A stretch of 63,868 nt of DNA, filler included, from Cladosporium halotolerans (Eukaryota): the NCBI RefSeq assembly GCF_011745625.1. It is 4 parts of 4 records of this genome, joined end to end, with 100 filler letters (N's around TTAATTAATTAA, not from the genome) between each part and the next. Parts side by side here need not be neighbours in the genome. Positions count along the whole stretch, not along the records: positions 51,757 to 63,868 come from NW_027191576.1; 3 more parts are not named here. One strand, given 5' to 3'. The notes under the pieces were generated by a model. The model was not told the origin of the DNA, ran no database searches, and saw nothing but the letters and a program-made list of their open reading frames with translations. Below, in pieces: positions 1-63,868 of this stretch (the stretch's first letter is position 1; every line of letters starts with the position of its first letter). Both the position numbers and the translations under genes were made by a program.

Positions 1-2
1 GT

Positions 3-99
3 TCCGCGTACCTTGACGACATCCTGATCTACAGCAAGACGAAAGAAGAACACCTAGAACACGTTCGCCAGGTCTTAGAGCGACTCCGACGAGCTGGCC
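3..99 (+). mobile_element. Ty3/gypsy reverse transcriptase fragment (cut by window edge and by an insertion at 100)
   Basis: Frame from nt 3 reads [32 protein letters not shown], the YLDD catalytic motif in typical gypsy RT context. Confidence 0.85.
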
Positions 100-559
100 C
101 AGACATGACCACAATCCGGGTTATTCACAATCCGGATTGCAATCGGACTACCACAATCCACGTAGATAGGTGGATTGTATGGATTAGGGCAAGTTGTGGT
201 CCATAGGGTCGTGGATTGTGAGGATTGTATGGATTGTGAGTGAGGTACACCTTTACCTCAACCCTTACCCTAGTGAAATTTTCTAGATTTCCCCAGACTT
301 CTCTAGTTCTTAGCGCGCGGGACAGTGCGGCTACGCTGATCTACTGCCTAATCAGGGTCTCGCCGCAGATCTCGGAGGTGCTGCGCTCTCACGGCTAAGT
401 TGTTTGCGCTCACTAATCGCACCACCATTATCGCTCCACCACCATCACCACCGCTCCTACAGCCGGTAATGCCTCAATCTACACTCTCTGGATTCACCTC
501 AGGACCTCTAACGATCGATCTCGAAGTTGCGACAGAGCTACAACGCACAAACGACATCG
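100..559 (+). mobile_element. Probable left end of a hAT-like DNA transposon, truncated
   Basis: Begins CAGACATGACC exactly where RT homology stops. Followed by clustered ACAATCC/GGATTGT subterminal repeats in both orientations (112-238). No right end seen. Confidence 0.5.
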
Positions 560-852
560 CAGTGTCCGCAACAGTCAACCATGATGGTTGAGAAATGGTT
601 GATGAACTTCAAATTTGGCCGATCAATTGCCTATCGTGGGACAAGTATTGAAAAACGCCAAAAAAACACGTGTCTAAACGCGCCTATAGCGACAGCGACA
701 GCGATATTCTCGCAAATCCGAAGCAGCTAGTGTAATACACAGGGCGTTTATTCACGTGAAAACAATGTTTCAAACTTATAGCTCGCGATTTCAATATTTC
801 GATTTTCATCAACCATTTTGTCAACCATCGTGGTTGACTGTTGCGGACACTG
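560..852. mobile_element. Non-autonomous hAT-type MITE (293 bp) with ~48-bp TIRs
   Basis: Left CAGTGTCCGCAACAGTCAACCATGATGGTTGAGAAATGGTTGATGAA matches the reverse complement of 805-852 (CAGTGTCCGCAACAGTCAACCACGATGGTTGACAAAATGGTTGATGAA). Flanks CGACATCG and TGCTTCAG differ, so no TSD. Confidence 0.8.
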
Positions 853-1200
853 TGCTTCAGTGGCTGGAAGACAGACATTCGGCCTTGCAAGCAATCTCGT
901 TCGTGGACGACATAGGCTTGGTCGTCGAGTGCGACGAACTCAAAGAGGGCACCAGACAACTTGAATGCATCGGCAGAGACACCATGCAATGGGAATCGGA
1001 CAACAAGGTCGAGTTCGAAATCAGCAAGACAGAAGTATTGCTGTTTAGCAGGCGCAGGAAAGTCCTTCGAGCTGCAACGGATGTCGTTGTTCGCATCGGT
1101 GAGCAATCATTTGCGATAAAGCAAGAAGCGACAAAGTGGCTCGGATTCTGGCTGGACCCGAAGCTGACTTTCAATACACACTTTGAGGACAAGATGGCTG
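853..1200 (+). mobile_element. Non-LTR retrotransposon (LINE) RT fragment
   Basis: AISFVDDIGL...FEISKTEVLLF...KWLGFWLDPKLTFNTH are the RT catalytic and thumb motifs of fungal Tad1-like LINEs. Confidence 0.8.
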
Positions 1201-1543
1201 AACAGCCAAGCAAGAGCCATCAAGCTTGCACACAGTATGATTTTGAAAGAATACCACTAATGCATGGACCATTGTCCGGTCCCTTGGCAAGAACGGATCT
1301 TGGCCTGTGCGTCACTAATCTAGCATACCGATAGCAATCGCCGATAATGTGATAAGATGAGTTACTGGCTGTTTGAGCTTTGCATTGAAGCTTAGCTTCC
1401 TCGCCTGCCGCTTTCTGCCACCAGCTACATGCAGTTCCTCTCCGAGTCTCGATTCTCTTTTGCCACGGCGGCAGATTAACTTATCTCATGTTCGGCTTGT
1501 TCTTTCTGACCACGGAGTGTTGTCTAGTCCTTAGCACTCTCTA

Positions 1544-2122
1544 CAGGCCTGTCAACAGTCAAACAGTCAAGATAATCAGGGTCATTTGTGTTGACTGATT
1601 GACTATCGGGGCTTGCCTTGTTTGTTTGACTGACTGACCAGGGCAAGGCCTGTTTGTTTGAGAAATTATTTGACTGTTTGAGCGTCAGGAGAAGAAACCA
1701 CTACACAGCTCGGTTGAGGCCATGATGGACGACACAAGCACCTAAGTGGTCTTCGGCGCTCACAGTGATATGTGCAAGGCTGATGACAATTTGGGTGATG
1801 ACGGCGGGGACCGTTGTTATCGCTTGCCAGCAGCGGAAGCGCAGGCGGGTCATAAATTCACATGACGCGTGTCGGACCGGACCGTTCCGTTAGAACGACA
1901 TTTGTGAACCCCTCCTATGCTTGTTGTGGTATTGTGATTGGCTGGAGACCAGAACGGACCCCAACCCTAACCCCCGTCAAACAACCAAACAGTCAATCAA
2001 ATAACAGCCTCCGGCTTCTTTTGACTGATTGACAAATGCAAATCGGTTTGTTTGTTTGTTTGACAAATTTTCCAATCAATCAGTCAGATAATTTTTTATC
2101 TGTTTGACTGTTGACAGGTCTG
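1544..2122. mobile_element. Non-autonomous hAT element (579 bp) with 23-bp TIRs and 8-bp TSD
   Basis: TIRs CAGGCCTGTCAACAGTCAAACAG and revcomp CAGACCTGTCAACAGTCAAACAG (1 mismatch). Perfect TSD ACTCTCTA at 1536-1543 and 2123-2130. Many TTGAC/GTCAA and TTTG subterminal repeats. Confidence 0.92.
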
Positions 2123-3768
2123 ACTCTCTACCATCTGAACATGTCGCACTCATGTAATGAAGAACAGTTCTGTCTCCGAATGGATCTGCTTGGGATCATA
2201 TCAACTCACGATATCATCTGAACCTCCATCCCCGATCCACCTTCGCCACATTACAGCTGATCTCAACATGTCGAACGGTCATGCCTTATCCTATGGCCTG
2301 CAGCCGCTGAACCAAGCAAGCAATCAAGCAAGTCAGCAGGCTAGCTACGACACCACCCATTTTTTAGGGGGACTGCGTGTTGGCGAAATCCTTTTACCGA
2401 TACCGTCACCTCAAATGGGCACGACAATTGAATCTTGGAAGCATATTCTGCATGCTAGAGCAATCTCACAAGACGCCTCCGGCGAGGGTGATCACTCACT
2501 GCTTGCGCATCGAGTTAAAGAGGCGATCGCGAAGCTCGTCCTTTGGTGAGAAGCTCGGATAACCAGAATCTCATCCTATCACACCATCGGCGATCGCGAC
2601 CGACATGCTAGATTGACGACACACGGGCCATGAACCGTTCTCGCCAAGGAAACGGATGATGGTCTGTGCATTGGTAAGAAGCCCTCAATATAGCGGATGG
2701 GCCAGTGGCAAGCAAAGTCCTCAAGAGGCGCAGCGTGAGCGGCCCTGCTCGATTAGATCGGTCACGTGACTTTCCCAGACCTCGAGCGTTGGTTCGCCAG
2801 CTGGAACGCTCTTGAAATACTCATTCCACTTGAAGGCCTAGAAGTGGCTCGTATTCGTTAGTGGAAGAGCGGACCTCCACTCTGCCTCATTTGACAGAAT
2901 GGCGTTTCGGAAGGAATGAAGGTCTCCTGCTGTCGTACTGTAGAATCCGACGAGTGGTTTGTTCCGTCATGGACTGGACGCCGCTCTTGCCTGACCCGAC
3001 ATCTTTGGCTTGGTACGTGCTGGATTCGGCTCTCCACTCTTGTTTGAAGCTGTGAGGAATGTCGCTATCGATGGCGATCCGGGCGTCTGGATCTTGGTCG
3101 CTAGACATGATGGACGAGACACCGGATACTGTAAGCAAGTAGAATTCACACACTGACACCAACCCGGATTCTTGGCAATTGGCGTCTGGTTCCTGTGCTG
3201 CCGGTCTAAGTGGTCGTGGTCCAGAGCAGCCCCACAAACCCTCTCTTTGGGGGCAACGCTAAAATCGGTCGTCTGCCCCCAATATAGTTTTGATCGGGCG
3301 ATCGTTCGTCACTTTGTGTAAATTCCGGATATCTAACACCAGGTGTGACGACATTTACGCGAAACTAAACAATGTCCCTTAGGTGGGACTGCTGTGGATA
3401 CACGTCATGTAAGTGATCTGATCATCTTCACACTCTGAAGGTATCGGTACTTTGGTCCACTTCCACAATACTCTCTCTACCCAAGCTTGCCATTGTTCAC
3501 CACAGCAAGAGACATTGCTGGGAATAAATCTGCGTTGTGCCTCTCGTGGCACTTTCCATTCGGACATGTAACGTTATTGCTTTCAGAGGTGCGCAGCCGA
3601 GTAGAATACAGAGGGCCCCCTGTCCCAACCTCCTCTCTCAATCGAGCGCTTTGAGACCCCTGACCCTTGCCATCGGTCTCTCGATACACGATCGGTACGC
3701 ATATAAGGCTGCACCATGGCCTAAAGTCATGATCTCCATCCTCAAACCAAGCAACATACCTCGTCGCA

Positions 3769-5253
3769 ATGATCCCTCCGTTCTTACTGCTCATACAACT
3801 CGCATTGTATGGTGTAGCGCACAGTACATGGGACATAGGTCCTGCTCGGGTTGATGTCGACATATCTATGTCTTTGGACCACCAAACGTCGTCGACTCTT
3901 TCAGCGACAGCCTTTGCAGCGACTACTTCCACAACGCCGAAGTTTGACGGGCTGACCGAGCATTCTGAGACAACACATTCGTCGTTTCACCCATATTCGA
4001 AGGCCACCTCCTACATCGGCTCGGCCTGGGACGAGCTGAACAATGCACTACGCGACTCTGAGACTTCAACTTCATCCCCAGATTTCGCTAGGGTGGCGAC
4101 AAGTTCCGCTACCGATGAGACCACCTGTAGCGAAACAGCAACAGTACATAGTCCTCAGTCTAGCATTATAGACTTGCCACATTATTCGCACTCGGTCTAT
4201 TCAACGAGTACGAGAGCGTGTGATGGCAGTTCGACTACGCGGCCCTCACTGTTCGCGTCTTCCACAGGTCCCGCATCAAGCTTGCTAATGGTACGAACAC
4301 TAAAGGGTACCCTGTGCGGGTAGGGATTTTCTTAAAGGGTAGAGAACTGAACAGGACATTTCCTTAACGAACACTATGACACAACGTCTAGCCGATGAGT
4401 AATACTTCTGGCTAGCCTGATTTTGTGTGCTTGAAAGGATGTTTCGTCGAGAATGTCGGATTAGAGCGTCGCCCCAACCCCTACCCTGAGTCCATGGTGT
4501 CGGGGAAATTATTCGGCCGAGTTATCCACGACGAAGCGCGGTCGATTGACGCGTGCACTACGAGAGAGCTCCAGCAGTAATAACACCGGCATTTGAGGTG
4601 CTCTGCAATAGCTGGCATTGATACGTCGTCGGATGATGTATGCTGACTGACTTAGCGAACAAGAGGGAAGGGGTTTCGAACATGTGACGACATGCAACAC
4701 CCCCAAACAGGAGTATGCAAGCTAAGAATGCCTCGAGAGCTGGCTCATCAATTCGCTCATCGATAAGATTATTGTCACTAGTCTATAGAAACCTACCAGG
4801 TGCGAACCTCTTCAACTGCCAAGCTCTACTTATACGTGAACGAATGGAGTGCTGTCGTGTCCTCTTATCCTTCGATAAACATGCTGAAACATTGTCACGT
4901 GACCGCTTGTGGCACACCCGAACAGCCAAAAGGCTTAACGAACAGCGATTTTCTTAAAGGGTACGTACAGGGTAGGGCCTGTTATTGGGTATGCGTACCA
5001 TCGCCAAGCTTGTCCCGCATCTTGCAGTTCTTGTTCAGGCGGTTTGTCTAATTCCAACGGCACTGGTACCTGGGTGTGGCCGCCCGTCGTGTCGACATGG
5101 CCTTCTCCGAGCACCCACTCAGGGAACTCCAATCATAGCAGTCCTCCAATCGTTCAATCAGGCAGGGCTGATGGGAAGCCGGCTATCACAGTGGGGGCTT
5201 GTTGGGTAGTGGGGGCTTTAATCCTGGCAGGAGAAGCTCGGGGCATGCTGTAG
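3769..5253 (+). pseudogene. Secreted Ser/Thr-rich, possibly GPI-anchored protein, interrupted at ~4290-4981
   Basis: ORF 3769-4323 has a signal-peptide-like start (MIPPFLLLIQLALYGVAHS) and an S/T-rich body. ORF ending at 5253 has a hydrophobic C-terminal tail (AITVGACWVVGALILAG). The gap carries GATTTTCTTAAAGGGTA near both ends. Confidence 0.45.
4290..4981. mobile_element. Possible non-autonomous DNA-transposon remnant
   Basis: Right end revcomp starts CAGGCCCTACCCTGTACGTACCC. Motifs TACCCTGT, GGGTAGGG and the 17-bp GATTTTCTTAAAGGGTA recur near both ends. No clean left TIR or TSD. Confidence 0.35.
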
Positions 5254-5534
5254 ACGAACGTGGGGGGTTTTACTTGTGGTGCGCGCATCCACCGATAGAC
5301 GCGTGCGAGACGCGCACGAGCCAAGGGCCGTCTTATCGTGCATCCGTCTCTGTCCCCGTGCGTCTGGGTAACTGTCGAGGCCCAGCAATGAGCATTATTG
5401 AGGCAATCATTTAGCCAGATGGGAAAGTATTAAAGCATTTCGCCCCTCACTTCCTACAATTCCGTCCTTTTGTATCCTGTCTTACGTATCAAATATCACC
5501 GCGCTGAGACCGTGCCCTTGTTCTACCAGATATC

Positions 5535-5825
5535 ATGCCTGCACTCAAGGCCATCCACCCAGAAGAGTTGAGGGACGACCACGTCCTGATCAAGGTCGAC
5601 ATCGACGCGCTGAACGCCTCTAACCGGTATGCCACGCATAGCTCAAAGCTGACTCTCACTTGACTGATTTGATCACTCCATAGAAAGCATAGATACGTGC
5701 CAGCCCTTATTGGCCACGACGAAGGCTGTGGCGTTGGCTGCGACTACACTGGCACCGTCGTTCAAGCAGGAAGTAAAGTTTCAATGGGACTCAGGGAAGG
5801 GGATTATGTCGCAGTTCACACACAT
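5535..5825 (+). pseudogene. 5' fragment of a zinc-type alcohol dehydrogenase-fold / trans-enoyl reductase (LovC/ToxD-like)
   Basis: ELRDDHVLIKVDIDALNASN, then an intron (GTATGC...CATAG), then GCGVGCDYTGTVVQAGSKV...GDYVA. Homology stops after the N-terminal GroES-like part. Confidence 0.65.
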
Positions 5826-5976
5826 GATGCCACGTCTGTTGGCAAGGATAGCCGCTTAGACGAATCAAGTGATGCAAAAGGCGCCGGATATTACAATAAA
5901 TGGGAAAGAGTTAGCTGGTCGCTATAGTTGTATATATCAGATGTGAGCAGTAATGTACTGTGTTGCAAAAAATGTT

Positions 5977-6432
5977 GACGGCAAGGGTCTGTCGACGGCA
6001 AGTGGCTGGCGACGGCAAGTGGCTGGCGACAACGAGGGTCTGTCGACGGCAAGGGTCTGTCGACGGCAAGTGGCTGGCGACGGCAAGTGGCTGTCGACAA
6101 CGAGGGTCTGTCGACGACAAGTGGCTGTCGACAACGAGGGTCTGTCGACGGCAAGTGGCTGGCGACAACGAGGGTCTGTCGACGGCAAGTGGCTGTCGAC
6201 AACGAGGGGCTGGCGACAACGAGGGTCTGTCGACGGCAAGTGGCTGTCGACAACGAGGGTCTGTCGACGGCAAGTGGCTGGCGACAACGAGGGGCTGGCG
6301 ACAACGAGGGTCTGTCGACGGCAAGTGGCTGGCGACGGCAAGTGGCTGTCGACAACGAGGGTCTGTCGACGACAAGTGGCTGGCGACGGCAAGTGGCTGG
6401 CGACAACGAGGGTCTGTCGACGGCGAGGGTCT
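5977..6432. repeat. 17-bp minisatellite, ~27 units of two interleaved variants
   Basis: Units GACGGCAAGTGGCTGGC and GACAACGAGGGTCTGTC plus hybrids. The 17-bp period holds from 5977 to the unit starting at 6419. Confidence 0.95.
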
Positions 6433-6576
6433 GCCTCAGGGCATCTCCAGGCCTCAGGGCATCTCCAGGCCTCAGGGCATCTCCAGGTCTCAGGGCATCG
6501 CCAGGCCTCAGGGCATCTCCAGGCCTCAGGGCATCTCCAGGCCTCAGGGCATCTCCAGGCCTCAGGGCATCGCCAG
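6433..6576. repeat. 18-bp tandem repeat x8
   Basis: GCCTCAGGGCATCTCCAG repeated 8 times with few substitutions, directly abutting the 17-bp array. Confidence 0.95.
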
Positions 6577-6899
6577 GCCCCAGAGGATTACTCTGCACAC
6601 TCCCTGAATCGGCGTTCAGATAGCCGCAGTATGTGCTGCTCTCTGCCACTATGAGCGCAATCAAGAAGTTATGAAAGGATAGGCACGTCTAAAGCATTCT
6701 GCGCCATTCCTTGTAATACTATACGTTCAAAGTTGTGGCAGTGAGCACCACAATGGCTGACGTTCACAACGACTGGACGGCAAGGTAGATGCTTAACTTG
6801 TGATATATAACTCTTCGCATATATTGACGTTACCACTAATTGTTCCCACTTCATCAGCGCATGGACACCTTCTATCAGCCCCTCGTGTGTATTGAAGCA

Positions 6900-7793
6900 T
6901 TACTGCGAGCGTGCGGTGTCAAGTGTCTGACACACAGCATCACGAAGGCCCTGTGGAAGATTAGGCGTAAAACCCCTACAGCCACATCCTGACACAAATT
7001 CTGGTATCTCGAGAGTTCTCAATGCGTCCATCAGGCCGTTCAGGTTGCAGCTCTGAACAGCGCGCTCGAAAGGCAACAGTCCGTGACTCTCCAGCTGCGC
7101 TTCCCATACTGCTAGGTGACCTGCACTGCACTTTGGCGATACGTAGTACATGTCCAGCGAACAGTTCCGAAGAGCTGCAACAGCTTTTAACATGATTTGA
7201 GTCTTTTGGTAATGCAGTCCACCTATGTGCATCTCGGTCAGTCTTGCGAAACAACATAGGAGGGGTAGCCGGGTCACACCTGTAAGACCCTGGTCGGCGA
7301 TGCGGAAAGGCTGCCGGGAGCGACATGAGATGGGCTTGTCGCGGGTCGGAGAAAGTCCAAGATCCATCGCAATTGCGATAACAATGTAGAGCTCGTTTTT
7401 CAGAGCGATACCGAAAGCATGATCGAGCCATTTTGGGCTCCAAGCCAGGAGAGCACTCGTCAGTTGGTGCCTGCTGCACGATTGAGCGACCTCTTTTAAC
7501 AACCCCAGAGGAAGGGTATTTGGCACATATCGACTACGGCCATGTAGGACGTTACAGATGGTAAATAACGCATCCCCGTCATCTTCGGGAAGCTTAACTT
7601 CGTTCGTGAAAGCGAATGATCGGGGTTTGGGCACGCGAGGCGTCTGTAATGCCCTGAAGAAGCTCTCTGATGCTCTGCTTAAAACGTGAGAAGAGACGAG
7701 AAGCAAATCTTTACTGCCTTCGTCAGCTCCTCGGAGCAAAACATCTCCTTCTGGACAGATGATGTTGACCTTCTGGGCAGTGAGGAGCTCCAT
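6900..7793 (-). CDS. BTB/POZ-domain protein
   Basis: IICPEGDVLL...LLVSSHVLSRASESFFRAL...VKLPEDDGDALFTICNVLH is the fungal BTB pattern. Probable in-frame 57-bp intron at 7223-7279 (GT...CTGAC...TAG). Confidence 0.8.
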   Translation of the reverse strand: MELLTAQKVNIICPEGDVLLRGADEGSKDLLLVSSHVLSRASESFFRALQTPRVPKPRSFAFTNEVKLPEDDGDALFTICNVLHGRSRYVPNTLPLGLLKEVAQSCSRHQLTSALLAWSPKWLDHAFGIALKNELYIVIAIAMDLGLSPTRDKPISCRSRQPFRIADQGLTGVTRLPLLCCFARLTEMHIGGLHYQKTQIMLKAVAALRNCSLDMYYVSPKCSAGHLAVWEAQLESHGLLPFERAVQSCNLNGLMDALRTLEIPEFVSGCGCRGFTPNLPQGLRDAVCQTLDTARSQ

Positions 7794-8094
7794 CTTCGCT
7801 TACGTTGTAAGCCTATGCTGGTTATATCTATGCAATGAATGACCAAAATTGTATAGTACAGTACTGTACTGTACCGCAGCACCTATTTCATCTATAGATA
7901 TGGACTCTGGAAAGGGAAAAAGAAATAAGAGGGGGCCCCAATACACGGAGGGGTCCGGGCTTGCACGGTTCGACGCCATTGAAGGGCTCTTGTTTGCACA
8001 CGCGCACCAGCTCACGCTTATACAGTAGCAGGACAGACACACTTGCAGCGTATACCGTACAATACTTGCTTTGAATCTTCCCCTGATCGCTAAG

Positions 8095-10156
8095 ATGGGC
8101 ACAAGCGTTCACTCTGAGCTACACGATCATTTTCGGGGCTACGCTCGGCTCAATCTAGCCAACATACAATTCGCAGTTGACGAAAATGTGGACGAAGCAG
8201 ATGTTAAACAGTTGATCAAGAATTTCGAATTGCGAGGCTGTTTTCAACAGGACCCAGCCTACGCTATCTCAGTTATTTTCGACAGTGATACGCTTGCCGC
8301 AGCCACGAACGGCGACACTGATGTGACCTCACCTGATGGATCACCATTTCGTCACTTCAACATTCGAGTGACCTGCCTACACGGTAGACATAGAATACTG
8401 GCCGCGCGACTCGCCTTGCAGGAACCTGATAGGTGGTGGACCGCGAGACTGTTTGACTCAAGTAGGTGAGCAGTTTCCACAAAAGCAACTCACGCTTATC
8501 ATTTTTCCAGATTTGTCACCCACCGCCCGAGAGTTTATTCGGCATGAGTATATGCACAAGTCGTACCCGACCGATGGAGAGATCTCCAGGCAGGTGCTTG
8601 TCGCCGAGCACGAGCGCAACGAGACCGCTTTCAGGTGCTGGTCAGCTATGCTGACGGAACGCAAGCGGAGAAACCTGACAGAGCTCAAGAAAATCGACGG
8701 CGGTGGTTTGCTTGCTGCAATAACCCCATTGCTACCATTTGCGGCTCTGTGGGTAGACTTCCAGCCTGGTGCTCTCAACCGCGTGTTGCCAATGCGTTGT
8801 CGTGAGGTAATATTCGATGATAGCTCACCTTCGATATGATCACAGCTGACCGTTTGGTAGGAGATATACCGTTACTTGACATGCATGCACAGAGTCTGGT
8901 CAACGATTATAGGCAAAGACGTGTTCCCTGAGTGTCTAGATGAACGTACCATACATCTACTCCACGTCCGGATGCCTGCACACTCTGCACATGACGTGAT
9001 CCACATTGGGAAACAGCTCCAGCTTTCCACTATCTTCCCTACCGCTCGCGATGAACGAGTACGGAGCAACTTACTAGGTAGGATCCGGTCTTGTGAAAGG
9101 GTGCTCACTTTTAAATCATTCCATGCAGACATGGTATTACTGGAGGCGTGTTACGATCCTCTGCGACAGCTGTGGCCCAGGGACGGAGGCAATCTTCGAC
9201 AAGCCTGTAAATCCTCTTTCCAATTCGAAGGCGGTGATTTTGAAGCGAGCTATCTCGACATCTGGCTTTACAGTATCAGAAGTCGTCCGAAGTTCTCGTG
9301 GCTGAAAGATACTGGGCTTAAGAGAACCGGTGGCAGAACCGCATCAAAATTTCCAGAAGCAGCAGTAGCAGAACTGGCTACCTTCGCGGCCTCACGTGGA
9401 TTTAGTTCGGAGATGATTGAGGTGATGCGAGCTGGTGAACGGTACGGCGAACACAACGACAGTCTTGAGATACCGAACTTAAGCGGAGCACATCACGATG
9501 TCAGTCTACAGGACCGCTGTGGCCGCCCGTCGAAAGCTCTTTTCGATAGCTGCTGGGGAAAACTTTCTCCAAGAAGTGTACTCACGGAATGGCATGGGCC
9601 TGCAGACCGGCATGTTACACCTTTTGCAGTGGCGAGGAGTTTTGTCAGATGTCTTTTCGAACTCGGGCAGCCGTACGAAGCCCAGAGGACAGGTACCCTT
9701 CACAATCTTGGACGGATGGCGGGTATGAGCCGACCTTCATCAATAATTATGAATAGACCCGGACGATCCAGCACCTTGTTGGACCCGACCCTAGATCTTT
9801 CGAAACTTGGATACGTTGTCGACGCAAACACGACATCGCAAGTCGGTGCACCAGACACCATGCAATTTGGACGCCACAAATCCGCTGCTGACTACCAGAT
9901 GAGCACATCACCTCATCGATCCAGCCCCATGGTGTCAGAGACCAGTGGCAAGGTGAGGACATATGACGATGCAGACGAGATATCGAATGCGCGTAGAAAC
10001 AAACGGTGGCCCGACAACAAGAAAACAATGGCCACAGTATCGCCAAGGGTAGAGAAGAATCGAAAGCACGCTTCGAACACAAGGCAGCCGAAAAGTCGAG
10101 GTCTGCGTTCCCTTCACTTGGCAGAGATACATTGTCAGAAGAGTAAAGTACAGTAA
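8095..10156 (+). CDS. DUF3723-like protein (family frequently carried by Starship elements)
   Basis: Exons 8095-8461, 8511-8806 and 8861-10156 splice in frame with GT/AG. Motifs: GYARL, CLHGRHRILAA, DRWWTARLF, EY...TDGEISR, RCREEIYRYL...W. Confidence 0.75.
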
Positions 10157-10437
10157 TACAGTATAATCTGGCTCATCTCAAACTATGTTCAAGGTGCTGT
10201 GGGCAACGACATTCTTTTTTTGGACACGAATGATGGTGGTCCAAACTCTGTGCAGCAATCTTGGTTGATGTCATTTCTATCAAAAGAGCAGTGACTTTGT
10301 GTGCATCGCGATGATGATGATGATGATGATTCTCATTCAGGCTATGCACGGAGACCGTATGAGCCGTCCCTAATCGCTGCCTAACATTACAATGAACACC
10401 GCCTTAGCACTCATGGCCCGAGAGATTAGCCAACACC

Positions 10438-13400
10438 TCACTCGACCCTCATGTCCGAAGAACGAGATAGTCTGCCAGTCTGATAAAGAAAACGGATGGA
10501 AGCTCTGACGACCTTCAGTTCCGGCTTCCAACTTTCGCGTGGGCCATCCACGAACTTGCCCGTCCTTGCGTCCTTACGACCGCTCCATCCTCCTAGCAAG
10601 TATGAAGCGTCCCCCCACCTGTCGCCTGCTGCTTCCCGCAACGCCTTGCGGGCCTCAGCATACCTCTCGCAGCGCAGCAGCACGTGTAGCACTGTCTCGT
10701 CGCCGCGTCCGCACTCGCATGCCGGACTGTATGCGAGCTTCTTCCTGAAAAGACAGGCGTTCAGCCCACAGTGCTCCGTCCGAGCCTGCACCAAGATGGA
10801 GGCCTCGTCGGAAGACAGCGCTCCGTAGAGGTGGAGCGTGTGCTTGCCCGACCAAGCCTTGTCCATCTTCCACGTGTAGTACTTCACGCAGACATCGTCC
10901 TCATTCGTATGCAGACCCTTGGCCCGCTCTGCCTTGACCAAGCGCAGCACTCCTGACAGCTCGCGCACCCTCTCGGCCGGGGCGGCTATGAGTTCGCTGC
11001 CGTTATCGATGACTGATCTTGCTGCCTGTTTTGCTTCAGCAACACCGCGGATACCTTTGTCACCAGGAACGAGAAAGACTGTCACTCGATGACCGACTCC
11101 CTCCATTTCAAGGACGGCATCCGCGATCTTGGGCACCACTTCTCTCCCGCATCCCACATTGTGCCCCTTCTCGATGGCTGACAGTGCCTCTCTACTCGTT
11201 GTTGCCACGTAGACATGCGCTGTCTTGCGTAGCGTGTCCCTTGCATGCTCGAGAGCGTACAGTATGGCAGTCAGCTCAGCGCTGACAAGTGAGCACGTCG
11301 AAGTCTCCGCGATCGCCTGTTGCTTGACCGCGCCAGTCGTCATACGATACTTGATGATTGCTGCTGCACCGATTTGCTCATCCTGTATCTCTGCGGCTGC
11401 ATAATACAGGTAGGCACCCCGGAAGCGAAGAGAGCGACACAGCTGTATCGCTTCGTCGGGCTCGATGTATAGGACTGACCCCTTCAGGGTCTGCCATGGC
11501 GGCATTACCCACGAGGGTCGTTCACTGATCCGTAAGCCCGTCTCTGGCTCCACTTGCGTCTCATACTTTTCGTAAACTGCCCTCAACGGACTAGGAAACG
11601 CCGAGCCTTGTCGTTGAAACCATGATATGCACCGCTGTATCGGGTGATCCAGAGGAAGTGCACATAATTTCGTCAGATGGTTTGAGACTCGTTCGTGTAG
11701 CCTGTCGGACACGGACTGTAGCTTTGCTTCGCTCTGCAAAACGAGCATCGCTACCGACTTGTATGCACGCAATATCAGTCTTGAGGCAAGCCGTTGCACC
11801 CGTTCGAGCGCGACTACATGCCTCTTGACACCTATGCGTGACGGCGCGTACCACACCGATGCAGCGTAGTCCGTCGGGGGCACCACAGCCGCCATGTACA
11901 TCTGACGCATCTGCGCTGGCCGGACACCGCGGATCTTTCGCAGTGCCATGCACTTACCGATCGCCTTCGCCACAGCCTTCGACACATGCTCGTTCATTGA
12001 CAGTCCGGAGTCGAGCGTGACACCCAAGATCTTCACGCTTCGCTTTGGCGTGATCGTCTTGTTGCCAAACACCAAGTGGTTCAATGGTCCTTGGTCTGGT
12101 TGCAGCGGCCGCACGAAATGGATGAAGGCCGTCTTCTCGGCTTCAAAGACCGCGCCACTTTCTCGTGCCCACTTCTCAGCCCGAGGTAGTAGCTGCGTCT
12201 GCAGCTTACGCGTATTCTCTGCCGCACTCGGCCCCGTCACCCATGCGTTGTAGTCGTCGATGAAGCCGATGGAGCCCTCGCTCTTGCTGATGCGGCCCTG
12301 TACAAGATTTGCGTTGTAGAAGACATAGAGTATCGGAGAAAGCGGCGACCCCTGAAGGATTCCCGCGTGCTCGATCTCCGAGATTGGCGACTCATAGTCA
12401 CCTACCACTACTGAAGCCTTCCGTCTGTTGCAAAAGCTCTCAATCCAGGCAACCAGGTCGCCGGGCACCCTTCGTTCCCGTAACCGCTCTGCCAGCACCG
12501 AAGGATGTACGCCGTTGAACGCGCCTTGCACGTCGAACGACACGAGCGACAAGGTTTTGTAAACCCGCCACGCTTCGTGTATCTTCTCAACCAGCAGGTT
12601 GAGCGCCTGTTCTGCCGACCTGTTAGGCCGCCCACCGAAGTGGTTCTCAGGCAGCAGTCTGTAGGTCTCGGCCAGGTAGGACAGCCTTCTCGCAACCACT
12701 GCCTCGAGTCCTTTGCCGATCGTCTCCAACAACGATATAGGTCTGTAGGCCTTCGGCTTCGAATAGTCAGGCTTATTCGGCTTGCGGAGCACAACGATCT
12801 TGGCCGTGCGCCAACGCTGCGGTACATGTTTCAGGTCAAGTGAGGCCTGATACAGTCTCACGACCACGTCGCCTAGCACCGGCCAGAGCTCCTTCCACAC
12901 ACGAAACGTGATCTCATCCAGACCAGGTGCCTTGTCGGACTTGGACTGCATGATCGCAGCTTCGACTTCTGCAAGTGTCAACTTCGAGAGTTTAATCCTC
13001 AGAGGCACCTTTTTGCCGGCATATTCGCGCGGTCTGCTGCCACTTCTTGTAACCAACCTTGGCTTCAGCGAAGTGCCGTCTCGGTCCGCCGGTTCCGGAG
13101 GCACAGGGAAGAATGATGTGAGAAGAAGGTCGGCCTTCTCTCTGTCGTCCGTCACTTCTATGTCCCCCACCTTCAGCACAGGTATGCCGTGGCTTGCGCG
13201 GCTGGTCTTCGTGTATGCGTAGGCCTTCCATATGTTTTCGCGGTTGTCGAGAAACTCGACCCAGTGCTCCCTTTTGCATTGCTCGATTTTGTCCATGTAT
13301 ATACGTCGGATCAGCTTGACGCTCGTGGCGGCTTCCGCGACGTCCTCACCTCTACGTCTGACCGCGGTTAGATGATTCCGCGCTGCGCTCAATGAAAGCC

Positions 13401-14412
13401 GTAGCGTCGTCAGCTTGTCGGTCCACCATCTCTTGGCGTACGGCGACGGTCGCGCCCTTGCAACACGCTCTTCCAAGACCCCGTTGACGATCGCCTCTAG
13501 ACTGTCCACGGCCACCTCCAATTCATCCTTGGTGGACAACACATGTAGACTGGAGTCATCCGCGATCCTTGTCGATACTTCCTCGCGTACCTTCTTCCAA
13601 TCCGCTTTGTCGTACATTCTTCTCCGCCGCTTCTCCTGATGTTCTGTCGTGTCCAATACAAAATGAGCGCGAACAGCTTTGTGGTCAGATCCGTGATCGT
13701 TCTGGTGAATGCCGCAGTGCTCACACGCCTCGCTTAAGCCACTACTCGCGAGCAAGATATCTATCGTGGAACAGGTAGATCCGTTGTAGTGCTCCCAGGT
13801 CACTGTACCTGACGGAAGCAGTGAGGTGAGTGCATTCTCTTGCATGAAGTCGATGATAGCTTCGGCCTCGTCGGTACGACCGGCCTCTCCAAATGCCTGA
13901 GCACCACCCCACAGTTCATGGTGGCGGTTGAAGTCAGCGCACAATAGCAAGTCGACATGACTACTCTTTCCATCACTCTTCACCCCATCGTATGCATCTT
14001 TGATGGTCTGCAACTTGGATCGGAGCTGCTCTTCATTTGCCGCTTGGCCATCAGTGGACTTCACATCGTAGGCAGAGACTATCAGTGCGGCGCCGTGCTT
14101 TGTGGGAATCGTCGCCGCCACCACATCGCTGGAAGGTACAGCGACCTGTTGTGCGGCGTGTCTTTTGTTCACCCACACGGCTGTCCGGTATGCATACCGC
14201 GCCTCTCCTTCCTGTTTCGTACTTGGCTTGAACAACTGCCAGTTTCGCTCGACTGGAAACGCCGGCTCGCCAGTATCCAGATCTTCATAGATATACGGTT
14301 CAACCACTGAGAGAGCGTCAAAATCTGCCAAGCTCTCGTCGCAGAACAAACTCCAGTGCGCCGTCTTTCGCTTGCCAATGTTCACATGCAGCACCTTGAA
14401 CTCTCCTAGCAT
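10438..14412 (-). CDS. LINE ORF2: AP endonuclease - reverse transcriptase - RNase H-like - CCHC
   Basis: ADFNRHH, STID and SDH (APE); KAPGLD, YRPISLL, DVQGAF, GILQGSPLSP and FIDD (RT); SAELTAI (RNase H-like); CECG...ETVLHVLLRC. Confidence 0.96.
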   Translation of the reverse strand: MLGEFKVLHVNIGKRKTAHWSLFCDESLADFDALSVVEPYIYEDLDTGEPAFPVERNWQLFKPSTKQEGEARYAYRTAVWVNKRHAAQQVAVPSSDVVAATIPTKHGAALIVSAYDVKSTDGQAANEEQLRSKLQTIKDAYDGVKSDGKSSHVDLLLCADFNRHHELWGGAQAFGEAGRTDEAEAIIDFMQENALTSLLPSGTVTWEHYNGSTCSTIDILLASSGLSEACEHCGIHQNDHGSDHKAVRAHFVLDTTEHQEKRRRRMYDKADWKKVREEVSTRIADDSSLHVLSTKDELEVAVDSLEAIVNGVLEERVARARPSPYAKRWWTDKLTTLRLSLSAARNHLTAVRRRGEDVAEAATSVKLIRRIYMDKIEQCKREHWVEFLDNRENIWKAYAYTKTSRASHGIPVLKVGDIEVTDDREKADLLLTSFFPVPPEPADRDGTSLKPRLVTRSGSRPREYAGKKVPLRIKLSKLTLAEVEAAIMQSKSDKAPGLDEITFRVWKELWPVLGDVVVRLYQASLDLKHVPQRWRTAKIVVLRKPNKPDYSKPKAYRPISLLETIGKGLEAVVARRLSYLAETYRLLPENHFGGRPNRSAEQALNLLVEKIHEAWRVYKTLSLVSFDVQGAFNGVHPSVLAERLRERRVPGDLVAWIESFCNRRKASVVVGDYESPISEIEHAGILQGSPLSPILYVFYNANLVQGRISKSEGSIGFIDDYNAWVTGPSAAENTRKLQTQLLPRAEKWARESGAVFEAEKTAFIHFVRPLQPDQGPLNHLVFGNKTITPKRSVKILGVTLDSGLSMNEHVSKAVAKAIGKCMALRKIRGVRPAQMRQMYMAAVVPPTDYAASVWYAPSRIGVKRHVVALERVQRLASRLILRAYKSVAMLVLQSEAKLQSVSDRLHERVSNHLTKLCALPLDHPIQRCISWFQRQGSAFPSPLRAVYEKYETQVEPETGLRISERPSWVMPPWQTLKGSVLYIEPDEAIQLCRSLRFRGAYLYYAAAEIQDEQIGAAAIIKYRMTTGAVKQQAIAETSTCSLVSAELTAILYALEHARDTLRKTAHVYVATTSREALSAIEKGHNVGCGREVVPKIADAVLEMEGVGHRVTVFLVPGDKGIRGVAEAKQAARSVIDNGSELIAAPAERVRELSGVLRLVKAERAKGLHTNEDDVCVKYYTWKMDKAWSGKHTLHLYGALSSDEASILVQARTEHCGLNACLFRKKLAYSPACECGRGDETVLHVLLRCERYAEARKALREAAGDRWGDASYLLGGWSGRKDARTGKFVDGPRESWKPELKVVRASIRFLYQTGRLSRSSDMRVE

Positions 14413-15956
14413 GAGGTGGTGCTGGGTGTGTTCGACGTGCTCGCCGTGCTCGCGACCTGTGCCCCACCGCTGGCACTCGATGCATTAGTCGGGCTTGCCT
14501 GCGTACTACCATACATGTCGACATCCATGGCAGCGCTGCGCTGCTCCTGCCTCGCCTTAGCCTTGTGTTGTCCGATGTGTCGGTAGTGCTGCGGATGCAG
14601 CTTACATGCCCAGTCGAACACCGTGTGTGCATCGCCGCACGCCGGACACTTCGGGTTGTCTTTGTTCGGGCAATCATCCCGGCGGTGACCCTTCGAGCAG
14701 ATGGCACATCTGATCTGGCTGGTGCACGACGCCTGCTTGTGCCCGTACCTGTTGCAGTGGTAGCACGGACCGCTGTTGTCCCTGACGATGAAAGGTGAGC
14801 AGAATGCGTCCGTCGCGCCGAACATAGCCGTGCCTGTACGCAACAAATATTCTGCGTCGATCTTGCTCTTCAGCCAGACTACCATCGATCCTACCTTCTT
14901 CTTTGCATCGACCTTACTGAGCCAGGTGGCCTTCATCACTGTGCAGTCCGCCGTTTCACAGCCATTATCTGCCTTGAAGTCTTTCGCAAAGCCCTTATTC
15001 AGCGTCTTGCCGTCATTTACATCCTGGTCCAGTACACATTGCTTCACGACACTATCGAACTTCACCGGATACCACTGCTCGCCTTTGACGCGTGCCCCGG
15101 TCAGGCTCGATGTCAGCCAGCGAGTGTGCTGCTTCGCTTTGTTGGCTTCGTCTTTGTCGGCAAACACCACATCGATTCTGTCGCCCGGGCCAGGTCGCAC
15201 ACACTTGATCGTTAGCTTTTCTGTGACCTTGTTGACTTTGAGTCCGTCACGTAGGCCATCTCTGATACCATTGTAGTTGTTCTTTGCGCCCTTGAACCTG
15301 CCCATGTCGATAGACACGGCTCGCTCGTCTTGAATCTGTGGCTTCTCTTTGCGGGCTTGTGAACTGCCCGCAGACGTGGGCCTGGATTCGGAGGTCTGCG
15401 AGCCCATGGACGTGCCACCGCTTGCGGCGACCTCGCTGTACGTCTGTTGGCTCGTGTTTCCTTGGATCAGTGCCCGCAAGGCCTTGATCTCCTCGCCCTG
15501 GGTCTTGATCGTCTCCATCAGCTCCTTGTTGCGATCCAGAATCGCCTTGTTGCTTTCCAAGAACGCCTTCTGGCTCTCGGTCATCTCTTTCTGGGCTGCC
15601 ATCAGTTGCTCGATGGTTGCCGCCATCGCCGTCAGCTTGTCGTTGACGCTGTCCTCAGCCTTTCTTTTGCGTGCCGCCGTGGCGGCAGCCTCGAAGCCGG
15701 GCGCAGCTTGCTGCGAGCCCTCGTCTCCCTCCAACACACTCGGTCTGACCCTCATCATCGTCCTCTTCACCCCTACTGCCCTCGCCTTGCCTCTCGTCAC
15801 CATTTGCCACTCCGCACCCCCTCCGCCCTCCGACCCCGCATCAGCTGCGGCGCCGGCGGCGACAGCGGGCGTTGAGCTTTGAGCTCCCACATCTTCCCCG
15901 CGTCGACTACCACCTCCCCCAACAGCAGCAACATCGTTTTGAGTGATTTCATCCAT
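14406..15956 (-). CDS. LINE ORF1 (gag-like nucleic-acid-binding protein)
   Basis: Coiled-coil region plus three Cys/His knuckles: CYHCNRYGHKQASC, CAICSKGHRRDDC, CPACGDAH...C. Confidence 0.92.
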   Translation of the reverse strand: MDEITQNDVAAVGGGGSRRGEDVGAQSSTPAVAAGAAADAGSEGGGGAEWQMVTRGKARAVGVKRTMMRVRPSVLEGDEGSQQAAPGFEAAATAARKRKAEDSVNDKLTAMAATIEQLMAAQKEMTESQKAFLESNKAILDRNKELMETIKTQGEEIKALRALIQGNTSQQTYSEVAASGGTSMGSQTSESRPTSAGSSQARKEKPQIQDERAVSIDMGRFKGAKNNYNGIRDGLRDGLKVNKVTEKLTIKCVRPGPGDRIDVVFADKDEANKAKQHTRWLTSSLTGARVKGEQWYPVKFDSVVKQCVLDQDVNDGKTLNKGFAKDFKADNGCETADCTVMKATWLSKVDAKKKVGSMVVWLKSKIDAEYLLRTGTAMFGATDAFCSPFIVRDNSGPCYHCNRYGHKQASCTSQIRCAICSKGHRRDDCPNKDNPKCPACGDAHTVFDWACKLHPQHYRHIGQHKAKARQEQRSAAMDVDMYGSTQASPTNASSASGGAQVASTASTSNTPSTTSC

Positions 15957-16184
15957 TTCGTCCTTCGATCCCGCGAATCGCAGTTTCCCGTGTCAAGAAT
16001 TTCTGACCGACTTCCCCACCTGACCGACTACCCCGCCGTTTACGTTACCTTCAAGGCTTGATAGTATAATTATCAGAGTTGAAAGGGAATGTTATCAGTA
16101 CCTCAATGCTATCTGAAGTGTGGTCTCACCACTTCGCGACCCTTTAGAATTTGGGTTTTTGCTCCTTATAGATCCCGACATATT

Positions 16185-16286
16185 CATGTGGAAGTTGGAT
16201 TTCATTTTCGAGCTAATGGATTCAACTGAATTTGGCGAACGTCTATCCAATCCGTCCGATATCGATCCGATTCAATAACATCACTG
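16185..16286 (-). mobile_element. Isolated hAT-like terminus
   Basis: Revcomp starts CAGTGATGTTATTGAATCGGATCG with repeated GGAT/ATCC motifs. Partner end not found. Confidence 0.35.
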
Positions 16287-16314
16287 AACGTGACCATTTA
16301 GCATTCATCGCGAT

Positions 16315-17326
16315 CTAGTACAGGCGAGGAAAAAGCATTTCGCCTGTACCTGCGTCCAAGCGTTGCTTATCGTTCCGACTTATCTCTGCACTTCCGTCGA
16401 GCTGTTCCGTGAAATGGCGGACCGCGGACACAGGCGCGTTCGGAAAATCGCTTCCAAACAGTATGTGACCGGGTTGTGCGATCCTCTGGATTACTAACAG
16501 CTGCTCTGGGGCGCTACTTAGCGCGGTATCGAAGAAGAAGGAGCCGATCTCTGCACGAATTTGCTCGGCACTTTATTGCCAAACGGTGACGATGGCTGCA
16601 ATCCAGCGACCCTCCCAACGAGCATGCCTAGGGTTCCCCCTCCATGCGAGAGGATGATCTTGCAATTATGAGCATGTCTGCGCAAGGTGTCTGTCATGAC
16701 AAGGTCCATGGCAGTGCGTGCTGTCTCGTGAGGATAGTCCAGCATAGGTTGTGGCAGCGACGCGTGAACCAGGGCTATATCCACGGGATGCGTCGGGTGT
16801 ACGAAGACAACAGCTTTACGGGCATTCAGCTCTTGCCAGACTGGGTTGAAGTCTTGATGTCCCAGGTATTGGTTGTCCGACCCGTACCGCGTCATGAGGA
16901 TGACACCGTCCGCACGCAACTCGTCTAGAGCGTAGCGTATCTCGGCAATGCATCGCTCAGTGTCGAGCAAGGACGGTACACTTGCAAAGAAACCATACTT
17001 CTCGGGATGTTCGTCTCGCACTTTTGCCGAGAACTCGTTCATTGCTCGCGCAAGCGACGCAGCCTCGATAGAATCCTTCTTGACTTCAGGGCCGGGTGCA
17101 GTGTGGCTCAGGATGGCGGTGCGAATGCCTAAGCTCTTACACAACTCTTGGTCTGCTTCGACGGTCCAGTCCGGGATATACCAGCCACATGGATCTCCGC
17201 CAGCGTCCTGTAGCGCTGGTACACATCGTTAGCAACAGTGAGATATGGTAGTCAAGAGGCTGGATTACCCTTACCTTTCGTGAACGCGGGTGAGTACAGA
17301 TGATGATGGACATCGAGTTTGGACAT
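16315..17326 (-). pseudogene. Amidohydrolase_2 family aromatic-acid decarboxylase (6-methylsalicylate/orsellinate decarboxylase-like) with one frameshift
   Basis: MSKLDVHHH, intron 17216-17274, then [13 protein letters not shown]...VFVHPT...ILSHGGG. The C-terminus FFFDTALS...ILFGSDFP...LFPRLY* lies in another frame after ~16565. Confidence 0.85.
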
Positions 17327-17760
17327 TGTCTAGTTGCTCAAGCACCGAGATCAATTCTGAAGTCTCTGGTAGGACATACAAAGGCGACGACCGATGCTAT
17401 AATGTTACCTCCTACTGAGATTGTAGCAGGGCTCAGTGGCGGGCTCGCGCACATCGCGAACCCGACGACAAGCATTCCAAAGGCCTTGCCAACGGACCGC
17501 GTCGGTGTTAGGTGAAATCTTTGTCTATCTCCGTAAGCAGGTGACCATCAGCCACGAACAATGTTCGAGGTCAGCCCGAAAGTCCGAAATCAGAATGCGG
17601 GAGATCTTCGGTCGAATTGTCTGAAATCGCATGACAGGGCTCAGCCATCGCTTAAAGCACTAGAAGTCTTCCCTGGTCAGTGCACATCCCCGCTAGATGC
17701 ACGCTCCTCAAGTGCTGTCACTTTGTTCTCCTCGAGCATATAACACAACCCACATGCAAT

Positions 17761-17860
17761 NNNNNNNNNNNNNNNNNNNNNNNNNNNNNNNNNNNNNNNN
17801 NNNNTTAATTAATTAANNNNNNNNNNNNNNNNNNNNNNNNNNNNNNNNNNNNNNNNNNNN
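17761..17860. other. Artificial contig linker
   Basis: 44 N + TTAATTAATTAA (stops in all six frames) + 44 N. Confidence 0.97.
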
Positions 17861-18899
17861 CTTTCGCTGGCAAATTCAATATCCGAAACCGCAGCCTCCT
17901 TTGTAGCTTCGATAACTTGACAGTACTCTGCTAGAGCCTCAGGAGAAAGCCGGATACGACCTCTGCGTCTATTTGCCATTAGTGAGCTTCTCGATTGTTG
18001 CCATGACGGTCTTGACGAACCGCGCATCGTCGACAACTCCTATGAACAAGGTGGATGTCTGCATCTGGATGAATGCTGCTATCCCGGATACAGTCCCTCC
18101 ATCGGGTTGTAGTATAGTCCAGTCAACTGCATGGACGTCCGTAATGGCATCAATGCTCTGCTTGGCCCGTTGGGAGTATTTTCTCATGTGGTCCAGGACA
18201 TTCATCACCGATTGCAAGCTCTGTGAGCCCAGATGTTCTTGGTGCTGTCCAAGGTGATCACATAGAGAAGCGGTCGCCCGAAGTTGCAGGCCGAGACTGC
18301 TTTCACTCAATTGCGAGACAGCTTCGACAACGGATTGCAGGCTCGTGATCGATTTTGATGTCGACTGAACAACATGAGACATGATTTGATCGTCTATGTG
18401 AGACAGAGCTTAATGGAAGGAATAGGCGGGGCCGGCCACCCTGAGGAACGAGATTGATTTAAGATGAAACTGGGCTTCTCGAGATTGAAGTAATTTGTTT
18501 TTGGGCGGAAGCAAAAGACAACAAGGCCGGTGGATGTGCAATCGAGCTAGGCAAGAGACAGGACACCCCTGACCTACGAGCGCTCTGAGACCAGTACGCT
18601 GGCGATGGAACCGACTTGCGCCCCGCTGCGGTTAGAAGCCGCACGTGAAAGCGAGGGGACAGGCCACTGGTGCGGAAAACCTGTTAAGACACGGCCTTTG
18701 TGCTCCTTCTTTGGAGACAGACCACCGCCATGCGGATCTGTTAAGACACGAGCGTCGTGCCCATTTGAGGGACAGGGCCCCTCCGCGGCGGACTTGTCAA
18801 AACGCGAGAATAGGGTTGGTTAGTCGGGTAGGCAAAGAGGCTTCGCTGCTGGCTAGGGCGCTGCTTCGATCCCACACGGCGAGACATGGTCGGCCTTGA

Positions 18900-19525
18900 C
18901 GAGGGAGACCTCCCGAGGTAACGCGAAACGTCTTCGGCCGCTGTGCGTAGCACGCAATGGCGGGGACGGCTGAAACCATCTGCGTGGCTTGAAAGGACGG
19001 ATAAAGGACGGATGCGCATGTTGGTACACAAAGAGAAGGAAGCTGCTGGCCTGTTCGTACTGGGAGCCTTGTCCCTCATACAAGGTGGTACCGCCACTGG
19101 CAGAGCCTTACGTGCGTGCTTGAGGGGAAAACCTCAGGGTAAAGGCTGGCGCCTTGGAAGGTATGCGGGCTTAGGATAGTGGCCTCTATGATGGGGAAAT
19201 GCTTCGACTCTGTCGCAATTGAGGGTAATTCTACAGGAAGAGTTATTGGTAAGAATGTCGCGATTAGTGGAAGGGCAAGACAGCGCAGATGTGCAAACTC
19301 TGTTGGGAGCAGAGGACGTCCTCGACGTGCTTCATTTCCTCAAGATGAAAGTAGAAGGGCGCTCAGCCCTAGAGCTGTGGAGTCGGGATGGCGAATATAA
19401 CTGTGCGGTGAAGGACCGACTCCAGAGCACACACGAAAGCCGTGGAAATCGTCAAGAAGAGATCCGATGTGCCATACGCTATTTAGCTTGAATGCAGTAT
19501 GAAACAAGGAAACGTAAAAAGGGAA
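18900..19525 (+). mobile_element. Degenerate, internally deleted LINE (family B) including its 3' end
   Basis: DSADVQTLLGAEDVLDVLHFL parallels SDRADLQTLFRTEGAAQVLHFL at ~28880. GTGCCATACGCTATTTAGCTTGAATGCAGTATGAAA plus an A-rich tail matches 29235-29290. Confidence 0.6.
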
Positions 19526-20761
19526 GGGGAGGGGGGGACCTTGAAAACGCGAGCATCCAATGCGGCAGAAGAGCAAGAGCAACGCACACGACAAGGATTG
19601 CACGCTCGCAAAGGTGGATGGCAAAGGACGACAATGGAAGTCGAGCAACCTTTTTGAGAAGGAGGAGAAAGTGGAGTTGATGGGTTTCAAGAGGCGATGC
19701 GTCTAGTCATTCCGCTCATGCCACTTCAAAACTATTGCGATCGAAGAACTGCAGTCATCAAAGATAGAAGCAACAGGATTCAAAATCCAGATCCGCAGGT
19801 ACTTGATGATTGCGCTAAGCTGAGGTCACTGTTGGCCCACCACAGTATCAGAAAGCTCAGCAATGGTCCATCACGGCGCTATCCTCGATTACCGTGTCTA
19901 CCTCAAGCGGATGCTTGATTTATTTACCCTTATACGCGTTGCGGGACGGGAATTCTTTCCAAGTATTGTCGTCATGGGCATGGATGGAAGTGATCCGAGT
20001 TCCTTGCGAAGTGTGATAACTGACTGTAATGACATCCTTGTCATCGCTATCGTCTTTGTGTGACTTGTGTGGCTTATTGCCTCTAAAAAACTGACATTAG
20101 CCAAATATGAAATCATTTGTCAAGAAAATGAGTTTATGGTCACATTGGCATACTGTATCTTTCCTTCAGCCAGTTTTGAATACTGTATCATACAGTCAAT
20201 ACGTCTAAATCGGCTATATGAGTATCGAATTGCGTCTAAGTTACCTTTGTTTCCAATGTCGTTTCCGCGGCCTTGAGTGTCGCCTGAAATGATGCAGGAA
20301 GGTCTGCAAGCTTGGTACTCCCGCCATACTTGATCAAGATGGTATTGGTACGTTGCATCGTGGTCAAATATGGGCGAGTGACCGGGGAAAAAATAAATTA
20401 AGGTCTAAGCACGGAAATGCGTTGTCTCAATTAAAGTTGACCCAAATGTTACGAAGAACAAACACCGTGATGGGTCAGGCGCAGCATACTTTTACCTTCC
20501 GCGATGCGTTGCCGATACATCGCCTGCAGATATTATGCATAAGTAAGCGCCCATGTCTTATAAGAGTGGTCAGCTTTTCTTGGTTGACTGTCGATATTAC
20601 CTCCCCGCTGGACCAGTTATTTATGCCGCTCGCTTGGCTGCCGCGCGCTTACTGGATATGTGGGGAATGCGCCCGTGCACATTCGCGAACCACACGTCCC
20701 TAGAAGCGCCGGTCTTACTCAAGCATCTTTAGCACCACCACTCAGTCAACACAATCTCGCA

Positions 20762-22279
20762 ATGAGCTTGTTTTATCCTCGCGCTATCGCAAGGCATCTC
20801 CGAAGGCCTATGGACATTATCTCTCCCCATTGCAGAAACCTTCGTCCGCCTCCACCCGGCCGACACGTGTCAGGCATGAACAGCTCCTCCAAAGCACCTG
20901 CTAGTTGCCCAACCGCTCTCCAAAATGCTTTGTTCGATGTGCTTCCAATACACTCTCTGGTTGAGGAAGAGACTGTTCCAAATTATGATCCAACAAAATT
21001 CTTTCCAATCCACCTCGGCGCTGTTCTCCGATCGCGATATCGTGTCGTCGCAAAGCTTGGCTTCGGCACTTCTTCCACGGTCTGGCTTTGTAGGGATGAA
21101 AAGTAAGCGCCTGACAAGGCCGACGGATGAAAATTATACTAATTGCTACTGTGTTGAGTGCAGGAACTCCAAGCTGGCAGCCCTCAAAGTTTGCACCTAC
21201 GATGGGACGACCACGCAAGAGTCTGCCATCTCTCATCACATTAACTCAATTGAAGCAGATCATCCCGGCAAGCAGCGCCTTCGAGTGGCCATAGACGAAT
21301 TTTATCTCAGCCATGAGTCACATAAACACCAGTGTTTGGTCTTTGCGCCCCTTGGTCTCACTTACACGCATTTTCGAAATGCGTTCCCCTCGAAAAGATT
21401 GAATAAAGACATACTGAAACAGAGCTTGCTTATGATTCTCATGGGCCTTGACTTTTTGCACCAAGCCGGAGTGGTTCACACTGGTAAGGCTCAAGAACGT
21501 GTACAATCTCGTCGACGTACTAAGAATCGGTCAGATCTTTCTCCCAACAACATCCTTCTGGGCGCCGAGAACGAAGACGCATTCATTCAAATTGAAACAC
21601 TAGAACACAATAGTCCCCTGCCACGAAAGCTACTGGAGGACCGCGTGATCTACACTTCTCACGAGATGCCGCTCACATACGGTGCGCCCGTCATATCCGA
21701 TTTTGGCGCTGCCCGCCTAGGAGAGCCAGGCCAGAAACACTCTGGTGACGTTATGCCTGGCGTTTACAGGGCGCCAGAGATAATTTTTGGCATGCCATGG
21801 GATTCAAAAATCGATGTTTGGTCGGTCGGGCTGATGGTATGTAAGAGTACGTCGCGTCGCTTATCCATCCCGTTTGCTGACGTGAACAATCAGATTTGGG
21901 ATCTATTTGAGGGTGGACGCCTCTTCCGAGCCGTCAGAGACGGCAATCTCAATGATGAGCAACATCTCGCTGAGATGGTGTCGCTTCTAGGTCCTCCGCC
22001 TAAACGATTTCTTGAACGCAGCATAAAATGCCGACAATATTGGGATGTAGATGGTAATATAATCCATACAAGAGTTATCATGCAGGGCTAATGCGACGCT
22101 CAGGTAATTGGATTGCTTCAACGCCTATCCCCAACCAAACCCTCGAATCTCGGGAGACCCAACTCGCAGGTGAGGAGCATGCCTTTTTGATTACATTGGC
22201 AAGAAAGATGCTCTGTTGGCTCCCCGAGGAGCGCTCTTCTGCTGGGGAGCTTCTTGAAGACGACTTTTTGAATTCTTAA
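20762..22279 (+). CDS. SRPK-like (CMGC) serine/threonine protein kinase, 5 exons
   Basis: Exons ~20762-21102, 21164-21484, 21535-21836, 21894-22054 and 22105-22279 splice in frame. Motifs: [40 protein letters not shown]. Confidence 0.9.
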
Positions 22280-23029
22280 GACTTCAGGGTTGGGGACTCA
22301 AGAATAATGAATGCTCTAGCAGATGCAGATTCTAGTGGGCTAGAGACATTGAAGGTCAGATTGCAGAAAGCGAGAGGCAACTTGGGGACATCGGCTTTCT
22401 GACCAACTGTGTCAACTGGACTGCGCTGTGTACCTTTTAAGCCATTGCCCTCTGGCTTTTTATCATGCCGGCAGGAAGAAATTCAGTACAAGCTTCGTGG
22501 ACAAACTTGACAGGTCACACTCGAAATCGCAAAGCAGCACTGACCTAATTAGTATAAACAGAGGAATGGACTCTCCAGAGAAATCAACTCCAGTTTCCCT
22601 TCCCCTCCTCTCAAAACATTGTCCGGGGGCTCAATTGTGCTATCCATACAACTTTTGTGAGCGCGCCATGCTTGGTTTCCGGAGATCCCCGCCCTTCTCT
22701 TCATTCTTTCGCTTCTGCCTTCTGGTGTTATGAAGTTCTTCTCTCCCTCTGTCTTCCGTATGGCGCTGGTTGCTGTTCCCGCACGCCCAGCATATTCCCT
22801 TGCTCCAAGCCTGCTTCATATTGCAGCCCCGCCAATGACGAGTCTTACTCATATTGCCCTGTGAATGAATAGTGCGGCAGTACGCCAGGGACATACGAGA
22901 GACACTCAGCTTTCCTCTGACGACTGGGATGTAGTTGCGCAGTACCACGAGACACTTTGGCCATTCAAGAGCGCGACTTTACACCTTCAAGGCCAGATCA
23001 GAGGTTGCACCGGCGCCATAACATAGTTT

Positions 23030-26000
23030 CCGGGGAAGCTGGTCACGCGGGTAGTTGGTCAGCTCGAGCGAATTCGGCTGGCAATAAATCAATCGATGGC
23101 TGAAATCACTCAAAACGATGTTATTGATGTTGAGGGAGGTGGTGGTGGATGTGGGGAAGGTGCTGGAGCTCGAAGCTCGACGCCCGCTGTCGCCGCCGGC
23201 TTCGCCGCTGATGCGGGGTCGGAGGGCGGAGGGGGTGCGGAGTGGCAAATTGTGACGAGAGGGAAGGCGAAGGCGGGAGGGGCGAAGAGAACGACGATGA
23301 GGGTCATACCGAGTGTGATGAAGGGCGGCGGGGCCTCGTAGCAGGCTACGCCCGGCTTTGAGGCCGTGTCAACTGCGGCGCGTAAGAGAAAGGCTGAGAA
23401 GAGCGTCAACGACAAGCTTGCGGCGATGGCAGAGACCATTGCACAGCTAGTGGCGGCTCAAAGGTAAACGGCGGAGAGCCAGAAGGCGTTTCTTGACAGC
23501 AACAAGGCGCTGCTGGAAAGCAATCATGCGATGATGGAGGAAATCAAGGCACAAGGCGAGGAGATCAGGGCACAAGGCGAGGAGATCAAGGCATTGAAGG
23601 CACTGCTGGAAGGAAGTCCCAGGCCTAATAGCTACAGCGAAGTCCTTGCGGGCGGAGCCACGTCCATGGGCTCACAGACCTCCCAGACCAGGTCAACATC
23701 AGCAGGCAGTTTCCAACTCCCCAAGGAGAAACCACAGGTGCAAGATGAGCGAGCAGTGTCGGTCGACATTGGCAGATTCAAGGGAGCGAAGAATAATTAC
23801 AACGGTATCAGGGATGGCCTGCGCGATGGGCTCAAGGTCAACAAGGTCACGGAAAAGCTGACGATCAAATGTATACGGCCTGGCCCGGGCGACAGAATCG
23901 ACGTAGTTTTTGCCGACAAGGAAGAAGCCAACAAGGCAAAGCAGCACACTCGCTGGCCGACGTCGACCCTTAGCGGCGCTCGCGTCAAAGGTGACCAGTG
24001 GTATCCGGTGAAGTTTGACAGTGTCGTGAAGCAGTGCGTGCTGGACCAGGAAGTGAACGACGGTAAGACGCTAAACAAGGACTTTGCGAAAGTCTTCAAG
24101 GCGGACAAAAGCTGTGAGACGGCGGAGTGCACGGTAATGAAGGCCACCTGGCTCAGCAAAGTCGACGCGAAGAGAAAGGTAGGATCCATGGTGGTCTGGT
24201 TGAAGAACAGAGTCGATGCCGACTATCTGCTGCGAACAGGCACAGCTATGTTCGGCGCGACTGACGCATTCTGTTCACCGTTCATCGTCAGGGACAATAG
24301 CGGCCCGTGCTATCATTGCAACAGATACGGACACGAGCAGGCGTCGTGCACCAGCTACATCAGATGTGCTATATGCTCGAAAGGTCACCGCCGGGACGAA
24401 TGCACAAACAAAGACAGCCCGAAGTGCCTGGCATGCGGCGACGCACACACAGTGTTCGACTGGGCGTGCAAGTTGCACCCGCAGCACTACCGACATGTCG
24501 GACAACAAAGGGCTAGGACGAGGCAGGAGCAGCGCAGTGCTAACATTGACATTGACATGTATGGTAGTACGCAGGCAAGCCCGACCAATGCATCGAGTGC
24601 CAGTGGTGGGGCACAAGTCTCGAGCACGTCGAATGCACCCAGCACTACCTCATGCTAGGGGAGTTCAAGGTGCTTCACGTGAACATTGGCAAGCGAAAGA
24701 CGGCGCACTGGAGTTTATTCTGCGACGAGAGCTTGGCAGATTTCGATGCTCCCGCGGTGGTCGAACCATATATCTATGAGGATATGGACACCGGAGAGCC
24801 GGCCTTTCCAGTCGAGCGGAGCTGGCAATTGTTTGTACCTAATGTGAGGCACGAAGGAGAAGTGCGATACGCTTACCGGGCTGCAATCTGAGTGAACAAG
24901 AGGCACGCTGCACAGCAAGTGGCTGTACCGTCCAGCGACATGGTGGCGGTGACGGTCACCACAAAGCGCGGCGTTGCGCTCATCATGTCCACCTATGACG
25001 TGAAGTCGTCTGAAGGGCAGGCGGTGAACGAAGAGCAGCTGCGGGGCAAGCTGCAAATCGCCAAGGATGCCTACGATGGGTTTAAGAGATATGGAAGAGA
25101 TGGTAAGGTCGACTTGCTATTGTGCGCTGACTTCAACCGTCACCATGAACTGTGGGGTGGTGCTCAGGCGTCTGGAGAGGCCGGTCGTACTGACGAGGCC
25201 GAGGCTATCATCGACTTCATGCAAGAAAATGCACTGACTTCACTGCTTCCGTCGGGGACGGTGACCTGGGAACACTACAACGGATCTACTTGCTCCACGA
25301 TTGACATTTTGCTTGCGAGTGGCAACCTTAGCGAAGTTTGTGAGTACTGTGGCATTCATCAGAATGATCACGGCTCCGACCACAAAGCTATTCGAGCTCA
25401 TTTCGTGATGGACACGACAGAGTATCAGGAGAAGCGACGGAGACGGATGTATGACAAAGCTGATTGGAAGAAGATACGCGAGGAAGTATCGGCAAGAATC
25501 GCAGACGACGCCAGTCTTCACGCGTTATCTGCCAAGGATGAATTGGAGGTGGCCGTGGACAGACTTGAGGCGTTGGTTAACGAGGTTTTCGAAAAGCATG
25601 TCGCAAGGGCGCGACCGTCGCCGTACGCCAAGCGATGGTGGACCGACGAGCTGAAGGCGTTGCGACTGTCGTTGAGCGCAACACGAAACCACTTAACTGC
25701 GGTCAGGCGTAGGGGTGAAGATGTCGCGGAGGCCGCTGCGAGAGTCACAGTGGTGCGACGTGTATACATGGACAAGTCGAACAATGCAAAAGGGAGCATT
25801 GGGTAGATTCTCTTGACAAACGCGACAACATATGGAAGGCCTACGCATACACAAAGACCAGCCGCGCAAACCACGGCATACCTATGCTGAAGGCGGGGGA
25901 CACAGAAGCGACGAGCGACAGAGAGAAGACCGACCTTGTTCTCGCTTCGTTCTTCCCCATCCCACCGCAACCGGTTAATCGAGATGGCACCTCGGTGAAG

Positions 26001-26663
26001 CCGAGGATGGCCACGAGAAATGGCGGAAGGCCACACGAGCATGCAGGCAAGAAAGTGCCTCTGAGGATCAAGCTGCCAAAGTTGACACTTGCAGAAGTCG
26101 AAGCGGCAATCATGCAGTCCAAGTCCGACAAGGCACCTGGTCTGGACGAGATCACGTTTCGCGTATGGAAGGAACTCTGGCCGGTGCTTGGCGGTGTGGT
26201 TCTGAAGTTGTACCAGGCTTCACTTGACCTGAAGTACGTACCACAGCGTTGGCGCATGGCCAAGATTGTCGTCCTCCGCAAGCCGAACAAGCCCGACTAC
26301 TCGAAGCCGAAAGCCTAGAGACCCATATCACTGCTGGAAACGATCAGCAAAGGTCTCGAGGCAGGTACTATATTTAGAGTCCGCTGAAGCAGTGCAGCTG
26401 TGTCGCTCCCTTCGCTTCCGGGGCGCGTATCTGTATTATGCGGCTGCGCAGACGCAGGATGAACAGATCGGCTCGGCAGCGATCATCAAGTATCGCATGT
26501 CGACCGGCACAGTCAAGCAGCAAGCGATGGCGGAGGCTTCCACGTGCTCACTTGCCAGTGCTGAGCTAACTGCCATACTGTATGCTCTCGAACACGCGAG
26601 GGACACGCTGCGCAAGACAGCGCACGTTTACGTAGCAACGACGAGTAGTGAAGCGCTTGCGAC
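23030..26663 (+). mobile_element. Decayed second copy of LINE family A (ORF1 23096-24658, ORF2 from 24652), RT core deleted
   Basis: High protein identity to 10438-15956. Stops at ~23339, ~23465, 24889 and 26316, a frameshift near 25780, and a jump from ETISKGLEA to VLYLES at ~26363. Confidence 0.93.
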
Positions 26664-29290
26664 GATGCTTAATACGATACAAACGCTCAACATCATACAT
26701 TACAACGTAAACAAAAGCAGAACGCGCGTGAGAACGTCCATGTTCAAGTCGATGAGTCCCGAGAGGCACCACATCCTAGCCGTACAGGAACCGTGGCGCA
26801 ACCCACAGATGCAGACAACAGTTCGACCTCCAAACTCTCACTTGGTCTACCCATTGAGCAAAGAGACACGGGTATGTTTCTATGTTAGCAAAGCGATCGA
26901 CCACAACAAGTGGGAGCTACGGAGCATCCGCCGGACCTTGTGACCCTCACGATTCACCTAGGCGGCAGGACACTACACATGCATAATTGCTACGACGCTC
27001 CCCAAAGGCTTCTGATCAGCCGTAACCTTGCCACCCTGCAGCTGCTCCCACTAGCGCTCGACTGCCCAGGTGAACACCTTCTGGTCGGAGATTTCAACCT
27101 ACATCATCCGCTATGGGGCGGAACTATGCTACCCACCCAACACACACTAGCAGACACCCTGACTGAAACCACAGCGCAGAGCAACCTACAGCTGATCTTG
27201 CCGCAAGATACCGTGACGTGGAGATCAGGCCGCAGCATAAGCACGCTGGACCTGTCCTTTGCGACACCATGAATAATAGAGCAAGCACTGCAATGCTGAC
27301 AGTGCGAGGAATTAGACTCGGACTCCGACCATATACCGATCATCATGTCGATCGGGGCATCAATTCCACAGCAAGCGGAGCCCACAGGACAACCTCAGTG
27401 GCGCAAGGCGGACTGGGAGCAGGCGCGCGAGCGCCTGGAGCATCGATTAGGAGAGCTAAATCAGGAGTGCCTGGGCGACTCAAGTGACTCCGACCAGCGA
27501 CAAACAGATGAACTGGAGGGCCTGGATAAGAGGGTGGCCAAACTGCAGACGATCGATCATCCAAGAAACCATCTGCGACACCATTCCCCTGGCAAGACCT
27601 TCCCCCTGGATCCGTACCGGTTGGAGCAACGAATGTACAGAGAGCGTCAGGCGGGCTCGACGATCCCGACGGAAGTGGGTGGGCGGAAGCTTGGTGGAGA
27701 GGCCACAAGGACCGACTGAGTAAACTACAACTACTGCTGAGCAGTCAAGCAAGGGCCATCACGGGGTTGCTGAAATCAACTCCGGTAGCCTTCCAACGGG
27801 AAGCGTGTTTGCCTTGCGCCAAGGAACTTCTCGACCATCGGCAGACCAGATACGCGTTGCGCGCTCTGAGCGCGGATGGAGACCACCCAATGCATCAGCT
27901 CCTGCCCGCAAGCTTCCGTTTTGGCGAGCTTCATCAGCATGAATGAACGACGGGCCAGCCATCCAGTATCGGCTGGACGAGACCAGAGAAGGCACATGGG
28001 TCGTTCGGAGGCCGACTTGCACAGCAGATCTTCATGAACGTCATATACGACACCGAATACGGATTCGAGCTGCCCTGCAAAGCTGCCTCATCTGTACCAG
28101 TTGCATTAATTCGAAACAACGGATATTCAGAGGTGCCGGAGAGGACGCTACCTGACCACCCACGACAACTGACAATCTTTGTGAGTGCGACCAAGCACGT
28201 CAGCTGTGGAGTAGCGGTGGCATGGAGACAGCAACGCGGGTGGAAGACAAAGGCCTCATCGCTCGGCAAGTACATAACAATCCCCGATGCTGCAGTGTTT
28301 GCTATCGGCATGGTGGTGAAAGACATCACCCAGATCCTTCGTCGGGCAGACCGCTGCTTCGCTGAGATCGTGACCGATTTACAGCTCGCAATAGCCGCCA
28401 TCGAGAACTACAAGGACTGAGCCCTGCCTGTCATCACAGACATCAGGAGATGGGCACTACGGGCCGAAGACGCAGGTGTTCGAGTGGCCCTGACATGGCT
28501 TGCGAGTGACAAAACATACAAAATCGCGAGTCTTGCGGCGCAACGAGCAGCACGGCAACAGCCAAGAACAATGCGCTCGGCATCACTGTCCCACGTCAAG
28601 CAAACCATCAGAGAAAGGTGAAAGCCACAAGGCAAAATTGATAGAAGCGTCAAAGATGCCAAGGAATCGGTGCGAGCTAAGTACTTGCAGCTCAAGTCTG
28701 GCCACGCGGTCACAGGTGTCTACCTTTTGAGAGTTGGCAAGGCCCTCGACGCACACTGTTGGTGGTGCGGGGCAATCGAGCAGTCAGTCAAACATCTACT
28801 GCTCAAATGCAGAAGATGGCGAAGGCAGCGAGATGCCATGCTACGAAGGCTGAACAGTAAGGAAATCTCGATCGGCTAAAGAAGCGACAGAGCAGACCTG
28901 CAGACTCTGTTTAGAACAGAAGGCGCGGCACAAGTGCTCCATTTCCTCGAAGATACAGAGGTGGGCAAGAAAATCCCTGGAGAAAGTGCCCAAGATGATT
29001 CGTGGGACATCGACCGATTAGATCGGGGCGTTGAAGAGGGAGAGGTGGCGGAGCAGAGCGGGCGTGGATGAGGGGAAAGATGAGGAATGACAAAGACAAG
29101 AAAGTAGGAGGGCAATAAGCCCAAAAGCTGTGGCGGCTCGGTGGAGTCCGGGACGGCGAGCACAACTGTACTGTAAAATGTCAACGCGAGAGCACACCAG
29201 GATGCCATAGCAGTCGTTGAGAAGATAGCCGACGTGCCATAAGCTATTTAGGTTGAGTGCAATATGAATAAAAAAATAAAAAGGAGAAAA
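26664..29290 (+). mobile_element. Decayed LINE family B ORF2 and 3' end, RT core absent
   Basis: YNVNKS...AVQEPW, GDFNLHHPLWGG, TLDLSF and SDHIPI (APE); an RNase H-like segment; YLQLKSGHA...CWWC...HLLLKC; A-rich tail at 29267-29290. Confidence 0.85.
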
Positions 29291-29586
29291 CACCGCCCTC
29301 GTGAACGTCTAGGAGGCCGGCGTTGAGCAGCTGGTATCCAAGCTGCAGCCAATTCGCCAATTCCTCAGAACCCCCTCAGTATGCAATGTACAGCCGGTCT
29401 GAGAAGCATGTAATTAATTTCGGCAAAACGTCAAATCTCGCCTGTTTGCTCGGCTCGACCCTTCAACCCACGTCGCGCTATTCGTGCATTTGAGAAACTC
29501 TCACGCGTCGCGCCTGGAAAGCAAAACCGTCTGGAGAGCAGAGTATCGCGATTCCTCTACCCACGAGCTGAGCTCTCCACAATCTA

Positions 29587-31916
29587 ATGGCGCGTACAAA
29601 ATACATACCGAGGCCGAAACCTCCGCACCCTACGCGTCCCGTTCGGCCTCAAGCGACATCTAAACCTGCTGCACCCAACTCAGCCATCGAGCTCAGCGCG
29701 TCGAATGGACAGAACGATGATCAGACACCTGCACAGCCTGCGCTTCCCAAGAGGCATCACACGGCCACCAAACCCGCAACATGGACCGTCGCCATCGAGC
29801 TCGGCGCGTCAAACGGTCAGGCGATGATAAAAAAATCCGGAGGGGAATGGGAATTGGTCAGATGGGCGCAAGGCGCGAGCGCAAGCAGTATAGGAGGGGC
29901 CGAGGCCATACCTGCTTTGACTGCGATGAGGATGAGGAGCGACACTGTAGAAATACTTCATGGTCACGCGGCGGTGCGTGCCCGAAAGCGCAACCCAGGA
30001 GATTGGGAGATGTTCGCCTATCCCAAGATGGCTTTCGTGGACGAGGGTTCTACACCTGACATACAGCGAACGCTGGAGCTACAGAAAGAAAAAGCAAAGA
30101 AGTTCGGCATGACATCGAAAGAGGTGGCTATCGCGTTTTTCCGGCACATGGTAAGCGAAGTGATCGGGCAAAGGGAAGGAAGGTTCAACATATCCGTGAA
30201 CATCAGCGACCGCTGGACGAACAGTAGCGTGCAAGAACTTATGCTGAGCTTGCAGGGCCTGGGCATGGGGGCCGAATTCGAACACGTCAATGAGTGTGTG
30301 AGCAGCGTCATGGGTTGCATCTCGAACAGCAATGTCGATGGATTGAAAGATGGATTCTATGTGGTGGTGGATTTAGGCCATTCTGGAGTGGTGAGTCTTG
30401 AAAGCCGGAAAAGATGGGTGCAATCTAATGTTGTGTAGAATATCGGCCTTGCTCAAGTCGCGGACGGAGTCATCCTTAGCCCTCGAGAATACAAAGATTA
30501 TCCTGGAGGTGCAGGAGAAATCAACATGGCCGTGGAAGATGAAGTTCGGTCAATTAACAAGATCAATGGCGCTAAAACCTCCGAATCGAACGTCTGGGAA
30601 GTGTCCGAGTGCATCGATGAGTACTTCAAACCCGAGCCGGAAGCCGAGATAGCCGCTCGATTTGGACTTTCCGACGAAGAATGGAAGCGAGTGATGGGGC
30701 GCGCGAATCTAGCAAACAACAGTCTGGATCAGCGCCGCACAAGAACTGCAAGACCTACGCTAGAGGTTGCTCGAGAATTGGTCCGCGAATCGGAGGGTGA
30801 GGCTGGATTCTATGTGTTGTTGACTGGTCGCGGATCGCGAAGCCCTACAGCCCTGAAAGCCTTCAAAAAGATGATAAGCGAAGACTTCCCGACAGCAGAA
30901 CTGCGTCTGGATAAGGAAACTCACATGTAGGTGATGTCGAGAACAATATCGAGGTGCTGTTATGAATGGTGGCTAACGCTTCGAGCAGCACCGCTGTCAT
31001 TGCGGGGATGATGTACATGGCGGACAACCCAGACATTCTTTCGACCAAGGAAGTGCCGTTGTCGCTCTGGCTGCGAAGCGATCCAGACGGGTCGACCAAT
31101 GAGGATGATGACGATTCCGTGATCCGCATATGCACGCAAGGACAAGACGTGAACGACTCGCAGACTGTGCTGGATCGCTTGTCAGCGTCACATCCCATAC
31201 ACTACGAGCTCCTTGCCCCCGAGGATGAGCCTCCCTCTCTCGATCTCTCGGTATTCGGAACACCAGCCGGCTTTTCTGACGAACAAATCATCGAAGGATG
31301 GAATCACGACAAGTTTGCCTTCACCAATGCTGGCAAGATGACCGAATTTGGGAGATTTGAACGGCAATTACCAGGATCGACTGTCACGCTCAAGAGAAGG
31401 GTTTGTCACGTGTATCTATACGCGATGATATTCAAGTTCAAGGTGGAGTTCTACGCTACGTTTGCGTCTGATGGACGCCCCGTCAAGGCATTGGAGAAGA
31501 TGCCATTTGAAGACGCCTTTCATGAAGGGGAGCTCGCTCCGAAATGGCAGAGGCACAAGGGCATCAATTTGAGCTTTGTCAAACTGAGACAGGTTGCCAG
31601 ATCGGAGTTGTTACAGAAGCCTCAACTCCAACAAGACTCACCGGCACCAACAGGGCAGCGGTCAGAGGCCCTCACTGCCCTCGTTTCGCCGTCAGATACT
31701 ACCGGGTCACCATCGGACAACGTCCGTTCTGGAAGCGGCAGCAAGAAGAGGAAATCAACTCTACAAAGAATGACCTTAGCGCAGAGGCGGAAGCTAATCA
31801 CTTCGTCAACTACGAAAACGACACCACTAATGAATCGCCAGACCGTAGAGTCGCGGAGCGCAGACGAAGAGAACGAGTCCGGTATGGACATGTCAACAAG
31901 CCTTGCATCAGATTGA
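29587..31916 (+). CDS. Divergent Hsp70/actin-like ATPase-fold protein, 3 exons
   Basis: VAIELGASNG (phosphate-1), VNECVSS (connect-1), YVVVDLGHSG (phosphate-2), VLLTGRGSRSP (adenosine), AVIAG (connect-2). Introns ~30391-30438 and ~30927-30984. Confidence 0.6.
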
Positions 31917-32230
31917 TTGACAAGTCCGACTAAGACCCTTTCCACTTATGTAATTCATCAGTATTTATGCTACGTGGCTTGTGACACGGGATACATCTTC
32001 TAGCAAACTTCTCAATTATAGTCCCGTGTCCAGCACTCCAACCCGCTGTCCCAACTTGGACTCGACCGCTACAGGTCTTGAGCTCTGAGTCCTCCCACGG
32101 TCACATTTCCAGAGTAGAGTAGGCGCTGTGTGTTGATTTGAACCTGGAAGCCAGCGAATGGCATCGCATGAAGTTGTAGCTGGGGTTCCGAGTTTGATCA
32201 AGCTTTTGCTTCCGTTGTTAGAACGAAACA

Positions 32231-34140
32231 TCAGCTGTCTTGTGTTTCCAGGAAAACCTCTGCAAACGCCGTTGACACGGCCCTGCAAGTCTGGGTCCCT
32301 GGCTGAGCCAACCACTCTGCGAAGAAATCTGCCTCGTAGATTCGTGTGACTTCATTGACGAAGTATTTAGGCACACTGTCGAGGAGGGCAACACCCACAT
32401 CGACGCGAGCCCCGACCTCTAAGGATTCAAAGCGTGTGAACCAATTCGATCTGCTGCGCAGCGCCTCATATACATAAAGCGCGAACGCTCGGAGCTCGTC
32501 GAGGTCTATTTTTTCACTTGTACCCAGTTCATCAGGCCAGCTTGCACCAGAACCTAGAACAGTGACGACAAGCTCTCTGTCAGGAAGTTCAATAGTATGA
32601 ACAACTTGGAGTACCCTTCCCCTGCGCCCACGTCTGGCCGTCGTATCTTGGACAGTGACAATGAAGACGCGGAACTCGCCGATTTTTCTCAATCCCTCGA
32701 CAAACTCTTGATGAAACCATCGTTCCGTGGTCTGGGCCGCTCGTCGACTGCTGATCCTGCGCCCACTTGACTGGCATCTCAGATGCTTTGCGACGTCAAT
32801 TGCTTTCGGGTGCAGGATGACATGTTCGCTGCCGCAGCTGTAGCTCCGTTTCAACACCCCGACTTCGCTCAGCCGACACTGGCTCGCAGAATCGCAAGTA
32901 ATCGGCCGGAAAGACCAGCTTGGGTGTGCAGATTCGGCAATTTCATCCAAAGCGCGAATGTCATCGGTCTTGCCGAGAACATGTTCGAGCTCAGTCGCTG
33001 AGGGAAAGACACGCAGTGAGCTCGGTTCATGCTGCTTGACGCGCTCGTAGATGCTCTGAACATTGATGGCCGTCTTTTCGTCGTATTGTCGCCAGGCTAG
33101 TACCAAGATGCTTCCTCGCTCAACCAGTGCAGGGGCTCGCGAAAGCTGCTTTCGCGCCCAAATGCCAGTCTGGAAATAGACCTTGCCTTGGAAGCTGGCA
33201 GCCAAGATCGAGGCTGTAACGAGGGATTGGTGAGCGTGGACGTACTCGCGATCCGTCCTGAGGAAAGCAGAACCGACAACCAGCATCAAGCGTTGTGCTT
33301 CGTCGGGGAAGAAGCAGCTTGGGATGAGTTTGCTGACTGCTGCCGCGGTGTGCCTATGGTGGAGCGTCTGGGTGGATATCGGTTCGGCCAACTTATCCTC
33401 ACAAGCAATCCAATATACAATGGAGTACTTGTGTGTAGAGCTTGAGATGGTGTCTGCTATGACTTGGTTCGGGGAGTGCTTGCAGAGCCCACGTTTAGAG
33501 ACACCCTTGACTCTGGTCTTCGTCGGGGGATGAGATTCAGGATTTAGAGCATCCTCCGTCACTAGTAGCCTGCGTACGACCGGTCGACAGTCCAAGCCAA
33601 CTTCGACAATACCTGTCTCCGTCGCATTGCAATCGGCACACCTTTGTCTCATGAATCTCAGCTGATCTCGGTCGATTCCCGTGTACTTTGAAGCGATAGT
33701 CGAGTCAATATCGTTTGGTTTGTTGCTTTCTGAGTCTAACGTGTGCGAGCGAACATGCTCGATAGCCTGCTACAATCAGTCGGTGGGGCTTCGGAGAGTA
33801 CAATTACAAGACTTTCTTGGCTTACAGCGATATCAAACTCGTGCTCGTAGGGTACGCAAACCGTGATCCGGCCCATCGGCTTGGATTGACTCCCTGGTGA
33901 CTTGCGGTAGACCAGTCCAGTCACAGCGTCCTGCCTGAACCATGGCTTACCAAGCCGCTTCCAATTGCTAGACCCCAACAACTCCTTGAGCACCTCTTGC
34001 TGTTTTCTCATGTCATAAGACTCCCTGGTCTTCGGGAACAGTCTCCAGAAGTCCCTTCGCACGCCGGCGCCGGTTGCGTTGAAAGATGTGACAAACGGCT
34101 GGGTGACATTTGCCGGTACGCTTGATGAGATTTGTGACAT
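32231..34140 (-). CDS. ATP-grasp-fold-like protein with integrase-Zn-like N-terminal segment (~617 aa, 2 exons)
   Basis: Intron 33770-33825 (GTAAGC...CTGAT...TAG) joins ORF 33736-34140 in frame to 32231-33652. C-terminal VLKRSYSCGSEHV, WFHQEFV, GEFRVF, ARVDVG and YFVNEV follow ATP-grasp motif order. Confidence 0.6.
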
Positions 34141-34434
34141 GCGGTAGAGTGTATCCCTGGTCTGCTCGGTGTTCCGTTTCTTGGAAGGCGCGTGGGGGAG
34201 ACCAAAACAGTTTGTAAATTAGGACAGATTGCACAAGCGGTCGGTATGCGTACTTCGCCTGGTATGCGTAATGCGCGGGAGTTCCGCATGTGCGCTTTGT
34301 TGCAAAGTCGGCAGAAAATCCGTCACTTCTTTTCCACTTTGTCACAGACAGGGTCATCATTCACATCACTCGAAAGCACAGGATAAGACCAGTGCGTGCA
34401 CACCAACGCGATCCCCAGCGCCTCGCTGGCGGGA

Positions 34435-34858
34435 ATGATATCCCCCAGCAAAGGCGGCGGAGGGGCGCCCCAAAGTGACGGTTCAGGGTCTGGAGCGTCC
34501 GTGGAAAGCTTCGAACCAATCGGAAGTCTCGCCGACCTCGAACTTTGCGAAATGGGCCTTGGACCTGGTGGTGCGAGGACTGGGGACAACCAACAAGCTC
34601 GCACCACGGGACCAGCAAGTCCAAAGAAGCGAAAAGCAGACGCAGGATCAGCCATCAGCATCACTGATGATGTGCTTACACAAGCATTCGAGAAGTTCGT
34701 GGCGAGCGGCGGCCAGCGTGGATCCGAGGGCCCAACCCTCCCTGCTGGCTCGCTGGGACAAATGCAATTCCTCCGAGGCGAGATAAGGTTAGAGATGAGC
34801 AAGATACAGATGCAGATCACTCAGCTCGTGAACACTGCGATGGCAAACATGCAAGCCG
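34435..34858 (+). CDS. Hypothetical protein N-terminus, truncated by contig end
   Basis: Open frame running into the linker, with NLS-like PKKRKA and a helical C-terminal part. Divergent from the ATP-grasp-like gene. Confidence 0.4.
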
Positions 34859-34958
34859 NNNNNNNNNNNNNNNNNNNNNNNNNNNNNNNNNNNNNNNNNN
34901 NNTTAATTAATTAANNNNNNNNNNNNNNNNNNNNNNNNNNNNNNNNNNNNNNNNNNNN
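34859..34958. other. Artificial contig linker
   Basis: 44 N + TTAATTAATTAA + 44 N. Confidence 0.97.
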
Positions 34959-36304
34959 AACACAGGTGGTACCAGCGCCTACCGCCTCAGACGCTCAGCG
35001 TCTGCTATCTCTTCCGTGAAAGGGTCGACAAAGTCAACGCTTCTACGATCATGGAAGCCGGCGAGACTGAGCACTTGTAGACGTAGAAATGTTAATGTTT
35101 GCGAGCATCACCCCTACCTGTACATCCGCTGAATCCCTCGTGAAATCGTAAGCCTACTAGTAGCGAAAAATAGTCCTATGTACGTTGGTACGTAGACAAC
35201 CACCACCAGGCCGACAGTGACGTCGTCCAGCACAATGGTGATTGACGCGTTGATGGCGCGGATAAAGGCCAGATGGTGCAAGCTGTAGAAGAGGCGTAGA
35301 TAGGGGGTCCTTGTCGAACCCCCTCGATTCTTGCAGCTGTCGCAGTGTACGCTGGGCACAACGAGACCAACATCCAACAGCCAACACATCACCGTCAAGG
35401 ATCATGACAAAAGGTGACCAGTGGAGTGACGGCTGCGTAGAAACTTGACGTAGTCACGGAGGCGCTTCACCCGGTGATCCAAATCGTGTGCTTCTAGCTC
35501 TCAGGGCATCGCGCGTTCCTCTTCCGACGCTGCTTCGTACGTGAGAACGCAATCCGTTCTGCGGTAGAGCGAAGTCTGGGCAAGCACTACGCGAATCTGG
35601 GCTTGAACCCGTGGCCAGAACTTCTAGATGGACCTCAAGGCGTTCCTCTGCGGACAAGCCGTCTAGTACGGGCGTAGTTACTGACCGAAGATAGTCGCCT
35701 TCTCTTTGCACGGTGATGAGGCCGCCGCAAAGCTCGGGATCAGTGATCGCGGTGCGATCAGGTGCCGGGCAGATTTGCTCGAGAGATTTGTTCGCATGAG
35801 CGCATCTTCTCGCGGAGTACCCGGGTCTGGAAGCATCCACTAGATCGGAGAACAAAGGTGTCGGGTCGTTGAACGACGAGCGGACCAGAAAAAAGGGTCA
35901 TCGTGGCCGGAGATGCTATTGCAATGACTTTGAACCAACGTCCGGCGGCCTTCGGCGCTCGTTCTACCATCGGCATGGCGTGCTTGCTGGATCTTGCCAA
36001 GCATACAGCAGAAGGACTGTGACTTGATGCTGCGCAAAAATTTATAGTCAATATACAGTATGTGCAGTCCTCCCGACGCAGTTGAGGATGTCGGCATTCT
36101 GTGATCAGCCGCAGTCAAGTACATTTCAGGCGAAAGAGACTGCTGCAGGTAGACAGGGAGGACCCTCTCTATCATGATCGGCAGATCGCTATGTCTTGGC
36201 CAAATGTGACGAGGTGGGTATATATTCCCGGCAGCTCCACGGCGGGCCTGAGTGGGAGTTCTGAGCTTTCCAGACTGAAGACTTCAGCGAAGCCAGCCTT
36301 GACC

Positions 36305-37143
36305 ATGACACTTGGGTCTGTTCGAATCCTTTGCCTCCACGGCAGGGGAACCAACTCTGACATATTCGAAAGGCAACTGGGTACGACCGCCGGATCTTCG
36401 TCCACGGCACGCGTGAAGGTGAAGCTCACTTCGTCTTTACAGCTCCCCTCAAGTCACGCCTCCCGACCGAGGTGCAATTTGATTTCATCGATGCTCCGAT
36501 CATAGGCGCTCCGGCACCCGGAATCGAGGATTACTTCAAGCCGCCCTACTTCGTCTGGCACCGACAATGGGCGCCCACCGAGGTTTCCAAAGCGCATGAA
36601 TACGTCAAAGCAGCGATCGCCCAAAATGGGCCCTACGACGGGGTCATCGGCTTTTCCGAAGGCGCCGCGCTTGCAGCAGCTCTCCTCCTCGAGGATGCTG
36701 CTGGCAGAGGACCACTTGTTGAGCCGATGTTCGGGTTCGCCGTGTTATTCAATGCCGTCAACGTCCTCTCGCCGTCGGAAGAGCTAGGAATAAGGGTGCT
36801 TGAGAGCGACGTACGAGATTTGTTGAAAAGTTTCGAAGAGGGAAACATCGATCACGGATGTCCTGCCTTGGACTGTGTGTACGCGCTGTGCTCAGACACT
36901 ATACCGGCGCTAATAGCCGTTCCCACGCTGCACGTTGTCGGGCTGCAAGATGTTTTCGCAGCGCGTTCGCACGACCTGATCAAGCTGTGCAAACCGGGAA
37001 ACGCGACTGTGGTCACCTCGGAAGTCGGACACGAGCTTCCGAAGGGTCGCGATTGGGACATCGTCGCCCGGAGGGTGGATAACATGATCATGGCCAGGTC
37101 GTTCGCCAGGGGTCCGGCCTATTCCGATCTCATATTTAGCTAG
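36305..37143 (+). CDS. FSH1/LovG-like serine hydrolase (esterase)
   Basis: RILCLHGRGTNSDIF, intron 36381-36442, GPYDGVIGFSEGA (nucleophile elbow), PTLHVVGLQD, GHELP. Confidence 0.92.
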
Positions 37144-37770
37144 GGCAACGTTACATGCGCTGCAGTACCGGAACATTCGATCGTCCAACTTGCAGAAGTG
37201 TAAGTCTTGACCACCATGAGTAGTGACTGAAGTTGTAAGCAAAGGAGCGCTAGGCTCGTCATTGACCTCCCATTTCCCACCTTCAACCTCATCACCCGCT
37301 GAAGCAGCAAGCGAGGGCGAGCGGTTGCGGAGGGGAAAGTCGGGGAAGACGGAGAGGAAGGCGGGTTCGAGGCGGGGGATGGTGGTAGTTGAGATGCGGG
37401 AGAGCTTTATGCGGGAGGACTTTTTGCGGAGGCGTTGGGGGCGGAGCGATGAAGTAGATGTGCAGGATCGCAAGTACAATGTCCACTCGAACGCTGCAAA
37501 AAAGTACAGCCTTATACTGTAGCCTGATGCTCCCCATGAGCGAACGGCTTCCTTAGCAGGCAGGCAGTCTGGTTGAGCTCCGTCACTGGAGATCGTCTCC
37601 AACCGACTCTTTACGCTCACATCTGCATCGGCTTACCTTGATCAGGATCGAGACTACATGTTGGCATTGCGATAGCAATTTTTAAGTTCCCAGGAAATCA
37701 GATGTGCGCCTGAATACAACCTCTACAAGATCACGAGATCGTTCCTCTTCAAAAGCACCACCGATGTTGC

Positions 37771-40700
37771 CTAGGAATCCCTACCCTCAATCCATTTGGT
37801 GGCCCAGGCCTGTATACAGTCGCTCCGCAGAGGCTCCAGCGCCCGCATAAATTCGCTGCTAGCCATAGCTCTATCGATTGCGAACGCACCGAACAGAGGC
37901 TTCTCTGAAAGCAAGCTCTCGAAGAAAGGAAGAAGCTTGACAGCAGGGTTCGCACACATGGCCTGGCTGTCGAGCGGCTCCATTTCAGAAGTAGCTTTCA
38001 ACTTCTGGCACCATTCGCCGTAGGTGACGATCTCTAGCGGCTTGCCTCCACGTTCGCTTGCCACTTTGTCGAGTACAGTCTGAACCGCCGGTAGCAGCTC
38101 TGCCCACGGCGTCGGCTTCGGGTGCACCACGTTCAGGGTTTCATTGCCGCCGGTGGCTATGGTTTTCCTCGACATGTCATGCATAATCCTGGCGGCAGAG
38201 TCCACCGGTATCCATCGCACCTCATTCCCGTCCTCGGCACATCCAAGGCTTTCCGGCAGAACGCCTAGGTGGAGGGAGCTGACGACCAGACTGGGAAGCC
38301 ACTATTGGCGGTTCCAGCCTCTTTTCCGTAGAGCATCCCCGGAGACCTGACCGACCCGTACTGACATGCTCTTGATACCGAGGACTTTCGAGGCATGCGC
38401 CAACATCTTTTCGGCCACGTCCTTTGATTGTCCGTACCCAGTCGACGCCGGCCCGCGTGTGCTGTCGAGGACTGCTTCGGGTACGATCTGATCTTGACCA
38501 GTCCCTCCGGCAGACGCGATGGAAGACACAAATTGGACGGTCACGGGACGGGGGCTGGCGGCTGCGAAGCCGACGAGTCCGACGACGCCATCAAGGCAAT
38601 CGGCGAACGCCTGCAGGGACTTGTTGAAGCCCACAGACCAGGCATTGTGGATGATGCGCGTCACAGATCGTTGGAGCTCTGCGAAGTCAGTGTGCTGCAG
38701 TCCAAGCTGTGGTAGGGCAAGATCCGCCGTAAAGAACTTCACACGGTCTTCGGAAAACGCAAGCGGTAAGCCTCTCTTCCTGTTGCTCTCGATCTGAGCG
38801 TTCTTGGAATCCTTGGACCGGTTCAGGCAGTACACCATCTGCATTCCCCGCTCCAGCAGGGTGTTGAGCAAATGCGAACCCAGCGCTCCAGTCGAACCCG
38901 TCAGAAGGATCGCCCCCTCCGACTTCAGCGTCGATGTGCTTTCCTCCGCTTCCTCTGGCGGCTTCAGCATCAAGCCACTCGGCTCAAAGAGCGCGTCTAT
39001 CTTCGACTGGTAGACGTGCAAGGTCTCCTCCACATCTACCATCCCGACAACGGAACGGCTTTCTTCGAGAGTCGCCCGCGAAAGTGCGAACGCCAATGAG
39101 TCGACGGTAGGGTTGTCGTAGATCGTGCCCGCTTCCACTGACACCTGAGGCAAATTCGATCTCAAAGCTCGTCCGAACTGGATCGCTTGCAAAGAGTCCA
39201 TGCCGTGTCGGAAGAAGTCCGTCGACGGCGACTGAGTCTCGTACCCAACATCGGCCAATGCCCGCCTGACGACGACAGCAGCATCCTCATGCGTCAACGC
39301 CATATTGGGAGCGTTGGATGTGAGAGGGTGGCTTCTGCCTACTGCACCCTCGCCTTCTTCGTACAAGCCAACGATGGCATCTTTGAAAAGTTCCACGGTG
39401 CCACGACGCTGCACCGTGCCTTTGCCGACCCTGATGAACGACTTCGCCGAAGGCACGACGAGTATCTTGGTCTTGGACACTTTCGCGTGTCGCGGGCAGA
39501 GTTTGTTGCACTTCTCCACCATCGGCCAGATGGTATCGATCAACTCTTTCTTGGCAATGTCCGAGAGCGGCTGTACGTCCGTCGGCTCGACGAGAAGCGC
39601 TGCTTCTTGGCGCTCATGTCCAACGACCAGCGCAGCCTGCACCTGCGGGTGCTCAGCCATCTGCTTCTCGAAGCGTGTCGGGTTCGTCTTTTCTCCGTTG
39701 AGAAAGACGATGATGTCGTCAGTCCTGCCCACGTGCGTGAAGGTGTTCGGTAGAGAAGCATGCTTCACGAAAAGATCTTTCGTAGGGTAAGGCTCCACGT
39801 CGTCAAAGTGGCAGAAGACGGGCTGGTATCTCTGACCTGCTCCTCCGGCGGCCTCATCCAGCCTCCGCACTTGTGCCATCTCGTAGTAGTCTGCGTGGTG
39901 GCGGCGAAATTCGACTTTTGCCGCAGGATGAACATGAACATGTTGCCAATCCTCTTCGTGCCTCGGGCCCTTTGCTCGCTGGAGAGGAAAGGCAGCACAC
40001 TCGCTGCTGCCGAGGACTTGGTCCAAACCCATCTTCCGCGCGACCGCTGTCCCTGAGTCACTGGGCACTGAGCCCCCTGTGAAGAACAGGCGGTCCAGTT
40101 TGCTCGCCACTCTGCTCAGGATTTCTGGAGCCCTACCGATCTGGTTGACAAGCACGGGTGAGACAAAGGCCCAGTCGGCCTCTGTGGCGCTCAAAGCCCC
40201 GAGGAACACTTCGAGACCAGGCGGTGTGCCGGCGATCGGGTATATCGGAATGCTGCCGTAGTACGCAGGAACGAGGACCGTGAAGGCTAAGCCGGCAATG
40301 TGAAACGGCGGCAGCGTGACGATGCAGGCACCTTGCTGATAGGTTTGATTCACACTTTCAAATCCGTCAGTCGGAACGAGGCTTTGGGCATGGTAGACCC
40401 GAGAAACGAATTCGTTGGTGTACGTCAAAGCCTTCGGGATACCGGTCGAGCCCGAAGTGTGCAAGACGAATATGGGATCCGTCCTGGCTTCGGCAAAAGT
40501 CCGTCGACGGGCTTTCTCGGGACTTCGTGTTGGCGTGACGTCCAAGAGTTCGTCAAGCGTCGGAATGATAAGCTTCGTGGCTATTGCCCTCTCCACAGCC
40601 TCCGCCCCGGCTGGCCCTGGAAGTGTAGAGATCAGCTTAGAGCAGCCCAGACTCTGGAGCAGAGCCTTGTGAGCTTCGTCGCTGTTGCGAGGACTCGGAA

Positions 40701-40980
40701 AAAATACGGTGTGGCCAGTGTCGATGCATGCAAGCAGTACGATCGTGTACCTCAAATCATTGAGACCCAGGTAAGCAACCCGCTCGAAATTACAGCCACG
40801 CCCAAAGATCGCCGTGATGAGGTCGGCGACATGATCAACCGCGGCGACGAGGGCCGAGTTGGTGACGACGCGATATCCGTTGCGGTAGGCATTCCCTCTC
40901 GGCACTTTGGCAAATGGAGCGTCGGGGTCGCGGCTTGCTCGGTCTCTGATGATGTCGGATAAAAGTACGTCGCAAGACAT
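37771..40980 (-). pseudogene. NRPS-like adenylation-thiolation-reductase (carboxylic acid reductase type) with one in-frame stop
   Basis: LHTSGSTGIPK, GSSE and GRTDD (A domain); FFRHGMDSL (PPant site); ILLTGSTGALG and GYGQSK (R domain). TAG at 38302-38304 in WNRQ*WLPSL, and the same frame continues to 37771. Confidence 0.92.
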
Positions 40981-43900
40981 GATGAAGTGTTGTGAAAGGT
41001 GTGAGTCGCGCCGGAGCTGGGGCGACGAGGTCTGTTATATGTGTCACTGGAGGCAGCACGCAAAAGCACTCGCTTCTCCCACCGCGGCGCGAGAGCACAC
41101 TCCATGCTCCCGTTGAGATCACTATCGCGTTGCCTTGACCCTTGGATTTGGGCGCAAACCTTCGCCCGTATGCGACAAGGGCTCTTTGACACCGGGGAAA
41201 GGCAGCGGTCTCGCTGTGCTACACCCGCTCGACAGCGTGGATGTCTCCATGCCTCCGAGGACGTCCATCACCTGAACACAAGCAGGAGCGGGACAAGACT
41301 TTTCCGCCGGCACAGCGAGGCTGGTATGCAGGGCAGGGAAGCCCAGTGGCCCGACTACAGCTGTTGAACAAGATCCCTTCCAGTCTGTCTGATCCCAACA
41401 CACCATCAAAGTGTGCTTCCAGAGATCCCATCAAGGCTACACCATCCCGGGTATGGGATATCATACAGTACCTTGTGCTTGGATTTCGATCCGGATAACT
41501 TACCAACAGCCCGATCAAATCTTGTCTGACACTGCTTGCCAAATGCTTGCCGGGCCTTCTACCAAGACGCTAGAACCTGGGGCCGTCAGTTAGCGGTCGG
41601 CAAGGATTCCCCCCGCACCGTTGTACGTCAAGCCAATGACAGTCTCTGTGGCCCCACAAATCCGCGGCCGCCCTGACAACACTGCACTCACACACTTGCT
41701 GAACCTTCATCGCAAGGCGATCATGAGCCCTGGCATCGTGACGAAGCTTATCTTTGTTCACCACATGTCGATGAAACGCTTCAGAACGAAAGACCACCGT
41801 CGACGTGGTTGGTCGACGGAATTGGTCAGCATCCAATCTCCTCCGGTTTGCCTCTTCTGCCATGGTGGACATGCTGCGGACGGGGACTCAAGCCGAGACT
41901 CTGGATGAGGAAGGGCCGTGTGGATCGACCCTGCCGAAAGGCTGTGCCGGCCCTGGCCCCGTTCCGGTGCCCGATCAAGACGATCACATAGTTGAGTCAG
42001 GTCAGCCTTCTCGACATCGGCACTTGGTTCGGCAAATCATCAGAAGACTTTGGTACCCCGTGCGGTATTGCAATACCTCTCTTTTCCAAACAGTTCGATC
42101 GACCTTCCTTTGCTCGTTCGAACCGCTGGGCCCGACAGAAGACGATCGATCTCGCGCAACATGCACTGGGACGCGCTGCGCTCCGGTTTCCTTGTGAAGT
42201 TTTTGAGATAGGTGAGTCTGACCAGATTGCATGAAACCAAGTCTCGCGAAACGGAGGCGGCGTTGCTAGTTACGAAGCTTTCGGGCCGTCTGCGCCGATG
42301 CAGCGTGAGTCATGCTTCCGCCAGTGACGTGTTCCAGTCAGTCTGTTAGTCAGCGGTAAGATCGCATTTGAACTCCAAGCGGGCGTCGAAGGTTTAGACG
42401 TGCGTCACCGGCCGCACCAGGCCATCTGACCAAGCCGGAAAGCCCGAGGCCGACTTTTCTAAGGGAATCTGCAAGAGCCCTGACGAGGTTGCCTTCCGTT
42501 TCCACCCTTGACATCGGGCGCTTCCGGGCCTGTGGAAGGAGTACGGCCGCGGCTCGATTTTCGGCAACAGTAGACCTGTCTTTGGAGCGTCGTTTTGGCG
42601 AGGAAGCAGCAGGCCGCGATGCCATCGCTTGACCCTACCTTGCGGACCTTGATCCCTGACGTTGCATCGACCGAGGTGATGGGAATTGCGCGTTTGGTGG
42701 CTGAATGCCATCCACCACGATGGCAGACCTCTTCTTGAAGCACCACCTCGGCCAGCACGGCGGAGGCCGCGCGTTCCGTGGCCCAGTATTGGCTCCAATG
42801 ATGACAAGCCTGTCTGCCAGACGTCATATTTGCTGTCGCTAAGCGCGGTCAAAGACATACCTGGCGCTGTTCGTCATCTGCGCTGCCTGATTCATTTGCC
42901 GAGGCGCTAGGCATTAATCCCCGTTTGTCCTGACTCACGCTCGGCAGTGGGGAGCCTGACGACTGATCGGCACATGAATCAAGACCTGACAGTCGATTGC
43001 CGAACCGAGTTTGAGCTTATCTGCACTCGGCTTAGAGCCAAGGTGCGGAAGCTGCCGTGCGGTGAGCTTACAGCAACGACATCGCAGTTCTGAACACCGA
43101 TTTCGCATTCGAGTGTACGTGCGGAAAGATGTGTCTGCTACAGCAAACCACCGATGCTCGATGCTTTTGCTATTTCGGAGAACATAACTTCACGCAAGCC
43201 CATGAGCTCTGGCATATAGCCGTGATGTGAACGTGCGGCTTGGATTCTGCGCGTCATGTGATGCACGGCACATGACAACGATACTTGAAGAAGGGAAAAG
43301 ACGACTTGTGTACTACAAGTGGACGCTGCTCCTCCCTACTAACCGTCTCTTGTGTCATGGCAGGTTGAAAACGCCCACGCCCCATTGAAGCACTACCTCT
43401 TGGAGCGCCGGTTCCTGACTTGAGTCGACGTGCGGCGAACTTGACAGCTTGCTCCGACAATTGAAGCTCCTGAGTCCTGGTTAGCTATACACATGCCACC
43501 AGCGCCTTTGACTTGGTCCGCAACCCACATGCTCCCACCGCGGTGCACTTCATAGCAGTACGTAGCGGTCGTGAGGGGTCTTCGATGACCTGTCACACGG
43601 CGCGGCCCAGTGAAGACGCTGGCGAGGGACGGAAGGAAGAGATGAGAAAGTGGAGGAGAAGGAAATGAACCACAAGGTGGAGGGGAAAAGGTGGTGGTTG
43701 CAAGGCGCTTGGCCTCCGCCCTAGGTCGCTCAGGTAGCGTCGCACGGATGCCCATCCGTTCTCTGGAAAATACGGCTCTTGCTCCGTGCGTATTAGGCTC
43801 GAGACTGCAGACAGTGCGAAAGCTGCCAAAACACGCTTCACGGAGCTTCGTGACAGAGTGAGGTCGAAGAAAACGCAGCTCCCGCTGTTAACGAGCTGGT

Positions 43901-44206
43901 GTCGGTGGAGCTTGCGCTGCAGCGATGAAAGATGAGGACAACGACAGCGGCGGCGAGACTGACGGCCGTTGACGGTGTCGATGTCGATGTCGCGGAGCTC
44001 TGGAAGCATGGAATCCAAAGAGTATGGCATGGGAGGATGGAGTTAGAAACCTACTTTCGAGGTTGGGCCGCGAGAGCAGCCTTGACCAGCCCTGGCTGGC
44101 TGGAACGAGTCTTGGCAAGTCCAGTCGGGATCCTTGAACGGATGGTGTTACGCGTACGCCCTCCGACAATGCTGACATGACATGGTACTGCACAGTATGA
44201 CCATCA

Positions 44207-45035
44207 TGTCTGTCTCCCCTGCCTTCCTCCTGCCCTCCTCCTGCCTTGCTCCCTGCCTTCCTCCCTGCCTTCCTCCCTGCCTTCCTCCCTGCCTTCCTCC
44301 CTGCCTTCCTCCCTGCCTTCCTCCCTGCCTTCCTCCCTGCCTTCCTCCCTGCCCTTTCCCTGCCTCGTCGCGGTCGTCTTTCGCGCCTTCTTGTTGCCAA
44401 CTTCCTTGTCTCCTGCCCTGCCTCCTCTTCCTCCGTGCCCTATCCCTTTCTTGGCCCGTTCCTCAACCTTTTCTTGCCTCCCTGCACCCTTCCCCTTCCC
44501 TTTCCTTTCCTTTCTTTCCGTCCACTTCCATACCTTTCCTCCCGCCTTCCACTCCGATCTCATTCCCAGCCTTTTCCATGCGTCTGCCCTGCCGGCTGAC
44601 CTGCCTCCTCCTCTTGTTTCGCGGCCCCTCCCTTTCTTGGCCCCTTCGCAGCCCTTTTCTTCCCCTCCTTTCCATTTTCTTCCTTCTATTTCTCTTGCTT
44701 CCCTTGCCTTTCTTGCTTTCCTCCTTCCTGCACTCTTCTCCTCCTTTTCTTCTCCTCTGTTTCAACTTCTCTTCCTTCCCTCCTCTTTCTGCCTTGTCCT
44801 TTTCCTGCACTGCCCCCTTGCCTTCTGTTTCCCTTCTTGCCGCCATCTTTCCTGCCCCCTTCCATATCTTCCAGTCCAGCCTCTTCCTCTCTTGCTTCTG
44901 TCTTGCCCTCCTCCTGCCGTCGCTCAATGACTCCCCCTTCCTGCCTTTCTTTTTTCTTTCTCTTCTTGCTTCCCTCCTTCTTTTGGCTTTCCTCTCATCT
45001 CCCCTTCCTCCCTTCCACCCGACCACCTACCTCCT
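44207..45035. repeat. Polypyrimidine/polypurine low-complexity tract with a 12-bp repeat
   Basis: About 830 bp strongly C/T-biased on +. CCTTCCTCCCTG occurs 8 times perfectly at 44256-44351. Confidence 0.9.
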
Positions 45036-48000
45036 CGCCAGCAAGCAGTCAGCGGTCTGCCTCTACATCACGGCGCGATGACGCTGCTTTCTACACAGCG
45101 TACTACCGCGAAATGCCCTGAGCTGAAGCAAGAAAAGAGCTTGAGATCAACGTCGACATTTCACTTCTGCGCATTCGTGTCGTATGGAATACGCATAAAC
45201 GAACCGTGGGTCGAGATCGTCGTAGCACGGCACAGAAGCATACGGCGTGCGGTAAAGCAGGACACAAGATGACAAGTCATGAGCAGGAGCAAAGCAGCAC
45301 CGAAAAGCGTCGTCGATCATGCCACGACACCATACAATACGCCCTGTCACGGCACCGTATGGTACACCGAGTCAACGTGCAACGAAATCGAAATCGCTAG
45401 TCTGGTGCTTCATCCTTCCCCTCGCCTTTCCAAACCGCCGTGGGGATGGACGGACGCTGCCCGCGAGCGAACGGCGGATCACGCTGTCAGCTATGGCGGT
45501 TGATCCACATAAGTCCAAACCCCGGGTCAGCAGGACCACTCTTGCTGCCCTGCCCGTATATGCAAAACAGCAGTGTGTGAACCTCAGAGGGAGCTGTCCA
45601 TTACACCACCACTGCAGTTATCGACAGCGGTCGCGGCGCTTTCACCCCTCGCCCCTTTGGACAATAGGGAGGTTGACAATACCTCGGTCAAGGATTGAAT
45701 GCTGACGAACCTCTCGCAGACTATCGGCGTGGTCGTGAAAGAGGTGATGTGCCACGACATTCGAGGTTGCATGCGCTGATTTTGAGGGTTACTCAAGGCC
45801 AGGAGCGATGGTCCTTTGCGACTGCAGGGCCTCCCTCTATTGTGGCCAATAACGCCGTCCGACCTCGCCGCTGCAGAGCCTCCGTAAGGATGCTGGTTGA
45901 CCTTGCCCAGCGATCATAGCACATGGCTCTCCGGTGCGGATGTTACTGTAGCACTGCCGTCCACGCGTCTTGTCTGCATCGCCTGGAGGGCTTTGATCCA
46001 TGCCCGTGGGCGCGCTGTCCTTGCTTCCTGAGCCACATGTCAAAAGGCCAACGGTGCAGCCGAGGTGTTTGTGGGTTTCTTCTGCCATGTTTGCACCGCG
46101 CCTATGGACAAGCTCCGAGCAGAAACGATTTTCTGTGCGCCCGTGTCGACAGGACGCTGTGTGGAAGTCCTCAGCGATTGCTGCATTGCCTCGAAGCTGC
46201 TGACGGGGTTCACCCAAAGGCCTCCGTCCCAGCGTCACTAGCTCGTGGTGGTAAAGGAATGGCAGGGGCCTGCGGTCGACGTGGCGACCAACCAACTCCT
46301 TGTCAGACCTCCCAACCCCGACCCCATCCCTCCTTTAAAAAAAAGATTAGGTGACAAGATGAATCGTTCGCACGTGACGATGAGGACCTTATTTGGAAGC
46401 TCGCCCGACATCCGTAGTAAGGATGGCATGGCGGCCGGACACCGTAGCTGCATTGGCCCGTCCTCATGGACAAGGCTCTTGTCGGTCGAAATGCCAAGCC
46501 GTGACTGGCGTCGGGATGCTGTCGTCGATGCGGGAACTTGTGACAAGGTAGGGAAGATCTCACATTTAAGTCACAACGCGCGCAAGTCGGGGCGGGCGGT
46601 GCGATACTGTAGTGAAAACAGCATTGTTTCCAATGAAGTACTGTATCTTTATGGATGTTGGTTTCGAAACGACGTGTCAAGCTCCACACCTGCCGCCGCC
46701 GAGTAGAAATCGGTCCGTGGATAAGAGGTTCGCTGTCACCTCTGCAATGCGACAGGCCGCAAAACATGTCCGTCGGGGCATCCGGCGTCCCTGGCCGTGA
46801 AGCGGAGCTAAGCGAAAATACCAGTAATGCCGCGGCTTGGTATTGAGGGAAGCGTGCGTAGTGGCACGATCAGCTGTGTGGTGGCAAAGTTCGATGGCGC
46901 CGCCGTGCTTTCTGACCGGACGCTTTGGCGAAAGTACCGCCCCGATCACTGGCAGTTGGTGATTCGTCAGGCTGTGACAGCCATTTTTCTTTTCCAACGC
47001 CGTTACCAGCAGGTGAGTGAATAGGCGCGCCGGCCTGCCGCTGCAAACAGGCCCAGACGTGTGTACTGTACAGATACCCTGGCAAACTGCCAATCAAACC
47101 GCGGAACACGAGATCAGTCGAGGCGCCTTGATGGAGTAGACGGCTGTCGCGTAAGATCTGGGTTTTGACAAATGTATCGTCAATTTTGGTCGTCAGCTTC
47201 CACGTGGCGCAGAACGATATCACAAGCAACATCCGCATGCAGGCGCCCGTCGAGCTTGATCAAAATCCCATCGAGCAAACCCCAGCTGTCTCGAACGGTC
47301 TGGGGTCTAGGCCAACCAGCATTACGGAAACATATACAAGCGACACTTCTAGCAAGACGTCCAACGAAGTGACAACGAGAACAGAAGGGGTGACTACGTG
47401 CAGGTTCAAGATGGCTTCCCCCCAGTTGCATGAAGATAAAAAGCCACTGGTCTGCCTTGCGGGCATCCACAGGCGGCAAGTGGGTGGTCGAAATGAGAAT
47501 GTCCACAAGCCGCCAGGGCGCCAAAGCAACCAAGACGACTCACCCTGGAGCCATGCATTTATTTGGACACGGTCGACGCTCGCAAACCCGCCAACCCGCC
47601 GCGAGGAGATTTCAGATCCGGTGCGCAACTTCAAAACTCTTCACGCTTCCCCGATCGCATCCGCACCATGCGCTACAACAGCGCTACAACAGCACTCTGC
47701 CCTTGCCCAATGACCCAATTCAGCAATCGGTCTCGCATCCTTCGCGTTGATCTGAGCCAGGCTAGCCGCGCTTGGTGAAACCTCCAAAATTTGCCATGGG
47801 CTTCTAGCTCCGACGCATTGCGCCCGCTCAGGCAAGCGCAACCCTCGTCATCGTGAAGCTTCCGGCCAGTCTGCCCTCAGAGCGGCGCAGCATTGGTGCA
47901 TCGCTGGCATGTCGACAGCAAGCCGGGCTTCGTCAACCTTTCGAGGTCGTGGAAACCGGGCTGGCGACCGACAGACGTCCATGCTCGCATGTTGCCATAG

Positions 48001-48931
48001 CCGTGGCCGGTAAGTCTAAGGTGATGCTGCCAGTGACGAGGCTCCAGGGCGCTGGACATCGTAGCTTTCGTCCCGAGTCTGAACAAAGAAGTCGATTCGT
48101 CGATCAGTGGTGAGCAAGGCCATTGCCTGCTGAAAGTGCGCTCGGTGCGTCGCCAGCGAGGCCAACGGCGCTGCCAATCAGCGATGGCCAGCTCCACCTG
48201 CGAAAAGATCAAAAGCTGCCTGTCCCAAAAACCGAGGACCTTTTCCTAGCGTCAGGCGGCCAGAGGCATCAAGATGGTGCTTCGGACGGGACAGAGGGGC
48301 CGAGTGTGCAGCAGGCTGAGGCACCTTCGGTGTGGACATCTTTATCTTCCTTCACCTGCCCTGGTCGTGGCACCGGCGCTGAAAGTGAAGCCGTCCGAAG
48401 ACGACGCTCCGTCTCGTGGCACTCGTTCGCCCCGTCGCCGGCGCATCGCCAGACTCGATGGGCGTTGGAGTGCCGTTCCAGCATCAAGCCCGACCAGATC
48501 CATGATTGAGCGACCCTGCCGGCCAAAAGCCAAGACGCGCCTGCGTGGTCGTGCTGCTACCCGACAGACGCGTCGACGACGGCGTGCGCTGCAGGCGTCG
48601 GTCTGCTCGTGGCCAGGAAGGTGAGCATGTTGGGTGCTCTGCCGCGTGAGCCGCTCGAATTCGGACGCGAAGGTCAACAACGAAGAGGGCAGAGACAGGA
48701 GGTGGTATGAGATGCGAAGGTCGAGAACGAAGAGGACAGAGGCAAGAAGTGGTATAAGAAGAAACAAGATACTGCCAGCGACACCAGAGGGTGTGCCGCC
48801 CGAGTCGTTCCATGTTGGGGTCGGAGTTCAACAGGGGAGGAGAGGAAAAAAACAGAAAGTGTCATGAGAGGAAAAAAAGATGGGGCCAGCGACACCGAAA
48901 GGTGCGCTCACATGGCTTGCTTGACTTACTG

Positions 48932-49312
48932 TCCTAGCCGCGGCGGTAGCGTCGCGCACGGATGCCAATCCGTTCTGGAGAAAACGGATCGGCGTCCGTG
49001 CGCAGCGATGGGGTGGTGGAGAAAAGACAGTGTGGCTGGAGCTGCGGAGGCTGGAGGCTGCGGAGGCTAGAGACTTCGGAGGCTGGCTTCGAAGCGCGTG
49101 CCGGGCTATCCTAGCCGCTGCGATAGCGCCGTGCACGGATGCCCATCCGTTCTGAAGAAAACGGATCGGCGTCCGTGCGCAGCAGTGGGGTGGTTGGGAA
49201 CAGACAGTGTGCCTGGAGCTGCGGAGGATGGAGACTGCGGAGGCTAGTTTCGCCGCGCACGGATGCCCATCCGTTCTCTGGAGAAAACCGATCGGTATCC
49301 GTGCGCAGCAGC
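48932..49312. repeat. Three tandem units each containing a ~50-bp imperfect palindrome (fourth copy at 43741-43790)
   Basis: GCGCACGGATGCC-ATCCGTT...AACGGAT-GGCGTCCGTGCGC at 48954-49003, 49131-49180 and 49255-49306. Confidence 0.88.
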
Positions 49313-49314
49313 GC

Positions 49315-49735
49315 CCGGTCGCAGACCACTGCGCTGAGGCAGCTCGGTCAATCTCGACGAATGCTGAGGCAAGCGACATGTCGAAGACGGTCACACGCCG
49401 CCGTCCGCGAGTTGATCTGGCTCATGTCAACGAAAACGTCGTTGAAACGGGAACGGAAACTGAAACGGAGTGCGGAGTCCAGGCCGAGGGGCGGCAGCCA
49501 GCAAGGGGACGCAGAACCGCACCTGCTTCGTGCAGAGCAGTGCAATGATCGGAAGCTGGCGATGCGGCCAGACGCACCAGAGGATAGATCTCGAGCGCTT
49601 GGCTCGCGATCCCGACCGCTGTAGCGCTCGGTTGCAGACCACTGCGCCGATGCAACTTGGTCACCCTTGACGAACGCCGTGGCAGGCGATATAACGGGGA
49701 CGGTCGCACGCCGCCGTCCGCGGATTGAGCTGGAT
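49315..49735. repeat. Diverged ~105-bp direct repeat pair
   Basis: CGGT(C/T)GCAGACCACTGCGC...GACGGTC(A/G)CACGCCGCCGTCCGCG at ~49316-49420 and ~49629-49735. Confidence 0.75.
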
Positions 49736-51042
49736 CGTGAAAACGGTTCAACGGTTCGAAAGTAGACGTGGTGCGAAGCCCAAGGCAAGTGAGGCCCGCC
49801 AGCAAGGGAACTCAAGAAGAAAGACGCAAAAAAGCGTCAGAGAGGATGTAATGGTGGAAAGATGAAGAGATAGTGGGAGAAGAGGAAGGTCGAAGGTTGA
49901 GGCTTTGCCCTGGAACAAGCAAAGCTGCGTCTTGGCGGGTCTTGGCTCACTCTTGGCGCGATATGGAATGGACTCGTTTCCCCAGCCTTGCCGCCCGGCC
50001 TTGCCGGCGCATAGGTCCAGGAGGTCCTTCGGCCTACGCACCGCTTCATCCTGCTGCCAGAGGCTGGCGACAGCCACACAGCCGTTCGCCCTGGGCACCA
50101 ATCGTGTTGCACAAGACCCACCGAGCGCAGGCGAAAGGCGGGATCGGGTCGGGTTTTGCGACGTGCGACCCCCCTCGACCAGCGTGGGAGAACTCCGGGT
50201 GCTGGCCTCCCTGTCGATCCTGTATCTCGTTCATCGAAGCGCGTGTTTGTTGGTTCAGCCATTATGTTCTATGGTCTTCGAATGTTGTCACGAGTCGCCT
50301 CAAAAAGTTGTAGCCCTGCGTTCTACAGTATGCGTTCTACCCTTTTTTGCTGTCCCTCGAAGCTGCGCTGCGCCATCGCCACTCTCCCTATGATGCTGTG
50401 CTCATCGCAAGCACCAACCCATTGACCAAGATCGAAACAATTTGTAGCAATATCATGAATTTGCCTTGAGACGTGCTCTTTGGATACTCGCATGACAATA
50501 CTTTAACGTCAAAGCGTACTTCGATAGATGTAAATCTCACCGTATCATGAAAACACCAGAGTCCAAAGCAAGACCCCAAAGGATTCAGGAGGTGGTATGG
50601 AGGTGCCAGATTATTCGGCGCCACATGCGGACAGATAGACAGAAAGTCGCAATGCCAAGCGTTTCACGCGAGGCTTCGTAATTACTGTGTCTATTGGTAT
50701 CACGTGCGCATTATATGAGTTGTTGAGGTTGGTTCTGTCGCCAGTGCCGGATACACAATCATTACCGTGCACAAGTAGACCCGTCGCCGGCCGAGACGCA
50801 GTGATGGAAGAACCCTGAATCATCTATAGGCTTCGCCAAAGCGGAACTCCCTGGTATCACGTGCTAAGTTACCATCGTCTTTAGGAAGAAGTGCCAAGAG
50901 ATAGAGTAATCACGGAGACCCTCCGATTCTCCGAAAGTTTTGGGATTGCCAAGCTCAACTTGATTCTCACTGGTTTTGAAATATAACTGGAAGGAGTGAA
51001 AGGCAGGAACATACTGTACATTGACGACGAAGCTTTGCACTT

Positions 51043-51600
51043 CTACTGCGCGTCCACGTGGATGTACACGTCGTCTCTGAAATGGTTGCCGCCTCCTGCC
51101 ATCTTACACCTCTTGGCCAATTCTACATAAACCGCTCTGCAAACCTTGCCTCTCACTGTCTCATCGAAATCCTTGCTTTGCCAGGTGATTTTCAAGAGGT
51201 CTTTTGCCCTTCGCACAGTAGAGGCCTGTGCATCCCTAACCTCATAGATGAAGCCCGCAAGCTTCCTTTCATGTTCACCCTGAAGACCCTCTATTGGTGC
51301 CAGATCTGGCGAATTACCTGGATGGTGTACAAACATGATACCTTGCTGTTGAATCTCGGGCTGCAATAGCTGTCTGGCTTTCAGATGGGGACCATGGTTA
51401 TCTTCCTGTATCACCACTCTCCTGCCTGGGTTGCGTCTACATATCTCGCGATAATAAGGAAACAAGAGCTTCCTGTACACTTCAAAGGCATACCACACAA
51501 AATTGAGCTTCTTGGTCCCTTCCTTTGGATCATGGTGCTGGTAGGGAAAGAGACGTTCTGTTGGTCATTTTCTGATCAGTAGCATCGTACGCAAGATCAT
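51043..51600 (-). mobile_element. Tc1/mariner DDE transposase C-terminal fragment
   Basis: IQEDNHGPH...HPGNSPDLAPIE supplies the second D and the E of the Tc1-type catalytic triad. N-terminus lost at the contig end. Confidence 0.88.
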
Positions 51601-51656
51601 TCCCATACATTCTCTACATATTGGAGGTAAGGACTGTATATATGTAGCCAACCTGA

Positions 51657-51756
51657 NNNNNNNNNNNNNNNNNNNNNNNNNNNNNNNNNNNNNNNNNNNN
51701 TTAATTAATTAANNNNNNNNNNNNNNNNNNNNNNNNNNNNNNNNNNNNNNNNNNNN
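51657..51756. other. Artificial contig linker
   Basis: 44 N + TTAATTAATTAA + 44 N. Confidence 0.97.
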
Positions 51757-52294
51757 GCCACACAAGGCGTACTTGACGATCTCAATTCTGTAATAGCTGC
51801 ATCCATAGCTACTCGGGTGACGGAGATATACGATGATGAAGCCATCTGTTGACCGCCGCGTCGCGTGAGCGCGCGGTGGGTCTGTGCGCACGGTGGGGCA
51901 GACTTCTAACCCTAAGAATTTCGGAAATGACCACGATTCCTTTGCTGACGTTGACCATGATTCCTTTGCTTTAATGTCTATCGAATTCGCTGGAACTTAG
52001 TAGCTGACCAGAAACAGAACAGGACGCTTTGCATGCCAATTTACAGCTATATAGAGACCATATAGCAGTGTGTATCAGTTGCGACATCTCGGTGTAAGGG
52101 GCAGAGGGGCGCTGCTTATGCGAGGGTTATTCCCCACAAAGCATTGATCCAGCGTCAGGGCTACAGAACACTTCACCAATTGATCAAAGCAGCAGGCGCA
52201 ACCATAATAAAAGCGAAACAAACCTAGTTATGCAGGCCTATCATTCATCTTATAAAGTAGTATGCCAGTACAATTTTTTCGTAGTCCTGACTGA

Positions 52295-52570
52295 GAGGAT
52301 ATGTGCCTTTCACTGAGAGGAACGTCCGAAACGGGTTTAGCGTGTCCAAAACAAAGCGCTCTACCGGTCAAAGGAAACGACGAAAGGAGACGGTAGAAAC
52401 CACGACGTAGCATGCCGATAGGGAGACGAATGAAAGAAGTGAAAGAAGTAAGACTATACGTATGGATATACGGGAGCTTATAGGGCCGTAAAGGGCGTGT
52501 TCGTACACGTTTGCCCGCCCGACCTGATGGCTCTTCCCTGGCAGATCCAACCCTAACCCTGACCTGCATC
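52295..52570. repeat. Copy 1 of a diverged ~275-bp direct repeat with a telomere-like box
   Basis: CCTTTCAC(52306)...CGTCCGAAA...GTTTAGCGTGTCC...AAAGG arrays...AACCCTAACCCTGA(52549). Confidence 0.75.
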
Positions 52571-54692
52571 GCCTAAAACTAGCATGACAGATAGCATACC
52601 CTGCGAACAGATGCCGGAAGCGCGTCGTCAACATAAGTGCACCTTGCGCGTAACGGTACACGTTCCTCGTGCGCGCGCCAAACCCTGCCTAGCGTACCAA
52701 GAATTCTAGAACCGAAAAGTTGTCCGGGCGAATGGGCTCGTCAAGCGCGTCACGCGTGTAGATTCGGGAGTTCGCCACGGCCATGTCAGCCGGCAGCCGG
52801 GCCTCAGCCAATCAAATGACAGGGACTGTCGAACAGGCATGTGGAGTCGACTGGGATGCGCAGATGACAGGGAAGCCTTAGCGGGAGCAAAGCGAGTCAA
52901 ATGCGACGTCGGCTCTTGTCTCCCTCAGGGTTTACGGGCATCAAAGTATCAAAGTGAGGCCGCAAGCCCAAAATTTCGAGGAAGCCCGCCAAAATCATTC
53001 CGGCCAAGGAGAAAGCCGAAGTCCAGAGGCGTCTGTGGGAGGTTGAGGAGAACGGGCGTTGAATTGCTCTCTGGTGAAGTGTCAGACCGACGCGGTCGCA
53101 ATCCTTCAGCGGAGGCACTGGCCGGTTCGATGCCGACAGCATCTTCGGTAGACGGATCAGCGAGGCATCGCGTGGCCAAGGGAAACTTGCTCTGTCTGGA
53201 GAGCTTGGGACGAGTGGGATGGCCAGCGCCCTCAGGCATGAGCGGTCAGGGATTTGTATAGGCGAAAGGGCTGGTCGCCGCCTCCGCACCCACAGCAATA
53301 CTTTGACCCGGGTACTCGCAGGTACGGCGGCTTCCTGGGCAGCGACTGCCTTTCTGGTAGATGGGGACGAGAAAGCTTCAACTGCGTGCTCCGCAGAGTA
53401 GCCTTGCCGTTCCGCTCGGACGGTATCCTGGGCGACCAGCGAGGGCATGTTGGCGTTCCTTTGTCGGCAGAGGGTAAATGGTGAGGAGACAGGCCGAGCA
53501 TCAGGGGGGAGTTACTGGCTGTCAAGTATTTGAGCGAGCGTCTGCAGAAGCGAGCGTCGAGCGAATTGAAGGAGTCCCAAGGCTGCTGTGGCTCGATAGG
53601 CGGCCCCAGAACAGGCGCATCGCTACAATGCACGGCGCATGCGTACGGCGTCAGGAGGAGTCACCAAGGCTCACAGCAGACCTCACCGGACCGTCGGCGT
53701 GGCCGCAGATTGCAGGCACTGTGTCAAGAAGCAAGGCTCTGCCGAGAAGCGAGCCGATCGCAAAGAGAAAGGCGCAGACGTGCAGAACTGAGTAAGAGCC
53801 AACGCGACCGTGCTACCGCGGTGTACAGACCATCGTCAGAGACGGCGGCAAGAGGAGCGACGGGAGGGGCTGAAGAAACCACGGGACCGCTTGGGATGCC
53901 ATGCAATGCAATGCACGGGATGGGCATCAGGCTGGTGGGCGCGACGGGGGGGATGGCGGGGTTCTAAGCGCGCTGTGCGCGATTCGTGGCTTACAGCGAA
54001 TGGGCAGCAAGCACATCTGTTGCAGCAAGCAGACTGGATAGAGATCCCGCCCACGCGTATCGGACCGGAACAACGTCATTCGCGCGGTGTCGATTGGCCC
54101 GCGCGAAAACGAGGAGGATGAGCTCGGGCAGTCTTTGAGCGCCTTCAAAAGTGTATGAACTGGTTCGCTCTTGTCGTGCAAGATCGTGTCCCGGCGGTCT
54201 GGTACACCACGGCGGTCTAGCGTTCGGTTACTTCCGGGTTCCCGTTGTCCACTTGCGCACTTGCGTACTTGCGTACTTGCGCACCTCTCAATGAGTACCG
54301 CCCAAGCCGTGGATCTGCACAAGTTCTGTAAGTTATATTCGATACGCCGGAGGCGTCCCTGGAGGCCGTCTACCACCAGGCCCCACGACAGCGAAGATGC
54401 AGTGAGGACGGCATGAAGCTTGAGAAGATAGTGGAGAATCATGTCGGAATACTTGATCAGAGTGAGTGTAGATTAGGCGGACCTTTTGTTGGAAGAGCTA
54501 TGAGCAAAACGTGATTTTCGCAATCAACGCTCGATGTACAACGCCGCAGACCGGTCGAGAGCATCGAACCTTGGAAATCGCAAGATTCCCAAGTAAGAAC
54601 GGCCAGTGGCCAGCAAAGTCGCATGTAGCCACGCCAAAATCGAAGGGTATTTGAAGGAGTCCTGTTTCCGTTATTCTGCATGGGCTGGTTGT

Positions 54693-54970
54693 GGAGATAT
54701 CGTCCTTTCACCGAAAGATGCGTCCGAAAGCAGTTTAGCGTGTCCCAAAAACAAGCGTTTGTACAGTGAAAGGTAACGGTGAAAGGTAACGGTGGAAGGA
54801 TGTTATCAGGAAGATGATATTTTGCGACTTTGAGAATTTATAGCAGAATGGTAAGAGTCTTACGAAGCTAGACAAACGCGAAATACATAATACAGAACAC
54901 AGATTTTGATGCAGTGCAGCAAGCAGACGACATTTTCGAGGCGTTTGAACCCTAACCCTGAAATGCTTCC
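54693..54970. repeat. Copy 2 of the diverged ~275-bp direct repeat
   Basis: CCTTTCAC(54704)...CGTCCGAAA...GTTTAGCGTGTCC...AACCCTAACCCTGA(54948). Offsets from copy 1 are 2398 and 2399 bp. Confidence 0.75.
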
Positions 54971-55019
54971 TGATGGAAGCTATCCAATACTCAGATTATA
55001 CTCATGATTTTACGCATCG

Positions 55020-56639
55020 TCAAGCCTCGTCTGACGAATCCTCGACAAACAGAGAGGTATGCTTTCGGATCAGGCCGCGCTTGGGCGGTGATATTCCACC
55101 GATTTGACTGACTTCAACATTACCGTCGCCATAACGGTGATTGGAGATCTTCTCTAGATCCTCCGCACATGGGAGGAGGACATTTTCAAGAATCTTGAAC
55201 GCCCGCAGTGCCTTTGGACGACATAAGTCGCAGCAACGGTGATCGGCGTTGGAATCCTCGTCAAGGGAAGGCATGTCGCGGAAGGCATCGATAAACTTGT
55301 GTAAGAGCAAGGCGACACCAGGCCCGTCGCAGGTGGGCGAAGGCTTTAGTTTCCCGCGGACGGACTGAGACTGTGGTTGCGGCGGTATGGATGCGGCTTG
55401 GCCCGCCGTTGGAGATTGCTGCGTCAGGCCAAGGAGATCTGAGGACTGGGGCCCCGACGATGTGATCTCGACCGGCTTACGGATGAGAGCGTTGCGTGCC
55501 CTCTTCACCATCTCCGTCCCGCCAGTCACTACTCGCCAACCGTCGTCATCATCCCCTCCACCCTCATCGCCTGACGAATTCACCACAGCTGCTTCAGAAG
55601 CATTTCGCTTACGCTTTCTTGGCGTCTTGTAAGGGCGTGCCGCGGAGTAGTCCGGCTTTTTGGAAGGAGGTGAGATAGGCGGGAAGGCGGGGACAAGTTC
55701 CACTCTGAGCCGGTCATGTTTGGGGCTATCGGGAATTGCAGACTGACGAGCGTGTTGGGTGTCAGAGTCGTCACTCGGATCTCTCTCGTTAAGCGAGCGC
55801 ACGTCGTCCAGAATGATGTAACGCGAGCGCGGCAAGCTAATTCGATGCTCGCGTCGAGCGTCTTCGTCGGTGCGACGTCGCATCGACCGGGTCCAGTGAT
55901 CCATGGCTCTCTCGAGAGAATAGCCGCGTCGGGCGTTTGTTGTCATCTGCGAGAGCAAACGCTTGGAACACTCCTCGGCTCGAACCCATCGGGGATCACG
56001 GAGCTCGGTTGGGATCTTCTCGAACCAGTCCGATCCCCATGCGTCTTCGAGGACTTTCAGACTTCTTTGTTTCGACAGATCTGCAGAAGATCCAATGACA
56101 ATGTTTGCCTTCACATAGTCAGAGTTGTCGAGGGTGTCGAGGAAGGTTTCCGCGGAGGTAACTTTGGGGTCTGGATGGCCTTTCCACAAAGAGTGTGCTT
56201 GAACGTAGCGGTAGACCAGAGCGGATGTGAGAGCGGCCTGCTCGGTGGAGTCTGCCAACTCCTCCAACACGATGGACGCGGCACGATGGCCAGCCAAAGC
56301 CTTGTCCCGTCCATTCAGGCACTCCAAGATGGAGCAGTCCGGCTGCGCGGTGCGGAAGCGTCGAGAGAGCTGATCTTCGATGTCGCGTAGCGGAATAAGA
56401 TCCAGTCGGGCCTGCAAATCTCCCGCATCAGCTCGCGCCCGCCGCTCCGTCTGAGATCTCGTGTCTTGTAGCGTCTCATGACGTGGGACTATCGCGCCAG
56501 CGGTCGCCAAGCGAGGTGAAGACTGTGAAGTAGTTGCGGTCGGCGTCGCAGCGGCGCCTGGAGGTGCTGGTTCGCGAAGTGTGGGGCGGAAGCGTGAAAG
56601 CAAATTATCCACGGGGCTGGTCTTGCTCAGGCCAACCAT
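55020..56639 (-). CDS. Hypothetical protein (539 aa), likely nuclear
   Basis: Long intronless ORF with an ordered helical core (ALTSALVYRYVQAHSLWKGHPDP), NLS-like RKRKR and C-terminal HRCCDLC. Divergent from the helicase gene. Confidence 0.75.
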   Translation of the reverse strand: MVGLSKTSPVDNLLSRFRPTLREPAPPGAAATPTATTSQSSPRLATAGAIVPRHETLQDTRSQTERRARADAGDLQARLDLIPLRDIEDQLSRRFRTAQPDCSILECLNGRDKALAGHRAASIVLEELADSTEQAALTSALVYRYVQAHSLWKGHPDPKVTSAETFLDTLDNSDYVKANIVIGSSADLSKQRSLKVLEDAWGSDWFEKIPTELRDPRWVRAEECSKRLLSQMTTNARRGYSLERAMDHWTRSMRRRTDEDARREHRISLPRSRYIILDDVRSLNERDPSDDSDTQHARQSAIPDSPKHDRLRVELVPAFPPISPPSKKPDYSAARPYKTPRKRKRNASEAAVVNSSGDEGGGDDDDGWRVVTGGTEMVKRARNALIRKPVEITSSGPQSSDLLGLTQQSPTAGQAASIPPQPQSQSVRGKLKPSPTCDGPGVALLLHKFIDAFRDMPSLDEDSNADHRCCDLCRPKALRAFKILENVLLPCAEDLEKISNHRYGDGNVEVSQIGGISPPKRGLIRKHTSLFVEDSSDEA

Positions 56640-57114
56640 ACTGTAATCGGAAGTAATGTGGCCGGTCTATGGTGGGTAAAAGCGCAAAAGTGTTGGTGCG
56701 CGGAAAAGCGTGTTTCTCCGCAGTCTGACACGTACGCGCCCGCAGGGCGTGTAAGGGGCTCGTGATGCCAAGGCTGGACGTCGATCCGGACTTGGCGATG
56801 TTCAATGCGTGTGTACAGCCACGTCGACTACTGTGAGGTGTTCGGTGAGGTTTGTGTAAGATCCGAGAGCGGTGGAAAATATGTGCGCACGAAAAATCAA
56901 GCCGTCGCGGGCGGATGGTCGATGTGATGGGCGGTGCAGTTTGACCCATGTCATGATACGCAAGCTACCGCCCCCGGTCGGCGCCATCACTATCACACGC
57001 GCGACTTTCGCGGCGTGACGTAAACAACACGTCGCGCACCACCCCGGCACAAAAAGCTGTTGTTTCGAAGCTTCACACTGAGACATACCGATCACGACGT
57101 TAGCTTGGGCAAAC

Positions 57115-60100
57115 ATGGAGATCGTCTGGTCTCCACCACACAGCCAGGAAGCGACGGCGATAGGGAATTTCCGGTATCTCCCCGAGTATGAGCTGATCGT
57201 TTGCAGGGAACACGCATACGCCGTCCGAAATCTAGATCGACATCTGTTGGACTATCACGTCTACTCGCGAAACGTCCGAAAAGCCGTCTCGCAACGTTTC
57301 GACGGTCTACCGCGGGCTGCACCGGAGAAGGCTTCACTGCCGAAGGCTTACGGACCCCCCATCGAGGGACGGTCTCCTCCCAGGAAGGGATTCGCATGCG
57401 ACGAAGCAAATTGTGGCTGGATAAGCACCCGACGGGCGAAAATCGCGGAACACTGTAAAGCACACGGGTGGAAGTCGAGGCCAGGCGATAGAGAGCATTG
57501 GGCTGACGTGTGGGTCCAATCGTTCTGCTTGACACCTGGAAAACAACGATGGTTCGTCATCCGCGTCGAGGAAGGGGAGACCACGGCAGATGCAGCGCCC
57601 ATGCCCGAAGACGTGCTGGCGCAAAAGAAAGAGATCTTGCGAGACTTCGGCGCACAACGCGCCGAGAGGAAGGCACATCTCGAAGTCATGGATGCCGAGA
57701 TTGCAAAGACAGATCAAACGGGTTGGTGGAAGCGAACGGACTGGGTGACACATCTCGGCAACAGCAACTTGAAGCATCTCGCCCATGCCGCCAGGCTACC
57801 AGGCAGAGATGAGCCCGGGCTGAAGAAGATCGGCGACGCGGTCGATCAAATGATCGAAGATTGTGTCAAGGGGCTGGCATCACTTCCGCAAGAGATTCGC
57901 CGCTGGTTGAAGAGCGCTAAGATGGAGGAGGTGGACCCACGTCCGATGGGCCGCTTGCAGAACCAGGACAGTCAAGACCGATACGCGAATTACTGGAAGC
58001 GATTGATCTGCTATTCGCTGCGGGTCGTTAAGAGCGAACAGCAGCGGCAGGTTGGTGATCCGTCACGGGCAGAGAATGAGACAGACAGCGGAAGCGAAGA
58101 GGAGGAGGAGGAGGAGGAGGAGGAGGATCAACACGCCGAAGACCATGATTCGATCGACGAGGAAGACGAGGAAGAACACGATACGATCGAGGAGGACAAC
58201 GGCGACACGTCCAACCCCATCGTTCTTCGGGACAAACTGAAGGATGCCCGTCGACTTTTCCCATGGAGAGATGGACAGAAAGAGCAAGCCAGACAATTGC
58301 TGTAAGATGTCGAGTCAGGCGGTGGCGTCACGCCAGGAGCGATCTTGGGCTTCAGCATGACATTCATCTTCCACAAGGTATATCACAAGCCGTTCGAGAG
58401 CCCAATGCTACACTTCATGGCCGTTCTCGGCATCGACGAGGAAAACAATCGACTGAAAGAAGCGAACGACTACTCTTACATGCTCGCAGGGTTGGTCTAT
58501 TGCACCCGAGTGATCGGCTTGGAAATCTTGCTGCCGTCAAAGAGCAGGACCCGGCAAGCAGATGCCGAGTACGAGTCATTTCTACAACAGCGAAAGCAGT
58601 TTCTGGCCGACGGGTCCATGAGCGTGGCGAGCAACATGATCAGTCTGCTGGCGTACAGCAAACACATCGCTCTGAACCACGGCAACGCAGGCTCCGTCTT
58701 CTGGATACAAGAAGGCCGAATAATGAAGCTGCACGGCGCCCAGATTGTCATGGAGAAGTTCAAATGGATGATCGGACAAGCGATCGGCGACGCTGAAGAT
58801 CTCTTTTGGCAGAGACTCATGTGGACGACGAATTCGTCCGGTCGATTGGTCATCGACATTGACAATCTCACCGACGACATCACGTTCCGCAGACGAGACG
58901 CTTATTTCGTCGACAACAAGCACAACCGTCTGGCGTCGAAGTGGGAGGACGTCACGATGGACAGGCTGCTCATGTCTAGGCACGGAAAGAAGATGTATCG
59001 CGACGGAAAGTGGCACACACGAATGGTGCGCGAGTATCTACGCGAAGTGGACAAATTCCGGAAGTTGCTTCTGTTCTGCGTTCACGTCACCGGCGGACAG
59101 CCGGCGCGAGGAACCGAAATACTGTCATTCAGGTTCAAAAACGGCTGTGTCCGAGACCGCAACATCTTCATTCTGGACGGGCATGTGATGGCGGTGACTT
59201 TCTACAACAAGACCGAGTCCGAATGGGACATCCCCAAGGTCGTCCCGCGCTTCTTGCCGTGGCGCGTTGGTCAGCTGCTGTCTCTGTATCTGGTCTACGT
59301 GCAGCCGCTCGCCGAATCAATCTCCGTCAAGACGGGCATCGGCTTCGGCTGGAGCGAGTACATCTGGGCTGACAACAAAGGACCGTGGGAGACGCCGAAG
59401 TTAACCAGCATTCTGCGGCAGAGAAGCGCCGAGGGCATCGGACACGCACTGGGCACGCTGCAATTCAGACACGCCGCCGTCGGCATTGGCAGGCAATTCG
59501 TCGGCGACAAATTCGGGGACGGCTACAAAGACGAGACCGGTGAAGTCGAGGAGCCCGAAGTCGAAGAAGAAGAAGATCCGCTGGAGATTTCGGCTGGCAG
59601 AGGATCGGCCGTTGGAGCAAAGAGGTACGCCGTCCGGAGCGACATCGTCAGGCATCTCAGTCAGCGAAACATCGACACTTTCAGGCCGCTGAGTGAGTCG
59701 TGGCATCGCTTCTTGGGGCTACAGAGTCGGAAGGGAGGAGTGCAAGTGAGGGCTCAGAAACGCAAGGGGGGGGAAATGGAGACCCCGGTGGCGAAGAAGG
59801 CGAACATCTCTTGGACAGGCGGCTTGATGACGCCGGCTACGACGTCCCGAAGTGTCGCAACTTCGACACCAAAGGCACCGGCGACCCCGTTTACCGCCGT
59901 GAGCGACTCAAGGGGAAGTGCGATCGTGCAGTCATCGCCGTTGCAGAGATTCGACATTGCTGCAGCCCCGTCGAGCCCGACGATTGCGTCGAGTCCGACA
60001 AGGCCGTCAAAGCCGGGCAGAATGAGGATCGGTCTCGACGAGCGAGAGAAAGCCGTCCGGAAAGCTCTTGGTTTGGCGCAGACGACAGCGGTGGCATACA

Positions 60101-62505
60101 AGTCTGCCGAACAGGAGGAAGCGTTGGAGCGAATCATCAACGGCTCCGACTCCGCGCTCGCAGTTGTGCTACCGACGGGAGGTGGAAAATCGTTGCTGTT
60201 CACCGCCCCCGCTTGCTTGGAGGACCCGGGTATCACAATCGTCATCGTCCCGTATCGACAGCTCATCGAAGAGACTCTGAGCGACGCAAAATCCCGAGGC
60301 ATCCGCGCCGTCGAATGGAGTCGCGACTTGTGTGATCCGGCGGAGATCGTCTTCATCAGTGCCGACAAGCTGGGCAACACTTTCTTCGACTACTCCGCAC
60401 GCATGGCCGAGAAGGGTCTGGTGCGACGAGTGTTCGTGGATGAGTGTCATCTGGCAATCACGGCGCACAGCTGGCGGCCGAGACTGGGCTCGCTGGCGAG
60501 GCTGAGATGCATCGAGGCCCCGACGATCATGCTCACGGCGACACTACCGCTGCACATGGAGACAGATCTCGAGACGACGATGAGATGTGAACTCTCGCTC
60601 ACGCTGATCAGGGCTTGCACCGCACGGAGTACGACGAGATACATCGTCAAAGCCGAGGTCGAAGGCGGGAAGCTGATGGAAGAGGCGATCGAGGTCTGCA
60701 GCAAGCAACTGGAACGATTGCAGCACAAGTCAAAGATGGTCGTCTACTGCCGCTCTAAGGCCGAGTGTGAAGAACTGGCTGGAGCACTAGGCTGCAATTA
60801 CTTCTACTCCGGCTCGGCCGACAACGCAGACGTCATCGAACTGTGGAAAGAGGCCGGCGGGTGCGTGGTGGCGACGACGGCGCTGGGCACGGGTGTCAAC
60901 TACACCGGGGTAGCACTCGCGGTGCACATCGGCATGCCGTACGGCTTCATCGACTTCGCACAGGAGTCAGGCAGGGCAGGCAGGGGCGGCGAGGTCGTCA
61001 CATCACTGATACTGCTCGAGAAGAATTGGCAGACAAGAGAAGCAGCGAAGCGCACGGCGATGCGGCGAGAATGGACCCCAGACGAGAAGGCGATGCTCGA
61101 CTTTGTCAACACAGACGACTGCCGCAGACTGGTGCTCGGGGGATACTTCGACAGGAAGCCCGCCCAAGATTGCATCTCGGGAGAGATGGAGAGATGCGAT
61201 CGATGCCGCAGCGGAGTCTCCGACTGGGCTCGGTCAGAGAAGGAGATGTCACAAGAACGAGAGATCGTGGAGGACGCTCTGGATCAGATCACGAACGGAT
61301 GCCCCGTCTGCTGGGTGACTTCGGCTTTGGGCAGCGGTCTTGCATGGCTACACGATGGCAAGACTTGCACGCATCGTCAGACGATCCCGATCGACACCGG
61401 CGACACTTTGAGCATGAGCGAAGACGCTTGCGATCGGTTCCGCTCGACGATCCGATATCTGGACGGCGGGAAGACTTGTCACGCTTGCGGCATCAGTCAA
61501 AAGATGTGCCGGACGAGGGAGAGCGGACAAGGTGGTTGTCAGTGGCCGAGGGTGGCACCCGCGATTCTCATGTTGGCGACAACAAACACGTTCGGCCGAA
61601 ACATCATCAGGCAGGTCGGTTATGTGGGTGAGTCGGGAGATTGGAAAGGGTATGCTCTCTGGCTCGGTCAGCCGCACCGTCTACGATTGTGGGGAGAACT
61701 GGTCAGCAACTCGATGGTGGTGATCAAAGACCTCTTGATCTACTGCAAGCAAGAGATGAAGACGGAGCCGTGGGACGCCGAGAGCATGGGCGACTTGGAT
61801 GAGCTCGAGCACGAGCATGAAAGAGGAGGGCTACCCGTGGAAAACACCGATGCAAACGACGCGACCGGCAGCAGTGACGTCTTCGGCAGCGACGTCTTCG
61901 ACGAGTTCACGGAAGGCAACGGGGACGGCGCAGACGAAGGCGGAGACAACGAAGGCGGTGAAGAGAAGGAAGAAGAGAACGACGTCGCTGAAGCCGCTCC
62001 GGCGCAGCGATACTGGAGGCGGCAATCTCGAGTGATCGAATCCGTTCTCGACCCGAACCGCTTGCGAGAGCTGACGGACGAATGGCACGAGCAATGCGCC
62101 GTGTGCAAGGCGAGCGGTAAGATCGCTCGAGGACACGGGCACTGGTCGGCTTGCACCCGCATGCAGGGCGTGAAAGAGAAGATGACGGAAGCGATCAAGA
62201 TACTGGAGGGAGTTCAGTTCGCTAGTTTTGCTCACTGCAAGTGGTGCTACAGATCTCAAGCCGTTTGCGAGATGTGGGCACGAAGCGTCAATTTGCAAGG
62301 AAGGGCGGTGTTCAAGAAGAAGCCCGGAGTCGACCGCAAGTACGGGAACTGGGTGTTGGAAGCTACTGCTGCATTTCTGGTTCTCGGGGCGGACGGCGGT
62401 CTCGAAGAATGGAAGGCTCGCGACCCGTCGCTGGCGGCGTTCAAGCAAGAAATGGGTACGAAACACAGGCGAGGCGAGGTGGAGTTCAGTGGGCTTTTCG
62501 GATAA
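57115..62505 (+). CDS. DUF3505-like Zn finger + putative tyrosine-recombinase core + RecQ-family helicase (telomere-linked-helicase type); one in-frame TAA
   Basis: ORFs 57115-58305 and 58345-62505 share a frame. N-terminal C/H fingers; GGQPARGTE, YNK, QFRHAA and KRY; helicase motifs LPTGGGKS, VDECH, LTATLP, VYCRS, ATTALGTGVN, QESGRAGR; CRR...CDRC Zn site; C-terminal Cys clusters. Confidence 0.88.
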
Positions 62506-62930
62506 CGTTACTTTTACACTTGGGCTTGAGCCGGGGAAGGCCGCTTATATAAGAAAGAAAGTGCGAGACCGCTTAGGTTGGGAAAAGAATGCGAGACCGT
62601 TTATTGCACAACCGTTCAGGTGTCGCGAGAAGAGGTAGGTTATCTAACCGTTCAGGTGTCACGAGAAAGGGCAGGTTCGCTGGCCGAGCCGCTCATTCAG
62701 ATGAAGCGTCGCCGTAACAGGGAACCGGAAGTGGGACGAGGGTGATTGAGGCAATAATAACAGACCGCTCAGATCGGGGAAGAAAGTATGGAGGGATGGA
62801 ACAGCGAAGCAGACTGCTTCAGCAGAACACCGGTTAGAGGGAACGAAGGCGGTTGGGAGAAGAAGCGACGGGGTCAGCGGAGCGTACAGGTGTCGATGGA
62901 AGATCGTTCGAGTCAGGAAAGGAATGCGGA

Positions 62931-63232
62931 CACCGCTTAGGTCAGGAAAGGAGACCGCTTACGGTTAGGCAAAGAAATGAAAGACCGCTTAGGTGAGGAG
63001 AGAAAGTGTGAGACCGCTTAGGTTAGGGAGGAAAATGGAAGACCGCTTAGGTTAGGGAGGAAAATGTGAGACCGCTTAGGTTAGGAAGGGAAATGAAAGA
63101 CCGCTTAGGTTAGGAAGGGAAATGAAAGACCGCTTAGGTTAGGGAGGAAAATGCGAGACCGCTTAGGTTAGGGAGGGAAATGAGAGACCGCTTAGGTTGG
63201 GGAAGGAAAGTGAATGGAGAACCGCTTAGTTC
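62931..63232 (+). repeat. 29-bp tandem array containing TTAGG-TTAGG(G)
   Basis: ACCGCTTAGG starts at 62984, 63013, 63042, 63071, 63100, 63129, 63158 and 63187. Degenerate copies at 62932, 62954, 63221 and ~62541-62590. Confidence 0.93.
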
Positions 63233-63497
63233 AGAAAGGAAAAGGTGGCACGCCCGTACGGAGGCATAGGGCGGACCGAAGTGGCATGATGGGAAAAAGA
63301 GATTGAAGGCAGACATTCAGACGTAACAGGTTGAGGGTTCATCGAAGTTGGGGGTTAGATTTGTTCGAGTGTTCGAAGGCATAAGCCGTCAGTGCATCGT
63401 TTCATTGCATCGTTTCAGTGTGTCAGTATCACAGATGGAGTGTCGGAAAGTCGGGACAGGCGTGAGGGTTAGGATTGATAGAGGGTCCGGTTGGAGA

Positions 63498-63868
63498 CAG
63501 GGTGGGCAGTGAACGAGCACTGAACAGTTCGTTCGGTTCGTTCGGACCCCGTTGAACAAACGAACAGATGACTGATTACATAATCGATCGAATGAACAAA
63601 TATACCTGTTCGTTCAGCATGTTCAGGGTGTTCAGTGTGATGATAAGACAAACCCAACCCTAACCCTCGATCACCGGGACGGGCATCCCGCGCAAAGCAG
63701 CCATGGCTTGTGAGATCACCCGGGAAGGAATATGCGGGGAACGCGACCGTGTCGCGACTGCCCGCGCGGTAGACCACTTCATGTTCCACAAATTACAGCA
63801 TGAGCGTCCAATCCGACTCTCAAGGTTCAACAAACCCGCAGCCAAGCGTTCCACACGGAGCTGAGCAA
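63498..63868 (+). mobile_element. Probable left end of a hAT-like element
   Basis: Starts CAGGGTGGGCAG, followed by dense GAAC/GTTC subterminal repeats in both orientations and AACCCTAACCCT at ~63656. Right end is outside the window. Confidence 0.5.

Follow-up and report, generated by a model that had tools for sequence, protein, structure and literature searches.

A predicted tyrosine recombinase fold in the middle region of a fungal telomere-linked RecQ helicase gene from Cladosporium halotolerans

The TLH gene and its surroundings

The window analysed here is a stretch of 63,868 nucleotides from Cladosporium halotolerans (NCBI RefSeq assembly GCF_011745625.1), in which four parts of the genome are joined end to end. 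The plus-strand gene at 57115..62505 belongs to the TLH family of fungal telomere-linked RecQ helicases, and the ORF list and translations show a single frame that is 1796 codons long and contains one internal stop. From the N-terminus onward, TLH proteins have C2H2 motifs, then a TLH domain of unknown function, and then a helicase with RecQ motifs (bioRxiv 10.1101/2024.02.27.582403). The window gene encodes this whole feature set in a single protein. Its homologues (n = 271) mostly combine OrsD, DEAD, and Helicase_C, and they include Fusarium proteins and a Neolecta protein that is named tlh1 by its source. A metagenome scan for related loci returned three short loci.

The N-terminal C2H2-type zinc-finger domain (57166..57465, plus strand) is matched by Pfam OrsD (PF12013, E 3.1e-10) over residues 18-117 of the first ORF; the score of 41 bits exceeds the cut-off of 26.6. 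The RecQ-type superfamily 2 helicase core with its RecQ zinc-binding motif (60109..61209, plus strand) matches DEAD (1.5e-11), Helicase_C (1e-09), and RecQ_Zn_bind (9.2e-06) in Pfam and resembles the known RecQ proteins BLM (E 1.3e-26) and E. coli RecQ (4.4e-23). A preliminary description of this DNA had placed a tyrosine-recombinase-like core between a zinc finger and RecQ motifs; the two outer domains are real, and the combination of zinc finger, recombinase-like module, and RecQ helicase in a single chain is borne out. The remaining C-terminal region (61210..62502, plus strand) is cysteine-rich, has no family assignment, and shows conserved Cys/His columns in the family alignment. Pfam returned only a sub-threshold Endonuclease_7 match there (E 0.039 for the long ORF, 2.2 for the region alone), and comparison of the region with the PDB gave no match.

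The gene is split by an in-frame TAA at codon 397 (58303..58305, plus strand), a position occupied by K, R, D, N, or S in relatives, whose frame is continuous. Contigs from four runs, each belonging to a different study, cover the codon without any difference. Since relatives read through this position, the window copy is interrupted after its zinc finger and ahead of the recombinase-like module. The internal stop is a point absent from the preliminary description. A 54-nt intron between the two ORFs (GTAAGA...CAG, 58302-58355) was considered and rejected, as both ORFs share one frame, the 18 codons concerned are encoded uninterrupted in relatives, and no contig skips them. Together with the arginine that replaces the family's histidine near the candidate nucleophile, the TAA indicates that the window copy is probably inactive or truncated.

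The genome seems to carry the gene in a single copy. In the four runs, contigs cover the gene to the same depth as its flanks (e.g., 10.2 versus 9.5-11.2), contig depth not being equivalent to copy number, and diverged fragments that match conserved stretches of the gene occur in the same runs. Joints inside the gene with short sides (20-26 letters) are also seen in contigs and most likely stem from diverged paralogues or other organisms, and at 63245-63497 a 253-base joint that goes back resembles a local tandem duplication. Neither a join of the 3′ flank to the 5′ flank nor a circular or excision junction was found in the contigs of the four runs, which is weak evidence because rare circles are invisible to contigs.

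Just 3′ of the gene lies a tandem array of 8.9 copies of a 29-nt unit containing TTAGGTTAGGG (62951..63209, plus strand), which resembles the helicase-associated repeats reported for Magnaporthe (PMC1635262). The telomere-like motif CCCTAACCCT occurs three times on the plus strand, at 54950..54959, 52551, and 63658, against 0.04 matches expected, and none of 100 shuffles reached three. Two of these motifs bracket the TLH gene together with a divergent upstream ORF (55020-56639, minus strand), for which no family was found. The window holds no terminal TTAGGG array. In work on other fungi, TLH units are multi-copy and subtelomeric and their flanking repeats carry telomere-like motifs (PMC1635262, bioRxiv 10.1101/2024.02.27.582403). 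The multi-copy and presence/absence behaviour of TLH genes is known from that literature on other fungi only.

Predicted fold and candidate catalytic residues of the middle module

The middle region of the protein, some 455 residues long, is predicted to take on a tyrosine recombinase/type IB topoisomerase fold (AlphaFold model, Foldseek). It starts with a helical part (58357..58686, plus strand, pLDDT 90-96), which may correspond to a core-binding domain, followed by a part that resembles a catalytic domain (58687..59721, plus strand) and corresponds to the TLH domain of the literature. The TLH domain was reportedly defined in a 2009 paper. The model displays the catalytic-domain fold of the tyrosine recombinase/type IB topoisomerase superfamily. 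Structural alignments to XerH, Cre, IntI, Tn1549 Int, and lambda Int begin at model residue 1 and span 214-242 residues, and none of the Foldseek matches reached an E-value of 0.001.

The motifs that had been read as a tyrosine recombinase series are found in translation where the preliminary description put them. HVTGGQPARGTEIL lies at 59083-59124 and contains the Arg-Gly-Thr-Glu of the candidate first catalytic arginine with a glutamate at +3 (59107..59118, plus strand; Arg at 59107-59109). It is followed by YNK with the candidate catalytic lysine (59209..59211, plus strand), by PRFLP (59245-59259) and LLSLYL (59275-59292), and by LQFRHAA (59458-59478), in which the candidate second arginine precedes a histidine (59467..59472, plus strand). 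SAGRGSAVGAKRY (59590-59628) ends with the candidate nucleophilic tyrosine (59626..59628, plus strand), and an arginine (59599..59601, plus strand) takes the family's histidine position, which matches the His/Trp that precedes the tyrosine by nine residues in lambda Int and Cre. Between the helix of the second arginine and this last segment lies an acidic low-confidence loop (59530..59598, plus strand; pLDDT <50 at model residues 392-427) that is variable and gapped in the family alignment.

In the model, a short helix begins right after the first arginine, which marks the N-terminal end of that helix. The lysine directly follows strand 276-283 and precedes strand 294-299 (model residue numbers), which places it at the end of β-strand 2, ahead of the connection between strands 2 and 3. 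The second arginine belongs to the opening turns of a helix. The tyrosine ends a short helix close to the end of the module, in a segment of low confidence (pLDDT <50 by one reading of the model and about 56-59 by another). Residue order and secondary-structure placement in the modelled module thus support a match to the tyrosine recombinase set, with equivalence of the residues drawn from order, spacing, and secondary structure only. Among the known enzymes, Cre shares the R-x-x-E context while lambda Int has an aspartate at +3, as read from their sequences, and both share the His-to-Tyr spacing of nine.

The candidate positions were followed through two alignments, one of 99 sequences (with some columns counted over non-gap sequences) and one of 64 homologues below 40% identity, whose 449 columns were ranked by conservation. 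The invariance of the R, K, R, and Y positions among homologues, which the preliminary description had proposed to check, holds up well. In the 99-sequence alignment, the first arginine is kept in 95/99, the lysine in 95/99, the second arginine in 90/93, and the tyrosine in 88/89; the glutamate at +3 is present in 97/99 and the histidine after the second arginine in 75/93. The ranks in the divergent set are 4 for the tyrosine, 6 for the glutamate, 9 for the lysine, 10 for the second arginine, 15 for the first arginine, and 17 for the histidine nine residues before the tyrosine, and the distant homologues retain the lysine in 61/63, the second arginine in 60/62, and the tyrosine in 57/58.

The preliminary description had cautioned that both histidine positions deviate from the recombinase pattern. 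For the histidine of HxxR this is true of the whole family, as it is not conserved (Leu in the window gene; L, Q, S, R, A, or H in the family) and ranks 346 of 449. The arginine nine residues before the tyrosine, by contrast, is a peculiarity of the clade to which the window gene belongs: 88 non-gap sequences have His in 53 and Arg in 30 at this position, and His is present in 53/57 distant homologues. As judged from the alignments, a candidate active-site set is kept family-wide that consists of an arginine in R-x-x-E context, a lysine after β-strand 2, Arg-His, a histidine, and a tyrosine nine residues later, with only the HxxR histidine missing.

Relatives without the helicase, in which only the zinc finger and the module are present, end 32-103 residues past the tyrosine. 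All 27 of them keep Arg, Glu, Lys, Arg, and Tyr, and 26/27 keep the histidine nine residues before the tyrosine. They are annotated merely as "C2H2-type domain-containing" or hypothetical.

Sequence-profile methods do not detect the same relationship. Pfam gave no recombinase family for the window protein (E up to 1) or for 30 family members (E up to 10); neither Phage_integrase (PF00589) nor its relatives matched in either set, and DUF3435 and DUF3504 were absent from the 30 members at E up to 10. With E values up to 10 allowed, a profile of the family matched 0 sequences in the PDB. Alignments with hhalign to Cre, lambda Int, and a 78-sequence XerD profile were not significant (P 0.075-0.4). 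One local alignment paired the Arg, Glu, and Lys with XerD R148, E151, and K172 (P 0.12, not significant), and the extended and global alignments to the XerD profile were out of register. A protein-language-model look-up placed Phage_integrase and NDC10_II clusters on top with a score of 0.85, which is a lead only. The recombinase reading of the middle region is supported by the predicted fold and the ordered Arg-Lys-Arg-(His)-Tyr and by none of the sequence-based methods.

Possible roles of the module

The middle module seems, on balance, to be a two-part DNA breaking-rejoining module of predicted recombinase/type IB fold that would let subtelomeric TLH units recombine. In the most likely course of events, the enzyme would be put on repeat DNA with telomere-like motifs by its zinc finger together with its helical subdomain, and the tyrosine would form a covalent 3′-phosphotyrosyl link and exchange strands. 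The fused RecQ motor could then unwind or branch-migrate the joint, and a subtelomeric unit containing the TLH gene would be recombined into or between chromosome ends. As a helicase-less form exists, the TLH protein looks like a zinc-finger recombinase of that kind fused to a helicase. A farther-reaching version, put forward tentatively as a doubtful but serious possibility, sees TLH genes not as host helicases but as the recombinase genes of old and widespread telomere-targeting tyrosine-recombinase elements, in which a zinc-finger recombinase gained a RecQ motor, integrates at telomere-like repeats, and builds or reshuffles fungal subtelomeres; the helicase-less relatives would then be the free-living ancestral transposon form.

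The same fold could also serve a different chemistry. The module may act as a type IB topoisomerase-like nick-and-reseal swivel that relieves torsion or dissolves joint molecules for the RecQ motor, so that the gene would be a host factor of telomere maintenance whose copies spread via ordinary subtelomeric homologous recombination. Type IB topoisomerases, too, are without the HxxR histidine, and RecQ helicases are known to partner with a topoisomerase; the structural scores of type IB topoisomerases lie below those of the recombinases, and there is no sign of a clamp-like cap domain in the TLH module. This role is considered rather unlikely. The loss of all catalysis is a less probable explanation still. 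The kinetochore protein Ndc10 has a catalytically dead DNA-binding domain derived from a recombinase, and the TLH module might likewise serve merely to anchor the helicase at subtelomeric repeats. Among the homologues of less than 40% identity, however, the tyrosine ranks among the top 4 and both arginines, the lysine, and the histidine among the top 17 of 449 columns, and a mere binding domain would have no reason to keep a nucleophile together with a phosphate-binding set.

The motifs might finally be accidental in a conserved domain of another fold, and the protein just a RecQ helicase to which an unrelated stretch is attached at the N-terminus. Such a chance likeness would suit the negative or nonsignificant outcome of every profile test, the lack of a Foldseek E-value at 0.001, and the status of the language-model score as a lead, but it is largely refuted by the present results and is regarded as very improbable indeed. 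Because five candidate catalytic positions fall within the top 17 of 449 columns in a region with the predicted fold of tyrosine recombinases, the conserved pattern read from the alignments is more than chance.

Under the favored reading of a breaking-rejoining module, TLH genes may be able both to unwind and to cut and rejoin DNA, as the model suggests. A tyrosine-recombinase fold with a conserved tyrosine nucleophile provides a concrete, falsifiable mechanism for the presence of TLH units at many chromosome ends. These units occur in arrays with short telomere tracts between them, and the recombinase reading offers a mechanism for such spread. If true, the eukaryotic enzymes that break and rejoin DNA would include a further kind, a recombinase-helicase fusion. 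The result also points to a large helicase-less family that consists of a zinc finger and a predicted recombinase fold.

Comparison with known systems

TLH genes at fungal chromosome ends have been catalogued since the late 1990s, according to later papers that cite this work, and their cellular function was still called unknown in 2006 (PMC1635262). In papers from 2024 and 2025, the middle "TLH domain" is a conserved motif only and the genes are treated as host helicases. A full-text literature search, with subscription journals mostly outside its coverage, found no paper linking TLH genes to tyrosine recombinases.

The fungal TLH genes (Magnaporthe TLH1, fission yeast Tlh1/2, and those of Ustilago, Metarhizium, Fusarium, and Botrytis) have the same architecture as the window gene. 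A tandem repeat with a telomere-like motif follows the gene in Magnaporthe (PMC1635262), as it does in the window. Unlike the described genes, the window copy looks single-copy and carries a nonsense codon, and telomere adjacency is not seen in the window. The TLH domain is without an assigned fold or function in the TLH papers considered here, whereas the model assigns it here to a predicted tyrosine recombinase fold.

Compared to Xer-type and Cre-type recombinases (XerA, XerD, XerH, Cre, and phage integrases), the TLH module shows about 7-17% identity and no detectable profile similarity. It differs from them by the lack of a conserved HxxR histidine, by an acidic loop of about 20-30 residues inserted ahead of the His/Tyr segment, and by the domains fused to it, which are a zinc finger and, for the majority of members, also a RecQ helicase and a Cys-rich tail. 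Cryptons and the captains of Starships (DUF3435) likewise are fungal cases of a catalytic domain with recombinase fold on repeated DNA. The helicase-less form with its zinc finger and recombinase-like module matches a stand-alone transposon recombinase in size and layout and in this respect resembles those of Cryptons and Starships.

Domains and family of the TLH protein

The protein encoded at 57115-62505 (+ strand) combines OrsD, a C2H2-type zinc-finger domain (residues 18-117; Pfam E 3.1e-10, above the curated cut-off), with a RecQ helicase, and the region between them is the recombinase-like module, also called the TLH domain. The Pfam domains DEAD, Helicase_C and RecQ_Zn_bind cover residues 589-955 of the long ORF, the second of the two ORFs of the gene, and these residues match solved RecQ-family helicases (BLM, E 1.3e-26; E. 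coli RecQ, E 4.4e-23). The first ~480 residues of the long ORF matched no Pfam family. The Cys-rich C-terminal region (61222-62502) bears a weak, sub-threshold likeness to recombination endonuclease VII, with E 0.039 as part of the long ORF and 2.2 for the region alone.

With the middle region alone as the query, a word-indexed search returned 271 proteins, most of which carry OrsD and helicase domains, and an exhaustive search returned 2885 cluster representatives at E ≤0.001, 164 of these at E ≤1e-30. The proteins found in this way are the family of telomere-linked RecQ helicases (TLH). Named sources of its members are Friedmanniomyces, Claviceps, Aureobasidium, Exophiala, Arthrobotrys, Morchella, Xanthomendoza, Fusarium and Aspergillus, and a Neolecta member carries the source name "ATP-dependent DNA helicase tlh1". 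Pfam assigns helicase domains to 24 of 39 distant members, OrsD only to 11 and neither to 4. For P0288 (Fusarium oxysporum, 2189 aa), a relative of the module, the annotation places OrsD and a hAT-dimerisation domain together in a single long protein; this could reflect either gene models that were merged or a hAT transposase fusion. The TLH domain is given no function in the available portions of a 2024 preprint (bioRxiv 10.1101/2024.02.27.582403), a Botrytis preprint and a 2025 Fusarium paper.

Predicted fold and conserved residues of the module

The preliminary description had proposed a tyrosine-recombinase core in the module, and its five motifs and named codons (Arg 59107-59109, Lys 59209-59211, Arg-His 59467-59472 and Tyr 59626-59628) are all exactly placed in the sequence. 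Methods that compare sequences only do not reveal this relationship. Pfam gave no recombinase-family match for the module, a family profile matched none of the PDB sequences, and no significant alignment came from hhalign with Cre, lambda Int or a 78-sequence XerD profile. The sole local hhalign alignment pairs Arg/Glu/Lys with R148/E151/K172 of XerD (P 0.12). The failure of such methods is probably why no report tying TLH genes to tyrosine recombinases was found in the literature searched, much subscription literature being out of reach.

The structure was predicted by template-free AlphaFold2, with 99 and 83 aligned sequences as input for two models. Residues 1-476 were modeled with a pLDDT of 87.6 and a pTM of 0.83, and the catalytic part alone with 87.7 and 0.87; the uncertainty is confined to an acidic loop and the Tyr-bearing segment. 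Foldseek against the PDB returned no match with E ≤0.001; ranks 1-17 are all tyrosine recombinases or topoisomerase I, as are all matches listed to rank 30 in a second Foldseek search, and the probabilities reach 0.98. The listed values are 10.5 and 10.4 for a second XerA, 10.3 for XerH, 9.9 and 9.8 for the XerD C-terminal domain, 9.8 and 9.7 for Cre, 9.5 and 9.3 for Brujita integrase, 8.9 and 9.3 for XerD, 8.8 for a staphylococcal integrase, and 8.8 and 8.6 for an integron integrase. The TLH domain thus takes on a predicted tyrosine recombinase/topoisomerase IB fold. Several two-domain recombinases align over 214-242 residues beginning at model residue 1, which suggests that the helical N-terminal part of the modeled module corresponds to a core-binding domain.

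In the model, the first Arg is found at a helix N-terminus, Lys comes after strand 2 in a sheet of three strands, the second Arg is located early in a helix, and Tyr ends a short helix close to the end of the module. This placement of Arg-Lys-Arg-Tyr is the canonical tyrosine-recombinase order. The structural claim of the preliminary description was right with respect to the predicted fold, its Foldseek neighbors and the order of the residues. From order, spacing and predicted secondary structure, we infer that the individual residues are equivalent to those of the recombinase active site.

In an alignment of 99 sequences, numbered by the fragment given to AlphaFold2 (+4 gives long-ORF numbering), the first Arg is Arg in 95/99, the residue at +3 from it is Glu in 97/99, and Lys is conserved in 95/99. 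The second Arg is found in 90 of 93 non-gap sequences and is followed by His in 75 of the 93; Tyr is present in 88/89, and the position 9 before it is His in 53 and Arg in 30 of 88. To keep close relatives from driving the result, the count was repeated with 64 homologs of <40% identity. Among the 449 scored columns, Tyr then ranks 4, Lys 9, the second Arg 10, the first Arg 15 and His 17. An Arg-Lys-Arg-His-Tyr set is conserved in the family, and its order is the correct one.

Two deviations had been named as caveats at the outset. The missing HxxR histidine applies family-wide, as this position ranks 346/449 in the same recount. "GR" in place of "GH" holds for this clade and fails as a family trait, since His ranks 17/449. 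The His-to-Tyr spacing of 9 in the module is the same in Cre (W315-Y324) and lambda Int (H333-Y342), whose residues were checked in fetched sequences.

A Neolecta-seeded search additionally returned many proteins of ~800-950 residues that carry OrsD and the module and lack the helicase, some of which sit on megabase contigs of Aspergillus genomes. Of 27 such helicase-less proteins, all 27 have the first Arg, Glu, Lys, the second Arg and Tyr, 26 have His, and 25 end 32-103 residues past Tyr. They stop soon after Tyr, as free-standing tyrosine recombinases do. Given these residues and this ending, TLH proteins look like such a zinc-finger recombinase to which a RecQ helicase and a Cys-rich tail have been joined.

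The copy in the window and its surroundings

The gene is a single frame of 1796 codons whose sole internal stop, a TAA at 58303-58305, divides it, so that the ORF listing shows two ORFs, one with 396 and one with 1386 residues. The nonsense codon is placed between the zinc finger and the recombinase-like module. Nine inspected relatives have K, R, D, N or S at this position and no interruption there. Because both ORFs share a frame and the relatives read through, the gene is intact apart from one nonsense codon. A 54-nt intron between the ORFs was rejected, as the ORFs share the frame and the nine relatives encode its 18 codons. The stop codon and the next 54 bases are covered without difference or skip by contigs of four sequencing runs from four studies, one of which is possibly the source of the window and hence not independent. 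This TLH copy is likely to be dead or truncated.

The stretch is found near-verbatim (at least half of the sampled words) in 16 of the 20 runs that contain it, which come from 16 studies, and many of these runs are air, dust or urban metagenomes. The depth of contigs, which is no copy number, is the same for the TLH gene and its flanks (e.g. 10.2 versus 9.5-11.2) and many times greater at 62278-62680, 63487-63868 and 51800-52202. In DNA runs, the two stretches just 3′ of the gene (62278-62680 and 63487-63868) reach depths of up to 264 versus 10. At 62654, contigs from three runs branch off into one common alternative sequence; together with the high depth, this suggests that a dispersed repeat has its boundary there. 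No joint connecting the two flanks was seen in contigs of four runs. Between 60954 and 61215, a diverged contig from another run shows 31 differences to the window. Of these, 26 are at third codon positions, which speaks for a related copy that is under coding constraint. In contigs of two runs, 63497 is joined back to 63245, so that some copies or strains probably carry a tandem duplication of this 253-base unit.

In a run guessed to be RNA, contigs begin at 57074 and end at 62768 and leave the multi-copy flanks uncovered, a weak hint of an unspliced transcript. A 539-codon ORF without a Pfam family (55020-56639, - strand) is divergent from the gene, and in the same run it is covered by one contig (54878-56887) that is deeper than the gene. 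Transposon remains are abundant in the window, namely non-LTR reverse transcriptase/endonuclease ORFs and one ORF with DUF3723, at 10438-14484 (-), 24892-25806 (+) and 8861-10156 (+). Read by eye, the first bases suggest that the window start carries part of the reverse transcriptase of a retrotransposon. An NRPS-like reductase gene is located at 38302-41034. Three pairs of 44-base N runs, ~17 kb apart (17761-17860, 34859-34958 and 51657-51756), look masked and not biological. No terminal telomere array is present in the window.

Putative function and resemblance to known TLH regions

The conserved Arg-Lys-Arg-His-Tyr set is likely catalytic, judging from the family alignment. This reading is favored because the putative Tyr nucleophile and phosphate-binding set belong to the best-conserved positions of distant homologs; known inert derivatives, such as Ndc10, show no such conservation. 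More tentatively, site-specific strand exchange at telomere-like repeats might move or reshuffle TLH units, and the RecQ motor would then process the joint. The main rival to such exchange is a module that acts as a topoisomerase-IB-like swivel in the service of the helicase, which agrees with the missing HxxR histidine.

Telomere-like motifs and a tandem array are found around the gene. The telomere-like motif CCCTAACCCT occurs at 52551-52560, 54950-54959 and 63658-63667, all on the + strand (3 versus 0.04 expected), and two copies bracket the upstream ORF and the TLH gene. The first two lie within partly similar direct repeats of 65 nt and 22 nt, ~2.4 kb apart. Downstream of the gene follows a 29-nt tandem array of 8.9 copies that contains TTAGGTTAGGG. 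According to the available portion of a study in Magnaporthe (PMC1635262), tandem repeats with telomere-like motifs flank TLH genes, and the unit ends sharply inside one repeat; the array and the CCCTAACCCT motifs of the window resemble these flanks. The layout likewise resembles the TLH-containing regions of Fusarium, which are drawn with interstitial telomere repeats in a figure legend of the 2025 paper.
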